A DNA stretch of 64,000 nt from Candidatus Omnitrophota bacterium (lineage in GTDB: Bacteria; Omnitrophota; Gorgyraeia; JAFGHF01), in NCBI GenBank assembly GCA_043805735.1, contig JAZDHS010000004.1, forward strand, positions 583-64,582. Reading direction: 5' to 3'. Position 1 is the first letter of the stretch. Every line of letters starts with the position of its first letter. Below, one piece after another: positions 1 to 64,000 of this stretch. A program made the translations under genes and the position numbers. A model generated the notes under the pieces. It was not told where the DNA came from, did not search any database, and saw nothing but the letters and a program-made list of their open reading frames with translations.

Positions 1-20
1 GATTAGCTACCCCTTTTTTA

Positions 21-49
21 TTGACTAAGCTTAGCTAAAGTGTTAAACT
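21..49 (+). promoter_or_regulatory. Sigma70-like promoter (TTGACT-17-TAAACT) upstream of tRNA-Pro
   Basis: -35 TTGACT at about 21-26, 17-nt spacer, -10 TAAACT at about 44-49, read directly from the sequence. Confidence 0.4.
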
Positions 50-106
50 ATTTTAATGCTTATCCGTCAGAAAACACACCAGTTAGGTAATAATTATATT
101 CTGGTT

Positions 107-184
107 CGGGGTGTGGCTCAGTTTGGCTAGAGCGCTTGGTTCGGGACCAAGAGGTCCCCGGTTCAAATCCGGGCACCCCGACCA
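107..184 (+). tRNA. tRNA-Pro (anticodon CGG), CCA encoded
   Basis: Cloverleaf drawn by hand. Acceptor stem CGGGGTG pairs with CACCCCG. D-arm AGTTTGGCTAGAGC. Anticodon stem CTTGG/CCAAG with loop TTCGGGA, so anticodon CGG. T-arm GGTTCAAATCC. Discriminator A followed by CCA. Confidence 0.85.
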
Positions 185-204
185 TCTTTTTATCCACAAT
201 AAAA

Positions 205-954
205 ATGGCCGAGAATACGTTGCAAAAGCAAAAGGCGATAGTTATCGGGGCCAGTTCAGGGATTGGACGGGCCCTGGCCAAGGTGTTTGGAGAACACGGC
301 TACGCCGTAGGCCTGGCCGCCCGGCGCCTGGAACTTTTGCACCAGCTGCAAAAAGAGATTCCCGCCCAAACCTTTATTAAGCGTATCGATATCAGTAAGC
401 CCGAAGAAGCAATGCCGGCCTTGCGTGAACTAATCGAAGAAATGCGCGGGGCAGATGTAATTGTGATTAACTCCGGGATTAATGCGCACAATGTCAGTCT
501 GGAATGGCCGGGAGAAAACGATACGATTAAAGTTAACGTTGCCGGATTTTGCGCCATGGCCAATATTGCCCTGAAGTATTTTGAAGGCAAAGGCGCTGGC
601 CAGCTCGTCGGGATTTCTTCGATCGCGGGTTTAAGAGGCAGCGCCACCAGCCCGGCATATAGCGCTTCTAAGGCCTTTGTCTCCAATTATCTGGAGGGGT
701 TGCGCCATCGGGTCAGCGCAAAGAATATCTATATCAGCGATATCCGCCCGGGCCTGGTGGATACCGAGATGATTAAAGGTTTCTCCCGGTTATTTTGGGT
801 TGCTTCTGCCGACCAGGCCGCGCGGCAAATACTTAGGGCAATACAGCAAAAGAAAAGTATTGCTTACATTACCCGGCGTTGGCTTTTAATTGCCTGGTTG
901 CTCAAAATAATGCCTGATTGGGTGTACCGATTACGCTACAAAAATGAATTTTAG
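205..954 (+). CDS. Short-chain dehydrogenase/reductase (SDR) family oxidoreductase
   Basis: The internal Met of ORF 136..954 (MAENTLQKQKAIVIGASSGIGRALA) gives an N-terminal GxxxGxG Rossmann motif and a YxxxK catalytic region (YSASKAF). The listed ORF start at 136 overlaps the tRNA and is rejected. Confidence 0.85.
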   Translation: MAENTLQKQKAIVIGASSGIGRALAKVFGEHGYAVGLAARRLELLHQLQKEIPAQTFIKRIDISKPEEAMPALRELIEEMRGADVIVINSGINAHNVSLEWPGENDTIKVNVAGFCAMANIALKYFEGKGAGQLVGISSIAGLRGSATSPAYSASKAFVSNYLEGLRHRVSAKNIYISDIRPGLVDTEMIKGFSRLFWVASADQAARQILRAIQQKKSIAYITRRWLLIAWLLKIMPDWVYRLRYKNEF

Positions 955-963
955 CCTACGGCA

Positions 964-1245
964 ATGGAAAAAGAAAAGAAACGGATCCATGTGCATTACG
1001 ACGGAAGAGTGCAAGGCGTAGGCTTTCGATTTACGGCCGAACATCTGGCGAGAGGATTGAACCTGACCGGATGGGTTAGAAATTTGCCGGATGGAAGGGT
1101 GGAGTTGGTCGGTGAAGGCCAAGAGGTCGATTTATCCCAGGCCTTAGCTAAAATTGACCAAACCTTTGGCCGGTATATCCGGCAAAAGGATGTACAGTGG
1201 CAGTCCTACCGGGGTGAATTTTCCCATTTTGAGATCAGATCATAA
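964..1245 (+). CDS. acyP: Acylphosphatase
   Basis: 93 aa with VxGxVQGVGFR and GWVRNxxDGxVE signature motifs. Confidence 0.85.
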
Positions 1246-4494
<3,249 letters not shown>

Positions 4495-4498
<4 letters not shown>

Positions 4499-5100
4499 TT
4501 CTCGAAAAAATTGTTGTCGGGCCGATGCAAGTCAATTGCTATATTGTCGGATGCGCGCGCACGCAAGAGGCGCTGGTCATCGATCCGGGAGATGAGCCCG
4601 AAAAAATAAAGCGGGCGCTTAAAAAACACGCCTTAAAAGCGATTCAAGTGCTCAATACCCATGGGCACATTGACCATATTGGGCAGGACACGGCTTTTGG
4701 CGTTGGTATAGCCATTCATCGCCTCGATGCCGATTTTTTAAATAACCCGCAACTCAATTTATCTACTTTGGTTGGTATTAATTTTACTCCACTTAAGCCT
4801 GCGGTTCTATTCGAAGATGGACAGAAAGTGGCGGTCGGAGATATTACCTTGGAAGTGGTCCATACCCCTGGGCATACCCCGGGTAGTATCTGTCTTTATA
4901 TGGAGGGGATTTGTTTTACCGGCGATACGCTGTTTGCGCAAGGGGTCGGCCGGACCGATTTTTCTTATAGCAGCGAAAAAGCGCTTTTGCTTTCAATTCG
5001 CAAGAGGCTGATGACTTTGCCGGATGAAACGGTTATTTATCCCGGGCACGGTTCTGCTTCAACCATTGGCATAGAAAAGAAAAGTAATCCTTTTCTCTAA
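4495..5100 (+). CDS. MBL-fold metallo-hydrolase (glyoxalase II-like)
   Basis: HxHxDH motif (THGHIDHIG), TPGHTPGS, and a downstream D/H metal ligand. Confidence 0.85.
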
Positions 5101-5103
5101 GAG

Positions 5104-5997
5104 ATGACGATGGAAAAATCCGTTGAAGAATTTTTGCAATACTTAAGCGTAGAAAGAGGCTTGGCCGAGAATACCATTTCGGCTTATCGCCGTGATTTAC
5201 GCTCGTACATCACTTACCTTGATCAGCATAAAATAGCCTCATTTGCGGCGGTAAACCGCAACCACATTACTAATTTTATGCTGGCCTTGAAAGATAAAGG
5301 CCTCAACAGCAATTCCATTGCCCGGGGCTTGGTGGCAATCAAGGTGCTGCACCGCTTTTTAGTTAATGAGCGCTATATTCAGGATGATGTAACCAGTGTA
5401 ATTGCGCTGCCTAAGCTGTGGAAAAAGCTTCCCGAGGTGCTTAGCGTTGATGAGGTGGAAAAACTCTTACGCGGTCCGCGGCTTAAAAACAACGAAGAGA
5501 TACGGGATAAGGCATTATTGGAATTGATGTACGCTACGGGAATGCGCGTATCGGAAGCAGCTAACCTGCAATTACAAAATGTTAATTTGGAAATGGGGTT
5601 TGTTAAATGCTTGGGAAAAGGCCAAAAAGAACGCATTATTCCGCTTGGCGCTTACGCCCAAGAAGCCGTTGCGCGCTATATTAACAAGGTTCGCCCGCAG
5701 CTGTTAAAAGGTAAAAACGACCCCAATCTTTTTATCAGTCGCCTGGGCCGAAAAATTTCCCGACAAACCTTTTGGAAAACTATTAAGTCGTATGCTAGCA
5801 AAGCCCACATTAAAAGAAAAATTACCCCGCATACGCTGCGCCATTCTTTCGCCACGCACCTTTTAGAGCGAGGAGCGGATTTGCGGACCGTGCAGGAAAT
5901 GCTTGGCCATAGCGATATTTCTACTACCCAGATTTATACCCACGTAAACAAAGAGCGGCTCAAACAGATTCATCGCAGCTTTCATCCTCGGCCTTGA
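5104..5997 (+). CDS. xerD: Tyrosine site-specific recombinase XerD/XerC
   Basis: 297 aa with the SAM-like N-domain and a catalytic domain carrying R...HxxR...Y (TPHTLRHSFATHLL, TTQIYTHV). Confidence 0.9.
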   Translation: MTMEKSVEEFLQYLSVERGLAENTISAYRRDLRSYITYLDQHKIASFAAVNRNHITNFMLALKDKGLNSNSIARGLVAIKVLHRFLVNERYIQDDVTSVIALPKLWKKLPEVLSVDEVEKLLRGPRLKNNEEIRDKALLELMYATGMRVSEAANLQLQNVNLEMGFVKCLGKGQKERIIPLGAYAQEAVARYINKVRPQLLKGKNDPNLFISRLGRKISRQTFWKTIKSYASKAHIKRKITPHTLRHSFATHLLERGADLRTVQEMLGHSDISTTQIYTHVNKERLKQIHRSFHPRP

Positions 5998-7307
5998 AGA
6001 TGATACGTACTACGCCAACCCACTTAGCTTCACTTTTACGCCGGTGCTTGCCCAAGGGCGTGTATAACGCCGTGTGCCTTATCGCTTCAGTCGCTCAAGG
6101 TAAAGGCGCCAGCGCTTATCTTGTGGGCGGTTTTGTCCGTGATTTAATTATGGGCAAAAAAAATCTCGATGTGGACATTATGATCGAAGGAAATGCCCTG
6201 GAATTGATTAGCGAGCTAAAGCGCCGGCTGCAGGCCTCCAGCCGCATCTACCAGCGTTTTGGGACAGCAACTATTACTCTGCCCGAAGGTTTTAAAATTG
6301 ATCTTGCCAGTGCCCGCAAAGAATATTATGCTCACCCCGCGGCTTTGCCGCAAATATTTTTAAGCACGATTGAAGATGACCTGGGGCGTCGTGACTTTAC
6401 GATCAATACCATGGCAATCAAGTTGCAAAAAGAACATTTTGGAACATTACTCGATGCCTTTGGCGGTTTAGCCGACTTAGTAAACGGAAAAATAAGGGTG
6501 CTGCATCAAAACAGTTTTATTGACGATCCCACGCGGATCTTGCGGGCGATTCGTTTTGCCGTGCGTTTTAATTTCTCCTTAGATAAAAATACCGAACGCC
6601 TGCTTAAAGAAGCAATTAAGAAAAAGATGTTGCAGCGACTGAGCGCATTTAGGCTCGGCGGTGAATTAATATGGCTGCTCAAGGAAGATCAACCTCTAAA
6701 ATATCTTCTGGAGCTTTCCCGATTCAGGGGCTTAAGCTGCATTCACCGGCAACTGCGTTTAATACCGGCATCGCACCACTTTTTTACCACAGCGGGTGAG
6801 GTCTTGAGTTGGTTTAAAAAAGTTCGGCCGCAACTTTATTTTGAACAATGGCTGGTCTATTTTATGCTCCTTACCCAGGCGCTTTCTTTAGCGCAGTTAA
6901 AAACTCTATGCCAGAGTTTTTCATTCACTAAAGGGCAGACAGAAAAGATTATCTCGTTTAAAGCCAATGCCAGCAATATATTTTCAATTTTAGCCAAAAA
7001 AAGCCAGCTTTCCCGTAGCACTATATATAGCATCCTGCGCCATTTTTCTTACGAGGAACTGATTACTTTTCTGGCTCTTTGCAAGGATAAGGTTAGAGCC
7101 AGGAGAATTCGTCTATATATTACGACCTTATCCATGGTACAGCTTTGCGTGTCGGGGAAATATTTACAGAAACTAAGCCTGGTTCCCGGTCCGGAATACG
7201 CCCGGATTCTAGAAAAGACGCTTCTGGCGAAGATCGACTGCAAAATTCGTACCAAAGCCCAGGAGCTGGTTTTTGTAAAGCAGTGTATTCAACAGCCCAA
7301 GCAGTGA
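5994..7307 (+). CDS. cca: tRNA nucleotidyltransferase (CCA-adding) / poly(A) polymerase family protein
   Basis: Pol-beta-like head motif GGxVRDxxxG...DxD (GGFVRDLIMGKKNLDVDIMIEG) and RRDFTINTMA. Possible starts are TTG 5994 or ATG 6000. Confidence 0.85.
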   Translation: MKMIRTTPTHLASLLRRCLPKGVYNAVCLIASVAQGKGASAYLVGGFVRDLIMGKKNLDVDIMIEGNALELISELKRRLQASSRIYQRFGTATITLPEGFKIDLASARKEYYAHPAALPQIFLSTIEDDLGRRDFTINTMAIKLQKEHFGTLLDAFGGLADLVNGKIRVLHQNSFIDDPTRILRAIRFAVRFNFSLDKNTERLLKEAIKKKMLQRLSAFRLGGELIWLLKEDQPLKYLLELSRFRGLSCIHRQLRLIPASHHFFTTAGEVLSWFKKVRPQLYFEQWLVYFMLLTQALSLAQLKTLCQSFSFTKGQTEKIISFKANASNIFSILAKKSQLSRSTIYSILRHFSYEELITFLALCKDKVRARRIRLYITTLSMVQLCVSGKYLQKLSLVPGPEYARILEKTLLAKIDCKIRTKAQELVFVKQCIQQPKQ

Positions 7308-7588
7308 TTGCGTTGGGAGTAGTGCAGCTTGATCTTCTTGTGCCGGGTGCGCATTCTTTAAAAGCCAAGCGGCAAATTCTCAAAGGCCTAAAGGATAAGA
7401 TACGCCGCAATTATAATGTCAGCGTGGCCGAAATCGATTATCTGGATAAATGGCAGCGCACAACAATCGCTGTAGCCTGCGTTAACAGCGATCGACAATT
7501 TGTTAATTCGGTTCTTTCACAGGTAGTCAATTTTACAGAGCGTGAGCATTGTGTAGAGTTAGTTAGGTATGAGTTAGAATTGTTTTAA
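7304..7588 (+). CDS. DUF503 (YlxP-like) protein
   Basis: Only the C-terminal ~95 aa of ORF 7145..7588 resemble DUF503 proteins, which sit upstream of rbfA. A GTG at 7304 overlaps the cca stop. The upstream part of the listed ORF lies inside cca in another frame. Confidence 0.55.
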   Translation: MIALGVVQLDLLVPGAHSLKAKRQILKGLKDKIRRNYNVSVAEIDYLDKWQRTTIAVACVNSDRQFVNSVLSQVVNFTEREHCVELVRYELELF

Positions 7589-7653
7589 GTTTAGCCCTAA
7601 AGGGCAGACCCCCGCATTCCTTCAAAAGGGGGTCTAGAAAAGGAGTAATACTA

Positions 7654-8025
7654 ATGACCCGCCCGCATGTCGAACGCTTGACCAAAGAAATAAAACGAGA
7701 AATTGGAAGAATTATTCATGATGAAGTCTCTGATCCGCGCGTCGGATTTATCACGGTGACAAAAGTGGAATTAAGTAAAGATTTGCGCGTGGTGAAAGTG
7801 CATTTCAGCCTCTTGGGAAATGAAAAACAATTGCGCGATACACAAGTTGGTCTAAAACGTTCTACCGGCTTTATTCGCACCCTGCTTGGGCAGAGGGTTA
7901 CAATGCGATATACTCCGGAAATAATCTTTAAGGTTGACGTTGGCGTGCAATATAGCATTCGCGTTGCTGAAGTGCTAAAACAGATAGAGGACGAAAAAGA
8001 AAATGAGCATCGAACAAGTAAGTAA
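7654..8025 (+). CDS. rbfA: Ribosome-binding factor A
   Basis: 123 aa with the typical RbfA core (RVGxxIxxELSxIL, DPRxxxVTVTxVxLSxDLxxAxVY). Confidence 0.9.
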   Translation: MTRPHVERLTKEIKREIGRIIHDEVSDPRVGFITVTKVELSKDLRVVKVHFSLLGNEKQLRDTQVGLKRSTGFIRTLLGQRVTMRYTPEIIFKVDVGVQYSIRVAEVLKQIEDEKENEHRTSK

Positions 8026-8956
8026 GGCCCTCAAAAAATATTCCCATTTTTTAATTACTTCGCACTTCAATGCCGAGGGCGATGCCTTGGGAAGTACTTT
8101 GGCCCTGGCGTCTCTTTTAAGAAAAATGGGTAAGAGAGTAGAGATGGTCAATAGCGACAGCATTTCTTTCAACTATGCATTCTTACCGGGTGTCCATTCC
8201 ATTGCCAAGAGGCCGCGCTCTTCATCATTTGAGGCCGTTTGTGTCGTTGACTGCCCGATACTTAAACGCATTGGCGCTATTGCCGAATTTATTAAAGATA
8301 AGCCTTTGATTGTGATCGACCACCATATCGATAACAAAAAGTTCGGGCAAGTGAATTGGGTCGATCCCCGGGCCTCTAGTGTGGGTGAGATGGTTTACTC
8401 CCTATTTAAGCGCCTCAAGGTTTCACTCGACAAAAAAGATGCTTTAAATATTTACATCGCCATGCTTACCGATACCGGTTCATTTCGCCACGCCAATACT
8501 ACTAGTAATGTTTTACATACTGCCGCGGAACTGTTAAAATTTGGTCTTGAACCCTCAGTGGTATACTCCAGGATATATGAACAGAATTCGTTAGAAGAAA
8601 TGCGTAATGTCGCGCGTGTGATCTTAGGATTTTCTTTTGAGCAAGAAGATAAAATTGCCTGGGTGGAACTTTCTAAAGCAATGTGCCGGGCGGTGGAGTG
8701 GAGGAATGAATTACTGGAGAAGGTGTTTGATTTTGCCCGCTCCATATCTCCGGTAAAGGTAGCGATAGTATTCTCTCATCTTGGCGCCGATACTCTTAAA
8801 GTAAGCTTTCGTTCCAAGCCTAGCGTGAATGTGCAGAAAATAGCCGGGTGCTTTGGCGGAGGAGGGCATAAGTGTGCCAGCGGTTGCCGTATCCAGGGCG
8901 ATTTACGCGAAATGCAACAAAAGGTTCTGGCTGAGGTAAAGAAAGCAGTGCGTTAG
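8003..8956 (+). CDS. nrnA: DHH/DHHA1 phosphoesterase (NrnA-like oligoribonuclease / pAp phosphatase)
   Basis: DHH motif (IDHHIDN), a DHHA1 C-domain with a GGGH motif, and D-rich metal-site residues. Confidence 0.85.
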   Translation: MSIEQVSKALKKYSHFLITSHFNAEGDALGSTLALASLLRKMGKRVEMVNSDSISFNYAFLPGVHSIAKRPRSSSFEAVCVVDCPILKRIGAIAEFIKDKPLIVIDHHIDNKKFGQVNWVDPRASSVGEMVYSLFKRLKVSLDKKDALNIYIAMLTDTGSFRHANTTSNVLHTAAELLKFGLEPSVVYSRIYEQNSLEEMRNVARVILGFSFEQEDKIAWVELSKAMCRAVEWRNELLEKVFDFARSISPVKVAIVFSHLGADTLKVSFRSKPSVNVQKIAGCFGGGGHKCASGCRIQGDLREMQQKVLAEVKKAVR

Positions 8957-8964
8957 AAAATACT

Positions 8965-9903
8965 ATGCGGATTATTAAGAATATCCAAAATTTGCGGGGA
9001 AAACTTAAGTGTGCGGTGGTGACATTAGGCGTATTCGACGGTGTACACCTGGCACATCAATATATCATTCGCCGTGTAGTCAACCAGGCCAAAAATAGTC
9101 AGGGCACCAGCGTTGTGCTCACCTTTGATCCTCACCCCGTAAAAGTACTGGGCAAAAATACCCGCGTGCCCCTGATTACCTCGTTAAACCACCGTGTGCA
9201 ACTAATCCGCGACCTCGGGGTGGATGCCTGCGTGATTGTGCCTTTTGTAAAAAAGTTTTCATATCTGTCGGCCGAGCAGTTCGTGGCACAAATTCTTGTC
9301 CGAAAAATTGGGGTTAAACGTTTGGTCTTGGGCCAGGATTTTCGCTTCGGCCGCAACAAAAAAGGTTCATTAGCGCTTTTAGAAAAATTATCCCAAAGGT
9401 ATAGTTTTACCGTCGAAAAAATAAAGCCGCTGACACTGGAAGGTGAGGTAATCCGTAGTTCGCGGATAAGAACATTGCTGGAAAAAGGTCAGATCCGCCA
9501 AGCGAACATGTTGCTCGGCCGGCCGTTTTCTATTTTAGGCAAAGTTACTCAAGGGAAAAGCCGCGGGCGATTACTGGGGTATCGCACCGCCAATATCATC
9601 CCGGAACAGGAAGTAATTCCTCGTCGAGGAGTGTATGCCGTGCGGGTGAAAATTAACGGCGAGGTGCTTCCCGGTATGGTTAATATCGGCTTGCGGCCGA
9701 CCTTTGACCAGAAAAACGACGTAGTGATTGAGGCGCACATTTTTGGTTTTTCTAAGAATATCTATCGTAAAAAATTAGAAGTGTTCTTTGTCGAACGTAT
9801 CCGCTCGGAAAAACATTTTCACTCATCCCGCGCCCTGCAGGCCCAAATCAGGCGCGATGAGCATCAGGCCAAGGTTATCCTGCACTTAAGTCTCCTCCAC
9901 TAA
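8965..9903 (+). CDS. ribF: Bifunctional riboflavin kinase / FMN adenylyltransferase
   Basis: N-terminal FAD-synthetase nucleotidyltransferase (GVFDGVHLAHQ) and a C-terminal riboflavin kinase domain. Confidence 0.9.
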   Translation: MRIIKNIQNLRGKLKCAVVTLGVFDGVHLAHQYIIRRVVNQAKNSQGTSVVLTFDPHPVKVLGKNTRVPLITSLNHRVQLIRDLGVDACVIVPFVKKFSYLSAEQFVAQILVRKIGVKRLVLGQDFRFGRNKKGSLALLEKLSQRYSFTVEKIKPLTLEGEVIRSSRIRTLLEKGQIRQANMLLGRPFSILGKVTQGKSRGRLLGYRTANIIPEQEVIPRRGVYAVRVKINGEVLPGMVNIGLRPTFDQKNDVVIEAHIFGFSKNIYRKKLEVFFVERIRSEKHFHSSRALQAQIRRDEHQAKVILHLSLLH

Positions 9904-9992
9904 TCTAGCTGCTTAAAACCACAAAATATAGTTTCCCGCTACATAACCACCACAATTTATTGTGCTTGGCGCAAAAATCCTGTAATTTCCCC

Positions 9993-10021
9993 TTGACAAA
10001 CTATCTCTAGTGGGGTATACT
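9993..10021 (+). promoter_or_regulatory. Consensus sigma70-type promoter of the dcw cluster (TTGACA-17-TATACT)
   Basis: Perfect -35 TTGACA at about 9993-9998, 17-nt spacer, -10 TATACT at about 10016-10021. Confidence 0.6.
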
Positions 10022-10058
10022 TGTCCTAAAGTGGAGCAAAGTGGAGGAAAGTGGGATG
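10010..10058 (+). promoter_or_regulatory. Putative MraZ operator: direct GTGGR repeats with 10-bp phasing
   Basis: GTGGGG at about 10010. Then AAAGTGGAG, AAAGTGGAG and AAAGTGGGA at about 10028, 10038 and 10048, exactly 10 nt apart, the last overlapping the mraZ ATG. E. coli MraZ binds phased GTGGG direct repeats in its own promoter. Confidence 0.55.
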
Positions 10059-10490
10059 TTCTACGGTGAGTACGAACATTCGTTAGATCGTAAAGGGCGC
10101 TTAATTTTACCTTCGCGCTTTCGTCAAACCTTAAGGGAAAATTATATTGAGCGCCTTTATGTAACCCGCGGATTGGATAAATGCCTCTTCGTTTTTACCG
10201 AAGAAGAGTGGAAAATACAGGAACAAAAATTTAAGGCTCTTTCTTTTACCAAGGCCGAGGCCCGTAAGTTTAACCGTCTTTATTTTTCCGGCGCCTCGGA
10301 GTTAATTCCCGATCGGCAGGGGCGGATACTCCTTCCGCGCTACTTAAAAGAATATGCCGGAATCGAGAAGCAGACCGTAATCGTTGGACTGGCCAATCGA
10401 ATCGAAATTTGGAGTCAGAAACTCTGGAAGGATTTTTACGAAAAGACGCAGGGATCTTTTGAGGATATTGCCGAGAAGTTGATTGAGTAA
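10056..10490 (+). CDS. mraZ: Transcriptional regulator MraZ
   Basis: Two SpoVT/AbrB-like halves (MFYGEYEHSLDRKGRLILPSRFR, then DRQGRILLP). The listed ORF start at 10041 is a GTG inside the operator repeats. ATG 10056 is preferred. Confidence 0.9.
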   Translation: MFYGEYEHSLDRKGRLILPSRFRQTLRENYIERLYVTRGLDKCLFVFTEEEWKIQEQKFKALSFTKAEARKFNRLYFSGASELIPDRQGRILLPRYLKEYAGIEKQTVIVGLANRIEIWSQKLWKDFYEKTQGSFEDIAEKLIE

Positions 10491-10519
10491 ATCATCCTCA
10501 AGAAAAGAAGGGGGGGAAG

Positions 10520-10705
10520 ATGTACCTCAATGTGCTTTCTCGCCGCACGCAGAAAAAGTTCTTTGTCTGTTTGGAAAAAAGCATTGTTGTAGAGCGGTTA
10601 AAACGACAAAGAATCCTCTCGCACGAGTTGCTTGACTGGTTTAGTCCCAAGCACAATCCATCAATTTTTCTCGACCAAAAATTAAGAGATCGACTTTTTA
10701 GGTAA
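10520..10705 (+). CDS. Hypothetical small basic protein (61 aa) between mraZ and rsmH
   Basis: A strong SD (AAGGGGGGGAAG) sits just upstream and the stop overlaps the rsmH ATG (TAATG). There is no recognisable domain and it may be spurious. Confidence 0.3.
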   Translation: MYLNVLSRRTQKKFFVCLEKSIVVERLKRQRILSHELLDWFSPKHNPSIFLDQKLRDRLFR

Positions 10706-11595
10706 TGCCTGAAAATTTACAACACATTCCAGTTATGCGCGAAGAGGTGCTTAAATTTTTAAATCTGTCTCCGGGCTGCACTGTCGTTGACGGAACGGTA
10801 GGCTTAGGGGGGCATGCCCAGGTCATTCTTGACGCGATTGGCCCCCAGGGCCGGTTCGTGGGACTGGATTTTGACCACGATGCCTTAGCTATGGCCCAAG
10901 ATCGGCTTAAAAATTATACTAACTGCACCTTAGTCCACGCCAATTTCAGAAATCTTGATACGGCACTTGCGCAATTACATCTACACGGCGTTGACGGCAT
11001 ACTCTTAGATTTGGGGATTTCCTCGCTGCAACTAGAAAAGCCCTCACGGGGCTTCAGCATAAAATATGACTCACCCCTGGACATGCGGATGAATCAAAAC
11101 GAGCAACTTTCTGCCTTTGATTTAGTTAATTTTTTGCCTCAAGAGAACCTTTCCGATATTTTACGCAAATACGGCCAGGAGCGCTGGCATAACCGTATTG
11201 CCCGCGCCATTGTCCGGGAAAGGTCCAAATCGACTATTACCAGTACCGGCCAACTGGCGCAATTAGTCATGCGCGTAGTTCCATACCGGTATTCAAAAAT
11301 CCACCCGGCAACAAGAACCTTCCAGGCGTTGCGTATTGCGGTCAATGATGAATTGGAGGCATTACGGGAAGCACTCAAGAAATGCCTTGAGCTGATCAAG
11401 CCCGGCGGTAGAATCTGTATTATTGCTTTTCATTCTCTCGAGGACGGATTGGTCAAACACCAGTTTCGCTCGTTTGCCAGTGAAGGCAGGATAAAAATTA
11501 TTACCAAAAAACCCATCACCCCAACAGAAGAAGAGGTTAGGTTAAATCCTCGCGCGCGCAGCGCAAAGTTGAGGGCGGCAGAAAGGATTGCTTAA
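10705..11595 (+). CDS. rsmH: 16S rRNA (cytosine1402-N4)-methyltransferase
   Basis: MraW family with SAM-binding motifs (DGTVGLGGHA, DLGISS). Confidence 0.95.
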   Translation: MPENLQHIPVMREEVLKFLNLSPGCTVVDGTVGLGGHAQVILDAIGPQGRFVGLDFDHDALAMAQDRLKNYTNCTLVHANFRNLDTALAQLHLHGVDGILLDLGISSLQLEKPSRGFSIKYDSPLDMRMNQNEQLSAFDLVNFLPQENLSDILRKYGQERWHNRIARAIVRERSKSTITSTGQLAQLVMRVVPYRYSKIHPATRTFQALRIAVNDELEALREALKKCLELIKPGGRICIIAFHSLEDGLVKHQFRSFASEGRIKIITKKPITPTEEEVRLNPRARSAKLRAAERIA

Positions 11596-11598
11596 GAA

Positions 11599-11874
11599 AT
11601 GAGTTTGCCGAAATTCTTGGTAGTTGCTTCGTTGATGACATTAGTGGCCTTAGCTTATGTCCATCAGCAAGTCGAACTTTTACGTATTAATTATGCGATT
11701 AACTGCAATCAGGATAACTTATCCCTTCTGCTTGACCAGAATAGCGCCTTACGGTATAATGTAGACAGTTTGCAATCTTCGTTTTACCTGGAGCGCGCAT
11801 TTGTAGAGAAAGAGGCCAATCTGGAAGTTCCTTCCCGGTGGTATACCATCGGTTTGGCTGAGGCCTCACGATAA
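11599..11874 (+). CDS. ftsL: Cell division protein FtsL-like
   Basis: 91 aa bitopic protein with one TM segment followed by a coiled-coil, in the canonical position between rsmH and ftsI. Confidence 0.7.
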   Translation: MSLPKFLVVASLMTLVALAYVHQQVELLRINYAINCNQDNLSLLLDQNSALRYNVDSLQSSFYLERAFVEKEANLEVPSRWYTIGLAEASR

Positions 11875-11914
11875 TATTCTTAGTAACTAGAACCTTTAAA
11901 ATAGATCCTTACTT

Positions 11915-13666
11915 GTGTCCAGAGAAAGCGTTAACCGCCGCCTTAATTTTGTATTTCTTTGCTTTATAGTACTTTTTTCTCTTCTTACCCTGCGCCTTCT
12001 ATATGTCCAGGTGTTTCAATCCACGCACTTAAGGAAGCTCGCCAGCCAACAACACAATATCTTCACCGAAATCCCTCCAGAGAGAGGCGTCATTTTTGAC
12101 CGCAAACTCACCCCTTTAGCAGTTAATAGTATTGCTTATTCTGCCTTTGCCACTCAAGAGGCAACGTATGAAGGGCTAGTTGCGCGCAAGCTCGATACGC
12201 TGTTGGGATTGAGCCGGGCTCTACTTAAGGAAAAATTAAAACTGGGGAAAAATTTTATTTGGCTCAAGAGGAAAATTCCCCCAGAAACATCTTTAAAAAT
12301 CAAGGAGTTACGTATTCCCGGGATTGACCTGATCAAGGAGAATAGAAGGTTTTATCCCGAAGGCCACTTAGCCTGCCATCTTTTAGGTTTTACCGATATT
12401 GATAATAAGGGATTGGAGGGTTTGGAGCTCTATTGCGATGCCTATCTTGCCGGGATCAAAGGCTGGCGTATGGCCCAGCGCGATGCCAAAAGAAGAGAAA
12501 TGGTCTGTTGGGGATATAAGACTATTTTGCCTACTGATGGCTACAATATTATTTTAACCATCGATAGCGTTATTCAAAGCATTACCGAGCGTCATTTGCG
12601 CAAGGCCGCCGAAAAATATAAAGTGGACTCGGCTACCGCCATCGTCATTGAGCCTAAAAGCGGAGAGATTTTAGCGTTATATAATTATCCTGATTACGAT
12701 ATCAATAACGCCGGTGAATACGATGCGTCGGTACGCCGAAATGTGGCCATTACGGATATGTTTGAGCCGGGTTCTTCATTTAAATTTGTCACCGCGGCCG
12801 CGGCATTAGAAGAGAAAAAAGTTGCTCCGACAGATGTATTTGATTGCGAAAATGGCGAATATGCCTTTGGCAGACGCGTCCTTCACGATTACCATCCCTA
12901 CGGTAACCTTACCTTTAAACAAGTAATTGAGAACTCCAGCAATATCGGAGTAGCTAAGATTGCGCTAATTTTAGGTAAGGACATGCTCTATAAATATATC
13001 CGCGCTTTTGGATTCGGCAGCCCTACGGGAATTGATTTATCCGGAGAAGTAGCGGGATATATCCGGCCGGTGGCCCAGTGGTCGAAGATATCAATTACTT
13101 CTCTGCCGATGGGGCAGGAGGTGAACGTAACGGCATTACAGTTAGTTTGCGCCATGGCGGCAGTGGCCAATGACGGCGTACTGATGAAACCGAAAATTAT
13201 TCGTTTTGTGCAAGATAAAGATGGCGAGGTGATTAAGTCCTTTCCGGCAGAGCAGGCGCGCCGGATAGTTTCCACTGAAACTGCCGACACGCTTACCGAA
13301 ATGCTCATCGGCGTGGTCGAGACCGGCACCGGTAAAAAGGCTCAAGTTGCCGGATATAAAACAGCAGGCAAGACCGGTACCGCCCAAAAAGCCAGGCCCG
13401 AAGGCGGATATTATGAACGTAAATACGTCTCAACCTTTGTCGGGTTTGTCCCGGCCGACGAGCCGATGATAGCCATTTTAGTAACCCTAAATGACCCCCA
13501 TCCGCAATATTTTGGCGGTACGGTTTGCGCGCCGGTGTTTGAAAAAATTGCCACCGAAACTATTCGTTATCTCAACATCGCCAAAAATATTGAGCAATTG
13601 CAGGCTGAACAAACACCGCTAGGAGAAGAAGAGGAAGAGGGCAATGAGACTCAAGGATTTAATTAA
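11915..13666 (+). CDS. ftsI: Peptidoglycan D,D-transpeptidase FtsI (PBP3)
   Basis: N-terminal TM segment, PBP dimerisation domain, and transpeptidase motifs SxxK (GSSFK), SxN (SSN) and KTG (KTGTA). Confidence 0.95.
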   Translation: MSRESVNRRLNFVFLCFIVLFSLLTLRLLYVQVFQSTHLRKLASQQHNIFTEIPPERGVIFDRKLTPLAVNSIAYSAFATQEATYEGLVARKLDTLLGLSRALLKEKLKLGKNFIWLKRKIPPETSLKIKELRIPGIDLIKENRRFYPEGHLACHLLGFTDIDNKGLEGLELYCDAYLAGIKGWRMAQRDAKRREMVCWGYKTILPTDGYNIILTIDSVIQSITERHLRKAAEKYKVDSATAIVIEPKSGEILALYNYPDYDINNAGEYDASVRRNVAITDMFEPGSSFKFVTAAAALEEKKVAPTDVFDCENGEYAFGRRVLHDYHPYGNLTFKQVIENSSNIGVAKIALILGKDMLYKYIRAFGFGSPTGIDLSGEVAGYIRPVAQWSKISITSLPMGQEVNVTALQLVCAMAAVANDGVLMKPKIIRFVQDKDGEVIKSFPAEQARRIVSTETADTLTEMLIGVVETGTGKKAQVAGYKTAGKTGTAQKARPEGGYYERKYVSTFVGFVPADEPMIAILVTLNDPHPQYFGGTVCAPVFEKIATETIRYLNIAKNIEQLQAEQTPLGEEEEEGNETQGFN

Positions 13667-15113
13667 AGACTTATCTTATAAAAAAGCCGAAAATTTGCAA
13701 GACGCAGAAATTACCGGCGTGGGTGTAAATTCCCATACCGTTTCACCCGGATATCTTTTCGTGGCCGTAAAAGGCGAACGGCTTGATGGCCACAATTTTG
13801 TGCCGGAGGCAATTGCTAAAGGCGCACGTGCCGTGGTTATAGAAAAAGATTTGCCGCTTTCCGCCTCCGTGGCAAAAATAGTGGTCGCGGATACACGCGC
13901 GGCGCTGATAAAACTCTGCGCCGCTTTTTTTGAACATCCGGCAGAAAAACTAAACAATGTGGGCATCACCGGGACTAACGGTAAAACTACGGTGTCATAT
14001 CTTATTGAGACGATGCTTGGTTACGCTGGATACAAAAGCGGCGTAATTGGGACGATCAACTACCGGGTAGCCGGAAAAAATTACCCTGCCACTAATACCA
14101 CGCCCGGGGCCGATATCCTGCATCGCTTTTTGCGAGAAATTGTCTCGGCGCAAGCTAAATATGCTATAATAGAAGTGTCCAGCCACGCCTTGGAGCAGAA
14201 AAGGACGAGCGGCATCCGTTTTCAAAGTGCGATCTTCACCAATTTGTCGGCCGAGCACCTCGACTATCATAAAACAATGGCCAATTATTTTACGGCTAAG
14301 GCACGGCTGTTCAGAGCGTTGGATAAAAAAGCCTGGGCGATTGTTAATACTGATGATGCCTATGGCCGAAAACTGGTTAAAATAACCAAGGCCCAAGTTT
14401 TGACGTACGGGCTGGCGCACGTGGCGGACATTCAGGCCCAGGGCCTGACCTTAGACGTGCGCGGGAGTCGTTTCACGGTTCGCACCCCGCAGGGAAGTTT
14501 TTTGGTTAACACGCCGCTGATCGGCGAACACAATATCTATAACATACTGGCCGCAATCGGATTTGCCTGTGCTGAACATCTCGACATGACGCCGGTCTTG
14601 GTGGCGTTAAAAAGCTTTAACGGTACTCCGGGCCGCCTGGAACGCGTTGAATGCGGTCAGGACTTTGCGGTTTTTATTGACTATGCCCATACTGATGCGG
14701 CGTTAAAAATAGTGTTGGACACGGTGCGGCGCTTGAGCCCGGGCCGGGTAATTGTAGTTTTTGGCTGTGGAGGGGATAGAGATAAACAAAAACGGCCGCG
14801 AATGGGAAAAGTGGCTACCGAGCGCGCCGACTCTGTCATTATTACTTGCGATAATCCGCGCAGCGAAAAACCCGAACAGATTGTTAACGATATCTTAAAA
14901 GGCATTAGCGCAAAAAAACACAATTATACGGTAGTGCTGGACAGGTATGCCGCAATTCGCGAGGCGTTAACGCAGGCCGAGGTTAATGATGTGGTTGTCA
15001 TCGCGGGAAAGGGCCATGAAAACGTGCAGATTTTCGCCGAGCGTACCGTTGCTTTTAGCGATCGCAGTTGCACAGAAGAAATTCTTAAATGTTTACCATT
15101 AGCGAAATCTTAA
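13644..15113 (+). CDS. murE: UDP-N-acetylmuramoyl-L-alanyl-D-glutamate--2,6-diaminopimelate ligase
   Basis: Mur ligase P-loop GTNGKTT and the DNPR motif (CDNPRSE) typical of MurE, in dcw order. Confidence 0.95.
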   Translation: MRLKDLIKDLSYKKAENLQDAEITGVGVNSHTVSPGYLFVAVKGERLDGHNFVPEAIAKGARAVVIEKDLPLSASVAKIVVADTRAALIKLCAAFFEHPAEKLNNVGITGTNGKTTVSYLIETMLGYAGYKSGVIGTINYRVAGKNYPATNTTPGADILHRFLREIVSAQAKYAIIEVSSHALEQKRTSGIRFQSAIFTNLSAEHLDYHKTMANYFTAKARLFRALDKKAWAIVNTDDAYGRKLVKITKAQVLTYGLAHVADIQAQGLTLDVRGSRFTVRTPQGSFLVNTPLIGEHNIYNILAAIGFACAEHLDMTPVLVALKSFNGTPGRLERVECGQDFAVFIDYAHTDAALKIVLDTVRRLSPGRVIVVFGCGGDRDKQKRPRMGKVATERADSVIITCDNPRSEKPEQIVNDILKGISAKKHNYTVVLDRYAAIREALTQAEVNDVVVIAGKGHENVQIFAERTVAFSDRSCTEEILKCLPLAKS

Positions 15114-16477
15114 ACGCCACCGGCGGAAAATTAGTAAATGGAGAGAAAGAAAAAAGCGTGGTCGGGGTATCGCTGGACTCGCGCACGGTAAAACCGGATG
15201 AGCTTTTTATTGCCCTGTCCGGTGAGCGTTACGATGGCCATGACTTTATTCAAGAGGCGCTGCGTAAAGGGGCGGGGGCAATTCTTTTTTCTCAACCCGA
15301 CCAAGATGTGCTCAAGGTCTCAGCGCGCGAGCTAAAAAAAGTACCGATGATCAGAGTAAAAAATACTATTTTTAGCCTAGGTGATTTAGCGCATTGGCAC
15401 AGGATGAAATTCCGTATCCCGGTTATCGGCATTACCGGCAGTAACGGCAAGACCACAACAAAAGAAATGCTCGCCGCCTTGTTGAGCACGCGTTATCGTT
15501 TGTTGTTTAATCCGGGCACGCAAAATAACCATATTGGCGTGCCTTTGACTTTGTTGCGCTTACGCAAAGAACATGCCATGTGCATTTTAGAAATGGGCAC
15601 CAACCATTTTGGTGAAATTGACCGACTCGCCCGTATCGCCCAGCCGACGATGGCCGTGATTACCAATATTGGCCCATCCCACCTTGAGTTTCTTAAAACC
15701 TTAGCTGGAGTTCGTAAAGCCAAGCTGGAACTCTTGCCTTATTTACCTAAAGGCGCAAAGGTGATTATTAATCGCGATGACCGGATTTTGTTTCCTTTGA
15801 AAAAGGCTTCGGCCAATGCTATTACCTTTGGTTTTAATCCAGATGCGCAGTATCGAGCGGAAGTAATCAAGCAGTCCGCAAAAGGCATCAATTTCCGTTT
15901 AAATCATAAGCAGAAATTTTTCTTGCCGCTGTTCGGCCGCCATAATATTTATAATGCCTTAGCCAGCATTACCGCTGCCCGCTGTTTTGGACTATCCTAT
16001 CAGGCGATGCAAGAGGCGTTGGCAGTTTTTAAGCCGCTACCGATGCGGATGCAAACAGTCTCGCACGATGGCGTGACGCTGTTTGTCGATTGCTATAATT
16101 CTAACCCGGCATCGATGGCTTACGCGCTTGATTTTTTGAAAGATTACGCTACCCAGGGTAGAAGGATCGCGATTTTTGGCGATATGCTGGAGTTAGGCGC
16201 GCGCGCAGCTGAAATCCACGCCCAGATTGGCCGAAAAATAGTTAAGAGTAACATTGATATTTTGATTTCTGTTGGCAAGTTGGCAAAACATATCGTTCGC
16301 GGCGCTCACGGTGCGGGAATGCCGCGTAAAACAGCACGTACTTGTCGCACCGCGGAAGAGGCGGCCGCGCTTTTAGGCAGCCTCGTCGGCCCTGGCGATA
16401 TCGTCTTAGTCAAAGGTTCGCGGGCAATGAAAATGGAGAACACACTTAAATGTTTTACTGGCTTTTCTATCCATTAA
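15089..16477 (+). CDS. murF: UDP-N-acetylmuramoyl-tripeptide--D-alanyl-D-alanine ligase
   Basis: Mur ligase P-loop GSNGKTTT and Mur ligase C domain, in dcw order. Confidence 0.95.
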   Translation: MFTISEILNATGGKLVNGEKEKSVVGVSLDSRTVKPDELFIALSGERYDGHDFIQEALRKGAGAILFSQPDQDVLKVSARELKKVPMIRVKNTIFSLGDLAHWHRMKFRIPVIGITGSNGKTTTKEMLAALLSTRYRLLFNPGTQNNHIGVPLTLLRLRKEHAMCILEMGTNHFGEIDRLARIAQPTMAVITNIGPSHLEFLKTLAGVRKAKLELLPYLPKGAKVIINRDDRILFPLKKASANAITFGFNPDAQYRAEVIKQSAKGINFRLNHKQKFFLPLFGRHNIYNALASITAARCFGLSYQAMQEALAVFKPLPMRMQTVSHDGVTLFVDCYNSNPASMAYALDFLKDYATQGRRIAIFGDMLELGARAAEIHAQIGRKIVKSNIDILISVGKLAKHIVRGAHGAGMPRKTARTCRTAEEAAALLGSLVGPGDIVLVKGSRAMKMENTLKCFTGFSIH

Positions 16478-17541
16478 GAGAGATATTTTTTGGCTTTAAT
16501 GTCTTCCGCTACATCACCTTTCGGGCGGCAATGGCCAGCGTCACGGCCTTTATTTTGTGCATGTGCATGGGGCCCTGGCTGATTAAAAAACTGACCAAAC
16601 TCAAAATCGGTGAAAATATTATTGATGAGAAAACCTCTCCGTATCTGCATCAGCTGCACAGTGGGAAAAAGGGCGTACCGACGATGGGCGGGCTCTTAAT
16701 TTTATTTGCCGCGTTGACCTCCACGGTTCTTTGGGCGAGGCTGGATAACCGTTATGTCGGGGTCGTGCTTTTCTCGACGTTCTGGCTGGGTATCGTCGGT
16801 TTCTTGGATGATTACATCAAGTTAGTGAACAAACGTTCCAAGGGGCTGACTGCGGGAATGAAATTAGTCGGGCAGGGCATTTTAGCCTTAAGCGTGGGCC
16901 TGTTTGCCTTTTACGACCCCAATCTTGGCAGCAACGTTACTGTGCCGTTTTTAAAAGATGTTGTTATTCCGTTGGGTGTTTTGTACATTTTCTTTGTTGC
17001 CTTCGTGATTATCGGTTCTTCTAACGCGGTTAATCTCACCGACGGTTTAGATGGCCTGGCCATCGGTTGCGTGATGATGGTGGCGCTTACTTACAGTATC
17101 TTCAGCTATGTCACCGGCCACGCCAAATTCAGCGAATATTTACAGATTGCCTATGTGCCGGGAACCGGAGAACTGGCCATTTTTTGCGCGGCCGTAATGG
17201 GGGCGTCGATTGGATTCTTGTGGTTTAATGCCCATCCGGCCGAGGTGTTTATGGGTGATACCGGGTCGTTGGCTTTGGGTGGGGCGATTGGAACTGTAGC
17301 GGTATTAATCAAGAAAGAGCTGCTCCTGGTTTTAGCCGGTGGAATTTTCGCGGCCGAGGCCTTGTCGGTAATTTTACAAGTCGTCTCGTTTAAATTGCGC
17401 GGTAAGAGAATTTTTCGCGTGGCGCCGCTACACCACCATTTTCAGTTTATGGGGATGCCGGAGTCGAAAGTAACGATTCGCTTTTGGATTGTTTCGGTAA
17501 TGTTAGCGCTTTTGTCTTTGGCGACGCTCAAGTTACGCTAG
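16450..17541 (+). CDS. mraY: Phospho-N-acetylmuramoyl-pentapeptide transferase
   Basis: Polytopic membrane protein with the MraY motifs VPTMGG, NLTDGLDGLA and FMGDTGS. Confidence 0.95.
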   Translation: MFYWLFYPLREIFFGFNVFRYITFRAAMASVTAFILCMCMGPWLIKKLTKLKIGENIIDEKTSPYLHQLHSGKKGVPTMGGLLILFAALTSTVLWARLDNRYVGVVLFSTFWLGIVGFLDDYIKLVNKRSKGLTAGMKLVGQGILALSVGLFAFYDPNLGSNVTVPFLKDVVIPLGVLYIFFVAFVIIGSSNAVNLTDGLDGLAIGCVMMVALTYSIFSYVTGHAKFSEYLQIAYVPGTGELAIFCAAVMGASIGFLWFNAHPAEVFMGDTGSLALGGAIGTVAVLIKKELLLVLAGGIFAAEALSVILQVVSFKLRGKRIFRVAPLHHHFQFMGMPESKVTIRFWIVSVMLALLSLATLKLR

Positions 17542-17563
17542 AGAAAGTATTGCCGAAGGAGAA

Positions 17564-18841
17564 ATGATGGAGCTTAAGGGAAAAAAAGTAACTGTAGTCG
17601 GTTTAGGCAAAAGTGGAGTAGCCGCCTGTAATCTTCTGGTGAAAAAAGGGGCCCAGGTGTGCCTTACCGAGGCGCAGGATAACCCCAAGATTAGAGAAAC
17701 CCTTAAAGGCTTGGATCCGAGAGTGCAGGATATTGAAATAGGGGGGCACAGCGAACGATTTATCCAAGATCAGGATTTGGTGGTGACCTCACCCGGCGTG
17801 GCGCTTAAATCTTTACCGCTAAAGTGGGCTCAAGAAAAAGCAATCCCGGTTATCGCTGAGGTGGAATTAGCCTTTCGTTTTTGTCCGGCGCCGGTAGTGG
17901 CGATTAGCGGCACCAACGGTAAAACCACGGTCACTACTCTTACCGGAAGAGTCATCGAGGCGGCGGGGCGCAGGGCAATAGTCTGCGGCAATATCGGCAA
18001 TCCTTTTAGCGGCGAAGTGCAGCGGATTGGCCCTGAGGATTTAGTGGTGCTGGAAATCAGCTCCTTTCAGCTTGAAACTATTGCGAGTTTCCGGCCTAAA
18101 GTAGCGGCGATTTTAAATGTCACCGCCGACCATCTGGACCGGCACGCTGATTTTAATGAGTATGTTCAAGCGAAATGCCGCATTTTTATGAATCAGACCG
18201 CCGATGATTGGGCGGTATTTAGAGAAGACAATGATGCGCGGTTTTCCTTTTCACGTAAGACGAAAGCAAAAGTGCGTTATTATACGCGCACTATTTCCCA
18301 CGACGAAAGAGTAAAGGGCTTCAATGACAATTTTCTGGCCGTAATGGCGATTACCGCGGCGTTGGGTATTGACGAGCGGGTGGCGGTAGAGACCTGCGCC
18401 AATTTTAAAGGGATTGAGCACCGCTTGGAAGAAGTGGAGCAGATCCACGGGGTCACCTTTATTAACGATTCCAAAGGTACCAATGTCGATTCGACCCTCT
18501 GGGCGCTTGATGTAGTCAAACAACCGATAATTTTGATTGCCGGGGGAAGGGATAAGGATAGTGATTTTACTTTGATTCGAGACGTAATGCAAAAACGTGT
18601 TGTGGCGATGGTCTTGCTGGGCGAGGCTAAGGATAAGATGTTGCGGGCCTTCTCCGATATCGTGCCGACGCACACTGCGGCGACGTTAGCCGAGGCGGTC
18701 GAGTGCGCCTTTCGTATCGCCCAACCCGGATATTCGGTCTTATTTTCTCCGATGTGCGCAAGTTTTGATATGTTTGCCAATTACATTGAACGAGGAAACA
18801 TCTTTAAAGGGCTAGTGCGCCAGTTATCCCAACGGTCATAA
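17564..18841 (+). CDS. murD: UDP-N-acetylmuramoylalanine--D-glutamate ligase
   Basis: N-terminal Rossmann fold (VVGLGKSG) and Mur ligase P-loop GTNGKTT. Confidence 0.95.
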   Translation: MMELKGKKVTVVGLGKSGVAACNLLVKKGAQVCLTEAQDNPKIRETLKGLDPRVQDIEIGGHSERFIQDQDLVVTSPGVALKSLPLKWAQEKAIPVIAEVELAFRFCPAPVVAISGTNGKTTVTTLTGRVIEAAGRRAIVCGNIGNPFSGEVQRIGPEDLVVLEISSFQLETIASFRPKVAAILNVTADHLDRHADFNEYVQAKCRIFMNQTADDWAVFREDNDARFSFSRKTKAKVRYYTRTISHDERVKGFNDNFLAVMAITAALGIDERVAVETCANFKGIEHRLEEVEQIHGVTFINDSKGTNVDSTLWALDVVKQPIILIAGGRDKDSDFTLIRDVMQKRVVAMVLLGEAKDKMLRAFSDIVPTHTAATLAEAVECAFRIAQPGYSVLFSPMCASFDMFANYIERGNIFKGLVRQLSQRS

Positions 18842-18857
18842 CCTCTCTCGATAATTT

Positions 18858-19961
18858 ATGCGCCGAATAAGAATTTCTATTTTTATGATTGTGGTTACGC
18901 TCTTATGTATCGGAGTGGTGATGGTCTACAGTTCCAGCGCCATGTTTTCCTATGACCGCTACCGTTCGACCACTTTTTTTCTCAGCCATCATCTGTTGCA
19001 TCTGCTCATTGGTATGGTGCTTGCCGCTTTCGTCATGAGTATTGATTTGCTGCTTTTGCGGCGTTGGATTAAACCGCTGTTTATCTTTTCGGTGTTTTTA
19101 CTGTTTATTGTCTTTATTCCTGCCGTTGGCAAGACGGTAGGCGGCGCGCGGCGTTGGATAAAAATCGGCAGTTTTGCTTTTCAGCCGAGCGAATTGGTCC
19201 GCTGGACCACCGTTTTATTTCTTGCCGATGCCTTAGCCCAAAAAGTAAAAGAAAATATGCATCAGCTACGCGATTTTTTTGGGCTTTTGGCCATCAGTGG
19301 TGGCGTGTCGGCGCTGATACTAATCCAACCGGATTTGGGTGGGGCGCTTTCGGTAGCGGTGGTCAGTATGGTGTTGTTTTTTGTGGTCGGGATGAACATG
19401 CGGCATATCCTGGCGATGTTGTTGGCGTGTTTGCCAGTGCTTTATTTCGCAATTTTTCTTGTCCCCTACCGTAGGAAAAGGATTTTTGCTTTTCTTAATC
19501 CCTGGGCCGATGCGCGCGGGATCGGTTTTCAAATGGTCCAATCCTATCTGGCCTTAGGCCTGGGTGGAATTTTTGGCGTGGGTTTAGGGCAGAGCAAGCA
19601 GAAGCTGTTTTATCTTCCGGCCGCGCATACCGATTTTATTTTCTCCATTATCGGTGAAGAACTAGGCCTGATCGGCACTATCGCGATTATTGTGCTATTC
19701 ATGCTTTTTTTCTGGCAGGGTATCCGCATTGCCTTGCGTTGCGCGGATAGTTTTATTCAACTGCTCAGTTTTGGAATAGTGGCCACTATTGTCTTCTCAA
19801 CGTTAGTGCATATTGCGGTCGTCTGCGGGGCCGTGCCCACCAAGGGTTTGCCTCTACCCTTTATTAGCTACGGCGGGTCAGCCTTGGTTTTTAATATGGC
19901 GGCAGTGGGGTTATTGTTAAATATTTCCCGGGACCGTTATTGCGGGGGAGAGGTAAAATGA
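18858..19961 (+). CDS. ftsW: Peptidoglycan glycosyltransferase FtsW (SEDS)
   Basis: 10-TM SEDS protein with conserved FQPSE and DFIFS motifs, between murD and murG. Confidence 0.9.
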   Translation: MRRIRISIFMIVVTLLCIGVVMVYSSSAMFSYDRYRSTTFFLSHHLLHLLIGMVLAAFVMSIDLLLLRRWIKPLFIFSVFLLFIVFIPAVGKTVGGARRWIKIGSFAFQPSELVRWTTVLFLADALAQKVKENMHQLRDFFGLLAISGGVSALILIQPDLGGALSVAVVSMVLFFVVGMNMRHILAMLLACLPVLYFAIFLVPYRRKRIFAFLNPWADARGIGFQMVQSYLALGLGGIFGVGLGQSKQKLFYLPAAHTDFIFSIIGEELGLIGTIAIIVLFMLFFWQGIRIALRCADSFIQLLSFGIVATIVFSTLVHIAVVCGAVPTKGLPLPFISYGGSALVFNMAAVGLLLNISRDRYCGGEVK

Positions 19962-21079
19962 GGGTTTTGATTGCCTGCGGGGGTACCGCCGGGCATATAT
20001 TTCCCGGAGCGGCTTTGGCCGAGGAGCTAAAAAAATATAATGAGCATTCGCATATCGTGCTTGTTGTTTCCGGGCGCGCTCGCGATAAAGAATATCTCGA
20101 GGCGGCAAAATTTTTTTTAAAAGGTGTTGCGCTTGAACATATTATTTCCGCGCCTTTACCCTATACCTTTTCCTGGAAATTAATCCCTTTTGGCTTTAAA
20201 TTACTGGCGGCGCTTACTCAGTCGTTAGTCATTGTGCTGCGCCATCGGCCTTATGTTGTTGTTGGATTTGGCGGCTATATTTCGTTTGCGCCGGTGTGTA
20301 TTGCCCGGATCTTAAGAATTCCGACGCTGATTCATGAGCAAAATCTTATTCCCGGAAGGGCGAATCATTACTTAACCCGCTGGGTGAAAAAAATAGCTAC
20401 CTCTTTCGAGGAGACTAAGCGTTATTTCTCCGCAGCGCAGCTGGAGAATAAAATTGTCCACACCGGGCTGCCACTGCGCCGTGATTTTGTGTTAACCATG
20501 GATAGCGCCGGGCTGCGCCATAGCCCGCAAGATAAGGAAAAATGTACTATTCTTGTGGTCGGAGGCAGCCAGGGCGCTCAGGCCATTAATGCCCTGGTGC
20601 TGGAGAGCATCAGTAAAATGAGCCGGGAGCAATTAGCGAAGATCCGGGTAATTCATCTTACCGGAAAGTCCGACTATCGCCTGGTTAAAAACCAGTATGA
20701 TAAATTGGCGCTGGAGCATTTGGTTTATGATTTTTTTGAAGATATGCCCAGCGTCTACCGCATTGCCGATTTAATTATCGGCCGTTCCGGCGCTAGCACT
20801 ATTTTTGAGGCCGCCTGTTTTGGGCTACCCTGTATTTTAATTCCCTATCCGCACGGGACACTCCATCAGAAGGAGAATGCCCTGTTTTTACAGCGCCGCG
20901 GCGCGGCCTTAATGCTTGATGAAGGCACCGCCCGGGCGCAGGACTTACAAAAAATGATCTTGGAACTTATTGAAAACCCGGATGCGCGTCATGCGCTCTC
21001 CAAAAGTATCAGTTCGTTAAGGGTGCCCAACGCGCGCAAGAATCTTATCGACCTGGTGTATTCTTTACGTAAGGAATAG
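19958..21079 (+). CDS. murG: UDP-GlcNAc--lipid I N-acetylglucosaminyltransferase
   Basis: GGTAGH motif near the N-terminus. RBS GGAGAGG precedes ATG 19958. The listed ATG at 19940 lies inside ftsW. Confidence 0.9.
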   Translation: MRVLIACGGTAGHIFPGAALAEELKKYNEHSHIVLVVSGRARDKEYLEAAKFFLKGVALEHIISAPLPYTFSWKLIPFGFKLLAALTQSLVIVLRHRPYVVVGFGGYISFAPVCIARILRIPTLIHEQNLIPGRANHYLTRWVKKIATSFEETKRYFSAAQLENKIVHTGLPLRRDFVLTMDSAGLRHSPQDKEKCTILVVGGSQGAQAINALVLESISKMSREQLAKIRVIHLTGKSDYRLVKNQYDKLALEHLVYDFFEDMPSVYRIADLIIGRSGASTIFEAACFGLPCILIPYPHGTLHQKENALFLQRRGAALMLDEGTARAQDLQKMILELIENPDARHALSKSISSLRVPNARKNLIDLVYSLRKE

Positions 21080-21082
21080 ACG

Positions 21083-22462
21083 GTGTTTAGCAATCAAAAA
21101 AAAGTACATTTAATGGGAATTGGCGGAATTGGGATGAGCGGAATCGCGCAAATTCTTTTAGCCCAAGGTTGCCGGGTGAGCGGCTGTGATGTCAAGGCCT
21201 CCAGCTTAACGGAAAAGCTGCAACAGCTGGGAGCGAATATTGTTATCGGCCATGCGCCGGACCATCTTGATGATGTCGAAGTGCTGGTTTATAGTTCGGC
21301 CATCGCCAAAGACAATCCGGAGCTCGTTGGGGCGTATGCGCGTAACCTCGTGGTGTTATGGCGAGCCCAGGCGCTGGCGCTTTTAGCCAATCAAAAAAAG
21401 ACCATTTCCGTTACCGGGGCTCACGGCAAAACTACCACCTCTTCGATGATTGCCCATATCTTGGCTAAGTGCAATCTTAAACCGACGATTTGCGTCGGGG
21501 GTGAGCTCTTCAGCTTAAACGGTAATGCCTTCCGCGGCGAAAGCAATTATTTTGTCTTGGAGGCCGATGAAAGCGACGGTTCTTTTCTGCATCTAGCCCC
21601 CTTATATTCAGTGGTGACGAATATTGACCGCGAACATTTGGATTATTACCGGGATTTAGAGCACATTTGCGCTACCTTTCGCGCCTTTTTGAGTAATACC
21701 AGAAAAGAAGGCGCAATTTTCTTTTGCCAGGATGATCCGATGTTGTCAAAAGTAGTGAGTTCTCTTGGTATTACTGCGCTGGGCTATGGATTTTCTGCGG
21801 ATGCCGCCGTTACCGCCCGCGATATCGTGGTCGAAAGTGGGCGAAGCCGCTTTACCTTTTTTGAACGCGAAAAAGCTCTTGGTGAAGTAACTTTAGAAAT
21901 TCCCGGCCGGCATAATATCTCCAACGCCCTGGCGGCAATCGCGGTAGGTTTGAAAATTGGTTTGGATTTTTCGGCTATTTGCCAAGCACTTACTTCTTTT
22001 AAAGGCGTAAGACGGCGCATGGAATTGAAGCTTCGCGAAAAAGGTATTTTGGTGTTTGAAGATTACGCCCATCACCCCACGGAAATCAAAGTGACCTTGG
22101 AGGCCTTAAAGACTTTTGGGCCGAAAAGGATACTGGCTGTATTTCAGCCACACCGCTACAGCCGGACCAAATTTTTGTTGCCTGAATTTGGCCGCTGCTT
22201 TGCCGGTGTCGACCAGCTCATTGTCACCGATATTTATGCCGCCAGCGAAACGCCTATTGCGGGAATAAGCGGCCGCTGCGTTTGCCAGGAAGCGGAAAAA
22301 GCGAAGGTACGGGAAGTCTTTTTTCTGCCGAAGCAAGAAATCGTTGCCCACCTTTTAGGACAACTGCGCCCGGGAGATCTCGTAGCCATTATGGGGGCAG
22401 GGGACATAGGAAACCTTTCCAATGTATTGGCTGAAGCGGTTAAAAAGTCGGATCAACTTTAA
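21083..22462 (+). CDS. murC: UDP-N-acetylmuramate--L-alanine ligase
   Basis: MGIGGIGMSG Rossmann N-terminus and Mur ligase P-loop GAHGKTTT. Confidence 0.95.
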   Translation: MFSNQKKVHLMGIGGIGMSGIAQILLAQGCRVSGCDVKASSLTEKLQQLGANIVIGHAPDHLDDVEVLVYSSAIAKDNPELVGAYARNLVVLWRAQALALLANQKKTISVTGAHGKTTTSSMIAHILAKCNLKPTICVGGELFSLNGNAFRGESNYFVLEADESDGSFLHLAPLYSVVTNIDREHLDYYRDLEHICATFRAFLSNTRKEGAIFFCQDDPMLSKVVSSLGITALGYGFSADAAVTARDIVVESGRSRFTFFEREKALGEVTLEIPGRHNISNALAAIAVGLKIGLDFSAICQALTSFKGVRRRMELKLREKGILVFEDYAHHPTEIKVTLEALKTFGPKRILAVFQPHRYSRTKFLLPEFGRCFAGVDQLIVTDIYAASETPIAGISGRCVCQEAEKAKVREVFFLPKQEIVAHLLGQLRPGDLVAIMGAGDIGNLSNVLAEAVKKSDQL

Positions 22463-23342
22463 AGAACCTCTAAGCCGCCACACTACCTTAGGCGTGGGTG
22501 GCCGGGTGAAAGTCTGGATTGAGCCGAAGAATATCGCAGAATTAAAAGTGGTGATTTGCCACTGTGCCCGCGGGCAGATTCCTTTTATGGTCATCGGAAA
22601 AGGCTCTAACCTGCTTTTCCACGACCAGGGGTTTAAGGGCGTAGCGATTGCGCTGCGCGCGCCGGAGTTTACCGAGCTCAAGATTAAAGGCAGCCGAGCC
22701 TATTGCGGGGCCGGGGTAGCGGTGGCCGCGCTAATGCGTCAGGCCCAAAAACAGGGACTGGGCGGATTAGAATTTTTAGCCGGTATTCCGGCAACAGTTG
22801 CCGGGGCAATAGTGATGAATGCCGGCACGCCGCTAAAAGGCATTGGCGATCTGGTAGAGAGCGTGCAGGTTATGGATAAAAAAGGCCGCCTAAAAATACT
22901 GCTCAAAAATAAGTTGCATTTTCGCTATCGTTACTCTAACCTGGAGCGCTATATCATTGTCGGTGTAGTTCTGCGGTTGCTTAAAAAAGATCCCGGGGTG
23001 ATCCAAGAAGAAATCAGCGCATTTTTGAAAAAGAAAAGACATGCCCAGGATCTTCAGACCAAAAGCGCGGGCTGTATTTTCAAAAATCCCCACCATACGC
23101 TCTCGGCCGGGGCGATGATTGAATCCTGTGGTTTGAAAGGGATGCGTAAAGGCGGGGCGGAAATATCTTCTATCCATGCTAATTATATTATTAACCGTGA
23201 CCAAGCTCAGGCCGAAGATATTCTATCATTAATAAGAATGGCCCAAAGAGAAGTGCGGAAAAAATTTAAGGTTAGTCTGGAGCCGGAAATCAAGATAATC
23301 GGGCGCCGCGGCGTCCAAACAGGAAAAGGCGACAAAAAGTGA
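22422..23342 (+). CDS. murB: UDP-N-acetylenolpyruvoylglucosamine reductase
   Basis: FAD-binding PCMH domain (HTTLGVGG, GKGSNLL) plus MurB C-domain. The start overlaps murC by ~40 nt and could be later. Confidence 0.85.
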   Translation: MYWLKRLKSRINFKEPLSRHTTLGVGGRVKVWIEPKNIAELKVVICHCARGQIPFMVIGKGSNLLFHDQGFKGVAIALRAPEFTELKIKGSRAYCGAGVAVAALMRQAQKQGLGGLEFLAGIPATVAGAIVMNAGTPLKGIGDLVESVQVMDKKGRLKILLKNKLHFRYRYSNLERYIIVGVVLRLLKKDPGVIQEEISAFLKKKRHAQDLQTKSAGCIFKNPHHTLSAGAMIESCGLKGMRKGGAEISSIHANYIINRDQAQAEDILSLIRMAQREVRKKFKVSLEPEIKIIGRRGVQTGKGDKK

Positions 23343-24250
23343 ACAAGAAACTCAGGCGTGTAGGCGTGCTGATGGGTGGCCCCTCAAGCGAACGTGACAT
23401 TTCGCTCAAATCCGGCTGGGCCGTATATCGCGCGCTCAAAGAGAAAGGCGTGGCGGTAGTAGCGATTGATGTTCGTGCCAACGCTAAAGCGCAAGTAAGA
23501 AAGGCCGATATCTCTTGCGCCTTTGTTGCCCTGCACGGTAAATTTGGCGAAGACGGCACGATCCAAAAGATGCTGGAGTCACTCGAAATACCCTACACGG
23601 GTTCAGGGGTGATTGCCAGCTACCTTTGCTTAGATAAGGTGGCCTCGCGGCGCATTTTTCAGCATTACTATATCCCAGTTCCTGAATTTGAGGTGTTGCA
23701 TCGCCGCGCAAAAAAATCCCGGCAAAATATATCCTTGGCCTTTCCAGTAGTGTTAAAACCATCAAACCAGGGCTCGAGCATTGGCGTAACCTGTGTAAGC
23801 AAACGGGCGCAGTTCAGAAAAGCGTTAGATTTGGCTTTTGAATATGACGATACGGTTATTGTAGAAAAATATCTTCCCGGGCGGGAAATTACTGTCGGTG
23901 TCTTAGACGATACGCCGCTACCGGTGGTGGAAATAATTCCCAAAGAGAAGTTTTTTAATTTCCAAGCGAAATACGAAAAAGGTAAAACCAAATATGTTGT
24001 ACCGGCTAAGCTGTCTACGGGGCAATTTAAAGAAGCGCAGCGGCTTGGTCTTTTAGCGCACCAGGTTCTGGGTTGCCGCGGTTTTTCCCGTGCGGATATA
24101 ATTTTAAGTAGAGGCACGCCCTTCGTGTTAGAAGTAAACAGTATCCCGGGACTCACCGAAACCTCTCTTTTGCCAATGGCCGCTGGTGCCATCGGAATTT
24201 CTTTTCCCAATCTCTGTTTAAAAATTTTGCATTCCGCAGACAAAAGTTAA
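23339..24250 (+). CDS. ddl: D-alanine--D-alanine ligase
   Basis: ATP-grasp fold with Ddl motifs (HGKFGEDG, EVNSIPG). Confidence 0.9.
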   Translation: MNKKLRRVGVLMGGPSSERDISLKSGWAVYRALKEKGVAVVAIDVRANAKAQVRKADISCAFVALHGKFGEDGTIQKMLESLEIPYTGSGVIASYLCLDKVASRRIFQHYYIPVPEFEVLHRRAKKSRQNISLAFPVVLKPSNQGSSIGVTCVSKRAQFRKALDLAFEYDDTVIVEKYLPGREITVGVLDDTPLPVVEIIPKEKFFNFQAKYEKGKTKYVVPAKLSTGQFKEAQRLGLLAHQVLGCRGFSRADIILSRGTPFVLEVNSIPGLTETSLLPMAAGAIGISFPNLCLKILHSADKS

Positions 24251-24261
24251 AAGGAAGGACA

Positions 24262-25092
24262 ATGCCGGATTACAAAAAGTTAATAAAAATGAGGATGAGG
24301 AGAAGAGCGCCTGGCCGTAGAGTCCGGCCAGGTTCAGCGCTTAATCCACGCACGAAAATAATCTTTGCCGGGGTGATGACCTTGGCCTTGTGTATAGCCG
24401 TGGCAGTATATGTCGCGCTGGGTGTGCGCTCTTTTTTATTGGATTCGCCCGTCTTTACCATCGATACACTTTATGTCATGAGTGCCGATGAACAGCCGAT
24501 CGTAAATGCCGAAGAGATCATCAACGTCGAGCGCTTAGGTGAAAACAGACATTTGTTGCGCTATGATGTCAAGAAGCTGATGCGCGATATCCAGGCTAGG
24601 CACCCCGAATTGGCAACGGTAGTGGTGCGTAAACAGTTTCCCAGTGCCTTAATTATCACCATAAGAAAACGTATTCCCGTGGTCATTGTCGGTAATAATC
24701 TCTGCGTGGTCGATAAAGAAGGTTTTGCCCTGCCGTTCAATCAGGAATACGCGCTGTTGCCTAAAATTAGCGGAATTCATTCCGCGCAGGTTCCGCTGGC
24801 CGCCAAGAGTGGTTCGTTACGCCTAGAAAAGGCGCTGGCGCTTCTTATCGCCTTGGAGGAAGCGGGGATTTATCCTGCACGCAAGGTATCGCGGATTGAT
24901 GTGGGTGACTTTTCCCAGGTGTTGTTTTATTTCGACGATAACACCGAAGTAAAAATGGGGGGAGATGAATTCGCGCAAAAAGCGAAAGTCTTGAAAGGTA
25001 TTTTACAGCGGCTAAAAAAAGAAAAAGATTTGACGCCCAAATATATTGACATGCGTTTTGGTAATCCCGCTGTGCTACCGCAGGAAAAATAA
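24262..25092 (+). CDS. ftsQ: Cell division protein FtsQ/DivIB
   Basis: Single TM segment followed by POTRA and FtsQ beta-domain-like sequence, between ddl and ftsA. Confidence 0.8.
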   Translation: MPDYKKLIKMRMRRRAPGRRVRPGSALNPRTKIIFAGVMTLALCIAVAVYVALGVRSFLLDSPVFTIDTLYVMSADEQPIVNAEEIINVERLGENRHLLRYDVKKLMRDIQARHPELATVVVRKQFPSALIITIRKRIPVVIVGNNLCVVDKEGFALPFNQEYALLPKISGIHSAQVPLAAKSGSLRLEKALALLIALEEAGIYPARKVSRIDVGDFSQVLFYFDDNTEVKMGGDEFAQKAKVLKGILQRLKKEKDLTPKYIDMRFGNPAVLPQEK

Positions 25093-25096
25093 ACCG

Positions 25097-26308
25097 ATGA
25101 TTAAAAACCGCCGGATCTGCGCCTTGGATGTGGGCACGCATAAGATTGCCGCGCTCTGCGCGAAAATCGACCGCTGGGGCATAGTTCAGGTTGAAGGTTT
25201 CCAGAAAATTTCCACCCAAGGGATTAATGCCGGACAAATTACCGATGCCGGAAAGCTCAGTGCCGCTATCGATGAGGTAATGCGGCAGTTGTGTAAGATG
25301 TCCGGCATCAGGGTGCGCCGGGTGCTGGTCAATTTTGACTGCCCGGACTTAAAGATGCATTTACAGCAAGGAGTCCTGGATTCCCGCCAAGACTGGCGAG
25401 CGAAAAAATTTTACCTGCGCCGGATGCTTAATACATATGTTTGTTCAACTTTGCCTAAACAGCGCAAACTGGTGCGCGTGGATTTTAAACAACGCGCCAT
25501 CATCGATGCCCAAACAGAGGAACCGGTAGTTGATATTGTGATGCTTAGTTCCGCCGCTAGTTCATTTCATGCCTTTGTGCGTTGTTTGGCGCGCGCCCAC
25601 CTGGCTATAGAGGCAGTAGTACCATCAGGGTATGCGCAGATAGTCAGTCTTTTAAAAAGGCACAGGTCGGCCTCGGCCAAGAAGAATATCCTCATTGATT
25701 TTGGCGCGGGGCTAACCAAAATTATTGCTTATGAAAATGGATTAGTGAAAAATATTGTCTATATTTCCACCGGCGCGCAAAATATTACCGCTGGGATCAA
25801 AGATGCCTTAGGGGTTTCTCTCGATGTTGCGGAAAGGCTCAAGCTGGCCTACGGCCGGCTCAATGTCATGCGTAATATTAATATCCAAAGAATCGTGGTC
25901 AACGACCAGGCGCATTATAAAACGGTAGAAACTCAGGCGCTCTACGCCGCTATTGCCGCAAAAATTGAGGAGCTTTTGGAGCCTACCCGCAGGGCGCTTC
26001 AACAGAGCCTCACCGACGGAGTTAATCCGGTAGAAGAAATTATTGTCACCGGAGGCGGTGCCCTGATGGAAGGATTCCTGGAACGCGCGGAAGCGGTCTT
26101 GGGTTTACCGGTAAAGATGGGTTTCTTGTATGGCGTCAACGAAAGCCGCCTGCAATCCCAAAGCGCCCTTTATGCGACGCTGGTAGGTTTGGTCCGCTAT
26201 GGGGCCTTATTAAGAGACCGCAAAGATAAACTATTGGTCCGGGCCGGGGTCGGGGTAGTCGACGATATGATCAGCCGGGCCAGCAAGCTCTACTACGAGT
26301 ATTTCTAA
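25097..26308 (+). CDS. ftsA: Cell division protein FtsA
   Basis: Actin-like ATPase motifs (ALDVGT, IDFGAG, VTGGGA). ATG 25097 follows the ftsQ stop. The listed ORF start at 25046 lies inside ftsQ. Confidence 0.9.
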   Translation: MIKNRRICALDVGTHKIAALCAKIDRWGIVQVEGFQKISTQGINAGQITDAGKLSAAIDEVMRQLCKMSGIRVRRVLVNFDCPDLKMHLQQGVLDSRQDWRAKKFYLRRMLNTYVCSTLPKQRKLVRVDFKQRAIIDAQTEEPVVDIVMLSSAASSFHAFVRCLARAHLAIEAVVPSGYAQIVSLLKRHRSASAKKNILIDFGAGLTKIIAYENGLVKNIVYISTGAQNITAGIKDALGVSLDVAERLKLAYGRLNVMRNINIQRIVVNDQAHYKTVETQALYAAIAAKIEELLEPTRRALQQSLTDGVNPVEEIIVTGGGALMEGFLERAEAVLGLPVKMGFLYGVNESRLQSQSALYATLVGLVRYGALLRDRKDKLLVRAGVGVVDDMISRASKLYYEYF

Positions 26309-26419
26309 CTCCTTCAACCGTAGCCATAAGGGACTGTCCCCTCCCAATTCTACACCCAATCAGGGGGACTGTCCCATTACACAGATAAGCGTTGCCTTGG
26401 TAGTTAAGCCAAAGCGTCG

Positions 26420-26448
26420 TTGACAGAGAAATGCTTTTGTGCTACATT
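26420..26448 (+). promoter_or_regulatory. Sigma70-like promoter (TTGACA-17-TACATT) for proC
   Basis: -35 TTGACA at about 26420-26425, 17-nt spacer, -10 TACATT. Confidence 0.45.
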
Positions 26449-26478
26449 ATACTGATGTTTTTACGAGAAAGTCAGGTG

Positions 26479-27285
26479 ATGGCAGTGAAAATTGGTATTA
26501 TTGGCTGTGGTAATATGGGCAGCGCGCTGTTACGCGGAATTTTAGCCAAACGCTTGGCCCCTAACCAAGCCATTTTCTGTTTTGATAAAGACCGCAATAA
26601 GCTTAAAGGCGTGCGCGCCCAATTTTCGATCACCGTCTGTGCTTCTATTAGCGAGCTGGTGCGTAAAAGTGAGGTAATTATAGTTGCGGTCAAGCCTGGT
26701 GATGTTGCGCTGGTACTTGCGGATTTCACCGGTTCGCTGGAGGGTAAACTGATTGTTTCCGTCTGCGCCGGAATACCGACGCGGATGTATGAACGTGTCT
26801 TGGGTAAAGTAGCGGTAGCCCGGGTAATGCCGAATCTGCCGGCGCAAATTGGCCAAGGCATTTCCGCGTTATCAATGGGTAGATTCACCGGGGCCAGGCA
26901 AAAGAAGACGGCGCTTTTACTTTTATCCGCCGTTGGCGAGGTAGTGGAAGTAAAGGAACATTTAATTAATGCCGTAACCGCGATTAGCGGTTCCGGTCCG
27001 GCCTTTTTCTTTTATTTAGCTGAACTAATGATTGCGACGGCGCGGCAATTAGGCCTTGATGAAACTACGGCGAAAAGGTTAGTGCTTAAGACAGCGCTCG
27101 GAAGCGCATTGCTGCTTGAACAAACAACTCAAAGACCGCAGGTATTACGCCAACTCGTTACTTCCAAAGAAGGCACGACTGAGGCGGCTTTCAAGGTGCT
27201 CACGAAAAAAAAGATTCAGAGTATTTTCACCCTGGCAATTAAGGCTGCGGCTAAAAGAGCTAAAGGCCTGGAAAAAACCAGGTGA
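26479..27285 (+). CDS. proC: Pyrroline-5-carboxylate reductase
   Basis: N-terminal NADP Rossmann fold (IGIIGCGNMG) and P5CR C-terminal dimerisation domain. The listed ORF start at 26431 runs through the promoter. ATG 26479 is preferred. Confidence 0.9.
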   Translation: MAVKIGIIGCGNMGSALLRGILAKRLAPNQAIFCFDKDRNKLKGVRAQFSITVCASISELVRKSEVIIVAVKPGDVALVLADFTGSLEGKLIVSVCAGIPTRMYERVLGKVAVARVMPNLPAQIGQGISALSMGRFTGARQKKTALLLLSAVGEVVEVKEHLINAVTAISGSGPAFFFYLAELMIATARQLGLDETTAKRLVLKTALGSALLLEQTTQRPQVLRQLVTSKEGTTEAAFKVLTKKKIQSIFTLAIKAAAKRAKGLEKTR

Positions 27286-27506
27286 TGAGATATTCTATCC
27301 GCTTGCATCCCGGGGCATCTCAAAATAAACTACTCAAAGATCCTGTAAGGCAGTCTATCGATGTCTATGTTACCAAAAAGCCATATCATGGCCAGGCGAA
27401 CCAGGCGCTGAAAGAATTATTAGCTGAAGAATTTGATGTAGCGCCTTCGAGAATAAAAATTGTGCAGGGTGAAAAATCGCGGTTTAAAATAGTCGAGATA
27501 GAATAG
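27282..27506 (+). CDS. DUF167 (YggU/UPF0235) family protein
   Basis: 74 aa with the pattern typical of YggU-like proteins (HPGASQNKL...IDVYVTKKPYHGQANQAL). Confidence 0.75.
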   Translation: MMRYSIRLHPGASQNKLLKDPVRQSIDVYVTKKPYHGQANQALKELLAEEFDVAPSRIKIVQGEKSRFKIVEIE

Positions 27507-27517
27507 GGGTAAGCAAA

Positions 27518-28375
27518 ATGGCGCGTATCGGTATCATTGGCGGCAGCGGCTTGTATGACCTTGAGGGCATGGTGGTGAAAGAAAGATTAGCCTTGGATAC
27601 TCCTTTTGGCCGGCCTTCGGCTGAATTTACTATCGGGACCTTGGAAGGAAAAGAAATCGTGTTTTTACCGCGGCACGGAAAGAGCCACACGATTTCTCCG
27701 AGTGAAATTAATTTTCCGGCCAATATTTATGGTCTGAAAAAACTGGGTGTGGAACGGATTATTTCCGTCTGCGCGGTGGGCAGCTTAAAAAAGGAAATTA
27801 AACCGTGTGATTTCTTAATTCCCGACCAATTTGTCGACTGGACTAATCAGGCCCGCAAGACGACCTTTTTTGAAAAAGGGATTGTTGCACATGTTGCTTT
27901 CGCCGATCCGGTCTGCCCAACCGTTAGCCAGGCTTTGCTCAAGGCCGCCAAGGCGCTGAAGGTTAGGGCCCACGCTAAAGGAACATATTTAAATATGGAA
28001 GGGCCGGCATTTTCCACACGCGCCGAGTCGCACCTTTACCGCAGTTGGGGTATGGATATCATCGGTATGACCAATATGGCCGAAGCCAGGCTCACCCGCG
28101 AGGCTGAAATATGCTATGCCGCTTTGGCGATGATTACCGATTACGACTGCTGGTATGCCAGCGAAGAGAAGGTGAGCGTAGATTTAATTTTGGCAAATTT
28201 TAAAAAAAGCGTGGAAAACGCCAAAAAATTACTCAGAAAAGCGATTGTCGCCATGCCCACCAAAAGAGACTGTCTCTGCTGCGGGGCCTTGCAGGGCGCA
28301 ATTGTCACCGCGCCTGAGGCTATTTCTCCGGAAATAAAAAAGAAGCTGGATATTATCATTGGTAAATATGTATGA
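27518..28375 (+). CDS. mtnP: S-methyl-5'-thioadenosine phosphorylase / purine nucleoside phosphorylase
   Basis: PNP/MTAP family with GIIGGSGL at the N-terminus and the phosphate and ribose site motifs. Confidence 0.9.
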   Translation: MARIGIIGGSGLYDLEGMVVKERLALDTPFGRPSAEFTIGTLEGKEIVFLPRHGKSHTISPSEINFPANIYGLKKLGVERIISVCAVGSLKKEIKPCDFLIPDQFVDWTNQARKTTFFEKGIVAHVAFADPVCPTVSQALLKAAKALKVRAHAKGTYLNMEGPAFSTRAESHLYRSWGMDIIGMTNMAEARLTREAEICYAALAMITDYDCWYASEEKVSVDLILANFKKSVENAKKLLRKAIVAMPTKRDCLCCGALQGAIVTAPEAISPEIKKKLDIIIGKYV

Positions 28376-28499
28376 ACCCCGCCCTTCCTAAACAAGTAAT
28401 GCATAACAAGTAAAAGCACAGCAAAAAGGTTTAAGTAATGCAGATAAAATTAAGCAGAAGTAATAGTTATATTGGCAATGCCGGGAAAGGAAGGGCGGG

Positions 28500-31334
28500 G
28501 TGAATTATAAAGAAACGCTCAGCCTTCCCAAGACCACTTTCCCGATGCAGGCCAAGCTCAAAGAGCTGGAACCGCGAATGCTCTCTTTCTGGCAGGCCGA
28601 GGATATCTACGCGGCGATGCGCCAACAAGCAAAAGGCCGGCCGAAATATATCTTGCACGACGGGCCGCCCTATGCCAACGGCGATATTCATATCGGCCAT
28701 GCCCTGAATAAAATTCTTAAAGATTTTGTCGTAAAATATAAGGCCTTGCGTGGTTTTGATGTGCCGTTTGTGCCGGGTTGGGATTGCCACGGCCTTCCGG
28801 TGGAACATCAGCTGTTTAAGGAATTAGGGATTACCAAACATCAGATTGACCGGGTCCAATTTAGAAAAAAGGCGAGAGACTTCGCGCTGCGATTCGTAAA
28901 TATTCAGCGTGAGCAGTTCAAAAGGTTAGGACTGTTTGCTGAGTGGGAACACCCTTATTTAACCTTGGACCCGGCCTATGAAGCGGAGATTCTACGCGCC
29001 TTCGCCCGACTGGTTAAGGACGGCTATATTTATCATGGCCTCAAGCCGATTAATTGGTGTATGGGCTGTGAGACGGCATTGGCGGAGGCAGAGGTGGAAT
29101 ATGAGGATCGCCGCTCGCCTTCCATTTTTGTCAAGTTTAAACTCCTCGGTGCGGAAAAAATTAGTATTTTGCGTCTTCCTCAGGAGCAGGAGACCTACTT
29201 TTTAATCTGGACAACTACGCCCTGGACGCTGTTGGCCAATGTGGCCATTGCCGTTCATCCCGAGTTTGAGTATAGCCTGGTAAGAGTGCGTACTAAAACC
29301 GGTGAGAGCGAGGCCTATCTTCTGGCCAGCGCGCGGGTAGCGGCAGTAATGCGCGAAACCGGTATCAGCGAATATGAGACGCTAGCTAGCATTAAGGGGG
29401 CAAAACTGGAAGGAATTCTCACTGGCCATCCTTTCGTTGAACGCCAGGCCCAAGTAGTGCTCGCCGACTATGTCTCCAGCGAGGAAGGTACCGGATGTGT
29501 CCATACGGCGCCGGGACACGGTGAAGAAGATTATCTGACCGGATTAAAATATAAGCTTCCGGTGATTATGCCGGTCGATGAAAAAGGAAAATTTGACCGC
29601 ACGGTGGGTGAGTTTTCCGGAATGGATGTCTTAAAGGCCAATGATGCGATTATTCAAAAAATGAAAACCAACGGCATGCTGCTTTACGCCGGCGATATTC
29701 TCCATTCTTATCCGCACTGTTGGAGATGCAAATCTCCGTTGATTACCCGCAGTACTCGGCAGTGGTTTATTAATGTGGAGCACAAGGGGTTAAGAAAAAG
29801 AGCCCTGGAAGTGATTGACCAGGTGCAATGGATTCCCGAATCCGCTAAAAGCCGGATTTCCGGAATGGTCCGGTCGCGTCCGGATTGGTGCCTTTCCCGG
29901 CAAAGATTTTGGGGTGTGCCGATCCCCGTATTTTACTGTAAGAACTGCGGTAAAGAAATTGTCGAGGCCCAGCTGATCGAAAAGGCCGCCGCGATTGTGG
30001 CCAAGGAAGGAGCGGATGCCTGGTTTATCCGCTCAGCCGAAGAATTAGCCGGAGAAAAGCTGCGTTGTCCGGAGTGTAAAAATGAACAGTGGATTAAGGA
30101 ACAGGATATTATCGATGTCTGGTTTGACTCCGGAGTCAGCCATCAGGCCGTGCTCTTGACCAATAAAGATTTGGGTTTTCCCGCTTCGCTTTACTTGGAA
30201 GGCAGCGACCAGCATCGCGGCTGGTTTCAAACCGCGCTCTTAACCGCGATTCCTTTAACCAATCAAGCGCCTTATCAGACGGTGCTGACACATGGCTTTA
30301 CGGTGGATGGGGAAGGCAAGAAAATGTCCAAGTCCCGTGGGAATGTCATTTCTCCGCAGGAAACCATTGAGCAATACGGGGCGGAAATTTTACGCTTGTG
30401 GGTCGCCTCCTGCGACTATAGCGATGATGTGCGGATTTCTCCGCAAATTCTGGCCAGCATCGCCGATGCCTACCGCAAGATTCGCAATACGATCCGTTTT
30501 CTTTTGGGTAACCTCACTGACTTTACGCCCGATAAAAAGGTGGTTTACGAGGAGCTTTGGGAAATTGACCAGTGGGCCCTATCCTCGTTAGCCTCATTAT
30601 TAAAAGAAATTACCGCTGACTACGAAAATTTTCTCTATTACAAAATGTTTCGCCGGCTCTATAATTTTTGCACCTGTGAAATGTCTTCCTTTTATCTTGA
30701 TATTTTAAAGGACCGCCTCTATACTATGGGCAGGACTTCGCCAGCCCGGCGTTCAGCGCAGACGGCAATGGCGGAGATACTGCTGGCCCTGACCAAGATT
30801 ATGGCCCCGGTGCTTACCTTTACGGCCGAGGAGGTCTGGGCGAATATGGGCGCGATTGCCGGGGAAAAACAACCGCGGTCAATTCTATTAGGCAGTTGGC
30901 CTGATGCTGAAGCCCGCTGGTCTAATCCGGGACTGGAAAGTAAATTTGAACGTCTGGAGAAAATTCGCGCCGCAGTACTTAAGGTTATTGAGACCGAGCG
31001 GGAAAAGGGAATTATCGGCAGCTCTCTGGAGGCACGGGTATCTTTATATGTGCAGGATGATGCGCTTTATCAATTTTTAAAAGAAAACTTAAGGCTGTGG
31101 GAATCTATTTTTATTGTTTCGGCGGTTTCTTTGGAAAAAGTAACTGCCTTTTCTGAAGGCGTCACTGTGAATAACGTTGAGGCTCCTAATTTAGGGGTTA
31201 AGGTGGCGAAAATTGAATACGCTAAGTGCGAACGCTGCTGGAATTACCGCGATTCCGTAGGTAAAATTTCGGGATATCCGCAATTGTGCGAACGATGCGT
31301 TAAAGCGATCGATGAGGAGGAAAAAACAAAATGA
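28500..31334 (+). CDS. ileS: Isoleucine--tRNA ligase
   Basis: 944 aa class I aaRS with HIGH (HIGHAL) and KMSKS (KMSKSRGN), editing domain, and a C-terminal Zn-binding CxxC...CxxC. GTG start. Confidence 0.95.
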   Translation: MNYKETLSLPKTTFPMQAKLKELEPRMLSFWQAEDIYAAMRQQAKGRPKYILHDGPPYANGDIHIGHALNKILKDFVVKYKALRGFDVPFVPGWDCHGLPVEHQLFKELGITKHQIDRVQFRKKARDFALRFVNIQREQFKRLGLFAEWEHPYLTLDPAYEAEILRAFARLVKDGYIYHGLKPINWCMGCETALAEAEVEYEDRRSPSIFVKFKLLGAEKISILRLPQEQETYFLIWTTTPWTLLANVAIAVHPEFEYSLVRVRTKTGESEAYLLASARVAAVMRETGISEYETLASIKGAKLEGILTGHPFVERQAQVVLADYVSSEEGTGCVHTAPGHGEEDYLTGLKYKLPVIMPVDEKGKFDRTVGEFSGMDVLKANDAIIQKMKTNGMLLYAGDILHSYPHCWRCKSPLITRSTRQWFINVEHKGLRKRALEVIDQVQWIPESAKSRISGMVRSRPDWCLSRQRFWGVPIPVFYCKNCGKEIVEAQLIEKAAAIVAKEGADAWFIRSAEELAGEKLRCPECKNEQWIKEQDIIDVWFDSGVSHQAVLLTNKDLGFPASLYLEGSDQHRGWFQTALLTAIPLTNQAPYQTVLTHGFTVDGEGKKMSKSRGNVISPQETIEQYGAEILRLWVASCDYSDDVRISPQILASIADAYRKIRNTIRFLLGNLTDFTPDKKVVYEELWEIDQWALSSLASLLKEITADYENFLYYKMFRRLYNFCTCEMSSFYLDILKDRLYTMGRTSPARRSAQTAMAEILLALTKIMAPVLTFTAEEVWANMGAIAGEKQPRSILLGSWPDAEARWSNPGLESKFERLEKIRAAVLKVIETEREKGIIGSSLEARVSLYVQDDALYQFLKENLRLWESIFIVSAVSLEKVTAFSEGVTVNNVEAPNLGVKVAKIEYAKCERCWNYRDSVGKISGYPQLCERCVKAIDEEEKTK

Positions 31335-31720
31335 ACAAAAAGGCCCTGGAGAAGTACAAGAAACTACTGTTAAAAATGCGTGAAGAGATTGTCGAAGAAA
31401 TGGATTCGATTACCAAAGATACGCTCAACAAATCACAAAGAGAGGCTTCCGGAGACCTCTCGGGGTACGCCTTTCATATGGCCGATGCCGCTACCGATAA
31501 TTACGATCGCGAATTCTCGCTCAACCTGGCCTCGGATAACCAGAAGATTGTCTATGCTATTGACGAGGCGCTGGCAAGAATTAAAGAGAAGACTTATGGC
31601 CTTTGCCTGGAATGCGGCGCCGAAATTACCCGCAAACGCCTGCAGGCCGTACCGCATACGACACTCTGCATCGCTTGTCAGCGCAGTGAAGAGGTCAAGA
31701 AAAAACAGAAGGCCGAATAA
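31331..31720 (+). CDS. DksA/TraR-family C4 zinc-finger protein
   Basis: 129 aa ending in the DksA/TraR zinc finger CLECGAEI...CIACQ. Occupies the ribF-like slot in the ileS-lspA operon. Confidence 0.8.
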   Translation: MNKKALEKYKKLLLKMREEIVEEMDSITKDTLNKSQREASGDLSGYAFHMADAATDNYDREFSLNLASDNQKIVYAIDEALARIKEKTYGLCLECGAEITRKRLQAVPHTTLCIACQRSEEVKKKQKAE

Positions 31721-31735
31721 ACTCACCAGGCGCGT

Positions 31736-32194
31736 ATGGTTGTTTTTGTTATTGCCGGCGTTATAGTTGCTCTGGATCAGCTGACCAAGTATATGGTTTG
31801 GCATATACTGGCTCCGGGTGAGTCCTTACCGATAGTAAATCACGTCTTTCATCTTAGCCTCGTTTTGAATCGCGGTTTTGCCTTTGGCTTATTTGCTAAA
31901 GCGCACCCGATCTTTATTTGGGCTCTCTATGGCGCGGTGATTATTCTGGCCGCGGCTGTTTTGTGCCGTCAGGGCGGCCTTTTCCCGAAGAAGTCGACGC
32001 GTATTTTTTTAACCCTGATCGCGGCGGGAGCGCTCGGTAATTTGATTGACCGGATACGCTTTAGCGCGGTAATTGATTTTTTGGATTTTCGGATTTGGCC
32101 AGTCTTTAATCTTGCTGATTCGGCAATTACTGTGGGAGTGAGCCTTTTATTATGGCAATTGTTTATCCACCAGCAAACCCAACCTAAACAATGA
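31736..32194 (+). CDS. lspA: Lipoprotein signal peptidase II
   Basis: Four-TM protein with conserved LspA motifs (NxGxAFG-like NRGFAFGL, FNLAD). Confidence 0.9.
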   Translation: MVVFVIAGVIVALDQLTKYMVWHILAPGESLPIVNHVFHLSLVLNRGFAFGLFAKAHPIFIWALYGAVIILAAAVLCRQGGLFPKKSTRIFLTLIAAGALGNLIDRIRFSAVIDFLDFRIWPVFNLADSAITVGVSLLLWQLFIHQQTQPKQ

Positions 32195-32958
32195 AGCCGA
32201 TACTGTTACAATTGGGGCCGATTAGCGTCTTTGCATATGGGTTAATGGTTTCCTGCGCTTTTCTCATTGGGACATATCTGGCTCAGCGCGAAGCCACGCG
32301 CCAAAACCTACCGGCGCAAAAGATTATTGATCTTTCTTTGTGCATCGTGATTAGCGGTGTAGTTGGCGCGCGACTGTTATACGTTTTGCAGAATATCCAG
32401 TTTTATCGTGTCTATCCACTGCGTATCGTAATGTTACATGAAGGGGGCTTAAGTTTCTTTGGCGGTTTTTTTGTCGCGCTCGCCGCTACCCTGATTTTCC
32501 TGCGGATCCAGCGCTTGCCCGCCTGGACAGTGTTGGATATCTTTGTGCCTTATTTGGCGTTAGGCCAGGCCATCGGCCGCATCGGTTGCCTGCTCAATGG
32601 CTGTTGCTTCGGAAAAGTCACGACTGCTTTTGGGGCGATTTGTTTCCCGGGCGAAACGATTTGCCGTTATCCGATACAGGTTTATAATTCTTTGCTTTTG
32701 TTGGCGCTTTATATAGTGCTTAGGTACCGCCAAAAGCGCGGCCAAACCTTTCCTGGGCAGCTCTTCCTTTTATATTGTATTCTTTATAGCACAATCCGTT
32801 TTATCAGCGAATTTTTCCGCGGTGACCATACTGCGGTAATTGGCTGGCTTACGCTGCACCAAATATTTAGCCTTATGGTCTTTACGATGGCGGGAGTATG
32901 GTTATGGAAAAAACAGAACAATTTTGTTTTACGGTTACCGATGAAGACCAAGGCCTAA
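32191..32958 (+). CDS. lgt: Prolipoprotein diacylglyceryl transferase
   Basis: Polytopic membrane protein with the Lgt signature (GARLLYVL, HEGGLSFFGG). Confidence 0.9.
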   Translation: MKPILLQLGPISVFAYGLMVSCAFLIGTYLAQREATRQNLPAQKIIDLSLCIVISGVVGARLLYVLQNIQFYRVYPLRIVMLHEGGLSFFGGFFVALAATLIFLRIQRLPAWTVLDIFVPYLALGQAIGRIGCLLNGCCFGKVTTAFGAICFPGETICRYPIQVYNSLLLLALYIVLRYRQKRGQTFPGQLFLLYCILYSTIRFISEFFRGDHTAVIGWLTLHQIFSLMVFTMAGVWLWKKQNNFVLRLPMKTKA

Positions 32959-33815
32959 GACTCGATTGCTATCTGCAGAAAAAAATTACGCTTGAGCTTT
33001 CACGCTCCCGCCTGCAGTCGCTGATTAAAGCGGCTAAGGTAACGCTCAACTCCCAAGCGGTCAAGCCCGGTCATAAAGTCAGAAGCGGCGATATTATCAA
33101 TGTCGACATCCCGCCGGACGCACCGGTCCAGGCCCAAGCGGAAAATATTCCCATCGATCTGGTGTTTGAGGATGAGGATATCCTGGTGGTAAATAAGCCG
33201 GCCGGAATGGTCACGCATCCGGGGGTGGGAAATAATACGCACACCCTGGTCAACGCCTTGCTTCATTATGGTTGTACGCTTTCAAGCGTAAATGGGCCAC
33301 TGCGGCCGGGGATTGTCCACCGTTTAGATAAAGATACAAGCGGCCTGATGGTAATCGCTAAAAACGACCGCGCGCATCATCGCCTCAGCCGGCAGTTTCA
33401 AAAGCACAACGTAGAGAGGCGATATATTGCGATCGTAAAAGGCAAGGTTGAACACGACGAAGGAGTTATTGACGCTCCTTTAGCCCGGGATCCGTTACAC
33501 CGCAAGCAATTCGTGGTCGGTTTACACAACAGTAGGGATGCGCTGACCCGTTTCAAAGTAGTCAAAAGGTACAGCCAACTTAGCCTGGTAGAATTAACAC
33601 CCTATACCGGCAGAACACACCAACTGCGGGTACACCTGAAGTTCTTGGGCCATCCCATTCTCGGTGATGAGCGCTATGGTAAGAGGGGAGAATTCAGCCG
33701 GATGGCCCTTCATGCTACGGGGTTGGGATTTCGCCACCCCCTAACCAAGGAAATGGTTCGCTTTAGCTCGGAAATTCCCGCCGATTTTACCCGCTATCTC
33801 GATTCTCTGAAGTAA
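32898..33815 (+). CDS. rluD: 23S rRNA pseudouridine synthase, RluA/RluD family
   Basis: S4 domain followed by the RluA-family catalytic motif HRLDKDTSGLMV. Start could be 32898 or 32904. Confidence 0.9.
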   Translation: MVMEKTEQFCFTVTDEDQGLRLDCYLQKKITLELSRSRLQSLIKAAKVTLNSQAVKPGHKVRSGDIINVDIPPDAPVQAQAENIPIDLVFEDEDILVVNKPAGMVTHPGVGNNTHTLVNALLHYGCTLSSVNGPLRPGIVHRLDKDTSGLMVIAKNDRAHHRLSRQFQKHNVERRYIAIVKGKVEHDEGVIDAPLARDPLHRKQFVVGLHNSRDALTRFKVVKRYSQLSLVELTPYTGRTHQLRVHLKFLGHPILGDERYGKRGEFSRMALHATGLGFRHPLTKEMVRFSSEIPADFTRYLDSLK

Positions 33816-33827
33816 CCCTAATACTTC

Positions 33828-33855
33828 TTGCTTTTTTATCCGATTGTGCTATACT
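33828..33855 (+). promoter_or_regulatory. Sigma70-like promoter (TTGCTT-16-TATACT) immediately upstream of aroA
   Basis: The -10 ends about 7 nt before the aroA ATG (33863) and there is no SD, so the transcript may be leaderless. Confidence 0.4.
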
Positions 33856-33862
33856 GCAAACT

Positions 33863-35164
33863 ATGTCAACTGTTACTATAGAGCCGAAAAGACTGCAGGG
33901 CGAAGTAACCCCACCAGCTGACAAATCCATCTCCCATCGCGCGATTATCCTTGGTGCTTTGGCCCAGGGAAAAACCGTAATCAAAAACCTCTCACTGTGC
34001 GATGATTGTACCCGTACTTTAGAAGCCTTTAAGCAAATGGGCATCGCGATTGTCCAGGAAAAAGGCTATTTTTACATTGCGGGTGAGGGTTTGGCCGGCC
34101 TGCGAAAACCTCCACTAGGATTGTACTTAGGAAATTCCGGGACCTCGATGCGCCTGATCCTTGGTGTGTTAGCGGGCCAGGATTTTCGCTGCGAACTTTC
34201 CGGAGATGAATCGCTTTCCCGCCGGCCGATGAAGCGCGTCACCGAACCCTTAACGCAGATGGGGGCAAAAATTAGCGGTAAAGACGAGGCCAACTTTGCG
34301 CCTCTAACCATTGAAGGCGGTAAGCTAAAACCGATTACTTATGAAACCCCGATGGCCAGTGCCCAGGTAAAATCGGCTATTCTTTTAGCCGGGCTTTATG
34401 CTGAAGGCCAAACCAAGGTTGCGTTTCAGCAGCATTCAAGAGACCATAGCGAAAGAATGCTCAAAAAATTTGGCGCCCACCTCCAAACTAAAGGACATTC
34501 AGTAACTATAGAGGGAAGGGCTATCTTGGCCGCTCAAGAGATCGAAGTTCCTGGGGATATTTCCTCAGCCAGTTTCTTTCTGGCCGGGGCCAGTATTAAT
34601 CCTGGTTCACAAGTGCGTGTTCGTGCGGTCGGGCTTAACCCGACACGCACCGCCTTTTTAGAAACTTTAGGCAAAATGGGCGCTCAGGTAAAAGTGACTT
34701 ACCTAAATACCCAGATGAGTAAGAGCAATTATGCTGATGAAGCGGTTGGTGAAGTGGTGGCGGCAGCGAGTGCGCTCAAGGGCATTCGTATTGAACCCCA
34801 AGAGGTGCCTTTACTGATCGATGAATTACCGATTTTTATGGTCGTCGCCACACAGGCTGATGGTGAGACGGTGATTCGCGGGGCCGGTGAATTAAGGGTT
34901 AAGGAAACCGATCGTATTCAGTCTATGGTGGTCAACCTCTCCCGATTAGGGGCGCAGATTGTTAATGAGGGCAATGATATTATTATTCGCGGCCCGACCA
35001 AACTTAAAGGAGCAGAGGTAGAAAGCTTCCTGGATCACCGCACGGCAATGAGCATGGCGATTGCCGGCTTAGTGGCTCAAGGGCCAACCACGATCAAGGA
35101 TGTTGAATGTGTCGATATTTCTTTCCCCGGCTTCTTTAACCTCCTGGCCCAGCTTTCATGTTAA
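33863..35164 (+). CDS. aroA: 3-phosphoshikimate 1-carboxyvinyltransferase (EPSP synthase)
   Basis: 433 aa with conserved LGNSGTSMR and KxSHR (DKSISHRA) motifs. Confidence 0.95.
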   Translation: MSTVTIEPKRLQGEVTPPADKSISHRAIILGALAQGKTVIKNLSLCDDCTRTLEAFKQMGIAIVQEKGYFYIAGEGLAGLRKPPLGLYLGNSGTSMRLILGVLAGQDFRCELSGDESLSRRPMKRVTEPLTQMGAKISGKDEANFAPLTIEGGKLKPITYETPMASAQVKSAILLAGLYAEGQTKVAFQQHSRDHSERMLKKFGAHLQTKGHSVTIEGRAILAAQEIEVPGDISSASFFLAGASINPGSQVRVRAVGLNPTRTAFLETLGKMGAQVKVTYLNTQMSKSNYADEAVGEVVAAASALKGIRIEPQEVPLLIDELPIFMVVATQADGETVIRGAGELRVKETDRIQSMVVNLSRLGAQIVNEGNDIIIRGPTKLKGAEVESFLDHRTAMSMAIAGLVAQGPTTIKDVECVDISFPGFFNLLAQLSC

Positions 35165-35168
35165 GTTC

Positions 35169-35197
35169 TTGACAAGGTATTACTGGTCTGATAGAAT
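35169..35197 (+). promoter_or_regulatory. Sigma70-like promoter (TTGACA-17-TAGAAT) for the mre operon
   Basis: Perfect -35 with 17-nt spacer and TAGAAT -10, read directly from the sequence. Confidence 0.5.
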
Positions 35198-35228
35198 TGT
35201 CCAATAAGAAAGAGCAAAAGAGGTGCCC

Positions 35229-36305
35229 ATGAATGTCCTACAGAAAATCTGGAAACAATTAGCAAGGGCTTTCAACTACGTGATGGGGTTGTTTTCCAAC
35301 GACATGGGAATCGACCTTGGTACGGCCACCACCCTGGTATTTGTCAAAGGTGCCGGCGTGGTGCTCTGCGAGCCTTCCGTAGTAGCCATTCAGAAGGGAA
35401 CCAACCGGGTCTTGGCGGTAGGTGAGGAAGCCAAACGGATGTTAGGGCGCACTCCCGGCAATATCGTGGCAATCCGTCCGATGAAAGACGGGGTTATTGC
35501 CGACTTTGAAATTACGGAAAGCATGTTACGCTATTTTATCAAGAAAGTGCATAATCGCCGCGTCTTGGTCCGTCCCCGGATGATTATTGCCATTCCTTCC
35601 GGCATTACCGAAGTAGAGAAAAGGGCAGTTAAAGAATCAGCGGAGCATGCCGGGGCGCGCGAGGTCTTTTTAGTCGAAGAGCCAATTGCCGCGGCCGTCG
35701 GGGTGGGGCTGCCGATCCAAGAACCGGCCGGCAATATGATTATCGATATCGGCGGCGGCACTACGGAGATGGCGGTGATTTCTCTGGCTGGTATTGTCTT
35801 TGCCAAAAGTATCCGCATTGGCGGAGATGAAATGGACGAGGCGATTATTGAACACCTAAAGAAGACCTATAACCTGATGATTGGCGAAAGAACCGCCGAA
35901 GATATTAAGATAAAAATTGGTTCGGCCTATCCTCTCGATGAAGAATTGACGCTGGAAGTAAAGGGCCGGGACTTGGTTGCCGGTTTGCCGAAAGTGATTA
36001 CTATTTCTTCCGAAGAAATCCGTGAAGCCCTATCGGGTCCGATTAATGCGATCGTGGAAGCGACAATGATTACCTTAGAGCGTACACCTCCTGAGCTTTC
36101 GGCCGATTTAATTGAGCGTGGCATAGTGATGGCCGGCGGCGGTTCGCTTTTACGGGGAATCGATAAATTAATTTCTGAAGAAACCGGCCTGCCCGTGCAT
36201 GTCGCTGATGATCCGATTACCTCCGTGGCCTTGGGCACAGGCAAGGTTCTTGAAGAGATACGTTACCTGAAGAAGCTGCTCGTTCCTTCTCGGGTGGAAT
36301 TATAA
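35229..36305 (+). CDS. mreB: Rod shape-determining protein MreB
   Basis: Actin-like motifs ([18 protein letters not shown]) and an N-terminal amphipathic helix. ATG 35229 has a suitably spaced RBS AGAGG. Confidence 0.95.
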
Positions 36306-36344
36306 GCTAAGCCTTTAATATAGGCTTGATTTGAAGGTACAGCT

Positions 36345-37145
36345 GTGAGGCTTAGGTGGCTGAAGAATTTAAACCCCGCCGTCAAAAGCATTATTGTTTT
36401 TACGCTTGTCGTTATACTCTTCGTTTTTTATATCCCGCTTGCTGAATTTATTGGTCCGCCGCTTTTATCTTTCTTTGCCCCGTTTTTCCAACTTGCCGCT
36501 GATGTGTCGGTCTCGGCCCGCACGATGCTGCAATTTCACAACCTCACCGCAGGTAACCAACAGTTAACCAACGAAATAGCTAACCTCAACGCGCAATTGG
36601 TCCATATGCAGGAGATATTGCGCGAGAATGATCGGTTACGCTCGCTCTGGTCATTGCCGGATCGCAGCGACTTCTCTTTACAGGTCGCTTTAGTCATCGC
36701 GGCCGACTCGTCCAATTGGACCGATACGATCACAATTGATAAGGGGACAAACAACGCGATCAAAAAAGGCGCGGCCTGTATTCTGGAGAACGCGTTGGTA
36801 GGAATGATCATCGAAGCACACTCATCCTCCAGTAAAGTGGCGCTACTCACCGATATTAACGCTAAAGTCCCGGCGATGATTCAGCGCACCAGGGAAGAAG
36901 GGCTGGTCTCGGGTGGAGTGGAAGGCCGACGTGGTATCTGTAAAATGAAATACCTACGGGATGTAGAGGTCGGAGACAAGGTTATTTCTTCGAGCCTGGG
37001 AGGAATGTACCCCAAAGGGCTCTTAATCGGTGAGGTTACCGCGGTGGTCGATGAAAAAAGTGATACCCAGTTTAAAACAGTCGAAGTCCGGCCGACCGTG
37101 GAATTGCATGCCCTGGAGGAAGTAATGGTGATTATCGGGCCATGA
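36345..37145 (+). CDS. mreC: Rod shape-determining protein MreC
   Basis: TM anchor, coiled coil, then the MreC beta-domain, immediately after mreB. Confidence 0.85.
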   Translation: MRLRWLKNLNPAVKSIIVFTLVVILFVFYIPLAEFIGPPLLSFFAPFFQLAADVSVSARTMLQFHNLTAGNQQLTNEIANLNAQLVHMQEILRENDRLRSLWSLPDRSDFSLQVALVIAADSSNWTDTITIDKGTNNAIKKGAACILENALVGMIIEAHSSSSKVALLTDINAKVPAMIQRTREEGLVSGGVEGRRGICKMKYLRDVEVGDKVISSSLGGMYPKGLLIGEVTAVVDEKSDTQFKTVEVRPTVELHALEEVMVIIGP

Positions 37146-37645
37146 AAGTACGGCTGTTTGTGCTTTTTATCCTGGCGCTGGGATTTGTGCTGGCGCAAAG
37201 TACGCTGGTGCGGGTGGTAACTCTTTTTGGGGTCAAGCCCGATATCGTCGTGATTCTGGTAATGTTTATCAGTCTCTGGTATGGCCGAATAAATGCCGCA
37301 CTCATTGGCCTATTCTGCGGATTTTTTGTCGAGATAACCTCGGGGTTGCCTGCCGGAGCGGCCCTGGGCCCTTATGTATTAGGCGGTTTAATCCTCGCCC
37401 ATCTTGCCAGTGTAGTTTGGTATACGCAATGGTATACTCAAAGAGTCGGCGGGCAAATGCTGATTGCTTTTTTGTTTACATTTACGATATATCTGTTCCA
37501 GTTCTTTCTGCTGCGCCCGGCGGCGATAGAGCTTTCCTTGCTTAGCGCCCTGGTCGGGATTATCCTGCCCGTCTCTTTGTATACGGCAGGAGTTTCGCCG
37601 TTATTATTTTATTTGTTAAACACAATAGCCGCCCCTTTACGGTGA
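37142..37645 (+). CDS. mreD: Rod shape-determining protein MreD
   Basis: Small polytopic membrane protein overlapping the mreC stop, in canonical position. Confidence 0.75.
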   Translation: MKVRLFVLFILALGFVLAQSTLVRVVTLFGVKPDIVVILVMFISLWYGRINAALIGLFCGFFVEITSGLPAGAALGPYVLGGLILAHLASVVWYTQWYTQRVGGQMLIAFLFTFTIYLFQFFLLRPAAIELSLLSALVGIILPVSLYTAGVSPLLFYLLNTIAAPLR

Positions 37646-37655
37646 GCCCGCTCCT

Positions 37656-39386
37656 ATGCGCATCGGTCTTTTAAAACGGATTACGATTGCCCTTTTTCTC
37701 TTTCTGATCGCCAGCCTCGCCTATAACCAGGTGATCCGCGGCCCCTACTACTTTCAGTTAAGCCAGAACAACCGCATTAAATTGATTAAAATGGATGCCC
37801 CGCGCGGTTTTATTTATGACCGGCAAGGCCGGGTAGTAGCGGGACTGCGCCTGGTCTTCAACGTTGCGGTGTTGCCCCAAGAGGTAGAGGATATCAAAAA
37901 AACGATTGCCGCGATCAGTCCTTTAGCCGGCGTTTCCGAATCGGCATTAATGCAATATTATAAGAATAACTTTTTTGCCCCTTTTCTTCCGGTCGTGATT
38001 CTCCACGATGTACCTAAAGAAAAAGCTATCCTTTTGGAGTGCCAGGAGTTTCGTATCCCGGGCCTGTTGATTCAAACTCAACCGCTGAGGAATTACCCAT
38101 ACGGCAAAAGTATCAGCCATCTCCTCGGGTATTTGGGTAAAATTACCAAGGAAGAACTGCGGCAGTTGAAGGAATATGGTGTTTGGGACCGCGATATCTT
38201 GGGTCGAACCGGAGTGGAAGGGCAGCTTGACCCGTTCTTAAGAGGTCAAACCGGCGGTAGACAAATAGAAGTGAACAATCGCGGCCGTCAGGTCCGGGAA
38301 TTGGGGGTAAAACAGCCGTTGCCGGGTGAGGATTTATATTTAACTATTGATGCTGAGCTACAGGCGTTGATCGGTCGTTTAATGGAAGGGCATAGCGGTG
38401 CCTGCGTAGTGCTTGATCCGCGCAACGGTGAAATTTTAGCCATGGTTAGTGAGCCCAGTTTTGACCCTCAGATTTTTGTGATGGCGCTGAACAATAAGAC
38501 CGAAGCGGCGCGAACAGTTTCACGCTACCTTAGTTCCGGCGAAGGCGTGTTGGTTAATCGGGCTATCTCGGGCGCATATCCCGCAGGTTCCATTTTTAAA
38601 ATCGTGGTCGCCGTCGCCGGCTTAGAAACTAATGCGATTACGCCCAATTCCACAACGCAATGCACCGGCAGCATCAGGGTGGGGAATCGTTCCTTTAATT
38701 GCTGGAAACTGGATGGCCACGGTACAGAGAATATCTATACTGCCTTGGCCCATTCCTGTAACGTATTTTTTTATCGCTTGGGCCTTGCGCTTGGGCCGGA
38801 TAAGATTGCCCTTTTTGCCCGTAGCTTTGGTTTGGGTGAGCGTTCCGGCATCGATCTATCCGCGGAAGCGGCCGGCAATGTTCCTTCAAAAATATGGAAA
38901 CTAAAGACTAAAAAAGAAAAATGGTACGATGGAGAAACCGCTAATCTGGCCATCGGGCAAGGATATCTTTTGGTCACGCCGCTGCAGATGGCACGGCTGA
39001 TTGCCGCCATTGCCAACGGCGGATATCGCGTTAGGCCGCATCTGGTCAAAAAGTTTGAGGATAAAGAAACAGCGGTAGTGCGGGAAAAGTTGGCGCTTAA
39101 ACCCTCCACTTTAGAAGTGATTAGAGAAGGGATGCGCATGGTTGTGCAAAATGATGACGGGACCGGCCACCGGGCGTATATTAGTGGAGTGCAGTGGGCG
39201 GCTAAGACCGGTACTGCCCAGGCTGGAACGGGAACGGCGCATGGGTGGTTTGGCGGATTCTATCCCTTTCATGATCCCCGCTTGGCCATAGTTGTTTTTT
39301 TGGAACACGGCGGAAGCGGAGGAGATGTACCGGCGCTCATCGCGCGAGAAATTGTCGAATATTTCCGGACCAATAAAGTGAACTAA
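37656..39386 (+). CDS. mrdA: Peptidoglycan D,D-transpeptidase MrdA (PBP2)
   Basis: PBP dimer domain and transpeptidase motifs SxxK (GSIFK), SxN (SCN) and KTG (KTGTAQ). Confidence 0.95.
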   Translation: MRIGLLKRITIALFLFLIASLAYNQVIRGPYYFQLSQNNRIKLIKMDAPRGFIYDRQGRVVAGLRLVFNVAVLPQEVEDIKKTIAAISPLAGVSESALMQYYKNNFFAPFLPVVILHDVPKEKAILLECQEFRIPGLLIQTQPLRNYPYGKSISHLLGYLGKITKEELRQLKEYGVWDRDILGRTGVEGQLDPFLRGQTGGRQIEVNNRGRQVRELGVKQPLPGEDLYLTIDAELQALIGRLMEGHSGACVVLDPRNGEILAMVSEPSFDPQIFVMALNNKTEAARTVSRYLSSGEGVLVNRAISGAYPAGSIFKIVVAVAGLETNAITPNSTTQCTGSIRVGNRSFNCWKLDGHGTENIYTALAHSCNVFFYRLGLALGPDKIALFARSFGLGERSGIDLSAEAAGNVPSKIWKLKTKKEKWYDGETANLAIGQGYLLVTPLQMARLIAAIANGGYRVRPHLVKKFEDKETAVVREKLALKPSTLEVIREGMRMVVQNDDGTGHRAYISGVQWAAKTGTAQAGTGTAHGWFGGFYPFHDPRLAIVVFLEHGGSGGDVPALIAREIVEYFRTNKVN

Positions 39387-39390
39387 CCCT

Positions 39391-40527
39391 ATGTTTGATC
39401 ATTATCGCCGCGATTTTGATGTGGTCTTATTTGTCAGCCTGTTGCTTATTTTTGCGATTGGCCTGGCCTTTTTACATAGCGCCAGTTATAAACGCTATTC
39501 GACACGGGAAGAGTATCTTCAGGAAAGCCTGGTAGTAAAGCAGATGTTGCGTTTTGTCCTTGCTCTCATTGCGGGGATTCTCGTAATCAGGATCGGCCAT
39601 CAGAAATTACTTGAATTTGCCTATGTTCTATATGGTCTGAATATTTTGTTATTAGTTTTGGTCTTACTTTTGGGCGAGACCAGGTTAGGGGCGCAGCGCT
39701 GGATTAAACTGGGGATGATTGGTTTTCAGCCTTCGGAGTTCAGTAAGCTCATCATCGTGTTTACCTTGGCCCGTTATCTTGGACAGAAAGAAAGCGCTTT
39801 AGGAAGAGATTTGTTTTGGCAGGGCGGTTGGCGCAATAGCGGGGTCTTGGCCAGCGCCTTTTTGCTGGTTGGCATTCCTTTTATATTAATTATGAAACAG
39901 CCGGATTTAGGCACCGCTCTTACCCTCGTTCCCATTCTTTTGACGCTATTGTATGTCTGGGGCGTCTCTTTTAAAACCCTAGCCCTGCTTTCGTTGCCCG
40001 CGGTTTTGGCTTCGCCTTTTTTATGGCAGATGCTTAAGCCCTACCAAAAAAGAAGAATTCTGGTGTTTATTAATCCTAATGCCGATCCCTTGGGAGCGGG
40101 CTATACGATTATTCAATCGAAGATTGCGATTGGCTCAGGGGGGTTATTCGGTAAAGGGTGGCTGGCCGGAACACAAAACCAATTGAATTTTTTGCCCGAA
40201 CGCCACACCGATTTTATCTTTTCAATAGTCGGGGAAGAGTGGGGGTTTATCGGGGCGGCATTACTTTTAGTTTTATACATTGTCTTAATCTCCCGGGCTT
40301 TTTTGATTGCCCAGCGTACTCTTTATTCATCATCTCGCCTTTTAGCCTGCGGCATAATTGTCGTGTTGGTATTCCAGGTAGTGGTCAATATCGCGATGAC
40401 GATGGGCCTGGTTCCGGTGGTTGGCCTACCTTTGCCGCTGATTAGTTATGGCGGCTCATCCCTGTTTATGACTGTTGTTTCGCTGTCCTTACTCTTAAGT
40501 ATCGGGATGAGAAGGTCAGTATTCTAA
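39391..40527 (+). CDS. rodA: Peptidoglycan glycosyltransferase RodA (SEDS)
   Basis: SEDS family (FQPSEF, DFIFS) following mrdA. Confidence 0.9.
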   Translation: MFDHYRRDFDVVLFVSLLLIFAIGLAFLHSASYKRYSTREEYLQESLVVKQMLRFVLALIAGILVIRIGHQKLLEFAYVLYGLNILLLVLVLLLGETRLGAQRWIKLGMIGFQPSEFSKLIIVFTLARYLGQKESALGRDLFWQGGWRNSGVLASAFLLVGIPFILIMKQPDLGTALTLVPILLTLLYVWGVSFKTLALLSLPAVLASPFLWQMLKPYQKRRILVFINPNADPLGAGYTIIQSKIAIGSGGLFGKGWLAGTQNQLNFLPERHTDFIFSIVGEEWGFIGAALLLVLYIVLISRAFLIAQRTLYSSSRLLACGIIVVLVFQVVVNIAMTMGLVPVVGLPLPLISYGGSSLFMTVVSLSLLLSIGMRRSVF

Positions 40528-40606
40528 CATGTTTATTATTAATAGGTTATGTAAAAGATATCAACCCTAGCTATTGGTACAATGTGACAATTGGTCAGTT
40601 GTGCAC

Positions 40607-40635
40607 TTGACACTTGGTGCATTTTGTGCTATACT
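40607..40635 (+). promoter_or_regulatory. Consensus sigma70 promoter (TTGACA-17-TATACT) in the rodA-downstream intergenic region
   Basis: Perfect -35 and near-perfect -10 with 17-nt spacing, read directly from the sequence. Confidence 0.55.
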
Positions 40636-40641
40636 TCCAGT

Positions 40642-40800
40642 GTCATTGACAAAAAGTAACGTTTGAAAAAGGCAAACCATTTGTAAGAATGGGGCGCAAA
40701 GCCACAGGTCCCGTAACGTAACAGGGATAGCTGGGTTGCCAAGCGTAGACAAAGAATATCAACATCCGGCCTTTGGCTTTGCCAAAGGCCTTTTTAATTG
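40642..40800 (+). ncRNA. Candidate ~160-nt small RNA or structured 5' leader ending in an intrinsic terminator
   Basis: Predicted TSS about 7 nt after the -10. The transcript ends with hairpin GGCCTTTGGC-TTT-GCCAAAGGCC followed by TTTTT at about 40769-40800. The listed ORF start at 40736 would have to read through this terminator. Confidence 0.4.
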
Positions 40801-40816
40801 CGCAAAAGAGAAGACG

Positions 40817-41158
40817 ATGATTAAAAGACCAAACAATCCTAACGGTAATGCCCATCGCGTGATTACTTTCTTGACCCGCGATGAAATTGACTTTCTGGAT
40901 AAGATTGGCAAAGACGCCCTTTTTAGCTCCGGGATCAAACTTTCACGCAGTAAAATTATTTCCGCGATGGTTAATGTAATTCGTAAGCTCAATATTCAAG
41001 CCGATGGCCTGCATTCGAAAAAAGAGCTGGAGCATCGCATTATCGAAACGATAAAAAACCTGAATCTGACGCTGGCCGATAAATCCAAAAGGCAGCAGGA
41101 AAACAAAACGCCGCCAGCGAACGAGCATGAGGCTAAGGAACATGAACAAGCTTTTTAA
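40817..41158 (+). CDS. Hypothetical ribbon-helix-helix-like small protein
   Basis: A beta-strand-like RVITFLT followed by two helices (RDEIDFLDKIGKD, SRSKIISAMVNVIRKL) suggests a CopG/Arc-type RHH, with a charged low-complexity C-terminus. The start was moved to the Met after the terminator hairpin. Confidence 0.5.
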   Translation: MIKRPNNPNGNAHRVITFLTRDEIDFLDKIGKDALFSSGIKLSRSKIISAMVNVIRKLNIQADGLHSKKELEHRIIETIKNLNLTLADKSKRQQENKTPPANEHEAKEHEQAF

Positions 41159-42032
41159 TGCGCTTACTATGACTAATCGCGGGATACGCTATAAAATGGC
41201 CATGGCCTTCACGCTGATGTCGGTTATTCCAATGCTGGTATTTGGGTATTTATTCCTGCACTACCTTTTTCCTCGGCTATCGTCTTTTTTGCACATTTCC
41301 TTAGTATTTATTTTTACGATACTTCTAATGATCGCCGGATACTATTTTGCCAAAAAGATTGTCTATCCGGTAATTAAACTCAGCGCTCATGCCCGCGGTA
41401 TTGCCGATGGCAACTTCGATAAAAGATTAGATATGCCGCGTGATGACGAGATCGGCGAATTGGGCAGCACCTTGAATCACCTTTCCTTAAAACTAAAAGA
41501 GAATATTCGGGAAAATACTTTACTGCAGCATAAGACCAGAGAGCTTACCGTGCGCGATGAACTTACCGGTCTCTATAACGAACGCTATATCCGTGAGCGC
41601 TTAGACGAAGAGATTAAGCGGGCGGTGTCCTATCAACGTCCCTGCTGTTTTATGATGATGGAAATAAACCACTTCGTCAGTTTACGCGCAACCAGGGACG
41701 AGAAAGAAGCTGATCAGCTGCTGAAGAAGATCGCGCAAATCTTGCTGGCCGCGACTACGCCAATTGATAAAGTAGCGCGCTTAAACGAGACGCGGTTTAG
41801 CGTTATTTTTCCGGAAAAAAATAAAAAACAATGTCTGGAGGTTACCCAAAATTGCCGAAAAGATATTGCACGCTTGGTCCAAAGCACTTCCGGGTGGGCC
41901 GGATTAAGCATTAGCGCAGGCATTAGTTCGACACCTCTTGACGGAACTACTGTGGCCGAGCTCATCGACCAGGCGCTCTCTTTTATGGAAAGGGCCGGCA
42001 ATGATGGCGAAAATAGCATTATTATTTCCTAA
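41127..42032 (+). CDS. Membrane-anchored HAMP-domain protein with a degenerate GGDEF domain
   Basis: N-terminal TM segments, HAMP (VIKLSAHARGIADGNFDKRLD), then a GGDEF fold (DELTGLYNERYI...SISAGIS...ERAGNDGEN). The catalytic GG(D/E)EF is replaced by NETRF and the DxD metal site is absent. Start may be ATG 41142 or 41169. Confidence 0.75.
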   Translation: MRLRNMNKLFNALTMTNRGIRYKMAMAFTLMSVIPMLVFGYLFLHYLFPRLSSFLHISLVFIFTILLMIAGYYFAKKIVYPVIKLSAHARGIADGNFDKRLDMPRDDEIGELGSTLNHLSLKLKENIRENTLLQHKTRELTVRDELTGLYNERYIRERLDEEIKRAVSYQRPCCFMMMEINHFVSLRATRDEKEADQLLKKIAQILLAATTPIDKVARLNETRFSVIFPEKNKKQCLEVTQNCRKDIARLVQSTSGWAGLSISAGISSTPLDGTTVAELIDQALSFMERAGNDGENSIIIS

Positions 42033-42099
42033 CCGTTAGACCCCAGCTTAAAGGAGTGCTGGGTCTATCCTTTAGGATTAGGAAAAAAGGAGTATCCAT

Positions 42100-43158
42100 A
42101 TGTATGAGATGCAGAAATTACTCAGGATGGTGGTGGAGAAAACGGCGTCCGATTTACATATTACGGCTGGGGCTCCGCCGCAGTTGCGTATCGATGAAGT
42201 GCTGGTTAATGCCGGCGAACAGATCTTGATGCCCGACGATACCAAGAAACTGACCTATAGCCTTTTGGCCCAGGAAGAAATTAAGGAATTCGAGGAGAAT
42301 CTGGAATTGGATTCGTCGTTCGGAATCGAGGGCCTGAGTCGTTTTCGTCTCAATGTCTACCAGCAAAGAGAAGCGGTGGGCTGTGCGATCAGAAGAATTC
42401 CCTTTGAGATTATGACGTTGGAGCAATGCGGCTTACCGGTAAAAATAGTGACGCAGATGTGCCAAAGGACAAAAGGCCTGGTACTGGTAACCGGGGCGAC
42501 GGGAAGCGGAAAATCCACTTCGTTGGCGGGGATGATTAATAAAATTAATCAGGAAAGGCGCTGTCATATTATTACCGTAGAAGATCCGATCGAATATACC
42601 TTTAAGAATTTAAAGTCCTTAATCGAACAGCGCGAAGTCGGCAAAGATACCCATTCCTTTGGCGATTCGTTAAAACATATACTTAGACAGGATCCCGATG
42701 TCATTTTAGTAGGGGAAATGCGCGACTTAGAGACTATCCAGTCGGCGCTGAATATCGCCGAGACCGGCCACCTGGTCTTTGCGACCTTGCATACCTCCGA
42801 TGCGGTTCAGACGGTGAATAGAATCATTGATGTCTTCCCCGCCCATCAGCAGCAACAGGTGCGCACACAGCTATCGTTTGTGCTGTTGGGAATTATGGCC
42901 CAGCAGTTAATACCCCGTCCCGGCGGGGGAAGAATATTGGCAACTGAAATACTAGTGGCCAATCACGCTATTCGCAGCCTGATCCGCGAGGCCAAAACGC
43001 ACCAGGTCTATTCAGTTATTCAAACCGGTCTCAAAGAAGGAATGAGTACGATGAACCAGGCGTTATATGAACTGGTGTTACGTAATATTATTTCACAGGA
43101 CGAGGCGATGCTGCGCACTACCGAACCCAAAGACCTAGAGCGATTGTTTAAAAGCTAA
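42100..43158 (+). CDS. pilT: Type IV pilus retraction ATPase PilT
   Basis: 352 aa secretion ATPase without an N-terminal MshEN domain. Walker A GATGSGKST, Asp/His boxes, and a PilT-type C-terminus (AIRSLIREAK). Confidence 0.9.
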   Translation: MYEMQKLLRMVVEKTASDLHITAGAPPQLRIDEVLVNAGEQILMPDDTKKLTYSLLAQEEIKEFEENLELDSSFGIEGLSRFRLNVYQQREAVGCAIRRIPFEIMTLEQCGLPVKIVTQMCQRTKGLVLVTGATGSGKSTSLAGMINKINQERRCHIITVEDPIEYTFKNLKSLIEQREVGKDTHSFGDSLKHILRQDPDVILVGEMRDLETIQSALNIAETGHLVFATLHTSDAVQTVNRIIDVFPAHQQQQVRTQLSFVLLGIMAQQLIPRPGGGRILATEILVANHAIRSLIREAKTHQVYSVIQTGLKEGMSTMNQALYELVLRNIISQDEAMLRTTEPKDLERLFKS

Positions 43159-43173
43159 AGGAATAAAAAGCGT

Positions 43174-43635
43174 ATGGAAGCACGTAAAGACCCACATGCA
43201 TTTCGCGAGCAGCTCGGCGAGCTGCTCTTACAAAGAGGCGTGATTAATTCCGAGCAGCTCAAGCATGCCCTGGAGCTGCAGAGTGAGGGTAATATGCTCT
43301 TAGGGGAGATATTGTCTGAGCTTGGCTATGCCTCCGAGGAAGATATTGTCCAGGCGCTAGCGTTACAACATGATTTCCCGTATTTGCCATTGGCCAATTA
43401 TGAGGTTGAGGCGGAAATTATCAAGTTAATTCCGGAGGAATTAGCGCGTCGCTACCATATTCTACCCGTAGATAAAATGGGCGATATCTTAACCGTGGTT
43501 ACCGATAATCCGCTGGAGCGCTCATTTTTCAAAGAGATCGAAGCGCTGACAAAATGTAAAATTGAAATATTTGTCTCAACGTCTAGAGAAATCAAAGAGG
43601 CGATTGAGCGCTATTATAGCGAAAAGAAAAAGTAA
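43174..43635 (+). CDS. Standalone MshEN / T2SSE_N-domain protein (candidate c-di-GMP receptor)
   Basis: 153 aa made only of the GspE/PilB N-terminal fold. It carries a tandem 24-aa motif, QLGELLLQRGVINSEQLKHALELQ, a 5-aa spacer, then LLGEILSELGYASEEDIVQALALQ. This closely matches the published MshEN c-di-GMP-binding consensus RLGxx(L/V/I)(L/V/I)xxG(L/V/I)(L/V/I)xxxxLxxxLxxQ. Confidence 0.75.
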   Translation: MEARKDPHAFREQLGELLLQRGVINSEQLKHALELQSEGNMLLGEILSELGYASEEDIVQALALQHDFPYLPLANYEVEAEIIKLIPEELARRYHILPVDKMGDILTVVTDNPLERSFFKEIEALTKCKIEIFVSTSREIKEAIERYYSEKKK

Positions 43636-43652
43636 AAAAGGTTAAACGTACG

Positions 43653-45365
43653 ATGCCTAGATCATTAAAAGAACAATTAGTGGCTATCCTTACCGAGAAC
43701 AAACTGCTTTCCCAAACGCAGCTGGAGCAGGCGCTGAAGCTGCAAAAGGAAAAAGGGGGACGCCTGAGCAACATTCTAATATCTTTAAAATTTATTCAGG
43801 AAAAAGATTTAATGCTGGCCTTAAGCAAAAGCTTGAATATTCCTCCGATTAATTTGCAAAAGATTGAGATTAAGCCCGAGGTGATTAAAGTTATTTCTGA
43901 AAAAGTAGCCCGGCATTATCAGCTCATCCCGATTGCGAAGATGTCCAATAGCCTAACCGTAGCGGTGAGCGACCCCTTGAATATTTTCGCGCTTGACGAT
44001 ATCCGGGCGCTGACAAACTTCAAAATTAAATCGGTGCTCAGCACCGAAGAAGACATTAAACATGCGATTAATAAATATTATTCCAAGGATGCGCTAGATA
44101 TTGTCAAGGATGTAATCAAAGATAAAGAGGCAAAGATAGAGACCATTACCCAACAAGAAGCAACGGTGGATACCAAGGCGCTTCTGGAGATGATTAATGA
44201 GGCGCCGATCGTCAAGATTACCAACATGATTTTGCAGGAAGGGATTAAGAGGAAATCCAGCGATATCTTAGTTGAGCCCTTGGAAAAGACGATGCAGATA
44301 CGCTATCGTGTCGATGGTATTTTGGAGCTTGGCGAGGCTCCGCCACGGAGCATGCATGATGCCATTGTGACCAGGATTAAAGTTATGTCGCGTCTGGATG
44401 TGGCCGAACACCGCCTGCCGCAAGATGGAAGATTCAAAGTCCAGCTGCCCGGAAAAGAAGTCGATTTTCGCGTCTCCGTGCTTCCTTCGAGTTTTGGCGA
44501 AAAACTGGCCCTGCGTATTTTGGATAAGAGCACGCTGATGTTAGACGTCGATAAGTTGGGGCTGGAAGAACAACCGCTCTCAGTGCTGAAAAAATGCGCC
44601 CAGCGTCCACATGGGATGATTTTAGTTTGCGGCCCGACCGGCTGTGGCAAAACCACGACCCTTTATTCTGTGCTTAAATACATTGATTCTATTGAGGATA
44701 ACTTAGTAACCGTAGAAGATCCGATCGAATATCTTTTGGATGGAATCAACCAGGTAACGGCCGCTCCGGAAATCGGGCTGACCTTTGCCGCGGCGCTGCG
44801 TTCTATTTTACGCCAGGACCCGGATATTATCATGGTCGGAGAAATCCGAGATTTTGAAACTGTCGATATCGCGATTAAGGCCGCGCTGACCGGCCATTTG
44901 GTCTTAAGCACCTTGCATACTACCGATGCGCCGGGATCGCTGGTGCGCCTGGCGAATATGGGTGTGGAACCGTTTTTGATTACCGCGTCCTGTCTGATGG
45001 TGGGCGCGCAGCGGTTAGTCCGCGTGCTTTGTCCGGAATGCAAGGAAACATATCTGGCAGTGCCGGAGCTAAAGAAAAAGTTGGGAATAAAAAACGACAA
45101 AGAAATTACTTTCACCCGGCCCAAAGGCTGTGCTAAATGCGGCAACAGCGGTTACAAGGGCCGCATTGCCATCATGGAGTCATTGGAGATTACCGCTCAG
45201 ATTAAGGAGTTGATTTTACAGAAAGCTCCCGAGGCACATATCAAGAATGCTGCCCGCAAGGAAGGTATGCGCACGCTGCGGGAGAATGGTTTGGCGATAG
45301 CAATGAAAGGAATTACATCAGTCGAAGAAGTGCTCAGGGTTACCGCTACGGACGAAGAGATATAA
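43653..45365 (+). CDS. pilB: Type IV pilus assembly ATPase PilB/GspE family (paralogue 1)
   Basis: 570 aa with an N-terminal T2SSE_N-like domain, Walker A GPTGCGKTTT, tetracysteine CPEC...CAKC, and Asp/His boxes. Confidence 0.9.
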   Translation: MPRSLKEQLVAILTENKLLSQTQLEQALKLQKEKGGRLSNILISLKFIQEKDLMLALSKSLNIPPINLQKIEIKPEVIKVISEKVARHYQLIPIAKMSNSLTVAVSDPLNIFALDDIRALTNFKIKSVLSTEEDIKHAINKYYSKDALDIVKDVIKDKEAKIETITQQEATVDTKALLEMINEAPIVKITNMILQEGIKRKSSDILVEPLEKTMQIRYRVDGILELGEAPPRSMHDAIVTRIKVMSRLDVAEHRLPQDGRFKVQLPGKEVDFRVSVLPSSFGEKLALRILDKSTLMLDVDKLGLEEQPLSVLKKCAQRPHGMILVCGPTGCGKTTTLYSVLKYIDSIEDNLVTVEDPIEYLLDGINQVTAAPEIGLTFAAALRSILRQDPDIIMVGEIRDFETVDIAIKAALTGHLVLSTLHTTDAPGSLVRLANMGVEPFLITASCLMVGAQRLVRVLCPECKETYLAVPELKKKLGIKNDKEITFTRPKGCAKCGNSGYKGRIAIMESLEITAQIKELILQKAPEAHIKNAARKEGMRTLRENGLAIAMKGITSVEEVLRVTATDEEI

Positions 45366-45379
45366 TAATCGGGTTTTGC

Positions 45380-47110
45380 GTGGAGGTTGAAACTAAAGTG
45401 CCCAGGCTTTTGACGTTAAAAAAGAAGCTCAATGAGATCCTGCTGGAAAATAAATTAATCAGCGCCAAGGACCTTGAAAAAGCCCTAAGTATCCAGAAGG
45501 AAAAAGGGGGGCAGTTGAGCAAGATTCTTGTTGAGCAGAAAATGATTTCCCAACAGGATTTGATGGTTTGCCTGGGTACACAGCTGGGAGTGCCGCCAAT
45601 CAATCTGGCCAGGTATAAAATCGATCCCGAAGTAGTTAAATTCATCCCCGAACGTATTGCCCGCCATTATATGGTCATACCAATATCCAAAATTAAGAAT
45701 GTGATTAGCGTGGCCATGGCCGATCCGTTGAATATTTACGCCTTAGACGATATCAAGGTCTTAACTAAATTAGAGGTCCAGACGGTCATTACTACGCCCG
45801 ACGATATTATGCAGGCAATTGACAAATATTATAAGGGTAAAATACAAGATATGGCCGATATTATCCAAAAGGCGCAGGAAACGGTGGAACTGCAGACTGT
45901 GGAAGAAGGGCCAATGCCGGGCGATATTGAAGAGCTGACTAAGGCCAGTGGAGAGGCGCCGTTGATTCAATTAGTCAATGTCGTGATTCACGAGGCCATC
46001 AAAAGTCGGGCCAGCGATATTCATATTGAACCGTTTCAGGAGCGCGTGCGTATCCGCTACCGTATTGACGGAATCTTGCATGATTCCTTTAACTTCCCCA
46101 CGAAAATCAAAAATGCCTTACTTACACGGATAAAAATTATGTCTAATTTAGACATCACCCAAAGACGTATTCCCCAGGACGGCCGGTTTAAAGTGAAGGT
46201 CGAAAATAAAGAAGTCGATTTCCGCGTCTCGGTGCTGCCTACCGCTTTCGGCGGAAAAATTGTGCTTCGGGCTCTAGATAAAGCCAACCTATCTATCGGT
46301 CTGGACCAATTAGGATTTTCAGCGCACACTTTAGTTAAATTTAAGGAAGCAATTGCTAAACCCTACGGCATGATGCTACTCACTGGGCCTACCGGTTGCG
46401 GTAAGTCCACTACCCTTTATTCCATTCTCAACCAGCTTAATTCCAACGATCGCAATATCGTTACTATTGAAGACCCAATAGAATATCAGGTGGAGCGGAT
46501 TACCCAAATTGCGGTCAAGCCCGAGATCGGCTTAACCTTTGCCAGCGGATTGCGCTCAATATTGCGCCAGAGTCCGGATGTAATCATGGTCGGTGAGATC
46601 CGCGACGGTGAAACCGCCGATATCGCCATTAAGGCGTCGCTGACCGGAGAACTAGTGTTGAGCACGCTGCATACCAACGATGCGGCTTCGGCAATTACCC
46701 GGCTGATCGATATGGGCGTGGAACCGTTTTTAATTGCCTCGTCCGTAATTATGGTGGCCGCGCAGCGGCTTTGCCGGCGGGTTTGCCCGCATTGTAAAGA
46801 GCCTTACGAGGTCGCCAAGTCCGTTCTGGATAGCCTGGAAATTTCCGCCCAAAAAAATACACTGTTTTATCATGGTAAAGGCTGCCCCCATTGCAATCAT
46901 ACCGGCTACTATGGACGGATGGGGACATTGGAGATTTTAACTGTTGACGACGCGATCAGAGAAATGATTATTAAGGGGGCCTCAAGCACACATATTAAAG
47001 ACTATGCCCGTAAGCACGGCATGAGGACGCTGCGTGAAAACGGTCTGGAAAAATTTATACAAGGCGAAACAACGCTGGAAGAAGTCTTGCGGATGACCGC
47101 TGAGGAATAA
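45380..47110 (+). CDS. pilB: Type IV pilus assembly ATPase PilB/GspE family (paralogue 2)
   Basis: 576 aa with the same architecture (GPTGCGKSTT; CPHC...CPHC). Its N-domain resembles that of paralogue 1. The start is GTG 45380 or GTG 45398 after GGAGG. Confidence 0.9.
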   Translation: MEVETKVPRLLTLKKKLNEILLENKLISAKDLEKALSIQKEKGGQLSKILVEQKMISQQDLMVCLGTQLGVPPINLARYKIDPEVVKFIPERIARHYMVIPISKIKNVISVAMADPLNIYALDDIKVLTKLEVQTVITTPDDIMQAIDKYYKGKIQDMADIIQKAQETVELQTVEEGPMPGDIEELTKASGEAPLIQLVNVVIHEAIKSRASDIHIEPFQERVRIRYRIDGILHDSFNFPTKIKNALLTRIKIMSNLDITQRRIPQDGRFKVKVENKEVDFRVSVLPTAFGGKIVLRALDKANLSIGLDQLGFSAHTLVKFKEAIAKPYGMMLLTGPTGCGKSTTLYSILNQLNSNDRNIVTIEDPIEYQVERITQIAVKPEIGLTFASGLRSILRQSPDVIMVGEIRDGETADIAIKASLTGELVLSTLHTNDAASAITRLIDMGVEPFLIASSVIMVAAQRLCRRVCPHCKEPYEVAKSVLDSLEISAQKNTLFYHGKGCPHCNHTGYYGRMGTLEILTVDDAIREMIIKGASSTHIKDYARKHGMRTLRENGLEKFIQGETTLEEVLRMTAEE

Positions 47111-47127
47111 TAAAAGGAGAGGCCGTT

Positions 47128-48330
47128 ATGCCTTACTTTAAATATATCGCCAAGGATCAGGAAGGTAAAACCATTAACGCCACCCTGGAGTCCAAAGACA
47201 AAAACGGGGTCGTGGAATTGTTGCGCAAGAGAGACATGGTTATCCTCTCTATAGATGAAACGAAAGATAAACCCTTTAAGGTAAAAACCAGTGGCAGCGT
47301 CCAGATCGATGACTTGGTAATCTTTTCCCGCCAATTGGCCACGATGGTCGACAGCGGAATTCCCTTGGTTCAGGCCCTGGATGTATTGCAGGAACAAATC
47401 CAGAAGTCTTACTTTAAGGGCGTTATCGGCAGTTTACGCGATGGTATCGAGACGGGCAGCAGCCTTTCCGATGCGATGGCCCAGCACCAGCGGGTTTTTT
47501 CCGACCTGTTCGTGAATATGGTGCGTGCCGGTGAATCCAGCGGTATGCTTGATGATATTATGGAGCGCGTTGCCGATTATATCGAGAAAACCGCGGCCCT
47601 GCAGCGTAAAGTAAAATCCAGTTTAATTTATCCGGCGGTAGTCGTGTCTATGGCGATTGGAATTACGGTGATTCTACTGATCAAGGTAGTACCGACATTT
47701 AAAGGGATTTTTGATAGCCTGGGGGGAGAGTTGCCGATGTTAACCCAGATTCTAATTAATGTTAGTGATTTTTTACAGCATTACTTCATGTTTATTGTCG
47801 TCAGCCTGTTTGTATTGGGAGTGACAGTGGAGCGGCTTTCCCGCACCGCTAAAGGCCGGCTTTTTATTGACCGGCTGTTATTACGTTTGCCGGTTTTTGG
47901 TTTACTCTTGCGCAAAGTGGCGATTGCCCGCTTTTCGCGGACTTTGTCTACTTTAGTCAAAAGTGGTGTGCCCATTTTGAATTCCTTAGAGATTGTTTCC
48001 GCCACCGCTGGCAATAAAGTAATCCAAATGGCCGTGGAGCAGGTGCGCAATAGTATCCGCGAGGGTGAAAACATTTCCGAACCCCTATCGCGTAGTGGTA
48101 TTTTTCCTCCGATGGTCACCAGGATGATCGGAGTTGGGGAGCAAACTGGTGAATTGGAAAAAATGCTTTCTAAAATTGCCGATTTCTACGAAGAACAGGT
48201 CGATGTGGCAGTCAGCAGCATGACCTCACTTATCGAACCCCTTATCATTGTTGTACTTGGGGTGGTTGTCGGTGGCATTGTCGCCGCGATGTTCTTACCC
48301 ATCTTTAAGATTACCGAGCTGATCAAATAG
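47128..48330 (+). CDS. pilC: Type IV pilus inner-membrane platform protein PilC (GspF family)
   Basis: 400 aa with two GspF repeats and three TM segments, directly after the pilB genes. Confidence 0.9.
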   Translation: MPYFKYIAKDQEGKTINATLESKDKNGVVELLRKRDMVILSIDETKDKPFKVKTSGSVQIDDLVIFSRQLATMVDSGIPLVQALDVLQEQIQKSYFKGVIGSLRDGIETGSSLSDAMAQHQRVFSDLFVNMVRAGESSGMLDDIMERVADYIEKTAALQRKVKSSLIYPAVVVSMAIGITVILLIKVVPTFKGIFDSLGGELPMLTQILINVSDFLQHYFMFIVVSLFVLGVTVERLSRTAKGRLFIDRLLLRLPVFGLLLRKVAIARFSRTLSTLVKSGVPILNSLEIVSATAGNKVIQMAVEQVRNSIREGENISEPLSRSGIFPPMVTRMIGVGEQTGELEKMLSKIADFYEEQVDVAVSSMTSLIEPLIIVVLGVVVGGIVAAMFLPIFKITELIK

Positions 48331-48518
48331 CCAAAAACCCCTTGACAAGAGCGGGGTTGAGTGATAAGCTTTATAGTAGGCGCTTGATGAGCGCTAAAGC
48401 TGAGTTTGGCTTTTTAGGGTTTACGGCGGTGAATCATCTTGATCTATTTTTCGCGCCAATGCCCGTTAAAGCTGAAACAGTTTAACCCATATGAGGAAGA
48501 AGGGAGGTTAGAACAAAC

Positions 48519-49040
48519 ATGTTAAGGTACAATCGCAAAGGCTTTACATTAGTTGAAATCATGATTGTAGTTGCTATCATAGCTCTCTTAGCCGCGATTG
48601 CCATACCGAACTTGCTGCGCGCGCGTTTGAATGCGAATGAAAATGCGACCGTAAATAGTTTAAAGACTCTTTGCGCCGCAATGAATTCATTTGCCGGCAC
48701 TAACATCCAATCTGGTGTACCGACCTATCCGGCCGGGCTGGATAACCTGACTCCCAACGTGATTCTCTCTCCTGAGCCACCCTATCTAGATGTGGCCTGG
48801 AGTGACGCCGCTGGCCCTGTGCAGCGGTCCGGTTACTCCTACACCTATGCCGGGTCAGATGTAGATGGAAATGGGACCACCGAGAGGTTCTGGATTGACG
48901 CTATTCCGCTGTCATATCAAACCTCAGGTGTACGCAGTTTCTACATTGATGAAGGCGGTGTGGTGTATGGCGGTGATAACGCTGGTGCTGCTACCGGTGT
49001 TTATGGCACCCCCGGAGCGCCATATGTAGCTACGGAATAA
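48519..49040 (+). CDS. pilA: Type IVa pilin (prepilin with N-terminal methylation motif)
   Basis: Leader MLRYNRKG followed by FTLVEIMIVVAIIALLAAIAIP, with Glu5. 173 aa, one Cys, no C-terminal disulfide loop. Confidence 0.85.
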   Translation: MLRYNRKGFTLVEIMIVVAIIALLAAIAIPNLLRARLNANENATVNSLKTLCAAMNSFAGTNIQSGVPTYPAGLDNLTPNVILSPEPPYLDVAWSDAAGPVQRSGYSYTYAGSDVDGNGTTERFWIDAIPLSYQTSGVRSFYIDEGGVVYGGDNAGAATGVYGTPGAPYVATE

Positions 49041-49063
49041 TTAAGAGCAAGACAATCAGATGT

Positions 49064-49100
49064 AAAAAGGCGGTGGATGTTTCCACCGCCTTTTTATTTT
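49064..49100 (+). terminator. Rho-independent terminator after pilA1
   Basis: GGCGGTGGA-TGTT-TCCACCGCC hairpin followed by TTTTTATTTT. Confidence 0.8.
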
Positions 49101-49112
49101 TACAATTAATGC

Positions 49113-49142
49113 TTGATTTTTTACGGGATTCAGGTATTATAA
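49113..49142 (+). promoter_or_regulatory. Sigma70-like promoter (TTGATT-17/18-TATTAT/TATAAT) for the second pilin
   Basis: Read directly from the sequence between the terminator and pilA2. Confidence 0.45.
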
Positions 49143-49160
49143 TACTAACAATAACATAAT

Positions 49161-49694
49161 ATGGCCTATTATATTAAGATTAATAAAGAAAAAGGGTTTA
49201 GTTTAATAGAAATATTGATTGTTTCGGCAATTTTGGTCATTATGTCCACGATTGCTATACCGGCTTTACTGCGCCAAAGGCTTAATGCTAACGAGAGGGC
49301 AACGATAAAAAGTTTAAAAACACTCTACCTTTCTTTGAATTCTTTTGCGGCCAGAAATATCCAGGGTGGTATTGCGATCTTTCCCGCCAACCTTGATGCG
49401 CTGACTGCCAACCAGATTGCCTCTCCTGAGCCACCATATCTGGATGTAGCCTGGAGTGATGCCGCTGGCCAAATATTCAGATCCGGTTATCAATATAGCT
49501 ATCGTCCCTTTGATTCCGCTGACCCCGATGGTACCGCCGATCGGTTCTGGATCGACGCCATTCCTGCTGGCTATCAAAGCTCAGGTGTGCGTAGTTTCTA
49601 TGTTGACGAGGGCGGGGTAGTCTATGGTTTTGATAATGCCGGTATAGCCACGGGCGCTTATGGTATTCCGGCAGGTTGGGTTGCTGCGGAGTAA
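49161..49694 (+). CDS. pilA: Type IVa pilin paralogue (longer 12-aa leader)
   Basis: Leader MAYYIKINKEKG followed by FSLIEILIVSAILVIMSTIAIP. The C-terminal half is highly similar to pilA1 (SPEPPYLDVAWSDAAG, SGVRSFYxDEGGVVYG). Confidence 0.85.
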   Translation: MAYYIKINKEKGFSLIEILIVSAILVIMSTIAIPALLRQRLNANERATIKSLKTLYLSLNSFAARNIQGGIAIFPANLDALTANQIASPEPPYLDVAWSDAAGQIFRSGYQYSYRPFDSADPDGTADRFWIDAIPAGYQSSGVRSFYVDEGGVVYGFDNAGIATGAYGIPAGWVAAE

Positions 49695-49703
49695 ATAAAC
49701 CTG

Positions 49704-50669
49704 ATGAGTAAAGAAAAAATTATAATCGGTCTGGATATTGAGAAACATTCCCTTAACCTGGTGAAGTTGGCCAAAGGGGCTAGCGGTGAAATCAAACTGC
49801 TGGATTTCGCTAGCGTATCCTTAAGCCCGGAATTGGCCCCAGCGGAAAAGGCGCGCCAGCTGGAAAACTTTGTGCGCGCCAAGGGGATTAACGCCCTGGC
49901 CGTGAACGTCGGCATCTCCGGGGAAACGGTAGTAGTCAGGTATATTGATTTACCGAAGATGAAAAAAAACGAAATCTCCCAGGCCCTGGCCTATGAAGCC
50001 CAGCAGTATATTCCGTTTAAAATGGAAGAAGTAATTTTTGATTTTCATCCGCTCAACGTTGCCCCCACGGGCAATAACCGGATGAAGGTGCTTTTGGTCG
50101 CCGCCAAAAAACAAGCGATTCTCAATTTCATCAAGTCAATTCAGCAAGCCGGCCTTAGGCCTAATCTCATTGACGTCAATTCGTTTGCGCTGATTAACTG
50201 TTTCACCGTCAACGGGCCAAAAGTAAAAGAAAGCGATATCTACGCTGTCTTGAATCTCGAGTTTGACGTGGTCAATATTAATATTCTTCAGGGTGGGTTG
50301 CCTTTTTTTACCCGTGATATTTCTTTGGAAGAGGCCAATGCGATCTCGGCCGCAAAAGGCGAAGCAAAGGCGGAACTGTTTGCGCCGGCCATGCCGCTCT
50401 TAGCCAGTTTAATCCGTGAGGTCAAAATTTCAATTGATTATTTTGAGAGCGAATTTGAAAAACAGGTGCCAATATTATATTTAAGCGGAGCAGGCGCGAA
50501 GTTTCCGGAGCTGGTGCAGGCTTTTTCCAGCCAACTCGGCCGGGAAGTTTTGCTTTGGGATCCCTTGCGTACCTTTGCGGTTGATGCCGCGCTGGGTGAC
50601 AGGCAGTTACTAAAAGATACTTCTATACAATTAGCCTTGGCCAGTGGCTTGGCGTTACGGGGAATATGA
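49704..50669 (+). CDS. pilM: Type IV pilus assembly protein PilM
   Basis: Actin-like ATPase fold of about 320 aa, the typical PilM size. Confidence 0.8.
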   Translation: MSKEKIIIGLDIEKHSLNLVKLAKGASGEIKLLDFASVSLSPELAPAEKARQLENFVRAKGINALAVNVGISGETVVVRYIDLPKMKKNEISQALAYEAQQYIPFKMEEVIFDFHPLNVAPTGNNRMKVLLVAAKKQAILNFIKSIQQAGLRPNLIDVNSFALINCFTVNGPKVKESDIYAVLNLEFDVVNINILQGGLPFFTRDISLEEANAISAAKGEAKAELFAPAMPLLASLIREVKISIDYFESEFEKQVPILYLSGAGAKFPELVQAFSSQLGREVLLWDPLRTFAVDAALGDRQLLKDTSIQLALASGLALRGI

Positions 50670-51154
50670 GCGTGGAGAGAAGCGGTTTCACCTTAATTGA
50701 ATTGATGATTGCTGCCGCGGTTTCATCGGTGGCGCTATTGGGCATTTTGGGTGTATTTAGCGGTTGTTTCGGTGTTGACGAATCGGCGGGACAGCTAACT
50801 ATTGCCGTCAACGGCGCACGTTATAAGATTGAAGAAATGCGTACCGAACGCGATATGGGCAACCCCCGTGCCGCCGGGCATTATAACGAAACCATCCCCA
50901 ATTGTTCCTTAGCGCACAGCGTGGCGATTGATATTATTGACGACGGATCGGACCCGGATGGCGTTAGCGAAGCGACGTTATACTGGATAAGCGTTTCGGT
51001 CACCTGGATGACGCGTGGCGGAAGAATCATCGGCGAAGATGACGGTACCGGAGGCGGCGCTGCGCTTGACGGCATCCTTAATGGCGGCGAAGATAGCAAT
51101 AATAATAATTTACTTGATTCGCCGGCGCAGATAGTTACTTTAATGAGGCTCTAG
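50666..51154 (+). CDS. Minor pilin / pseudopilin with prepilin-type N-terminus
   Basis: SGFTLIELMIAAAV class III signal at the N-terminus, GspH/PilV-like size. Confidence 0.75.
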   Translation: MSVERSGFTLIELMIAAAVSSVALLGILGVFSGCFGVDESAGQLTIAVNGARYKIEEMRTERDMGNPRAAGHYNETIPNCSLAHSVAIDIIDDGSDPDGVSEATLYWISVSVTWMTRGGRIIGEDDGTGGGAALDGILNGGEDSNNNNLLDSPAQIVTLMRL

Positions 51155-51156
51155 AG

Positions 51157-51693
51157 ATGCGCGAACGCGGTTTTACTTTAATCGAACTGATGATTGTATT
51201 AACGGTATTTGGTTTAATTCTTGGTGCGATCTTTGCCGTAATGTATGTAGGCAAGCAGTCCTGGTCGCAAGGCGGGACAAAGGTGGAAATACAACAAGAA
51301 GCGCGCCGGGCAATGGAAGAGATAGTGCGCGAACTGCGCGAAAGTGCCCAGGATGTTGTGACTGGCGTGCTTGCTGACGGAACTGCTTATAATGCGATTA
51401 CCTTTCGTATGCCCGATGATATCGATGGCGACGGAGATGTATTGGACGCTAACGGCGTTATTGAGTGGGGAACTCCGATTTCCTTTTCTGTAGGCGGTAT
51501 AAACAATGAGCAGCTTTTACGCACCAGCGCGGGCAATACCACGGTTCTTGGCAATCATGTGGTCAGCCTGCAGTTTACTCGCAATGCAGCTACTCCCAAT
51601 GTTATCGAAATCGACATCCAAACCCAACGGACTTCCCAGGAACAAAGGGTTTTTCAGGCGGCGTTAAGCTCAAAGGTGACACTGAGGAACTAA
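51157..51693 (+). CDS. Minor pilin (PilW/GspJ-like) with prepilin-type N-terminus
   Basis: RGFTLIELMIVLTVFGL class III signal at the N-terminus. Confidence 0.75.
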   Translation: MRERGFTLIELMIVLTVFGLILGAIFAVMYVGKQSWSQGGTKVEIQQEARRAMEEIVRELRESAQDVVTGVLADGTAYNAITFRMPDDIDGDGDVLDANGVIEWGTPISFSVGGINNEQLLRTSAGNTTVLGNHVVSLQFTRNAATPNVIEIDIQTQRTSQEQRVFQAALSSKVTLRN

Positions 51694-52739
51694 TGCGCCA
51701 AGAAAAAAAGCTAAAGCGTTTTCTGTTTGTGAAAAACAAAAAAGGTATTGTGCTGGTTGCCTGTTATTTTGTTATTGCTACGCTGGCGGTATTGGGTAGT
51801 GCATTTCTGGCCCGGAGCGTAAGCGAACAAAGGTTTGCCGAAAGGCAGCGCTCTTCGACACAGGCATTTTATTACGCCGAAGCCGGCCTGGAGAGGGCGG
51901 CGTGGTACCTCACCGATGTGGCGCCCGATGGCTCAAATGATGGTAACTGGCGTACTAGCAATTATCCGGCGCAGCCAGGAACAGGCGTAAATGACCCGCG
52001 GCAGGAAACATGCTCGGATGGTAGTTATATTATTTGGGTAGAGAACGAAGACAGTGATGTGCGTATCTATGCCCGTGGCACATCCGGAGGTATTACTCGA
52101 GAGCTTACTCAGCGGATTTCGGTGGATTCCATTCCTGCGCCTTTTGAATATGCCGTCTATGTCGGCGGAGCAATTAACGATTCCGGGGCGACTAATCTCA
52201 CGGTCAATGGCGATACACAAGAAGATGGTCCGGAATTGCCAACTGTAGATATGGCTTATTTCAGCGGTTTAGCTATCCCGAGCCAAAGGATTACCGGAAA
52301 CTATACTTTTGTCGCCGGTACCTATAACGGTGTTTGGTACATTGACGGCAATGTGAATATCGAAAGCAATGTGACGATTAACGGTTCGATTATTTCCACG
52401 GGTCATATTTCCACGGCCGGTTTTAACACGATTACGGTCAATGCTACCTTGCCGCAGCCGGCTTTGATCGCCCAGGGTAACTTTGATTTTAAAGACAGCT
52501 CGGTGATTACGGTCAACGGCATTATTTATGTCGGCGCAGATATGACTGGAAACTTTCTCTTGCAGCAGGCGGAAAACATTACCTTTAACGGCACGCTGAT
52601 TGTCGCCGGAAATCTCAATATCCAAAATAGCAATATGGTGGCCATTACTTATGATGAAGAGGCCATGGAAGATCCGCCGGTAGGTTTTTCCGGTTCGGGT
52701 GAAGTGCGACTTGTGGAACATGATTGGCAGGAATTTTAA
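51693..52739 (+). CDS. PilX-like pilus assembly/tip protein
   Basis: N-terminal TM segment plus the PilX_N-like motif (SSTQAFYYAEAGLERAAWYL). The C-terminal ~200 aa is N/T/G-rich repeats suggesting a beta-helix. Confidence 0.65.
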   Translation: MRQEKKLKRFLFVKNKKGIVLVACYFVIATLAVLGSAFLARSVSEQRFAERQRSSTQAFYYAEAGLERAAWYLTDVAPDGSNDGNWRTSNYPAQPGTGVNDPRQETCSDGSYIIWVENEDSDVRIYARGTSGGITRELTQRISVDSIPAPFEYAVYVGGAINDSGATNLTVNGDTQEDGPELPTVDMAYFSGLAIPSQRITGNYTFVAGTYNGVWYIDGNVNIESNVTINGSIISTGHISTAGFNTITVNATLPQPALIAQGNFDFKDSSVITVNGIIYVGADMTGNFLLQQAENITFNGTLIVAGNLNIQNSNMVAITYDEEAMEDPPVGFSGSGEVRLVEHDWQEF

Positions 52740-52756
52740 CCAGAGATGCGCTTAAG

Positions 52757-53377
52757 ATGATTGAAATTAATCTTTTACCCACGGAATTACGCGAAAAGAA
52801 GACCTTGGCCGTGCCGCAGATATTTCAGGCTAAGCTTGTGGGGATAGTTGTGCTTTGCATTTTAGCTACGCATCTTTTGCTGATTGTGGTGGCTGCAATG
52901 AGCGCAAAGCGGTTGGCTCACTTTAAGGTGAAACTGCAGACGCTTACTCCTAAGGGCAAAGAGGTCGCGCAACTCCAGGTAGAACTTAACGAAGCCAATA
53001 AAAAGATTCCGATGATTGAGCAGTTGATGCAAAATCGCATACTTTGGTCAAAAAAGCTCAGCCGGGTAAATGACCTAATGGTGCCTCGCGTGTGGTTGAG
53101 TGAGTTTTCTCTCAGAGAAGAGAAAGAAGAATTAGAGAACAAGGGTACGGGAAAACTGCTTATTATCCGCGGTAGTGCCGCTTCGCGTACCAAAGATGAG
53201 CCGGCTCTGGTCGGTATGTTTATGCAGAACTTGAAAGACGACCCAGTTTTTTCGGAAGATTTTTCGGATATAGAATTAGGCCCGATCCGCAAAAGGTTGA
53301 TTGGGGACACCGAGGTCATGGATTTTAATTTATATTGCCGGATTAAACCGGAACGCATAAAGGCCTTATCACGATGA
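52757..53377 (+). CDS. pilN: Type IV pilus assembly protein PilN
   Basis: Starts with the PilM-binding motif MIEINLLP, then a single TM segment. Met 52757 preferred over the listed 52724. Confidence 0.8.
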   Translation: MIEINLLPTELREKKTLAVPQIFQAKLVGIVVLCILATHLLLIVVAAMSAKRLAHFKVKLQTLTPKGKEVAQLQVELNEANKKIPMIEQLMQNRILWSKKLSRVNDLMVPRVWLSEFSLREEKEELENKGTGKLLIIRGSAASRTKDEPALVGMFMQNLKDDPVFSEDFSDIELGPIRKRLIGDTEVMDFNLYCRIKPERIKALSR

Positions 53378-53970
53378 ACCCAGGCGCATCTTCTGCAGAA
53401 CTAGGTAGCCAAAAAATTAAGGAAATACTTTCCGATAAAAATACGCAGAACGCCATTCTTATCGTTTTTTTGGTATTGAGTTATATGCTTGTCCTTTTCT
53501 TGCCCAAGGCCAAGGCGATAGTGCGTAATGCTTCACAGGCAGCAAAGGTAAAGGTCGAAATTGTAAAATTGGAGAAGGATTGGGCCGGTAGTAGCGCCAT
53601 TGAACAAAGGATCAACCAACTCAACGAAAAAATTGATTTTTACGAAAAAGAACTGCCCGGAGAAAAAGAAGTCCCAGCGGTATTGCGCTACCTTTCGGAA
53701 TCGGCGCGCAAGCTCAATGTGAAAATTACCGAAATTAAGCCGGCTGATCAGAATGAAATTCCGGGAGAAGAAAGCTCAGCAATTTATTTTAGCGTGCCGA
53801 TTTTGCTGAAAGCGGAATGTGGTTATCATCAGTTGGGCCGCTTTATTAGCGATTTGGAGAGCGCCGACCGGTTTATGAAAATTAGTGATATTAAAATCAT
53901 GCAAAATTCAACTGACCCCGTAAGCCACTATGTGCGTCTGACGGTGGTTACCTATGTGCTAAGACAATGA
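53374..53970 (+). CDS. pilO: Type IV pilus assembly protein PilO
   Basis: Bitopic protein with TM segment, coiled coil and periplasmic domain, in canonical position. Confidence 0.7.
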   Translation: MNPGASSAELGSQKIKEILSDKNTQNAILIVFLVLSYMLVLFLPKAKAIVRNASQAAKVKVEIVKLEKDWAGSSAIEQRINQLNEKIDFYEKELPGEKEVPAVLRYLSESARKLNVKITEIKPADQNEIPGEESSAIYFSVPILLKAECGYHQLGRFISDLESADRFMKISDIKIMQNSTDPVSHYVRLTVVTYVLRQ

Positions 53971-54347
53971 TCCGCCAACGCGTTTTTATTTTTTTAGGAA
54001 TTTTTTTAATGCCTTGCCTGGCCTTTAGGTTTTGCGTGGCAGAAGAAGATCTGTTTGCCTATAAGGACAGTGGAAAGCGCGATCCTTTTATAGCTTTAGT
54101 TAGCGAACAGGGCCGCTACATCGCCGAAAGCGGAGAAATGTACTCATCAAATGAGTTGCGGGTGAGCGGTATTTTGTGGGATCCCGAAGGTAAAAGTTCG
54201 GCGTTAATTAATGACCAGATGGTGGCCGAAGGCGAAACATTTTACGGTTTCCTGATTAAAGAAATTCGTCAAGACCATGTTACTGTTTCCCGTGATGGCC
54301 AAGACTATACCATCTGGGTTATCGGAGAAAAGGAGGATCATCAATGA
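53967..54347 (+). CDS. pilP: Type IV pilus assembly lipoprotein PilP-like
   Basis: Small secreted or lipoprotein with a beta-rich C-terminus, between pilO and pilQ. Confidence 0.6.
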   Translation: MIRQRVFIFLGIFLMPCLAFRFCVAEEDLFAYKDSGKRDPFIALVSEQGRYIAESGEMYSSNELRVSGILWDPEGKSSALINDQMVAEGETFYGFLIKEIRQDHVTVSRDGQDYTIWVIGEKEDHQ

Positions 54348-55855
54348 AAACGAAATGGGTAAAAATGCGGGCGGTATTTTTACTCTTAGGCGTAGGGATA
54401 TTCCTGGCGGTTTACGGGCAGACATTTCAGCCGGTGTTGCAGGCGCAACAGGAACAGGCGGTAACGGAATCAGAGGAGCCCATAGCGCTTTTGCCGCCAG
54501 CGGCAGAGCAGGCGCAAGAACCGCTATCAGCGGAGTCGGCGCAGGCGCTGGAAGAAGCTAGCACAACTAAGCCGGAGAATATCACGGTTGATTTTAAGGA
54601 TGCCGATATCCACGATGTGCTCAAGATTATCGCTTATAAAAGCGGGATAAATATTGTTGCCGGTAAAGATGTGATTGGCACGGTGACTATTCGCCTGGTC
54701 GATGTGCCTTGGGAGCGGGCCTTAGAAGTGATTCTGAAAAATGCCGGATTTGTCTATGAACGCGATCAGGATATCATTCGGGTAACCACGATTGACAACT
54801 TAAGCAAGGAAGAACTATCTACTGAAATCTTCATTCTTAATTATGCCGATGCCGAGCAAATTTCCGAATCGATTAAATCGATGCTTACCTCCCGGGGCAG
54901 TATTAAATTTGACGAGCGGACTAATCAGGTCGTGGTTACCGATGTACCGACCAATTTGTATAAAATCGGTAAGGTCGTGGAGAAGCTCGATCAGCGGACT
55001 CATCAGGTAGTCATTGAGGCGAAGGTAATTGAAACGACCTTAGCTGATGACGAAAATTTAGGGATTAATTGGACCGCGCAGGTCTCGGCAAACGGCGCTA
55101 CCCGGCCGCTAATGTTTCCTTGGGCTTACTATAAATCGTATGGCAAGACTGGATTAGAATATTTCCCGCAAGTAGATACTACCGCGGATGAGTTTGCGGC
55201 CAGCCAGTCCAACGGTTTTCCCTATGCGCCTTACGCCAATCAAACCGAAGGCGGAGATTTTCGCTTTGGGACTTTGAGCTTTGAGAATTTACAAATGATC
55301 CTCAATCTATTAAGGACGCGCAGCGATACCAAAACTCTTTCTAATCCCAGTATAGTTACATTAAATAATAAAGAGGCGGTCATTCATGTCGGTGAAGATT
55401 TCGGTGTGCCTACCTACGAACGCAATACTTCTACGGGAACGATGGAGATTACCGGCTATACCACCAGAAAGGTCGGCGTAAAGCTAACCGTTACGCCCCA
55501 TGTGAACGCCGAAAAAGAAATTGTGATTGATATGCATCCTGAAGTGAGCGCTTTTGTGCGCAATCAAATTTTTGGCGATATTGAGGTTCCCGTTTTTTCG
55601 GTGCGCGAAGCCACTACGCAGATTATGGTCAAGGATGGGGACACGATTGTTATCGGTGAGCTGATCTCCGATACTAACATTGATGCGGTACGTAAAATAC
55701 CGATCCTGGGTGATATCCCTTTAATCGGGCATATCTTCCGCAGTACCACCAAAGGCGTGGATAAAACTGATTTAATCATTTTTATTACTGTGCGCCTAAT
55801 TGATACCGAAGGCAAAAAAATTGCCCAACAACAGACGAAAGCCGAAGAAAAATGA
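54344..55855 (+). CDS. pilQ: Type IV pilus secretin PilQ
   Basis: Signal peptide, N-terminal secretin_N-like region, and C-terminal secretin domain (VIETTLADDENLGINW...IPILGDIPLIGHIFR). Confidence 0.9.
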   Translation: MKTKWVKMRAVFLLLGVGIFLAVYGQTFQPVLQAQQEQAVTESEEPIALLPPAAEQAQEPLSAESAQALEEASTTKPENITVDFKDADIHDVLKIIAYKSGINIVAGKDVIGTVTIRLVDVPWERALEVILKNAGFVYERDQDIIRVTTIDNLSKEELSTEIFILNYADAEQISESIKSMLTSRGSIKFDERTNQVVVTDVPTNLYKIGKVVEKLDQRTHQVVIEAKVIETTLADDENLGINWTAQVSANGATRPLMFPWAYYKSYGKTGLEYFPQVDTTADEFAASQSNGFPYAPYANQTEGGDFRFGTLSFENLQMILNLLRTRSDTKTLSNPSIVTLNNKEAVIHVGEDFGVPTYERNTSTGTMEITGYTTRKVGVKLTVTPHVNAEKEIVIDMHPEVSAFVRNQIFGDIEVPVFSVREATTQIMVKDGDTIVIGELISDTNIDAVRKIPILGDIPLIGHIFRSTTKGVDKTDLIIFITVRLIDTEGKKIAQQQTKAEEK

Positions 55856-57366
55856 ACCAAGAAATACTGATTAATGTTGAGCTGCAGGAAAAGCGGGTGG
55901 CCATTATCGAAGGCCGGACGCTGGAGGAGTTTTACGTTGAACGCCAGGGGGCGCAACGGCTGGTCGGCAACATTTATAAAGGCGTGGTTGATTCGATCGT
56001 CCCGGCCATTGGCGCGCTATTTGTAAACATCGGTTTGGAGAAGAATGGGTTTCTCTATGCCCAGGATTTGACCCTTCCCGACTATGAAAAGATGGCTGAG
56101 CTGATTGACCGGCCTTCTACCGAAGGGGTAGGGCCTAACGGTAGAACTAAATCGCAACATATCGATATTAAAGAAATGTTCAAGGTTGGGCAGGAGCTAA
56201 TGGTCCAATTGGTTAAAGAACCGTTGAGTACCAAGGGCGCCCGTCTGACGCCGCATGTTTCCTTACCAGGGAGGTTTCTTGTGCTGATGCCCGGGGCACA
56301 TCATGTGGGCATCTCGCGGCGCATCCAGGACAATAAAGAAAGAGCCCGCCTGAAAGAATTGCTCAAGAGTATCAAGCTTCCCGCGCAGGGAGGTTTGATT
56401 GTGCGTACCGCCGGTTTTGGCGCCACCAGGCGGGAGTTTTTGCAAGATTTACATTACCTGACTAATCTCTGGCGCAGGATTAAGCTGGCCTACCAGAAAA
56501 AGTCCACCCCGGGTTTAATCCATGAGGAATACGATTTGGTGCTGCGTACGGTAAGAGACAGTGTTACGGTACAGACCGCCCGCCTGTTAGTTGACTCCAA
56601 AACAGAATATAAAAATATTATCTATTTCCTGAGCGCTGTGGCTCCGCATTTACGCAACCGCATTCATTACTACGGCGCCGATGTGCCGCTGTTTGAAAGA
56701 AGAGGGGTAGAGGACGAAATTACCAAAATCTTTGAACGCAAGGCCGCCTTGCCTTCCGGTGGGCATATTATGATTGAACCGACCGAGGCCTTGGTGGCTA
56801 TCGATGTGAACAGTGGAAAATTTACCCGCAAAAAAGACCCCGAAGAAACCGCTTATCAGGTTAATCTCGAGGCCGCCCGGGAAATTGCCCGCCAGGTTCG
56901 CTTGCGTGATATGGGGGGTATTATTATTATTGATTTTATTGATATGAAGTTTGCCTCCCATCGCCAGAGTGTGTTAGCTGCGCTTAGTGAAGCGCTAAAA
57001 CGCGACCATCATGCCAAGACGGATATCTCCACAATATCAGAACTGGGATTAGTCCAAATGACCAGGCAGAGAGTGCGAAAAAGCCTGGAGAGCGTGGCTT
57101 ATCAGACCTGTCCTTACTGTCAGGGCAAGGGATTAGTAAAATCGCCGGCAACTTTGGCCATTATCGCCCTGCGCCGGATTAAAAAGATCTTCCAAAGAAG
57201 CAAAAAACGCACTATTCTGGTACAGGCCCACCCCGATGTAGCCTCATATCTGGTAAATGAAAATCGGCAGACCATCGCCACCCTGGAAGGGACATTCAAG
57301 GCCAAAATTTTAATTAAGCAAGACGTGTCGATTCATATGGAAGATGTTACCATAGAGACTGTCTAA
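55852..57366 (+). CDS. rng: Ribonuclease G/E family endoribonuclease
   Basis: S1 domain followed by the RNase E/G catalytic core (DVNSGKF, IIIDFIDM). Its start overlaps the pilQ stop. Confidence 0.9.
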   Translation: MNQEILINVELQEKRVAIIEGRTLEEFYVERQGAQRLVGNIYKGVVDSIVPAIGALFVNIGLEKNGFLYAQDLTLPDYEKMAELIDRPSTEGVGPNGRTKSQHIDIKEMFKVGQELMVQLVKEPLSTKGARLTPHVSLPGRFLVLMPGAHHVGISRRIQDNKERARLKELLKSIKLPAQGGLIVRTAGFGATRREFLQDLHYLTNLWRRIKLAYQKKSTPGLIHEEYDLVLRTVRDSVTVQTARLLVDSKTEYKNIIYFLSAVAPHLRNRIHYYGADVPLFERRGVEDEITKIFERKAALPSGGHIMIEPTEALVAIDVNSGKFTRKKDPEETAYQVNLEAAREIARQVRLRDMGGIIIIDFIDMKFASHRQSVLAALSEALKRDHHAKTDISTISELGLVQMTRQRVRKSLESVAYQTCPYCQGKGLVKSPATLAIIALRRIKKIFQRSKKRTILVQAHPDVASYLVNENRQTIATLEGTFKAKILIKQDVSIHMEDVTIETV

Positions 57367-57370
57367 ACAC

Positions 57371-57399
57371 TTGACAGCGGCGAAGTTATGTGGTAGCAT
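57371..57399 (+). promoter_or_regulatory. Sigma70-like promoter (TTGACA-17-TAGCAT) for rplU-rpmA
   Basis: Read directly from the sequence upstream of rplU. Confidence 0.45.
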
Positions 57400-57437
57400 A
57401 TTTCTTCCATTTTGAGTTGAACAAGGAGACCAAGCCA

Positions 57438-57752
57438 ATGTATGCAATAGTCGCAGTAGGGAATAAACAATATAAGATTACCGAAAATGACCAAATTGTG
57501 ATCGAGAGGACAACTGCCCCGCGCACACACAAGTTGTCTTTAGATAAGGTGCTGGTGATGGTAAAGGATAAGAAAATAACTGTCGGTACTCCTTATATCA
57601 AGGACGCTAAAGTAGAGTGTGAAGTTTTGGCCCAGGTCAAGGGCGAGAAAAAGATTGCCTACCGGTATCGCCGGCGGAAAAGTTCACAGTCAAAAAAAGG
57701 GCATCGCCAAAAATGCCTCTTACTGAAAGTAAAAAACATAAAAGTAGGATAG
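57438..57752 (+). CDS. rplU: 50S ribosomal protein L21
   Basis: MYAIVAVGNKQYKI... with AAGGAG SD 8 nt upstream. The listed ORF start at 57390 is an upstream extension. Confidence 0.95.
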   Translation: MYAIVAVGNKQYKITENDQIVIERTTAPRTHKLSLDKVLVMVKDKKITVGTPYIKDAKVECEVLAQVKGEKKIAYRYRRRKSSQSKKGHRQKCLLLKVKNIKVG

Positions 57753-57767
57753 AAATGAGGATCAGAA

Positions 57768-58031
57768 ATGGCACATAAAAAAGGATTAGGCAGCTCGCGC
57801 AACGGTCGCGATAGCCACTCGCAACGATTAGGCGTAAAACGCTTTGGCGGAGAATTAGTAAGCGCCGGCAGCATCATTATTAGGCAAAGAGGGACGCGGT
57901 ATTTCCCCGGCTCTAACGTAGGCATGGGAAGGGACCACACGCTTTTTGCTAAAGTGGATGGATTGGTTGAATTCCTCAAGCCGCGTGTCGTGAGCGTAAA
58001 GGCTCAAGCGCGTATCTTAAATGACCGATAA
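57768..58031 (+). CDS. rpmA: 50S ribosomal protein L27
   Basis: [16 protein letters not shown]... canonical L27 N-terminus, 87 aa. Confidence 0.95.
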
Positions 58032-58986
58032 GGTTAAAATTTTTGTCAAGGCAGGAAACGGGGGTAACGGCTGCAACAGTTTTCGGGGCTTAAAGTTTAC
58101 CCGTTCCCGTAGGGCCGACGGTGGCCATGGTGGAAATGGCGCCGATATAATTTTTAAGGTTGATCGTAACCTGCTCTCACTTGATGAATTTAAGTTTCGG
58201 CAGCATTGTTATGCCGAACACGGCAAGGCCGGCGAATCAAATAAAAAAAAGGGGGCGGATGCGCGCCCCTGTATTATTAGAGTCCCCCCGGGCACGATTG
58301 TGCGCGACCTAAAATACGATATCGTCTTGCGCGACCTGGTGAATCCCGAGGAAGAGTTACTGGCAGCAAAAGGAGGCCGGGGCGGCAGGGGAAATGTCGT
58401 GACCAACGAAGCGATGGACGGTACGCTCGGGGAAGAAAAACAGTTGCTTTTGGAATTAAAACTTATCGCCGATGTCGCTGTAATCGGGTATCCTAACGCC
58501 GGCAAGTCCACCTTATTAAGTAAACTCACCCAAGCCCGCCCGAAAATTGCCAACTATCCCTTTACGACCACAACCCCTTTTTTAGGGGTATTAGTTTTTT
58601 CCGATTTCAAAGAGCCGCACTCACTCACGTTGATCGAGTTGCCGGCATTGGTGGATGGTGCGCATCAGGGTAAGGGCCTGGGCGCGGAGTTTTTACGCCA
58701 CGGCGAAAGGGCAAAAGCAGTATTGTATGTCCTGGATATGTCCGGCCAAGAAGGCCGCGACCCGATCGATGACTATCGCCATTTGGCGCAAGAGTTACTG
58801 CACTATAATCCCGGCTTGGCCCAAAAAAATAAAATCATTGCCGCCAATAAAATGGATCTTCCCGGAGCAGAAGAAAGATACAAACGCTTTTTGGCGAAAA
58901 CTAAAGAAAAGGTCTTAGCGATTAGCGCCCTGCAAAACACTGGAATAGAAGCGCTCGCTAAGCAATTAAGAAGTATTTTGAAATAG
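58021..58986 (+). CDS. obg: GTPase Obg (short form without C-terminal extension)
   Basis: Gly-rich Obg fold (GNGGNGC, GGHGGNG) plus G domain (GYPNAGKST, DxPG, NKMD). Confidence 0.9.
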
Positions 58987-58994
58987 GATAAACG

Positions 58995-60143
58995 ATGGAG
59001 AAACACAGATTACCTTTTAAGGTGCAAAGAGTAGTGGTAAAAGTAGGTACGCGGATTCTGACCACCAAAGACTACCATCTGGACAAGACTTGGATTAAAA
59101 AGCTGGTTGCGCAAATTACCCAGTTGATGGAAAAACATATTGAGGTAATTTTAGTTACTTCCGGAGCTATTGGGGCGGGAATGGGCATGCTCGGATTAAG
59201 CTCAAGGCCGAAATTACTTCCCCAGCAGCAAGCGGCGGCCGCAATCGGCCAGAGCCAACTGATGCGGGTCTATGATACTTTTTTTCGGCGGCATAAACTG
59301 TTAACCGCTCAAGTCCTCTTAACGCGTGAGGACTTGGTCAGCCGCAAAAGGTATCTCAATGCCAAGAATACCCTATTGACTTTATTGAGCCACAAAAACG
59401 TCATCCCGATTGTTAATGAAAACGATACCGTGTCAGTTGATGAGATAAAATTTGGCGACAATGACTATCTCTCCGCCCAGGTGGCGAGCCTAATTGGCGC
59501 CGAGCTTTTAATTATATTATCCGATGTCGATGGGCTTTATGCTACCCGGCCGACGAAGGATGCGGTTGCAAACAAACTCAGCCAAACTGTTATTGCTACA
59601 GTCGAAAAGATCGATGGTGAAATTGAAAAAGTGGCCACAAAAAGCGCAAGCGTAGTGGGCACTGGGGGCATGATTAGTAAATTAGCGGCAGCGAAAATCT
59701 GCGCTGCTTCCGGTACGGCTTGTATCGTGGCCAACGGCACAACCGAAAATGTGCTGCTGAAGATTATCGAAGGCGAAAATATCGGAACGCTTTTTTCCCC
59801 TAATCCTGCACAATTGGAAGCGAAGAAGCGTTGGATCGGTTTTAGCGCCCGTCTTAAAGGACAGATTTTTGTTGATGGCGGGGCGGCAATAGCGCTGATT
59901 GAGAAAAAGAGGAGCTTATTGCCCAAGGGTATCGTCAAGATCCGCGGTAATTTTGCCATTGGCGATACAGTGAGCGTTCTTGATCAGCACAATCATGAAT
60001 TTGCCCGCGGTTTAGTAAATTACTCGGCGCAGGAGCTGATCAAGATTAAGGGGCATAAGAGCGATCAAATTCAGTCAATCCTGGGATATAAATATTATGA
60101 TGAAGCTATTCAACGTGATAATTTGGTGATTGTCAAGGATTAA
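58995..60143 (+). CDS. proB: Glutamate 5-kinase (with PUA domain)
   Basis: Amino-acid kinase fold (VVKVGT, GNGGAIG-like) and a C-terminal PUA domain. Confidence 0.9.
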   Translation: MEKHRLPFKVQRVVVKVGTRILTTKDYHLDKTWIKKLVAQITQLMEKHIEVILVTSGAIGAGMGMLGLSSRPKLLPQQQAAAAIGQSQLMRVYDTFFRRHKLLTAQVLLTREDLVSRKRYLNAKNTLLTLLSHKNVIPIVNENDTVSVDEIKFGDNDYLSAQVASLIGAELLIILSDVDGLYATRPTKDAVANKLSQTVIATVEKIDGEIEKVATKSASVVGTGGMISKLAAAKICAASGTACIVANGTTENVLLKIIEGENIGTLFSPNPAQLEAKKRWIGFSARLKGQIFVDGGAAIALIEKKRSLLPKGIVKIRGNFAIGDTVSVLDQHNHEFARGLVNYSAQELIKIKGHKSDQIQSILGYKYYDEAIQRDNLVIVKD

Positions 60144-60146
60144 GCG

Positions 60147-61403
60147 ATGAATACAGCTCAAGCAGTGGTAAAAATGGCCAAAGCGGCCAAGGCGGCGGCG
60201 CAAGAGTTATCCGGTATGCCCAGCGCTGCAAGAAATAAAGCTTTGCTGGCGATGGCGCAAAGCCTGCGCAAAAACTCTAGCTATATCTTGAGGGCCAACC
60301 AAAAAGATCTTGCGCAAGCCCAAAAACAGCGTTTAGCTGCCGCGTTGGTAGAGAGATTGGCGCTGAATGAAAAACGTATTGGCCAAATGAGCGCCTCGCT
60401 GGAAGTGATCGCCGCTTTAGCCGATCCCTTAGGCCGGATACTGCGAACTATTGAACGGCCTAATGGGTTGCACATCGAAAAAGTCAGTGTCCCTATCGGT
60501 GTCATCGCGATCATTTATGAGTCCCGGCCGAATGTGACCGCCGACTGTATTGGATTATGCCTGAAGGCGGGCAATGCCGTGATTCTGCGCGGAGGGCGCG
60601 AGGCGATTAATTCCAATATTGCTATTTATACCTTGTTGCAAAAAGAATTGGTAAATTTTAGCTTGCCTGAACATGCCGTAGGCCTGGTTAAAAGCACTGA
60701 GCGCCAAGCCGTGGATATTCTCCTTGGCTTATCCCAGTACATTGATCTGGTAATTCCCCGTGGGGGAGAGAGTTTAATTACCCACGTTAGCGAAAAGTCC
60801 AAAATTCCGGTGATTAGACACTATAAGGGAGTATGCCATACCTATGTGGATAGCGATGCGGATTTAGCGATGGCCCGTAAGGTCGCACTCAATGCCAAAG
60901 TGCAGCGGCCAGGTGTGTGCAATGCCATGGAGACATTGCTGGTAGACAAAAAGATTGCCGCCCGCTTTTTACCGGACATGTTAGCGGATTTACAAAGGCG
61001 AGGAGTGGAAATTAGAGGTGATCCCGCGACCCGCAAATTCGGCCGGGGAATTAAGTTAGCAAAGGAAAGCGACTGGTTTACGGAGTATCTGGACTTAATT
61101 CTTTCGGTCAAGATAGTTTCAGGGCTAGAAGAGGCGATTATCCACGTTAACCACTATGGCTCAAGCCATTCTGATGCCATCATTACCGAGAACCGCAATA
61201 AAGCCAAAGAATTTCTCTCTCGAGTGGACAGCGCTTGCGTCTATGTCAATGCATCAACCCGTTTTACCGACGGCTTTGAATTTGGTATGGGAGCCGAAAT
61301 GGGCATTAGTACCGATAAACTGCATGCCCGTGGCCCGATGGCGCTGGAAGAACTCACGACTTATAAGTACCAGATTACCGGTAATGGTCAGGTTAGGACA
61401 TAA
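60147..61403 (+). CDS. proA: Gamma-glutamyl phosphate reductase
   Basis: Aldehyde dehydrogenase superfamily with the catalytic Cys region (GQVCNA-like GVCNAMET). Confidence 0.9.
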   Translation: MNTAQAVVKMAKAAKAAAQELSGMPSAARNKALLAMAQSLRKNSSYILRANQKDLAQAQKQRLAAALVERLALNEKRIGQMSASLEVIAALADPLGRILRTIERPNGLHIEKVSVPIGVIAIIYESRPNVTADCIGLCLKAGNAVILRGGREAINSNIAIYTLLQKELVNFSLPEHAVGLVKSTERQAVDILLGLSQYIDLVIPRGGESLITHVSEKSKIPVIRHYKGVCHTYVDSDADLAMARKVALNAKVQRPGVCNAMETLLVDKKIAARFLPDMLADLQRRGVEIRGDPATRKFGRGIKLAKESDWFTEYLDLILSVKIVSGLEEAIIHVNHYGSSHSDAIITENRNKAKEFLSRVDSACVYVNASTRFTDGFEFGMGAEMGISTDKLHARGPMALEELTTYKYQITGNGQVRT

Positions 61404-61405
61404 CA

Positions 61406-61987
61406 ATGCAATGCTCGGGACGAATCGGAATACTCGGCGGCACATTTAATCCCATTCATGCCGGACATTTAGTCTTAGCTGAGCAGGCCTGGCAGCAACT
61501 GCGTTTGGAGCAGGTATTGTTTGTCCCTTCAGCCGCACCGCCGCATAAGGCCCAGTACAGTGTAGCTCCGGCCCAGGCAAGATACCGCATGGTGGAGTTG
61601 GCCATTTCCTTTAATCCGCACTTTGCCTTGTCCGATATAGAACTAAGAAGAAAAGGCCCGTCTTATTCGATTATAACGGTGAAACAACTACGCAAGCTAT
61701 ATCCGAAAAAGAAATTGTTTTTTCTGGTCGGCTCGGATTTCCTACGCGAATTCCCCTTTTGGAAAAAAATCAGGCAGTTGCGCAAGCTTTGCACCTTTGT
61801 GGTTGCCCGCCGGCCGGGATATAAAATTAAGCATTTGCCTAAAGACATGTGCACGCTGCAAGTGAATGCGCTCGATATATCTTCAACTGATATCCGCCGG
61901 CGTTTACGCGGCAAGGAATCGATCCGTTATCTTGTGCCGGAACAAGTGCGCAGCTACATTTTGCGTAAAAAACTTTACGCTTCTTAA
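61406..61987 (+). CDS. nadD: Nicotinate-nucleotide adenylyltransferase
   Basis: GGTFNPIHxGH nucleotidyltransferase motif and SSTxIR at the C-terminus. Confidence 0.9.
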   Translation: MQCSGRIGILGGTFNPIHAGHLVLAEQAWQQLRLEQVLFVPSAAPPHKAQYSVAPAQARYRMVELAISFNPHFALSDIELRRKGPSYSIITVKQLRKLYPKKKLFFLVGSDFLREFPFWKKIRQLRKLCTFVVARRPGYKIKHLPKDMCTLQVNALDISSTDIRRRLRGKESIRYLVPEQVRSYILRKKLYAS

Positions 61988-61992
61988 AATTA

Positions 61993-62021
61993 TTGCATCT
62001 GGATTAAAATTGTGCTAAAAT
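61993..62021 (+). promoter_or_regulatory. Sigma70-like promoter (TTGCAT-17-TAAAAT) for the small zinc-ribbon gene
   Basis: Read directly from the sequence. It is followed by AAGGAGG and then the ATG. Confidence 0.45.
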
Positions 62022-62050
62022 AAAACGGTTTAACATCTTAAAGGAGGTGG

Positions 62051-62191
62051 ATGATGGACGCGTATTGTGTAAAATGCAAGGCCAAGAAAGAGATGACCGA
62101 TGGAAAAAAGGTGACCATGAAAAATGGGCGCAATGCCATGAAAGGCAAATGCCCTGATTGCGGCACTACTCTTTTTAGAATTATGAAGTAG
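62051..62191 (+). CDS. Small zinc-ribbon protein (46 aa; CxxC...CxxC), absent from the ORF track
   Basis: AAGGAGG SD then MMDAYCVKCKAKKEMTDGKKVTMKNGRNAMKGKCPDCGTTLFRIMK. Two CxxC pairs and a basic composition. Confidence 0.6.
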   Translation: MMDAYCVKCKAKKEMTDGKKVTMKNGRNAMKGKCPDCGTTLFRIMK

Positions 62192-62276
62192 GGAGGGACA
62201 CGCTATAAATTCTCGATCCAAGGCGTTAGCCATTGCTTGTGCCGCTGAAGACAAAAAAGCGCTCGATACCGTTATC

Positions 62277-62570
62277 TTGGATATGCGTAAGATTTCCGAT
62301 ATCGCCGATTTTTTTGTTATTACGAGCGGCAGTTCTACCCGCCAAGTAAAAGCAATCAGCGATCACATTATGGAGAAGCTTGGGGCGAAAGCCAAGCGGC
62401 TCCGGCAGATTGAAGGGTATCACCATGGGCTCTGGGTTTTGCTGGACGTCAGCGATGTGATCGTGCATATTTTCCATCAGCAAACGAGGGAATTTTATAA
62501 CCTGGAAAGGTTATGGGGTGATGCGCCGATTGTTCCTTTGAAAAGCCCAAAAAAGCAGGCAAGATCATGA
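62277..62570 (+). CDS. rsfS: Ribosome silencing factor RsfS (Iojap)
   Basis: DFFVITSGSSTRQVKAISDHI...LLDVSDVIVHIFHQQTREFYNLERLW. RsfS-like sequence continues in frame upstream of the TTG at 62277 without a canonical start, so the true start is uncertain. Confidence 0.85.
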   Translation: MDMRKISDIADFFVITSGSSTRQVKAISDHIMEKLGAKAKRLRQIEGYHHGLWVLLDVSDVIVHIFHQQTREFYNLERLWGDAPIVPLKSPKKQARS

Positions 62571-62600
62571 AGACGCAAGGAGTATCCTTGCGTCTTCTTT
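62569..62600 (+). terminator. Rho-independent terminator after rsfS
   Basis: GAAGACGCAAGGA-GTA-TCCTTGCGTCTTC hairpin followed by TTT. Confidence 0.75.
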
Positions 62601-62616
62601 ATCAGAAATTGCGTAA

Positions 62617-64000
62617 ATGGGTACATTCAGCAGACGACTAATTTCATCAATTCTTTTACTGGTTGTTTTTACCAGCCTGTCCTATTTCTTTTTCCTATTT
62701 CGGATTTCCAATGAAATCTTTAAGGTTGAGAGTATTGAGAGCCTGCGCCATATCATTTTTGTCTCAGGCCTGGCGATTACGACGCTGGCGGCAATCGGCG
62801 CCTTTTCACTATCCTTTTTGCTGACGAAAAGGCTCAGGCGCCCGGTACAAGAGCTGGTGAAAGCGACTAAGGCCCTCTCGCGAGGCGACTTTGATCAACA
62901 TATCAAGGCGCGCTCTTTTACGGAAATTGAAGAGTTGATTTTTAATTTCAACTACATGGTCCAACAGCTTAAACACCTGGATCAGGAATCGAAAAAATAC
63001 AGCAAAAATTTAGAGAAAATTGCGCGCGACCGGGCAAAAGACTTAAGCTATATTTATAAGATTAGCCGCGAGGTTTCCTCATCCCTAGAATTAGATGAAG
63101 TGTTGGATGCCGTGATTAAAAGGACAATGGAGGCGCTGAGCTTACGGGTCTGCACAATACTGTTAGTGGAAGAGGTTAGTGAAAGCGGTTTGAAGGTTGC
63201 CCGTTCGCAAGGTATGAATATAAAACGGGTAGAGAGCCAGGCAATCAAAAAAGGTGAAGGCATATCCGGCTGGGTGTGGGAAAAAAGAGAGCCGCTGTTA
63301 ATTAAGGATATCGATCAGGATAACCGTTTTATCGGCCGGGAAAAAGAAAAGTATTATTCGGGCAGCATCATTGCCGTGGCCTTGGAGGCCAAGACAAAAA
63401 TTATCGGCGTAATCGTCGGTAATAATAAAACTGGCACCGAGACATTCGAAAAGAATGATTTACTGCTTTTGCAGGAGATCGCCTGCGAGTCGGCGATTGC
63501 CATCGAAAATGCGCTTTTATACAAAAGCCTAAAACAAATCTACGTACACACTATTTCGGCGCTGGCCGGGGCCCTGGATGCCAAGGATCACTATACCCGC
63601 AGCCATTCGGAGAACGTGACCAGATATGCCGTGGCTATTGCTAAAGAGATGGGGCTTTCCGAGGTTCAGACTGAGCTGATTCGCCAGGCCTGCCAGCTGC
63701 ATGACCTAGGCAAAATCGGAATTCACGACTATATCCTCAGCAAGAAAGGAAAGCTTTCCCCGGAAGAGTGGGAAGAGATACGTGCGCACGCCCTGCGCGG
63801 CGCACAGATTTTAAAACCGATTGAATTTTTAAGCGAGGTTGCCGAACTCATTCAGCAACATCATGAACGTTACGACGGTTCGGGCTACCCGATGAAATTG
63901 AGCGGCCAGGATATTCAACTGGGAGCGCGGATTATGTCTGTAGCCGACTCGTTTGACGCGATGGTCTCAGCGCGGCCGTACCGCCGGGCATTCAGCTTGT
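62617..64000 (+). CDS. Membrane-anchored HAMP-GAF-HD-GYP phosphodiesterase (3' end beyond the window)
   Basis: Two TM helices, HAMP, a GAF-like region, and then an HD domain with HDLGKIG and HHERYDGSGYP (the HD-GYP signature). There is no stop codon before position 64000, so the ORF track does not list it. Confidence 0.8.
   Translation, partial: MGTFSRRLISSILLLVVFTSLSYFFFLFRISNEIFKVESIESLRHIIFVSGLAITTLAAIGAFSLSFLLTKRLRRPVQELVKATKALSRGDFDQHIKARSFTEIEELIFNFNYMVQQLKHLDQESKKYSKNLEKIARDRAKDLSYIYKISREVSSSLELDEVLDAVIKRTMEALSLRVCTILLVEEVSESGLKVARSQGMNIKRVESQAIKKGEGISGWVWEKREPLLIKDIDQDNRFIGREKEKYYSGSIIAVALEAKTKIIGVIVGNNKTGTETFEKNDLLLLQEIACESAIAIENALLYKSLKQIYVHTISALAGALDAKDHYTRSHSENVTRYAVAIAKEMGLSEVQTELIRQACQLHDLGKIGIHDYILSKKGKLSPEEWEEIRAHALRGAQILKPIEFLSEVAELIQQHHERYDGSGYPMKLSGQDIQLGARIMSVADSFDAMVSARPYRRAFSL

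Follow-up and report, generated by a model that had tools for sequence, protein, structure and literature searches.

Results

Organization of the pilus locus

The analysed window, a 64,000-nucleotide stretch of a contig from an uncultivated Candidatus Omnitrophota bacterium, contains a single complete type IVa pilus (T4aP) locus on the plus strand, in the order pilT, small MshEN protein, pilB1, pilB2, pilC, two pilins, pilM, minor pilins and pilNOPQ. The locus thus has two pilB genes but only a single pilC, pilT and pilMNOPQ set. As described in the initial annotation, the two encoded proteins are tandem, full-length PilB-type ATPases in one pilus locus. PilB-1 (43653-45365, 570 aa) was identified by its Pfam MshEN and T2SSE domains and by a match to PilB structures, and PilB-2, with the same Pfam domains, is encoded by the adjacent open reading frame at 45380-47110. 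The latter reads as 576 aa from GTG 45380 but probably as 570 aa from GTG 45398. The second GTG is the likely true start, since it follows a GGAGG at 45382-45386, gives the protein the same MPR N-terminus as PilB-1 and agrees with the 570-aa protein called by NCBI (P0121).

Two genes directly upstream of pilB1 had been overlooked previously. These encode PilT, the sole retraction ATPase of the locus (42100-43158, TIGR01420 465 bits against a cutoff of 319, Pfam T2SSE), and a stand-alone MshEN-domain protein of 153 aa (43174-43635, Pfam MshEN 64.8 bits) that was found by synteny directly 5' of PilB-1 in all Omnitrophota loci seen. A further conserved neighbour, located upstream of pilT, is a HAMP and degenerate GGDEF-domain protein (41127-42032, Pfam HAMP and GGDEF) in which NETRF replaces GG[DE]EF; the motif is also degenerate in more than 15 orthologous loci.

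The pilin genes had been placed immediately downstream of the ATPases, but the single-copy platform protein gene pilC (47128-48330, two Pfam T2SSF stretches, NCBIfam PilC models 432-443 bits) intervenes. It is followed by PilA1 (48519-49040), a major-type pilin with an N_methyl motif and the class III signal KGFTLVE, and by PilA2 (49161-49694), a recent duplicate of PilA1 with 65% identity. The remainder of the locus encodes PilM (49704-50669, Pfam PilM_2, 128.7 bits), two minor pilins with N_methyl motifs (50666-51154 and 51157-51693), a PilX_N-like protein whose PilX_N score is below its cutoff (51693-52739), a PilN-like protein assigned by position and 32-48% identity to syntenic ORFs (52724-53377), PilO (53374-53970, Pfam PilO), a small protein in the PilP position (53967-54347) and the PilQ secretin (54344-55855, Pfam Secretin, Secretin_N and STN).

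Two pilin genes 3' of pilC are present in the window and in most relatives, and multiple PilBs elsewhere usually run distinct machines (Saccharibacteria; review PMC11656802). Each ATPase could accordingly serve its own fibre, for example with one motor for each pilin gene or with one for a pilus and the other for a pseudopilus, as the initial annotation had also considered. This arrangement is quite improbable given the single pilC, pilT and pilMNOPQ set, because known multi-fibre PilBs each have their own platform protein. Furthermore, the recently duplicated window pilins are both nearest to the first pilin of a related locus (L016), and neither is an orthologue of the second pilin found in relatives. 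Another locus (L023) carries both ATPases with a single pilin between pilC and pilM, and the number of pilins varies from 1 to 3 among loci while the ATPase pair is constant.

Domains and family assignment of PilB-1 and PilB-2

PilB-1 and PilB-2 are 51% identical over their full length and align end to end with solved Geobacter PilB (E 1e-165 and 1e-170, respectively). The MshEN-like N-domain reported for both was confirmed by Pfam (72 and 80 bits), as was the T2SSE domain (449 and 468 bits). Both proteins contain the Walker A sequence GPTGCGK[T/S]T, the Asp box EDPIEY, the Walker B/catalytic Glu sequence MVGEIRD, the N2D Arg fingers, the second His-box histidine and the four cysteines of the tetracysteine Zn motif. 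The earlier description of intact motifs in both copies therefore held for Walker A/B, the Asp box and the cysteines but failed at the His box, which is complete in PilB-1 (H415 and H422) and reads TGE...LHT in PilB-2, where the first histidine is absent.

The top-scoring family for both proteins is the PilB model TIGR02538 (643.2 bits for PilB-1 and 650.3 bits for PilB-2), just under the equivalog cutoff of 675.65. Neither is a TfpB, with scores of 469.8 and 485.9 bits against the NF053534 cutoff of 850 bits. That PilB-2 is instead the GspE of a type II secretion system (T2SS), the name NCBI gives to the identical protein P0121, is extremely improbable. Its score with the GspE model TIGR02533 is 633.4 bits (585 bits for PilB-1), barely over the cutoff of 630.25 and lower than its PilB score. 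The alignment of PilB-2 with solved PilBs begins at residue 15, but that with GspE structures begins only at about residue 98-183; for PilB-1, too, GspE structures align only from residue 98 or later. In addition, the PilB-2 N-domain is an MshEN domain as in PilB, and the genes around it are pilC, pilins and pilMNOPQ. Both proteins are thus classified as full-length PilB-type ATPases in a T4aP locus context, with pilus-extension activity predicted from sequence. Public records name such proteins GspE, TadA or PilB, which is an annotation problem.

The MshEN modules were compared with the c-di-GMP motif, a tandem 24-residue RLGxx(L/V/I)(L/V/I)xxG(L/V/I)(L/V/I)xxxxLxxxLxxQ (Wang et al. 2016). 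All three modules of the locus exceed the NF053729 cutoff of 38 bits, with 58 bits for the stand-alone protein and 45 and 46 bits for PilB-1 and PilB-2. The four Gly and two Gln of the tandem motif are all present in the stand-alone protein, while Arg is mostly absent. Motif I of PilB-1 and of PilB-2 has lost both Gly. Since the two N-domains are degenerate to a similar degree, nothing sets either copy apart as the MshE-like regulator that had been suggested. The degenerate GGDEF protein and the three MshEN modules of the locus hint at second-messenger control.

Conservation and phylogeny of the pair

At least 18 further Omnitrophota loci show the same pilB1-pilB2 order, as do 25 contig-matched protein pairs; the two genes overlap by 4 nt at the closest and are about 74 nt apart at the widest. 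In Omnitrophota pairs the first gene is always of the PilB-1 type and the second always of the PilB-2 type. Each type forms a clade with 100% bootstrap that includes both deep and shallow Omnitrophota lineages. The PilB-2 clade is Omnitrophota-specific and its members are always flanked by pilB1 and pilC within a pilMNOPQ locus, which argues against a GspE of a T2SS encoded elsewhere. An initial NJ tree that included 11 outgroups placed the two clades as sisters, and this grouping had only 25% bootstrap with a broader sample; a tandem duplication inside the phylum is likely but unproven.

Neither copy is a pseudogene, in agreement with the initial annotation. The Walker A Lys, catalytic Glu, Asp-box Glu residues, Arg fingers, gamma-phosphate His and Zn cysteines are present in essentially all of the >115 sequences per clade, and within-clade divergence is equal (0.50 vs 0.49). 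Walker A, the Asp box, Walker B/catalytic Glu, the N2D Arg fingers and the Zn motif are each found in at least 98% of each clade.

An exact look-up of the PilB-1 sequence returned no match, and a genome-contig scan with PilB-1 returned no close relative (best 46% identity). One locus with pilT and MshEN genes and no pilB nearby (L048) belongs to an unrelated organism. Soil loci L050-L098 likewise belong to unrelated organisms, with ordinary pilB-pilT-pilC.

Reciprocal loss of otherwise invariant residues

Otherwise invariant residues that are gone from one paralogue are retained by the other. PilB-1 carries the derived changes H206L (44268-44270, SDIH to SDIL), T326C (44628-44630), S331C and N424T. 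In its own numbering, PilB-2 carries Asp to S398 (46571-46573, RQDPD to RQSPD), Glu to G292, Thr to S343, Lys to Y511 and the first His-box His to E424 (LTGELVLSTLHT, codon 46649-46651). This glutamate is not a sequencing accident, since Glu, Gln, Val or Leu occupies the position in 115/116 close PilB-2 orthologues. Of 127 columns with ancestral conservation, the losses affect 9 in PilB-1 (among them H206, T326, S331 and N424) and 5 in PilB-2 (E283, T334, D389, A411 and H415 in PilB-1 numbering), with no overlap between the two sets. Every pair shows the loss of H206 from PilB-1 and of D389 from PilB-2, which are the earliest losses.

The PilB-1 changes map to its own N2 domain, to the P-loop face and beside the gamma-phosphate His. 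According to published homologue structures, the PilB-2 changes map to two elements that reach into the active site of the neighbouring subunit. The T411/H413 loop of CTD n+1 contacts Walker A of CTD n (PMC5424180), and the DotB equivalent of this trans loop contains T251/H253. The Arg of LRQDPD is a finger or contact supplied by the neighbour, as in PilT (R195-D161/T133) and CpaF (R347). The first-His residue of PilT is likewise a trans/interface residue, and its H222A substitution slows the motor and raises fall-off from the machine while function is not abolished (PMC10187167). By analogy, PilB-2 would be expected to be active.

The PilB-2 histidine loss is not required for the existence of the pair, as His415 and E283 are still present in 117/117 sequences of a deep, large PilB-2 subfamily. 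Strict coupling of PilB-1 T326C with the PilB-2 histidine loss across genomes was considered and rejected, because one locus (L099) has Q415 in PilB-2 beside a PilB-1 P-loop of the ancestral type and another (L100) combines a derived PilB-1 with PilB-2 H415. A mutual-information scan for cross-paralogue covariation in 36 same-contig pairs recovered phylogeny only.

The absence from PilB-2 of four near-invariant residues (the first His-box His, E283, D389 and K502), together with the possible second-messenger control noted above, could indicate that PilB-2 is non-catalytic and modulates PilB-1 as a regulator or pseudo-enzyme, for example as a nucleotide- or c-di-GMP-sensing subunit. Such a role is quite improbable. 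The initial annotation had looked to inactivating changes in one copy, and the first His-box His is indeed lost from PilB-2, but the Walker A Lys and catalytic Glu are intact. These residues, the Asp-box Glu residues, the N2D Arg fingers and the gamma-phosphate His are present in 114-116 of 116 PilB-2 sequences. Both His-box histidines persist in the deep PilB-2 subfamily, and it is PilB-1 that has lost more ancestral residues.

Fused and tandem double PilBs in other phyla

Patescibacteria proteins of about 1000 aa contain two complete, fused PilB cores that arose by an independent duplication. In 9/13 clusters the C-terminal core has N or A in place of D389, a loss never seen in the N-terminal core. 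The fusion implies a physical 1:1 complex but does not fix its geometry, since fused cores may build stacked rings. An independent tandem pair from Planctomycetia, identified in the genome-contig scan with PilB-1, has D389A in one copy.

Discussion

In the textbook view, T4P extension is driven by one homohexameric PilB. For the Omnitrophota pair, we give about an even chance to the reading that PilB-1 and PilB-2, both catalytically competent, were paired long ago, have been inherited together and form one physically coupled 1:1 extension motor, either as a mixed ring or as docked homohexamers. We infer co-assembly, ring order and kinetic consequences from the sequences. The two proteins would jointly drive the single T4aP machine of the locus as partners and not as spare copies. 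A coupled 1:1 motor is favoured by the fixed gene order and spacing, the 100% clades, the reciprocal losses, the placement of the PilB-2 changes on trans elements and the convergence in fused PilBs. Of the possibilities raised in the initial annotation, a hetero-complex extension motor is thus the one that the evidence favours, in particular the reciprocal losses and the loss of the Asp from one core of fused PilBs.

The preferred geometry is an alternating mixed hexamer in which the nucleotide sites are of two kinds. In the first, ATP would be bound in the ancestral P-loop of PilB-2 and the site completed in trans by the Arg387/Asp389 helix and the Thr413/His415 loop of PilB-1. In the second, ATP would be bound at the altered P-loop face of PilB-1 (Cys326, Cys331, Thr424 and Leu206) and the site completed by the altered trans face of PilB-2 (RQSPD and S-LTG-E). 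Such a ring would contain three ancestral and three remodelled sites, the latter probably slower or regulatory. Two homohexamers, coaxially stacked or otherwise docked, would be an alternative geometry within the same explanation. The stricter proposal, that the pair would be an obligate alternating heterohexamer of which the fused Patescibacteria PilBs would be a covalent version, is put forward tentatively, as less likely than not.

Two independent homohexameric extension motors could instead alternate on the same PilC and divide the labour, for example between initiation and processive extension or by speed or regulation, a scheme already proposed for PilB and TfpB of Acinetobacter baylyi. 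All cis catalytic residues and a full N1 domain are present in both proteins, A. baylyi requires two extension ATPases for one T4aP (PMC8213720; review PMC11656802), and the PilT H222A phenotype predicts that a ring of His-less PilB-2 would be slower and less tightly engaged. PilT and PilU, the best-studied tandem paralogues of the family, form separate homohexamers (PMC6821130), which by analogy would argue against co-assembly. Separate alternating rings are nevertheless considered unlikely, as they leave unexplained both the reciprocal losses on complementary faces (cis in PilB-1, trans in PilB-2) and the disappearance of the same Asp from exactly one core of fused double PilBs. The invariant gene order and spacing are also typical of stoichiometric partners.

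If the mixed ring is correct, PilB-1/PilB-2 would be the first hetero-oligomeric motor of the PilT/VirB11-like secretion ATPase superfamily, with three ancestral-type and three remodelled interfaces analogous to the alternation of catalytic and non-catalytic sites in F1/V1 ATPases. An adjacent, diverged PilB pair with one set of machine genes provides a natural test of two motor proteins acting as one complex. Omnitrophota represent a phylum-wide natural experiment, in which the pair was kept through long divergence with stepwise reciprocal loss of invariant residues that, according to published structures, lie at the catalytic interface of adjoining subunits. Intermediates form a series that starts with a single PilB, continues with a pair with both PilB-2 His-box histidines and ends with a pair without the first. 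Together with the fused Patescibacteria PilBs, these pairs are expressible proteins with which hetero-ring and coupled-ring motors could be distinguished and the roles of the first His-box histidine and the RQDPD aspartate dissected. Both Omnitrophota and Patescibacteria comprise ultra-small bacteria that probably depend on hosts and for which pili are thought to be central, and a specialised extension motor may bear on this lifestyle. The pair extends the known PilB-type motors; no prior description of Omnitrophota/Omnitrophica pilB, tandem pilB or fused double PilB was found in the literature searched, the coverage of which was incomplete.

Canonical single PilBs (Geobacter metallireducens 5TSG/5TSH, Myxococcus xanthus 3JC8) share with the window proteins the MshEN N1D, N2D, CTD and Zn motif, with E-values of 1e-163 to 1e-170, and a T4aP-type locus. 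They are encoded by one gene and form a homohexamer in which H206, D389 and H415 occur together, whereas the window has them distributed over two genes. Thermus thermophilus PilF (PDB 6F8L, 913 aa), also an extension ATPase, carries several MshEN/GSPII-type modules at its N-terminus; its modules are in one chain with one core, while those of the Omnitrophota locus are three modules over three proteins with two cores. Saccharibacteria TM7x, haloarchaea and Clostridium perfringens also contain more than one PilB-type ATPase per genome, but each has its own platform, locus and fibre, in contrast to the one platform for both ATPases in Omnitrophota.

PilT/PilU pairs are, like PilB-1/PilB-2, tandem paralogues of the same superfamily on one machine, in which the second depends on the first. 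To our knowledge, reciprocal losses at their active-site interface have not been described. Unlike the PilB pair, PilT and PilU are retraction motors, and they have been shown as the separate homohexamers cited above. The fused Patescibacteria PilBs (e.g. KKU82539.1, Parcubacteria GW2011_GWA2_47_8) resemble the Omnitrophota pair in having two complete cores obligatorily together and the RQDPD Asp missing from one of the two. They differ in being covalent, in having a single MshEN N-domain and both His-box histidines and, in one locus read (L101), in lying outside any pil cluster.

A parallel in number and activity is found in A. baylyi, in which PilB and TfpB are two PilB-family extension ATPases of one machine, both apparently active (PMC8213720). 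This system prompted a 2024 PilB review to list hetero-oligomerisation or cooperation of two extension ATPases as an open question (PMC11656802). TfpB belongs to a phylogenetically distinct family, as distant from PilB as GspE or MshE, whereas the Omnitrophota proteins are close paralogues (51%), always adjacent and phylum-wide, with reciprocal losses of invariant residues.

A single type IVa pilus locus with two extension ATPases

All genes of the pil region in the window are encoded on the plus strand. The locus is preceded by an mreB-mreC-mreD-pbp2-rodA cluster (35223-40527) and begins with genes for a HAMP/GGDEF protein (41127-42032), PilT (42100-43158; TIGR01420, 465 bits) and a stand-alone MshEN protein of 153 aa (43174-43635). 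These are followed by PilB-1 (570 aa, 43653-45365), PilB-2 (longest ORF 45380-47110), PilC (47128-48330), two pilins (48519-49040 and 49161-49694), PilM (49704-50669), two minor pilins with a PilX_N-like protein (50666-52739), and a PilN-position protein, PilO, a small PilP-position protein and the PilQ secretin (52724-55855), after which lies the gene for RNase G. The locus specifies a single complete type IVa pilus machine, in which the platform protein, the retraction ATPase and the alignment/secretin set each occur once and the extension ATPase twice. The initial annotation had placed the pilins directly downstream of the ATPases; pilC lies between them.

The two pilins are 65% identical, with nearly the same C-terminal globular part and different N-terminal helices (FTLVEIMIVVAIIALLAAIAI vs FSLIEILIVSAILVIMSTIAI). 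Both resemble the first pilin of a related locus (L016), and the pair is a recent lineage-specific duplication. The earlier suggestion that each ATPase serves its own fibre is disfavoured by the recent origin of this pair and by another locus (L023), in which both ATPases occur with one pilin.

Several features surrounding the ATPase genes were also recorded. A 140-aa ORF without Pfam match (40736-41158) lies between rodA and the GGDEF gene, the start of which it overlaps; its place is taken by a 97-aa gene in L016. Cyclase activity is unlikely for the HAMP-GGDEF protein encoded upstream of pilT: its active-site motif is degenerate both in the window (NETRF instead of GG[DE]EF) and in orthologues from more than 15 loci (SDHQF, GDDCF, GPNQF, AGNKF and others). 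The orthologues are usually 470-480 aa with a GAF domain, while the copy in the window, at 301 aa, is shorter and has no GAF domain. Elsewhere in the window, a long same-strand gene run (11915-26308) resembles a cell-division/cell-wall (dcw) cluster, as judged by position and gene sizes, and the AT skew at 16-22 kb is unusually negative, down to -0.205.

Identity and motifs of PilB-1 and PilB-2

PilB-1 and PilB-2 are 51% identical and 72% similar over their whole length. Both contain MshEN and T2SSE domains by Pfam, in agreement with the MshEN-like N-domains assigned by the initial annotation. Alignments to the solved PilB structures of Geobacter and Myxococcus begin at about residue 10 of each protein and run to its C-terminus (E 1e-163 to 1e-170), while those to GspE structures begin only at about residue 100. 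Together with the pilMNOPQ context, these data confirm two full-length PilB-type ATPases in one pilus locus. The best NCBIfam model for each is the type IV-A PilB equivalog, at 643 and 650 bits, slightly below its 675.65 cutoff. PilB-2 narrowly passes the GspE model cutoff and is therefore labelled GspE by NCBI. That label is carried by P0121, a 570-aa protein identical to PilB-2 on a 101,010-bp contig, and relatives are variously labelled TadA, GspE or PilB. The true PilB-2 start is most likely the GTG at 45398 rather than that of the longest ORF at 45380, because a GGAGG (45382-45386) lies 11 nt upstream, the resulting MPR N-terminus resembles that of PilB-1, and the product is identical to P0121.

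Walker A (GPTGCGKT/S), the Asp box (EDPIEY), Walker B with the catalytic Glu (MVGEIRD), the N2D arginines, the second His-box histidine and the four cysteines are kept by both proteins. The initial annotation was accurate for Walker A/B, the Asp box and the cysteines but not for the His box of PilB-2, LTGELVLSTLHT, in which Glu occupies the first histidine position (codon 46649-46651). Both window P-loops have Cys for Ser (GPTGCGK; codons 44643-44645 and 46397-46399). This Cys occurs in 108/118 PilB-1 and 40/116 PilB-2 sequences, with Ser in all outgroups, and PilB-1 has a second Cys three residues ahead of the P-loop Thr; the loop could conceivably respond to redox state.

Conservation and phylogeny across Omnitrophota

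The nearest homologues of both proteins were found in Candidatus Omnitrophota MAGs, from 83% identity downward. Examination of gene context, together with a scan of metagenomes that used the small MshEN protein as seed, recovered at least 18 more distinct loci of Omnitrophota type. All share the order MshEN, PilB-1 type, PilB-2 type, PilC, and the pilB1-pilB2 spacing varies between a 4-nt overlap and about 74 nt. As a rule, the cassette is set between rodA and RNase G, with pilT and a GGDEF protein ahead of it, and 25 additional PilB-1/PilB-2 protein pairs were found on common contigs. In some loci, GGDEF-AAA_16-HEAT proteins of about 1370 aa adjoin the MshEN/PilB cassette (L099 389-4528; L021 15873-19982). 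In one Omnitrophota contig (L034, ~12128-15146) the PilB-2 gene is broken into ORFs of 198 and 407 aa, reflecting either a frameshift/assembly error or a genuine pseudogene.

The 153-aa MshEN protein lies immediately 5' of PilB-1 in every Omnitrophota locus seen, including L043, where it is followed by a single ancestral-looking PilB and then PilC. Among the three MshEN modules, its c-di-GMP motif has the best-preserved Gly and Gln residues, with the Arg mostly missing, and the protein could act as a sensor or adaptor for the motor.

Neighbour joining of 234 homologues split the PilB-1 and PilB-2 search sets cleanly into two clades, which are equally diverged internally (0.50 and 0.49) and lie 0.78 apart. 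In a broader tree (141 sequences, 60 bootstraps), PilB-1 types and PilB-2 types were each monophyletic at 100%, and their sister relationship received only 25% bootstrap. The deepest PilB-2-type sequences, from a third search, are also from Omnitrophota (e.g. RIFCSPLOWO2_12_FULL_44_17). Gene context, phylogeny and the motifs retained all contradict readings of PilB-2 as the GspE of a T2SS or as a dead regulator.

Reciprocal residue losses in the two paralogues

Conserved columns (127) were defined on single-copy PilBs of other phyla; positions follow window PilB-1 numbering. The ancestral residue is lost at nine columns in PilB-1 and at five others in PilB-2, with no overlap. In PilB-1, the invariant His of the N2D strand ASDIH(I/L)EP is replaced by L/F/M206 (His in 0/118), T326C and S331C lie in and before the P-loop, N424T lies beside the gamma-phosphate histidine, and A404V and V286A are further losses. 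In PilB-2, D389 of LRQDPD is lost (Ser in 103/116, Asp in 1), T334S and A411S are present, H415, the first His-box His, is replaced (57 Glu, 52 Gln, 4 Val, 2 Leu, 1 His), and E283 is Gly in 79. K502, outside the 127 columns, is mostly Tyr in PilB-2.

The losses follow an order in time. Deep pairs already contain F206 in PilB-1 and S389/S334 in PilB-2 and retain T326 in PilB-1 and H415 and E283 in PilB-2 (117/117 deep PilB-2 sequences). Intermediate lineages gain C326 in PilB-1 and Q415 and Y/F502 in PilB-2, and the window lineage further gains T424 in PilB-1 and G283 in PilB-2.

These positions were compared with published structures. In G. metallireducens PilB, the T411 backbone of CTD n+1 touches T327 of the CTD n Walker A loop, the T411 side chain is sandwiched by H413 (first His) and H420, and H420 binds the gamma-phosphate; inter-chain cooperativity is attributed to the His box (PMC5424180). 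DotB has the same arrangement, with T251 and H253 of CTD n+1 against Walker A, E235 and H260 of CTD n. In PilT, the contact made by R195, the Arg of LR(E/Q)DPD, depends on the interface: it is the Asp box of the adjacent subunit where the interface is closed, and the Walker A Thr of that subunit where it is open. D32 of the PilT SDxH strand is a closed-interface contact, and CpaF R347 and the equivalent FlaI Arg are trans fingers for the gamma-phosphate. The PilB-2 changes therefore flank the two elements donated to the neighbour's active site, while the PilB-1 changes are on the receiving side, in the P-loop and beside the catalytic His. Mutation of the first His of P. aeruginosa PilT (H222A) impairs twitching, lowers retraction speed and causes more frequent detachment of the motor, while H229A leaves the motor without function (PMC10187167); by analogy, His-less PilB-2 is expected to be active but kinetically different.

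Independent double-core and tandem PilBs

An exhaustive profile-free search with PilB-2 as query identified proteins of about 1000 aa with two complete PilB cores and one MshEN N-domain, [MshEN-N2D-CTD]-[N2D-CTD], in Patescibacteria (Parcubacteria GW2011_GWA2_47_8, KKU82539.1; Ca. Paceibacterota). They comprise database proteins P0358, P0363, P0364, P0367, P0370, P0371, P0373, P0379, P0384, P0398, P0400, P0413 and P0441 and a gene at locus L101 (8001-11030), which has no pil cluster around it there. Assembly artefacts were ruled out because the same length recurs in NCBI, JGI, ENA and Logan assemblies. The halves form separate N-half and C-half clades, no nearer PilB-1 or PilB-2 than other PilBs, which indicates an independent duplication. 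Catalytic residues are retained in both cores; Asp389 is kept in the N-terminal core of 13/13 clusters and becomes N or A in the C-terminal core of 9/13. An independent tandem pair followed by pilC was found in a Planctomycetia MAG (L003, 6196-7923 and 7971-9680), with D389A and Asp-box D356H in the first copy and A411S in the second. Among 136 single-core representatives, D389 is present in 119, H206 in 131 and H415 in 127, and the exceptions mostly have PilB-1-like or PilB-2-like signatures. The same aspartate has thus been lost repeatedly, but only alongside a second core that retains it.

A proposed coupled extension motor and comparison with known systems

The favoured reading is that the two ATPases act on their one machine as a physically coupled extension motor with both subunits in a 1:1 ratio. 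It draws on the invariant pairing, the equal constraint on both copies, the single platform, the reciprocal losses on complementary faces and the fused analogues. An alternating mixed ring would combine two kinds of interface, one ancestral throughout and one changed on either side, and most economically accounts for the complementary-face pattern; stacked rings could equally be built by the fused proteins. Covariation tests between PilB-1 and PilB-2 were negative or uninformative. The main rival to a coupled motor is a pair of independent homohexamers that divide the labour on a shared platform, as suggested for A. baylyi PilB/TfpB (PMC8213720, PMC11656802) and with precedent in PilT and PilU, which are separate homohexamers (PMC6821130).

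No description of the Omnitrophota pair or of the fused Patescibacteria PilBs was found in the searchable literature, itself incomplete. Two extension motors on one machine are already known from A. baylyi (PMC8213720), which the Omnitrophota locus resembles in this respect, and a 2024 review explicitly asks whether two extension motors form hetero-oligomers (PMC11656802), a question that the Omnitrophota pair makes testable. The pair also resembles the fused Patescibacteria proteins in having lost Asp389 in only one paralogue or core.
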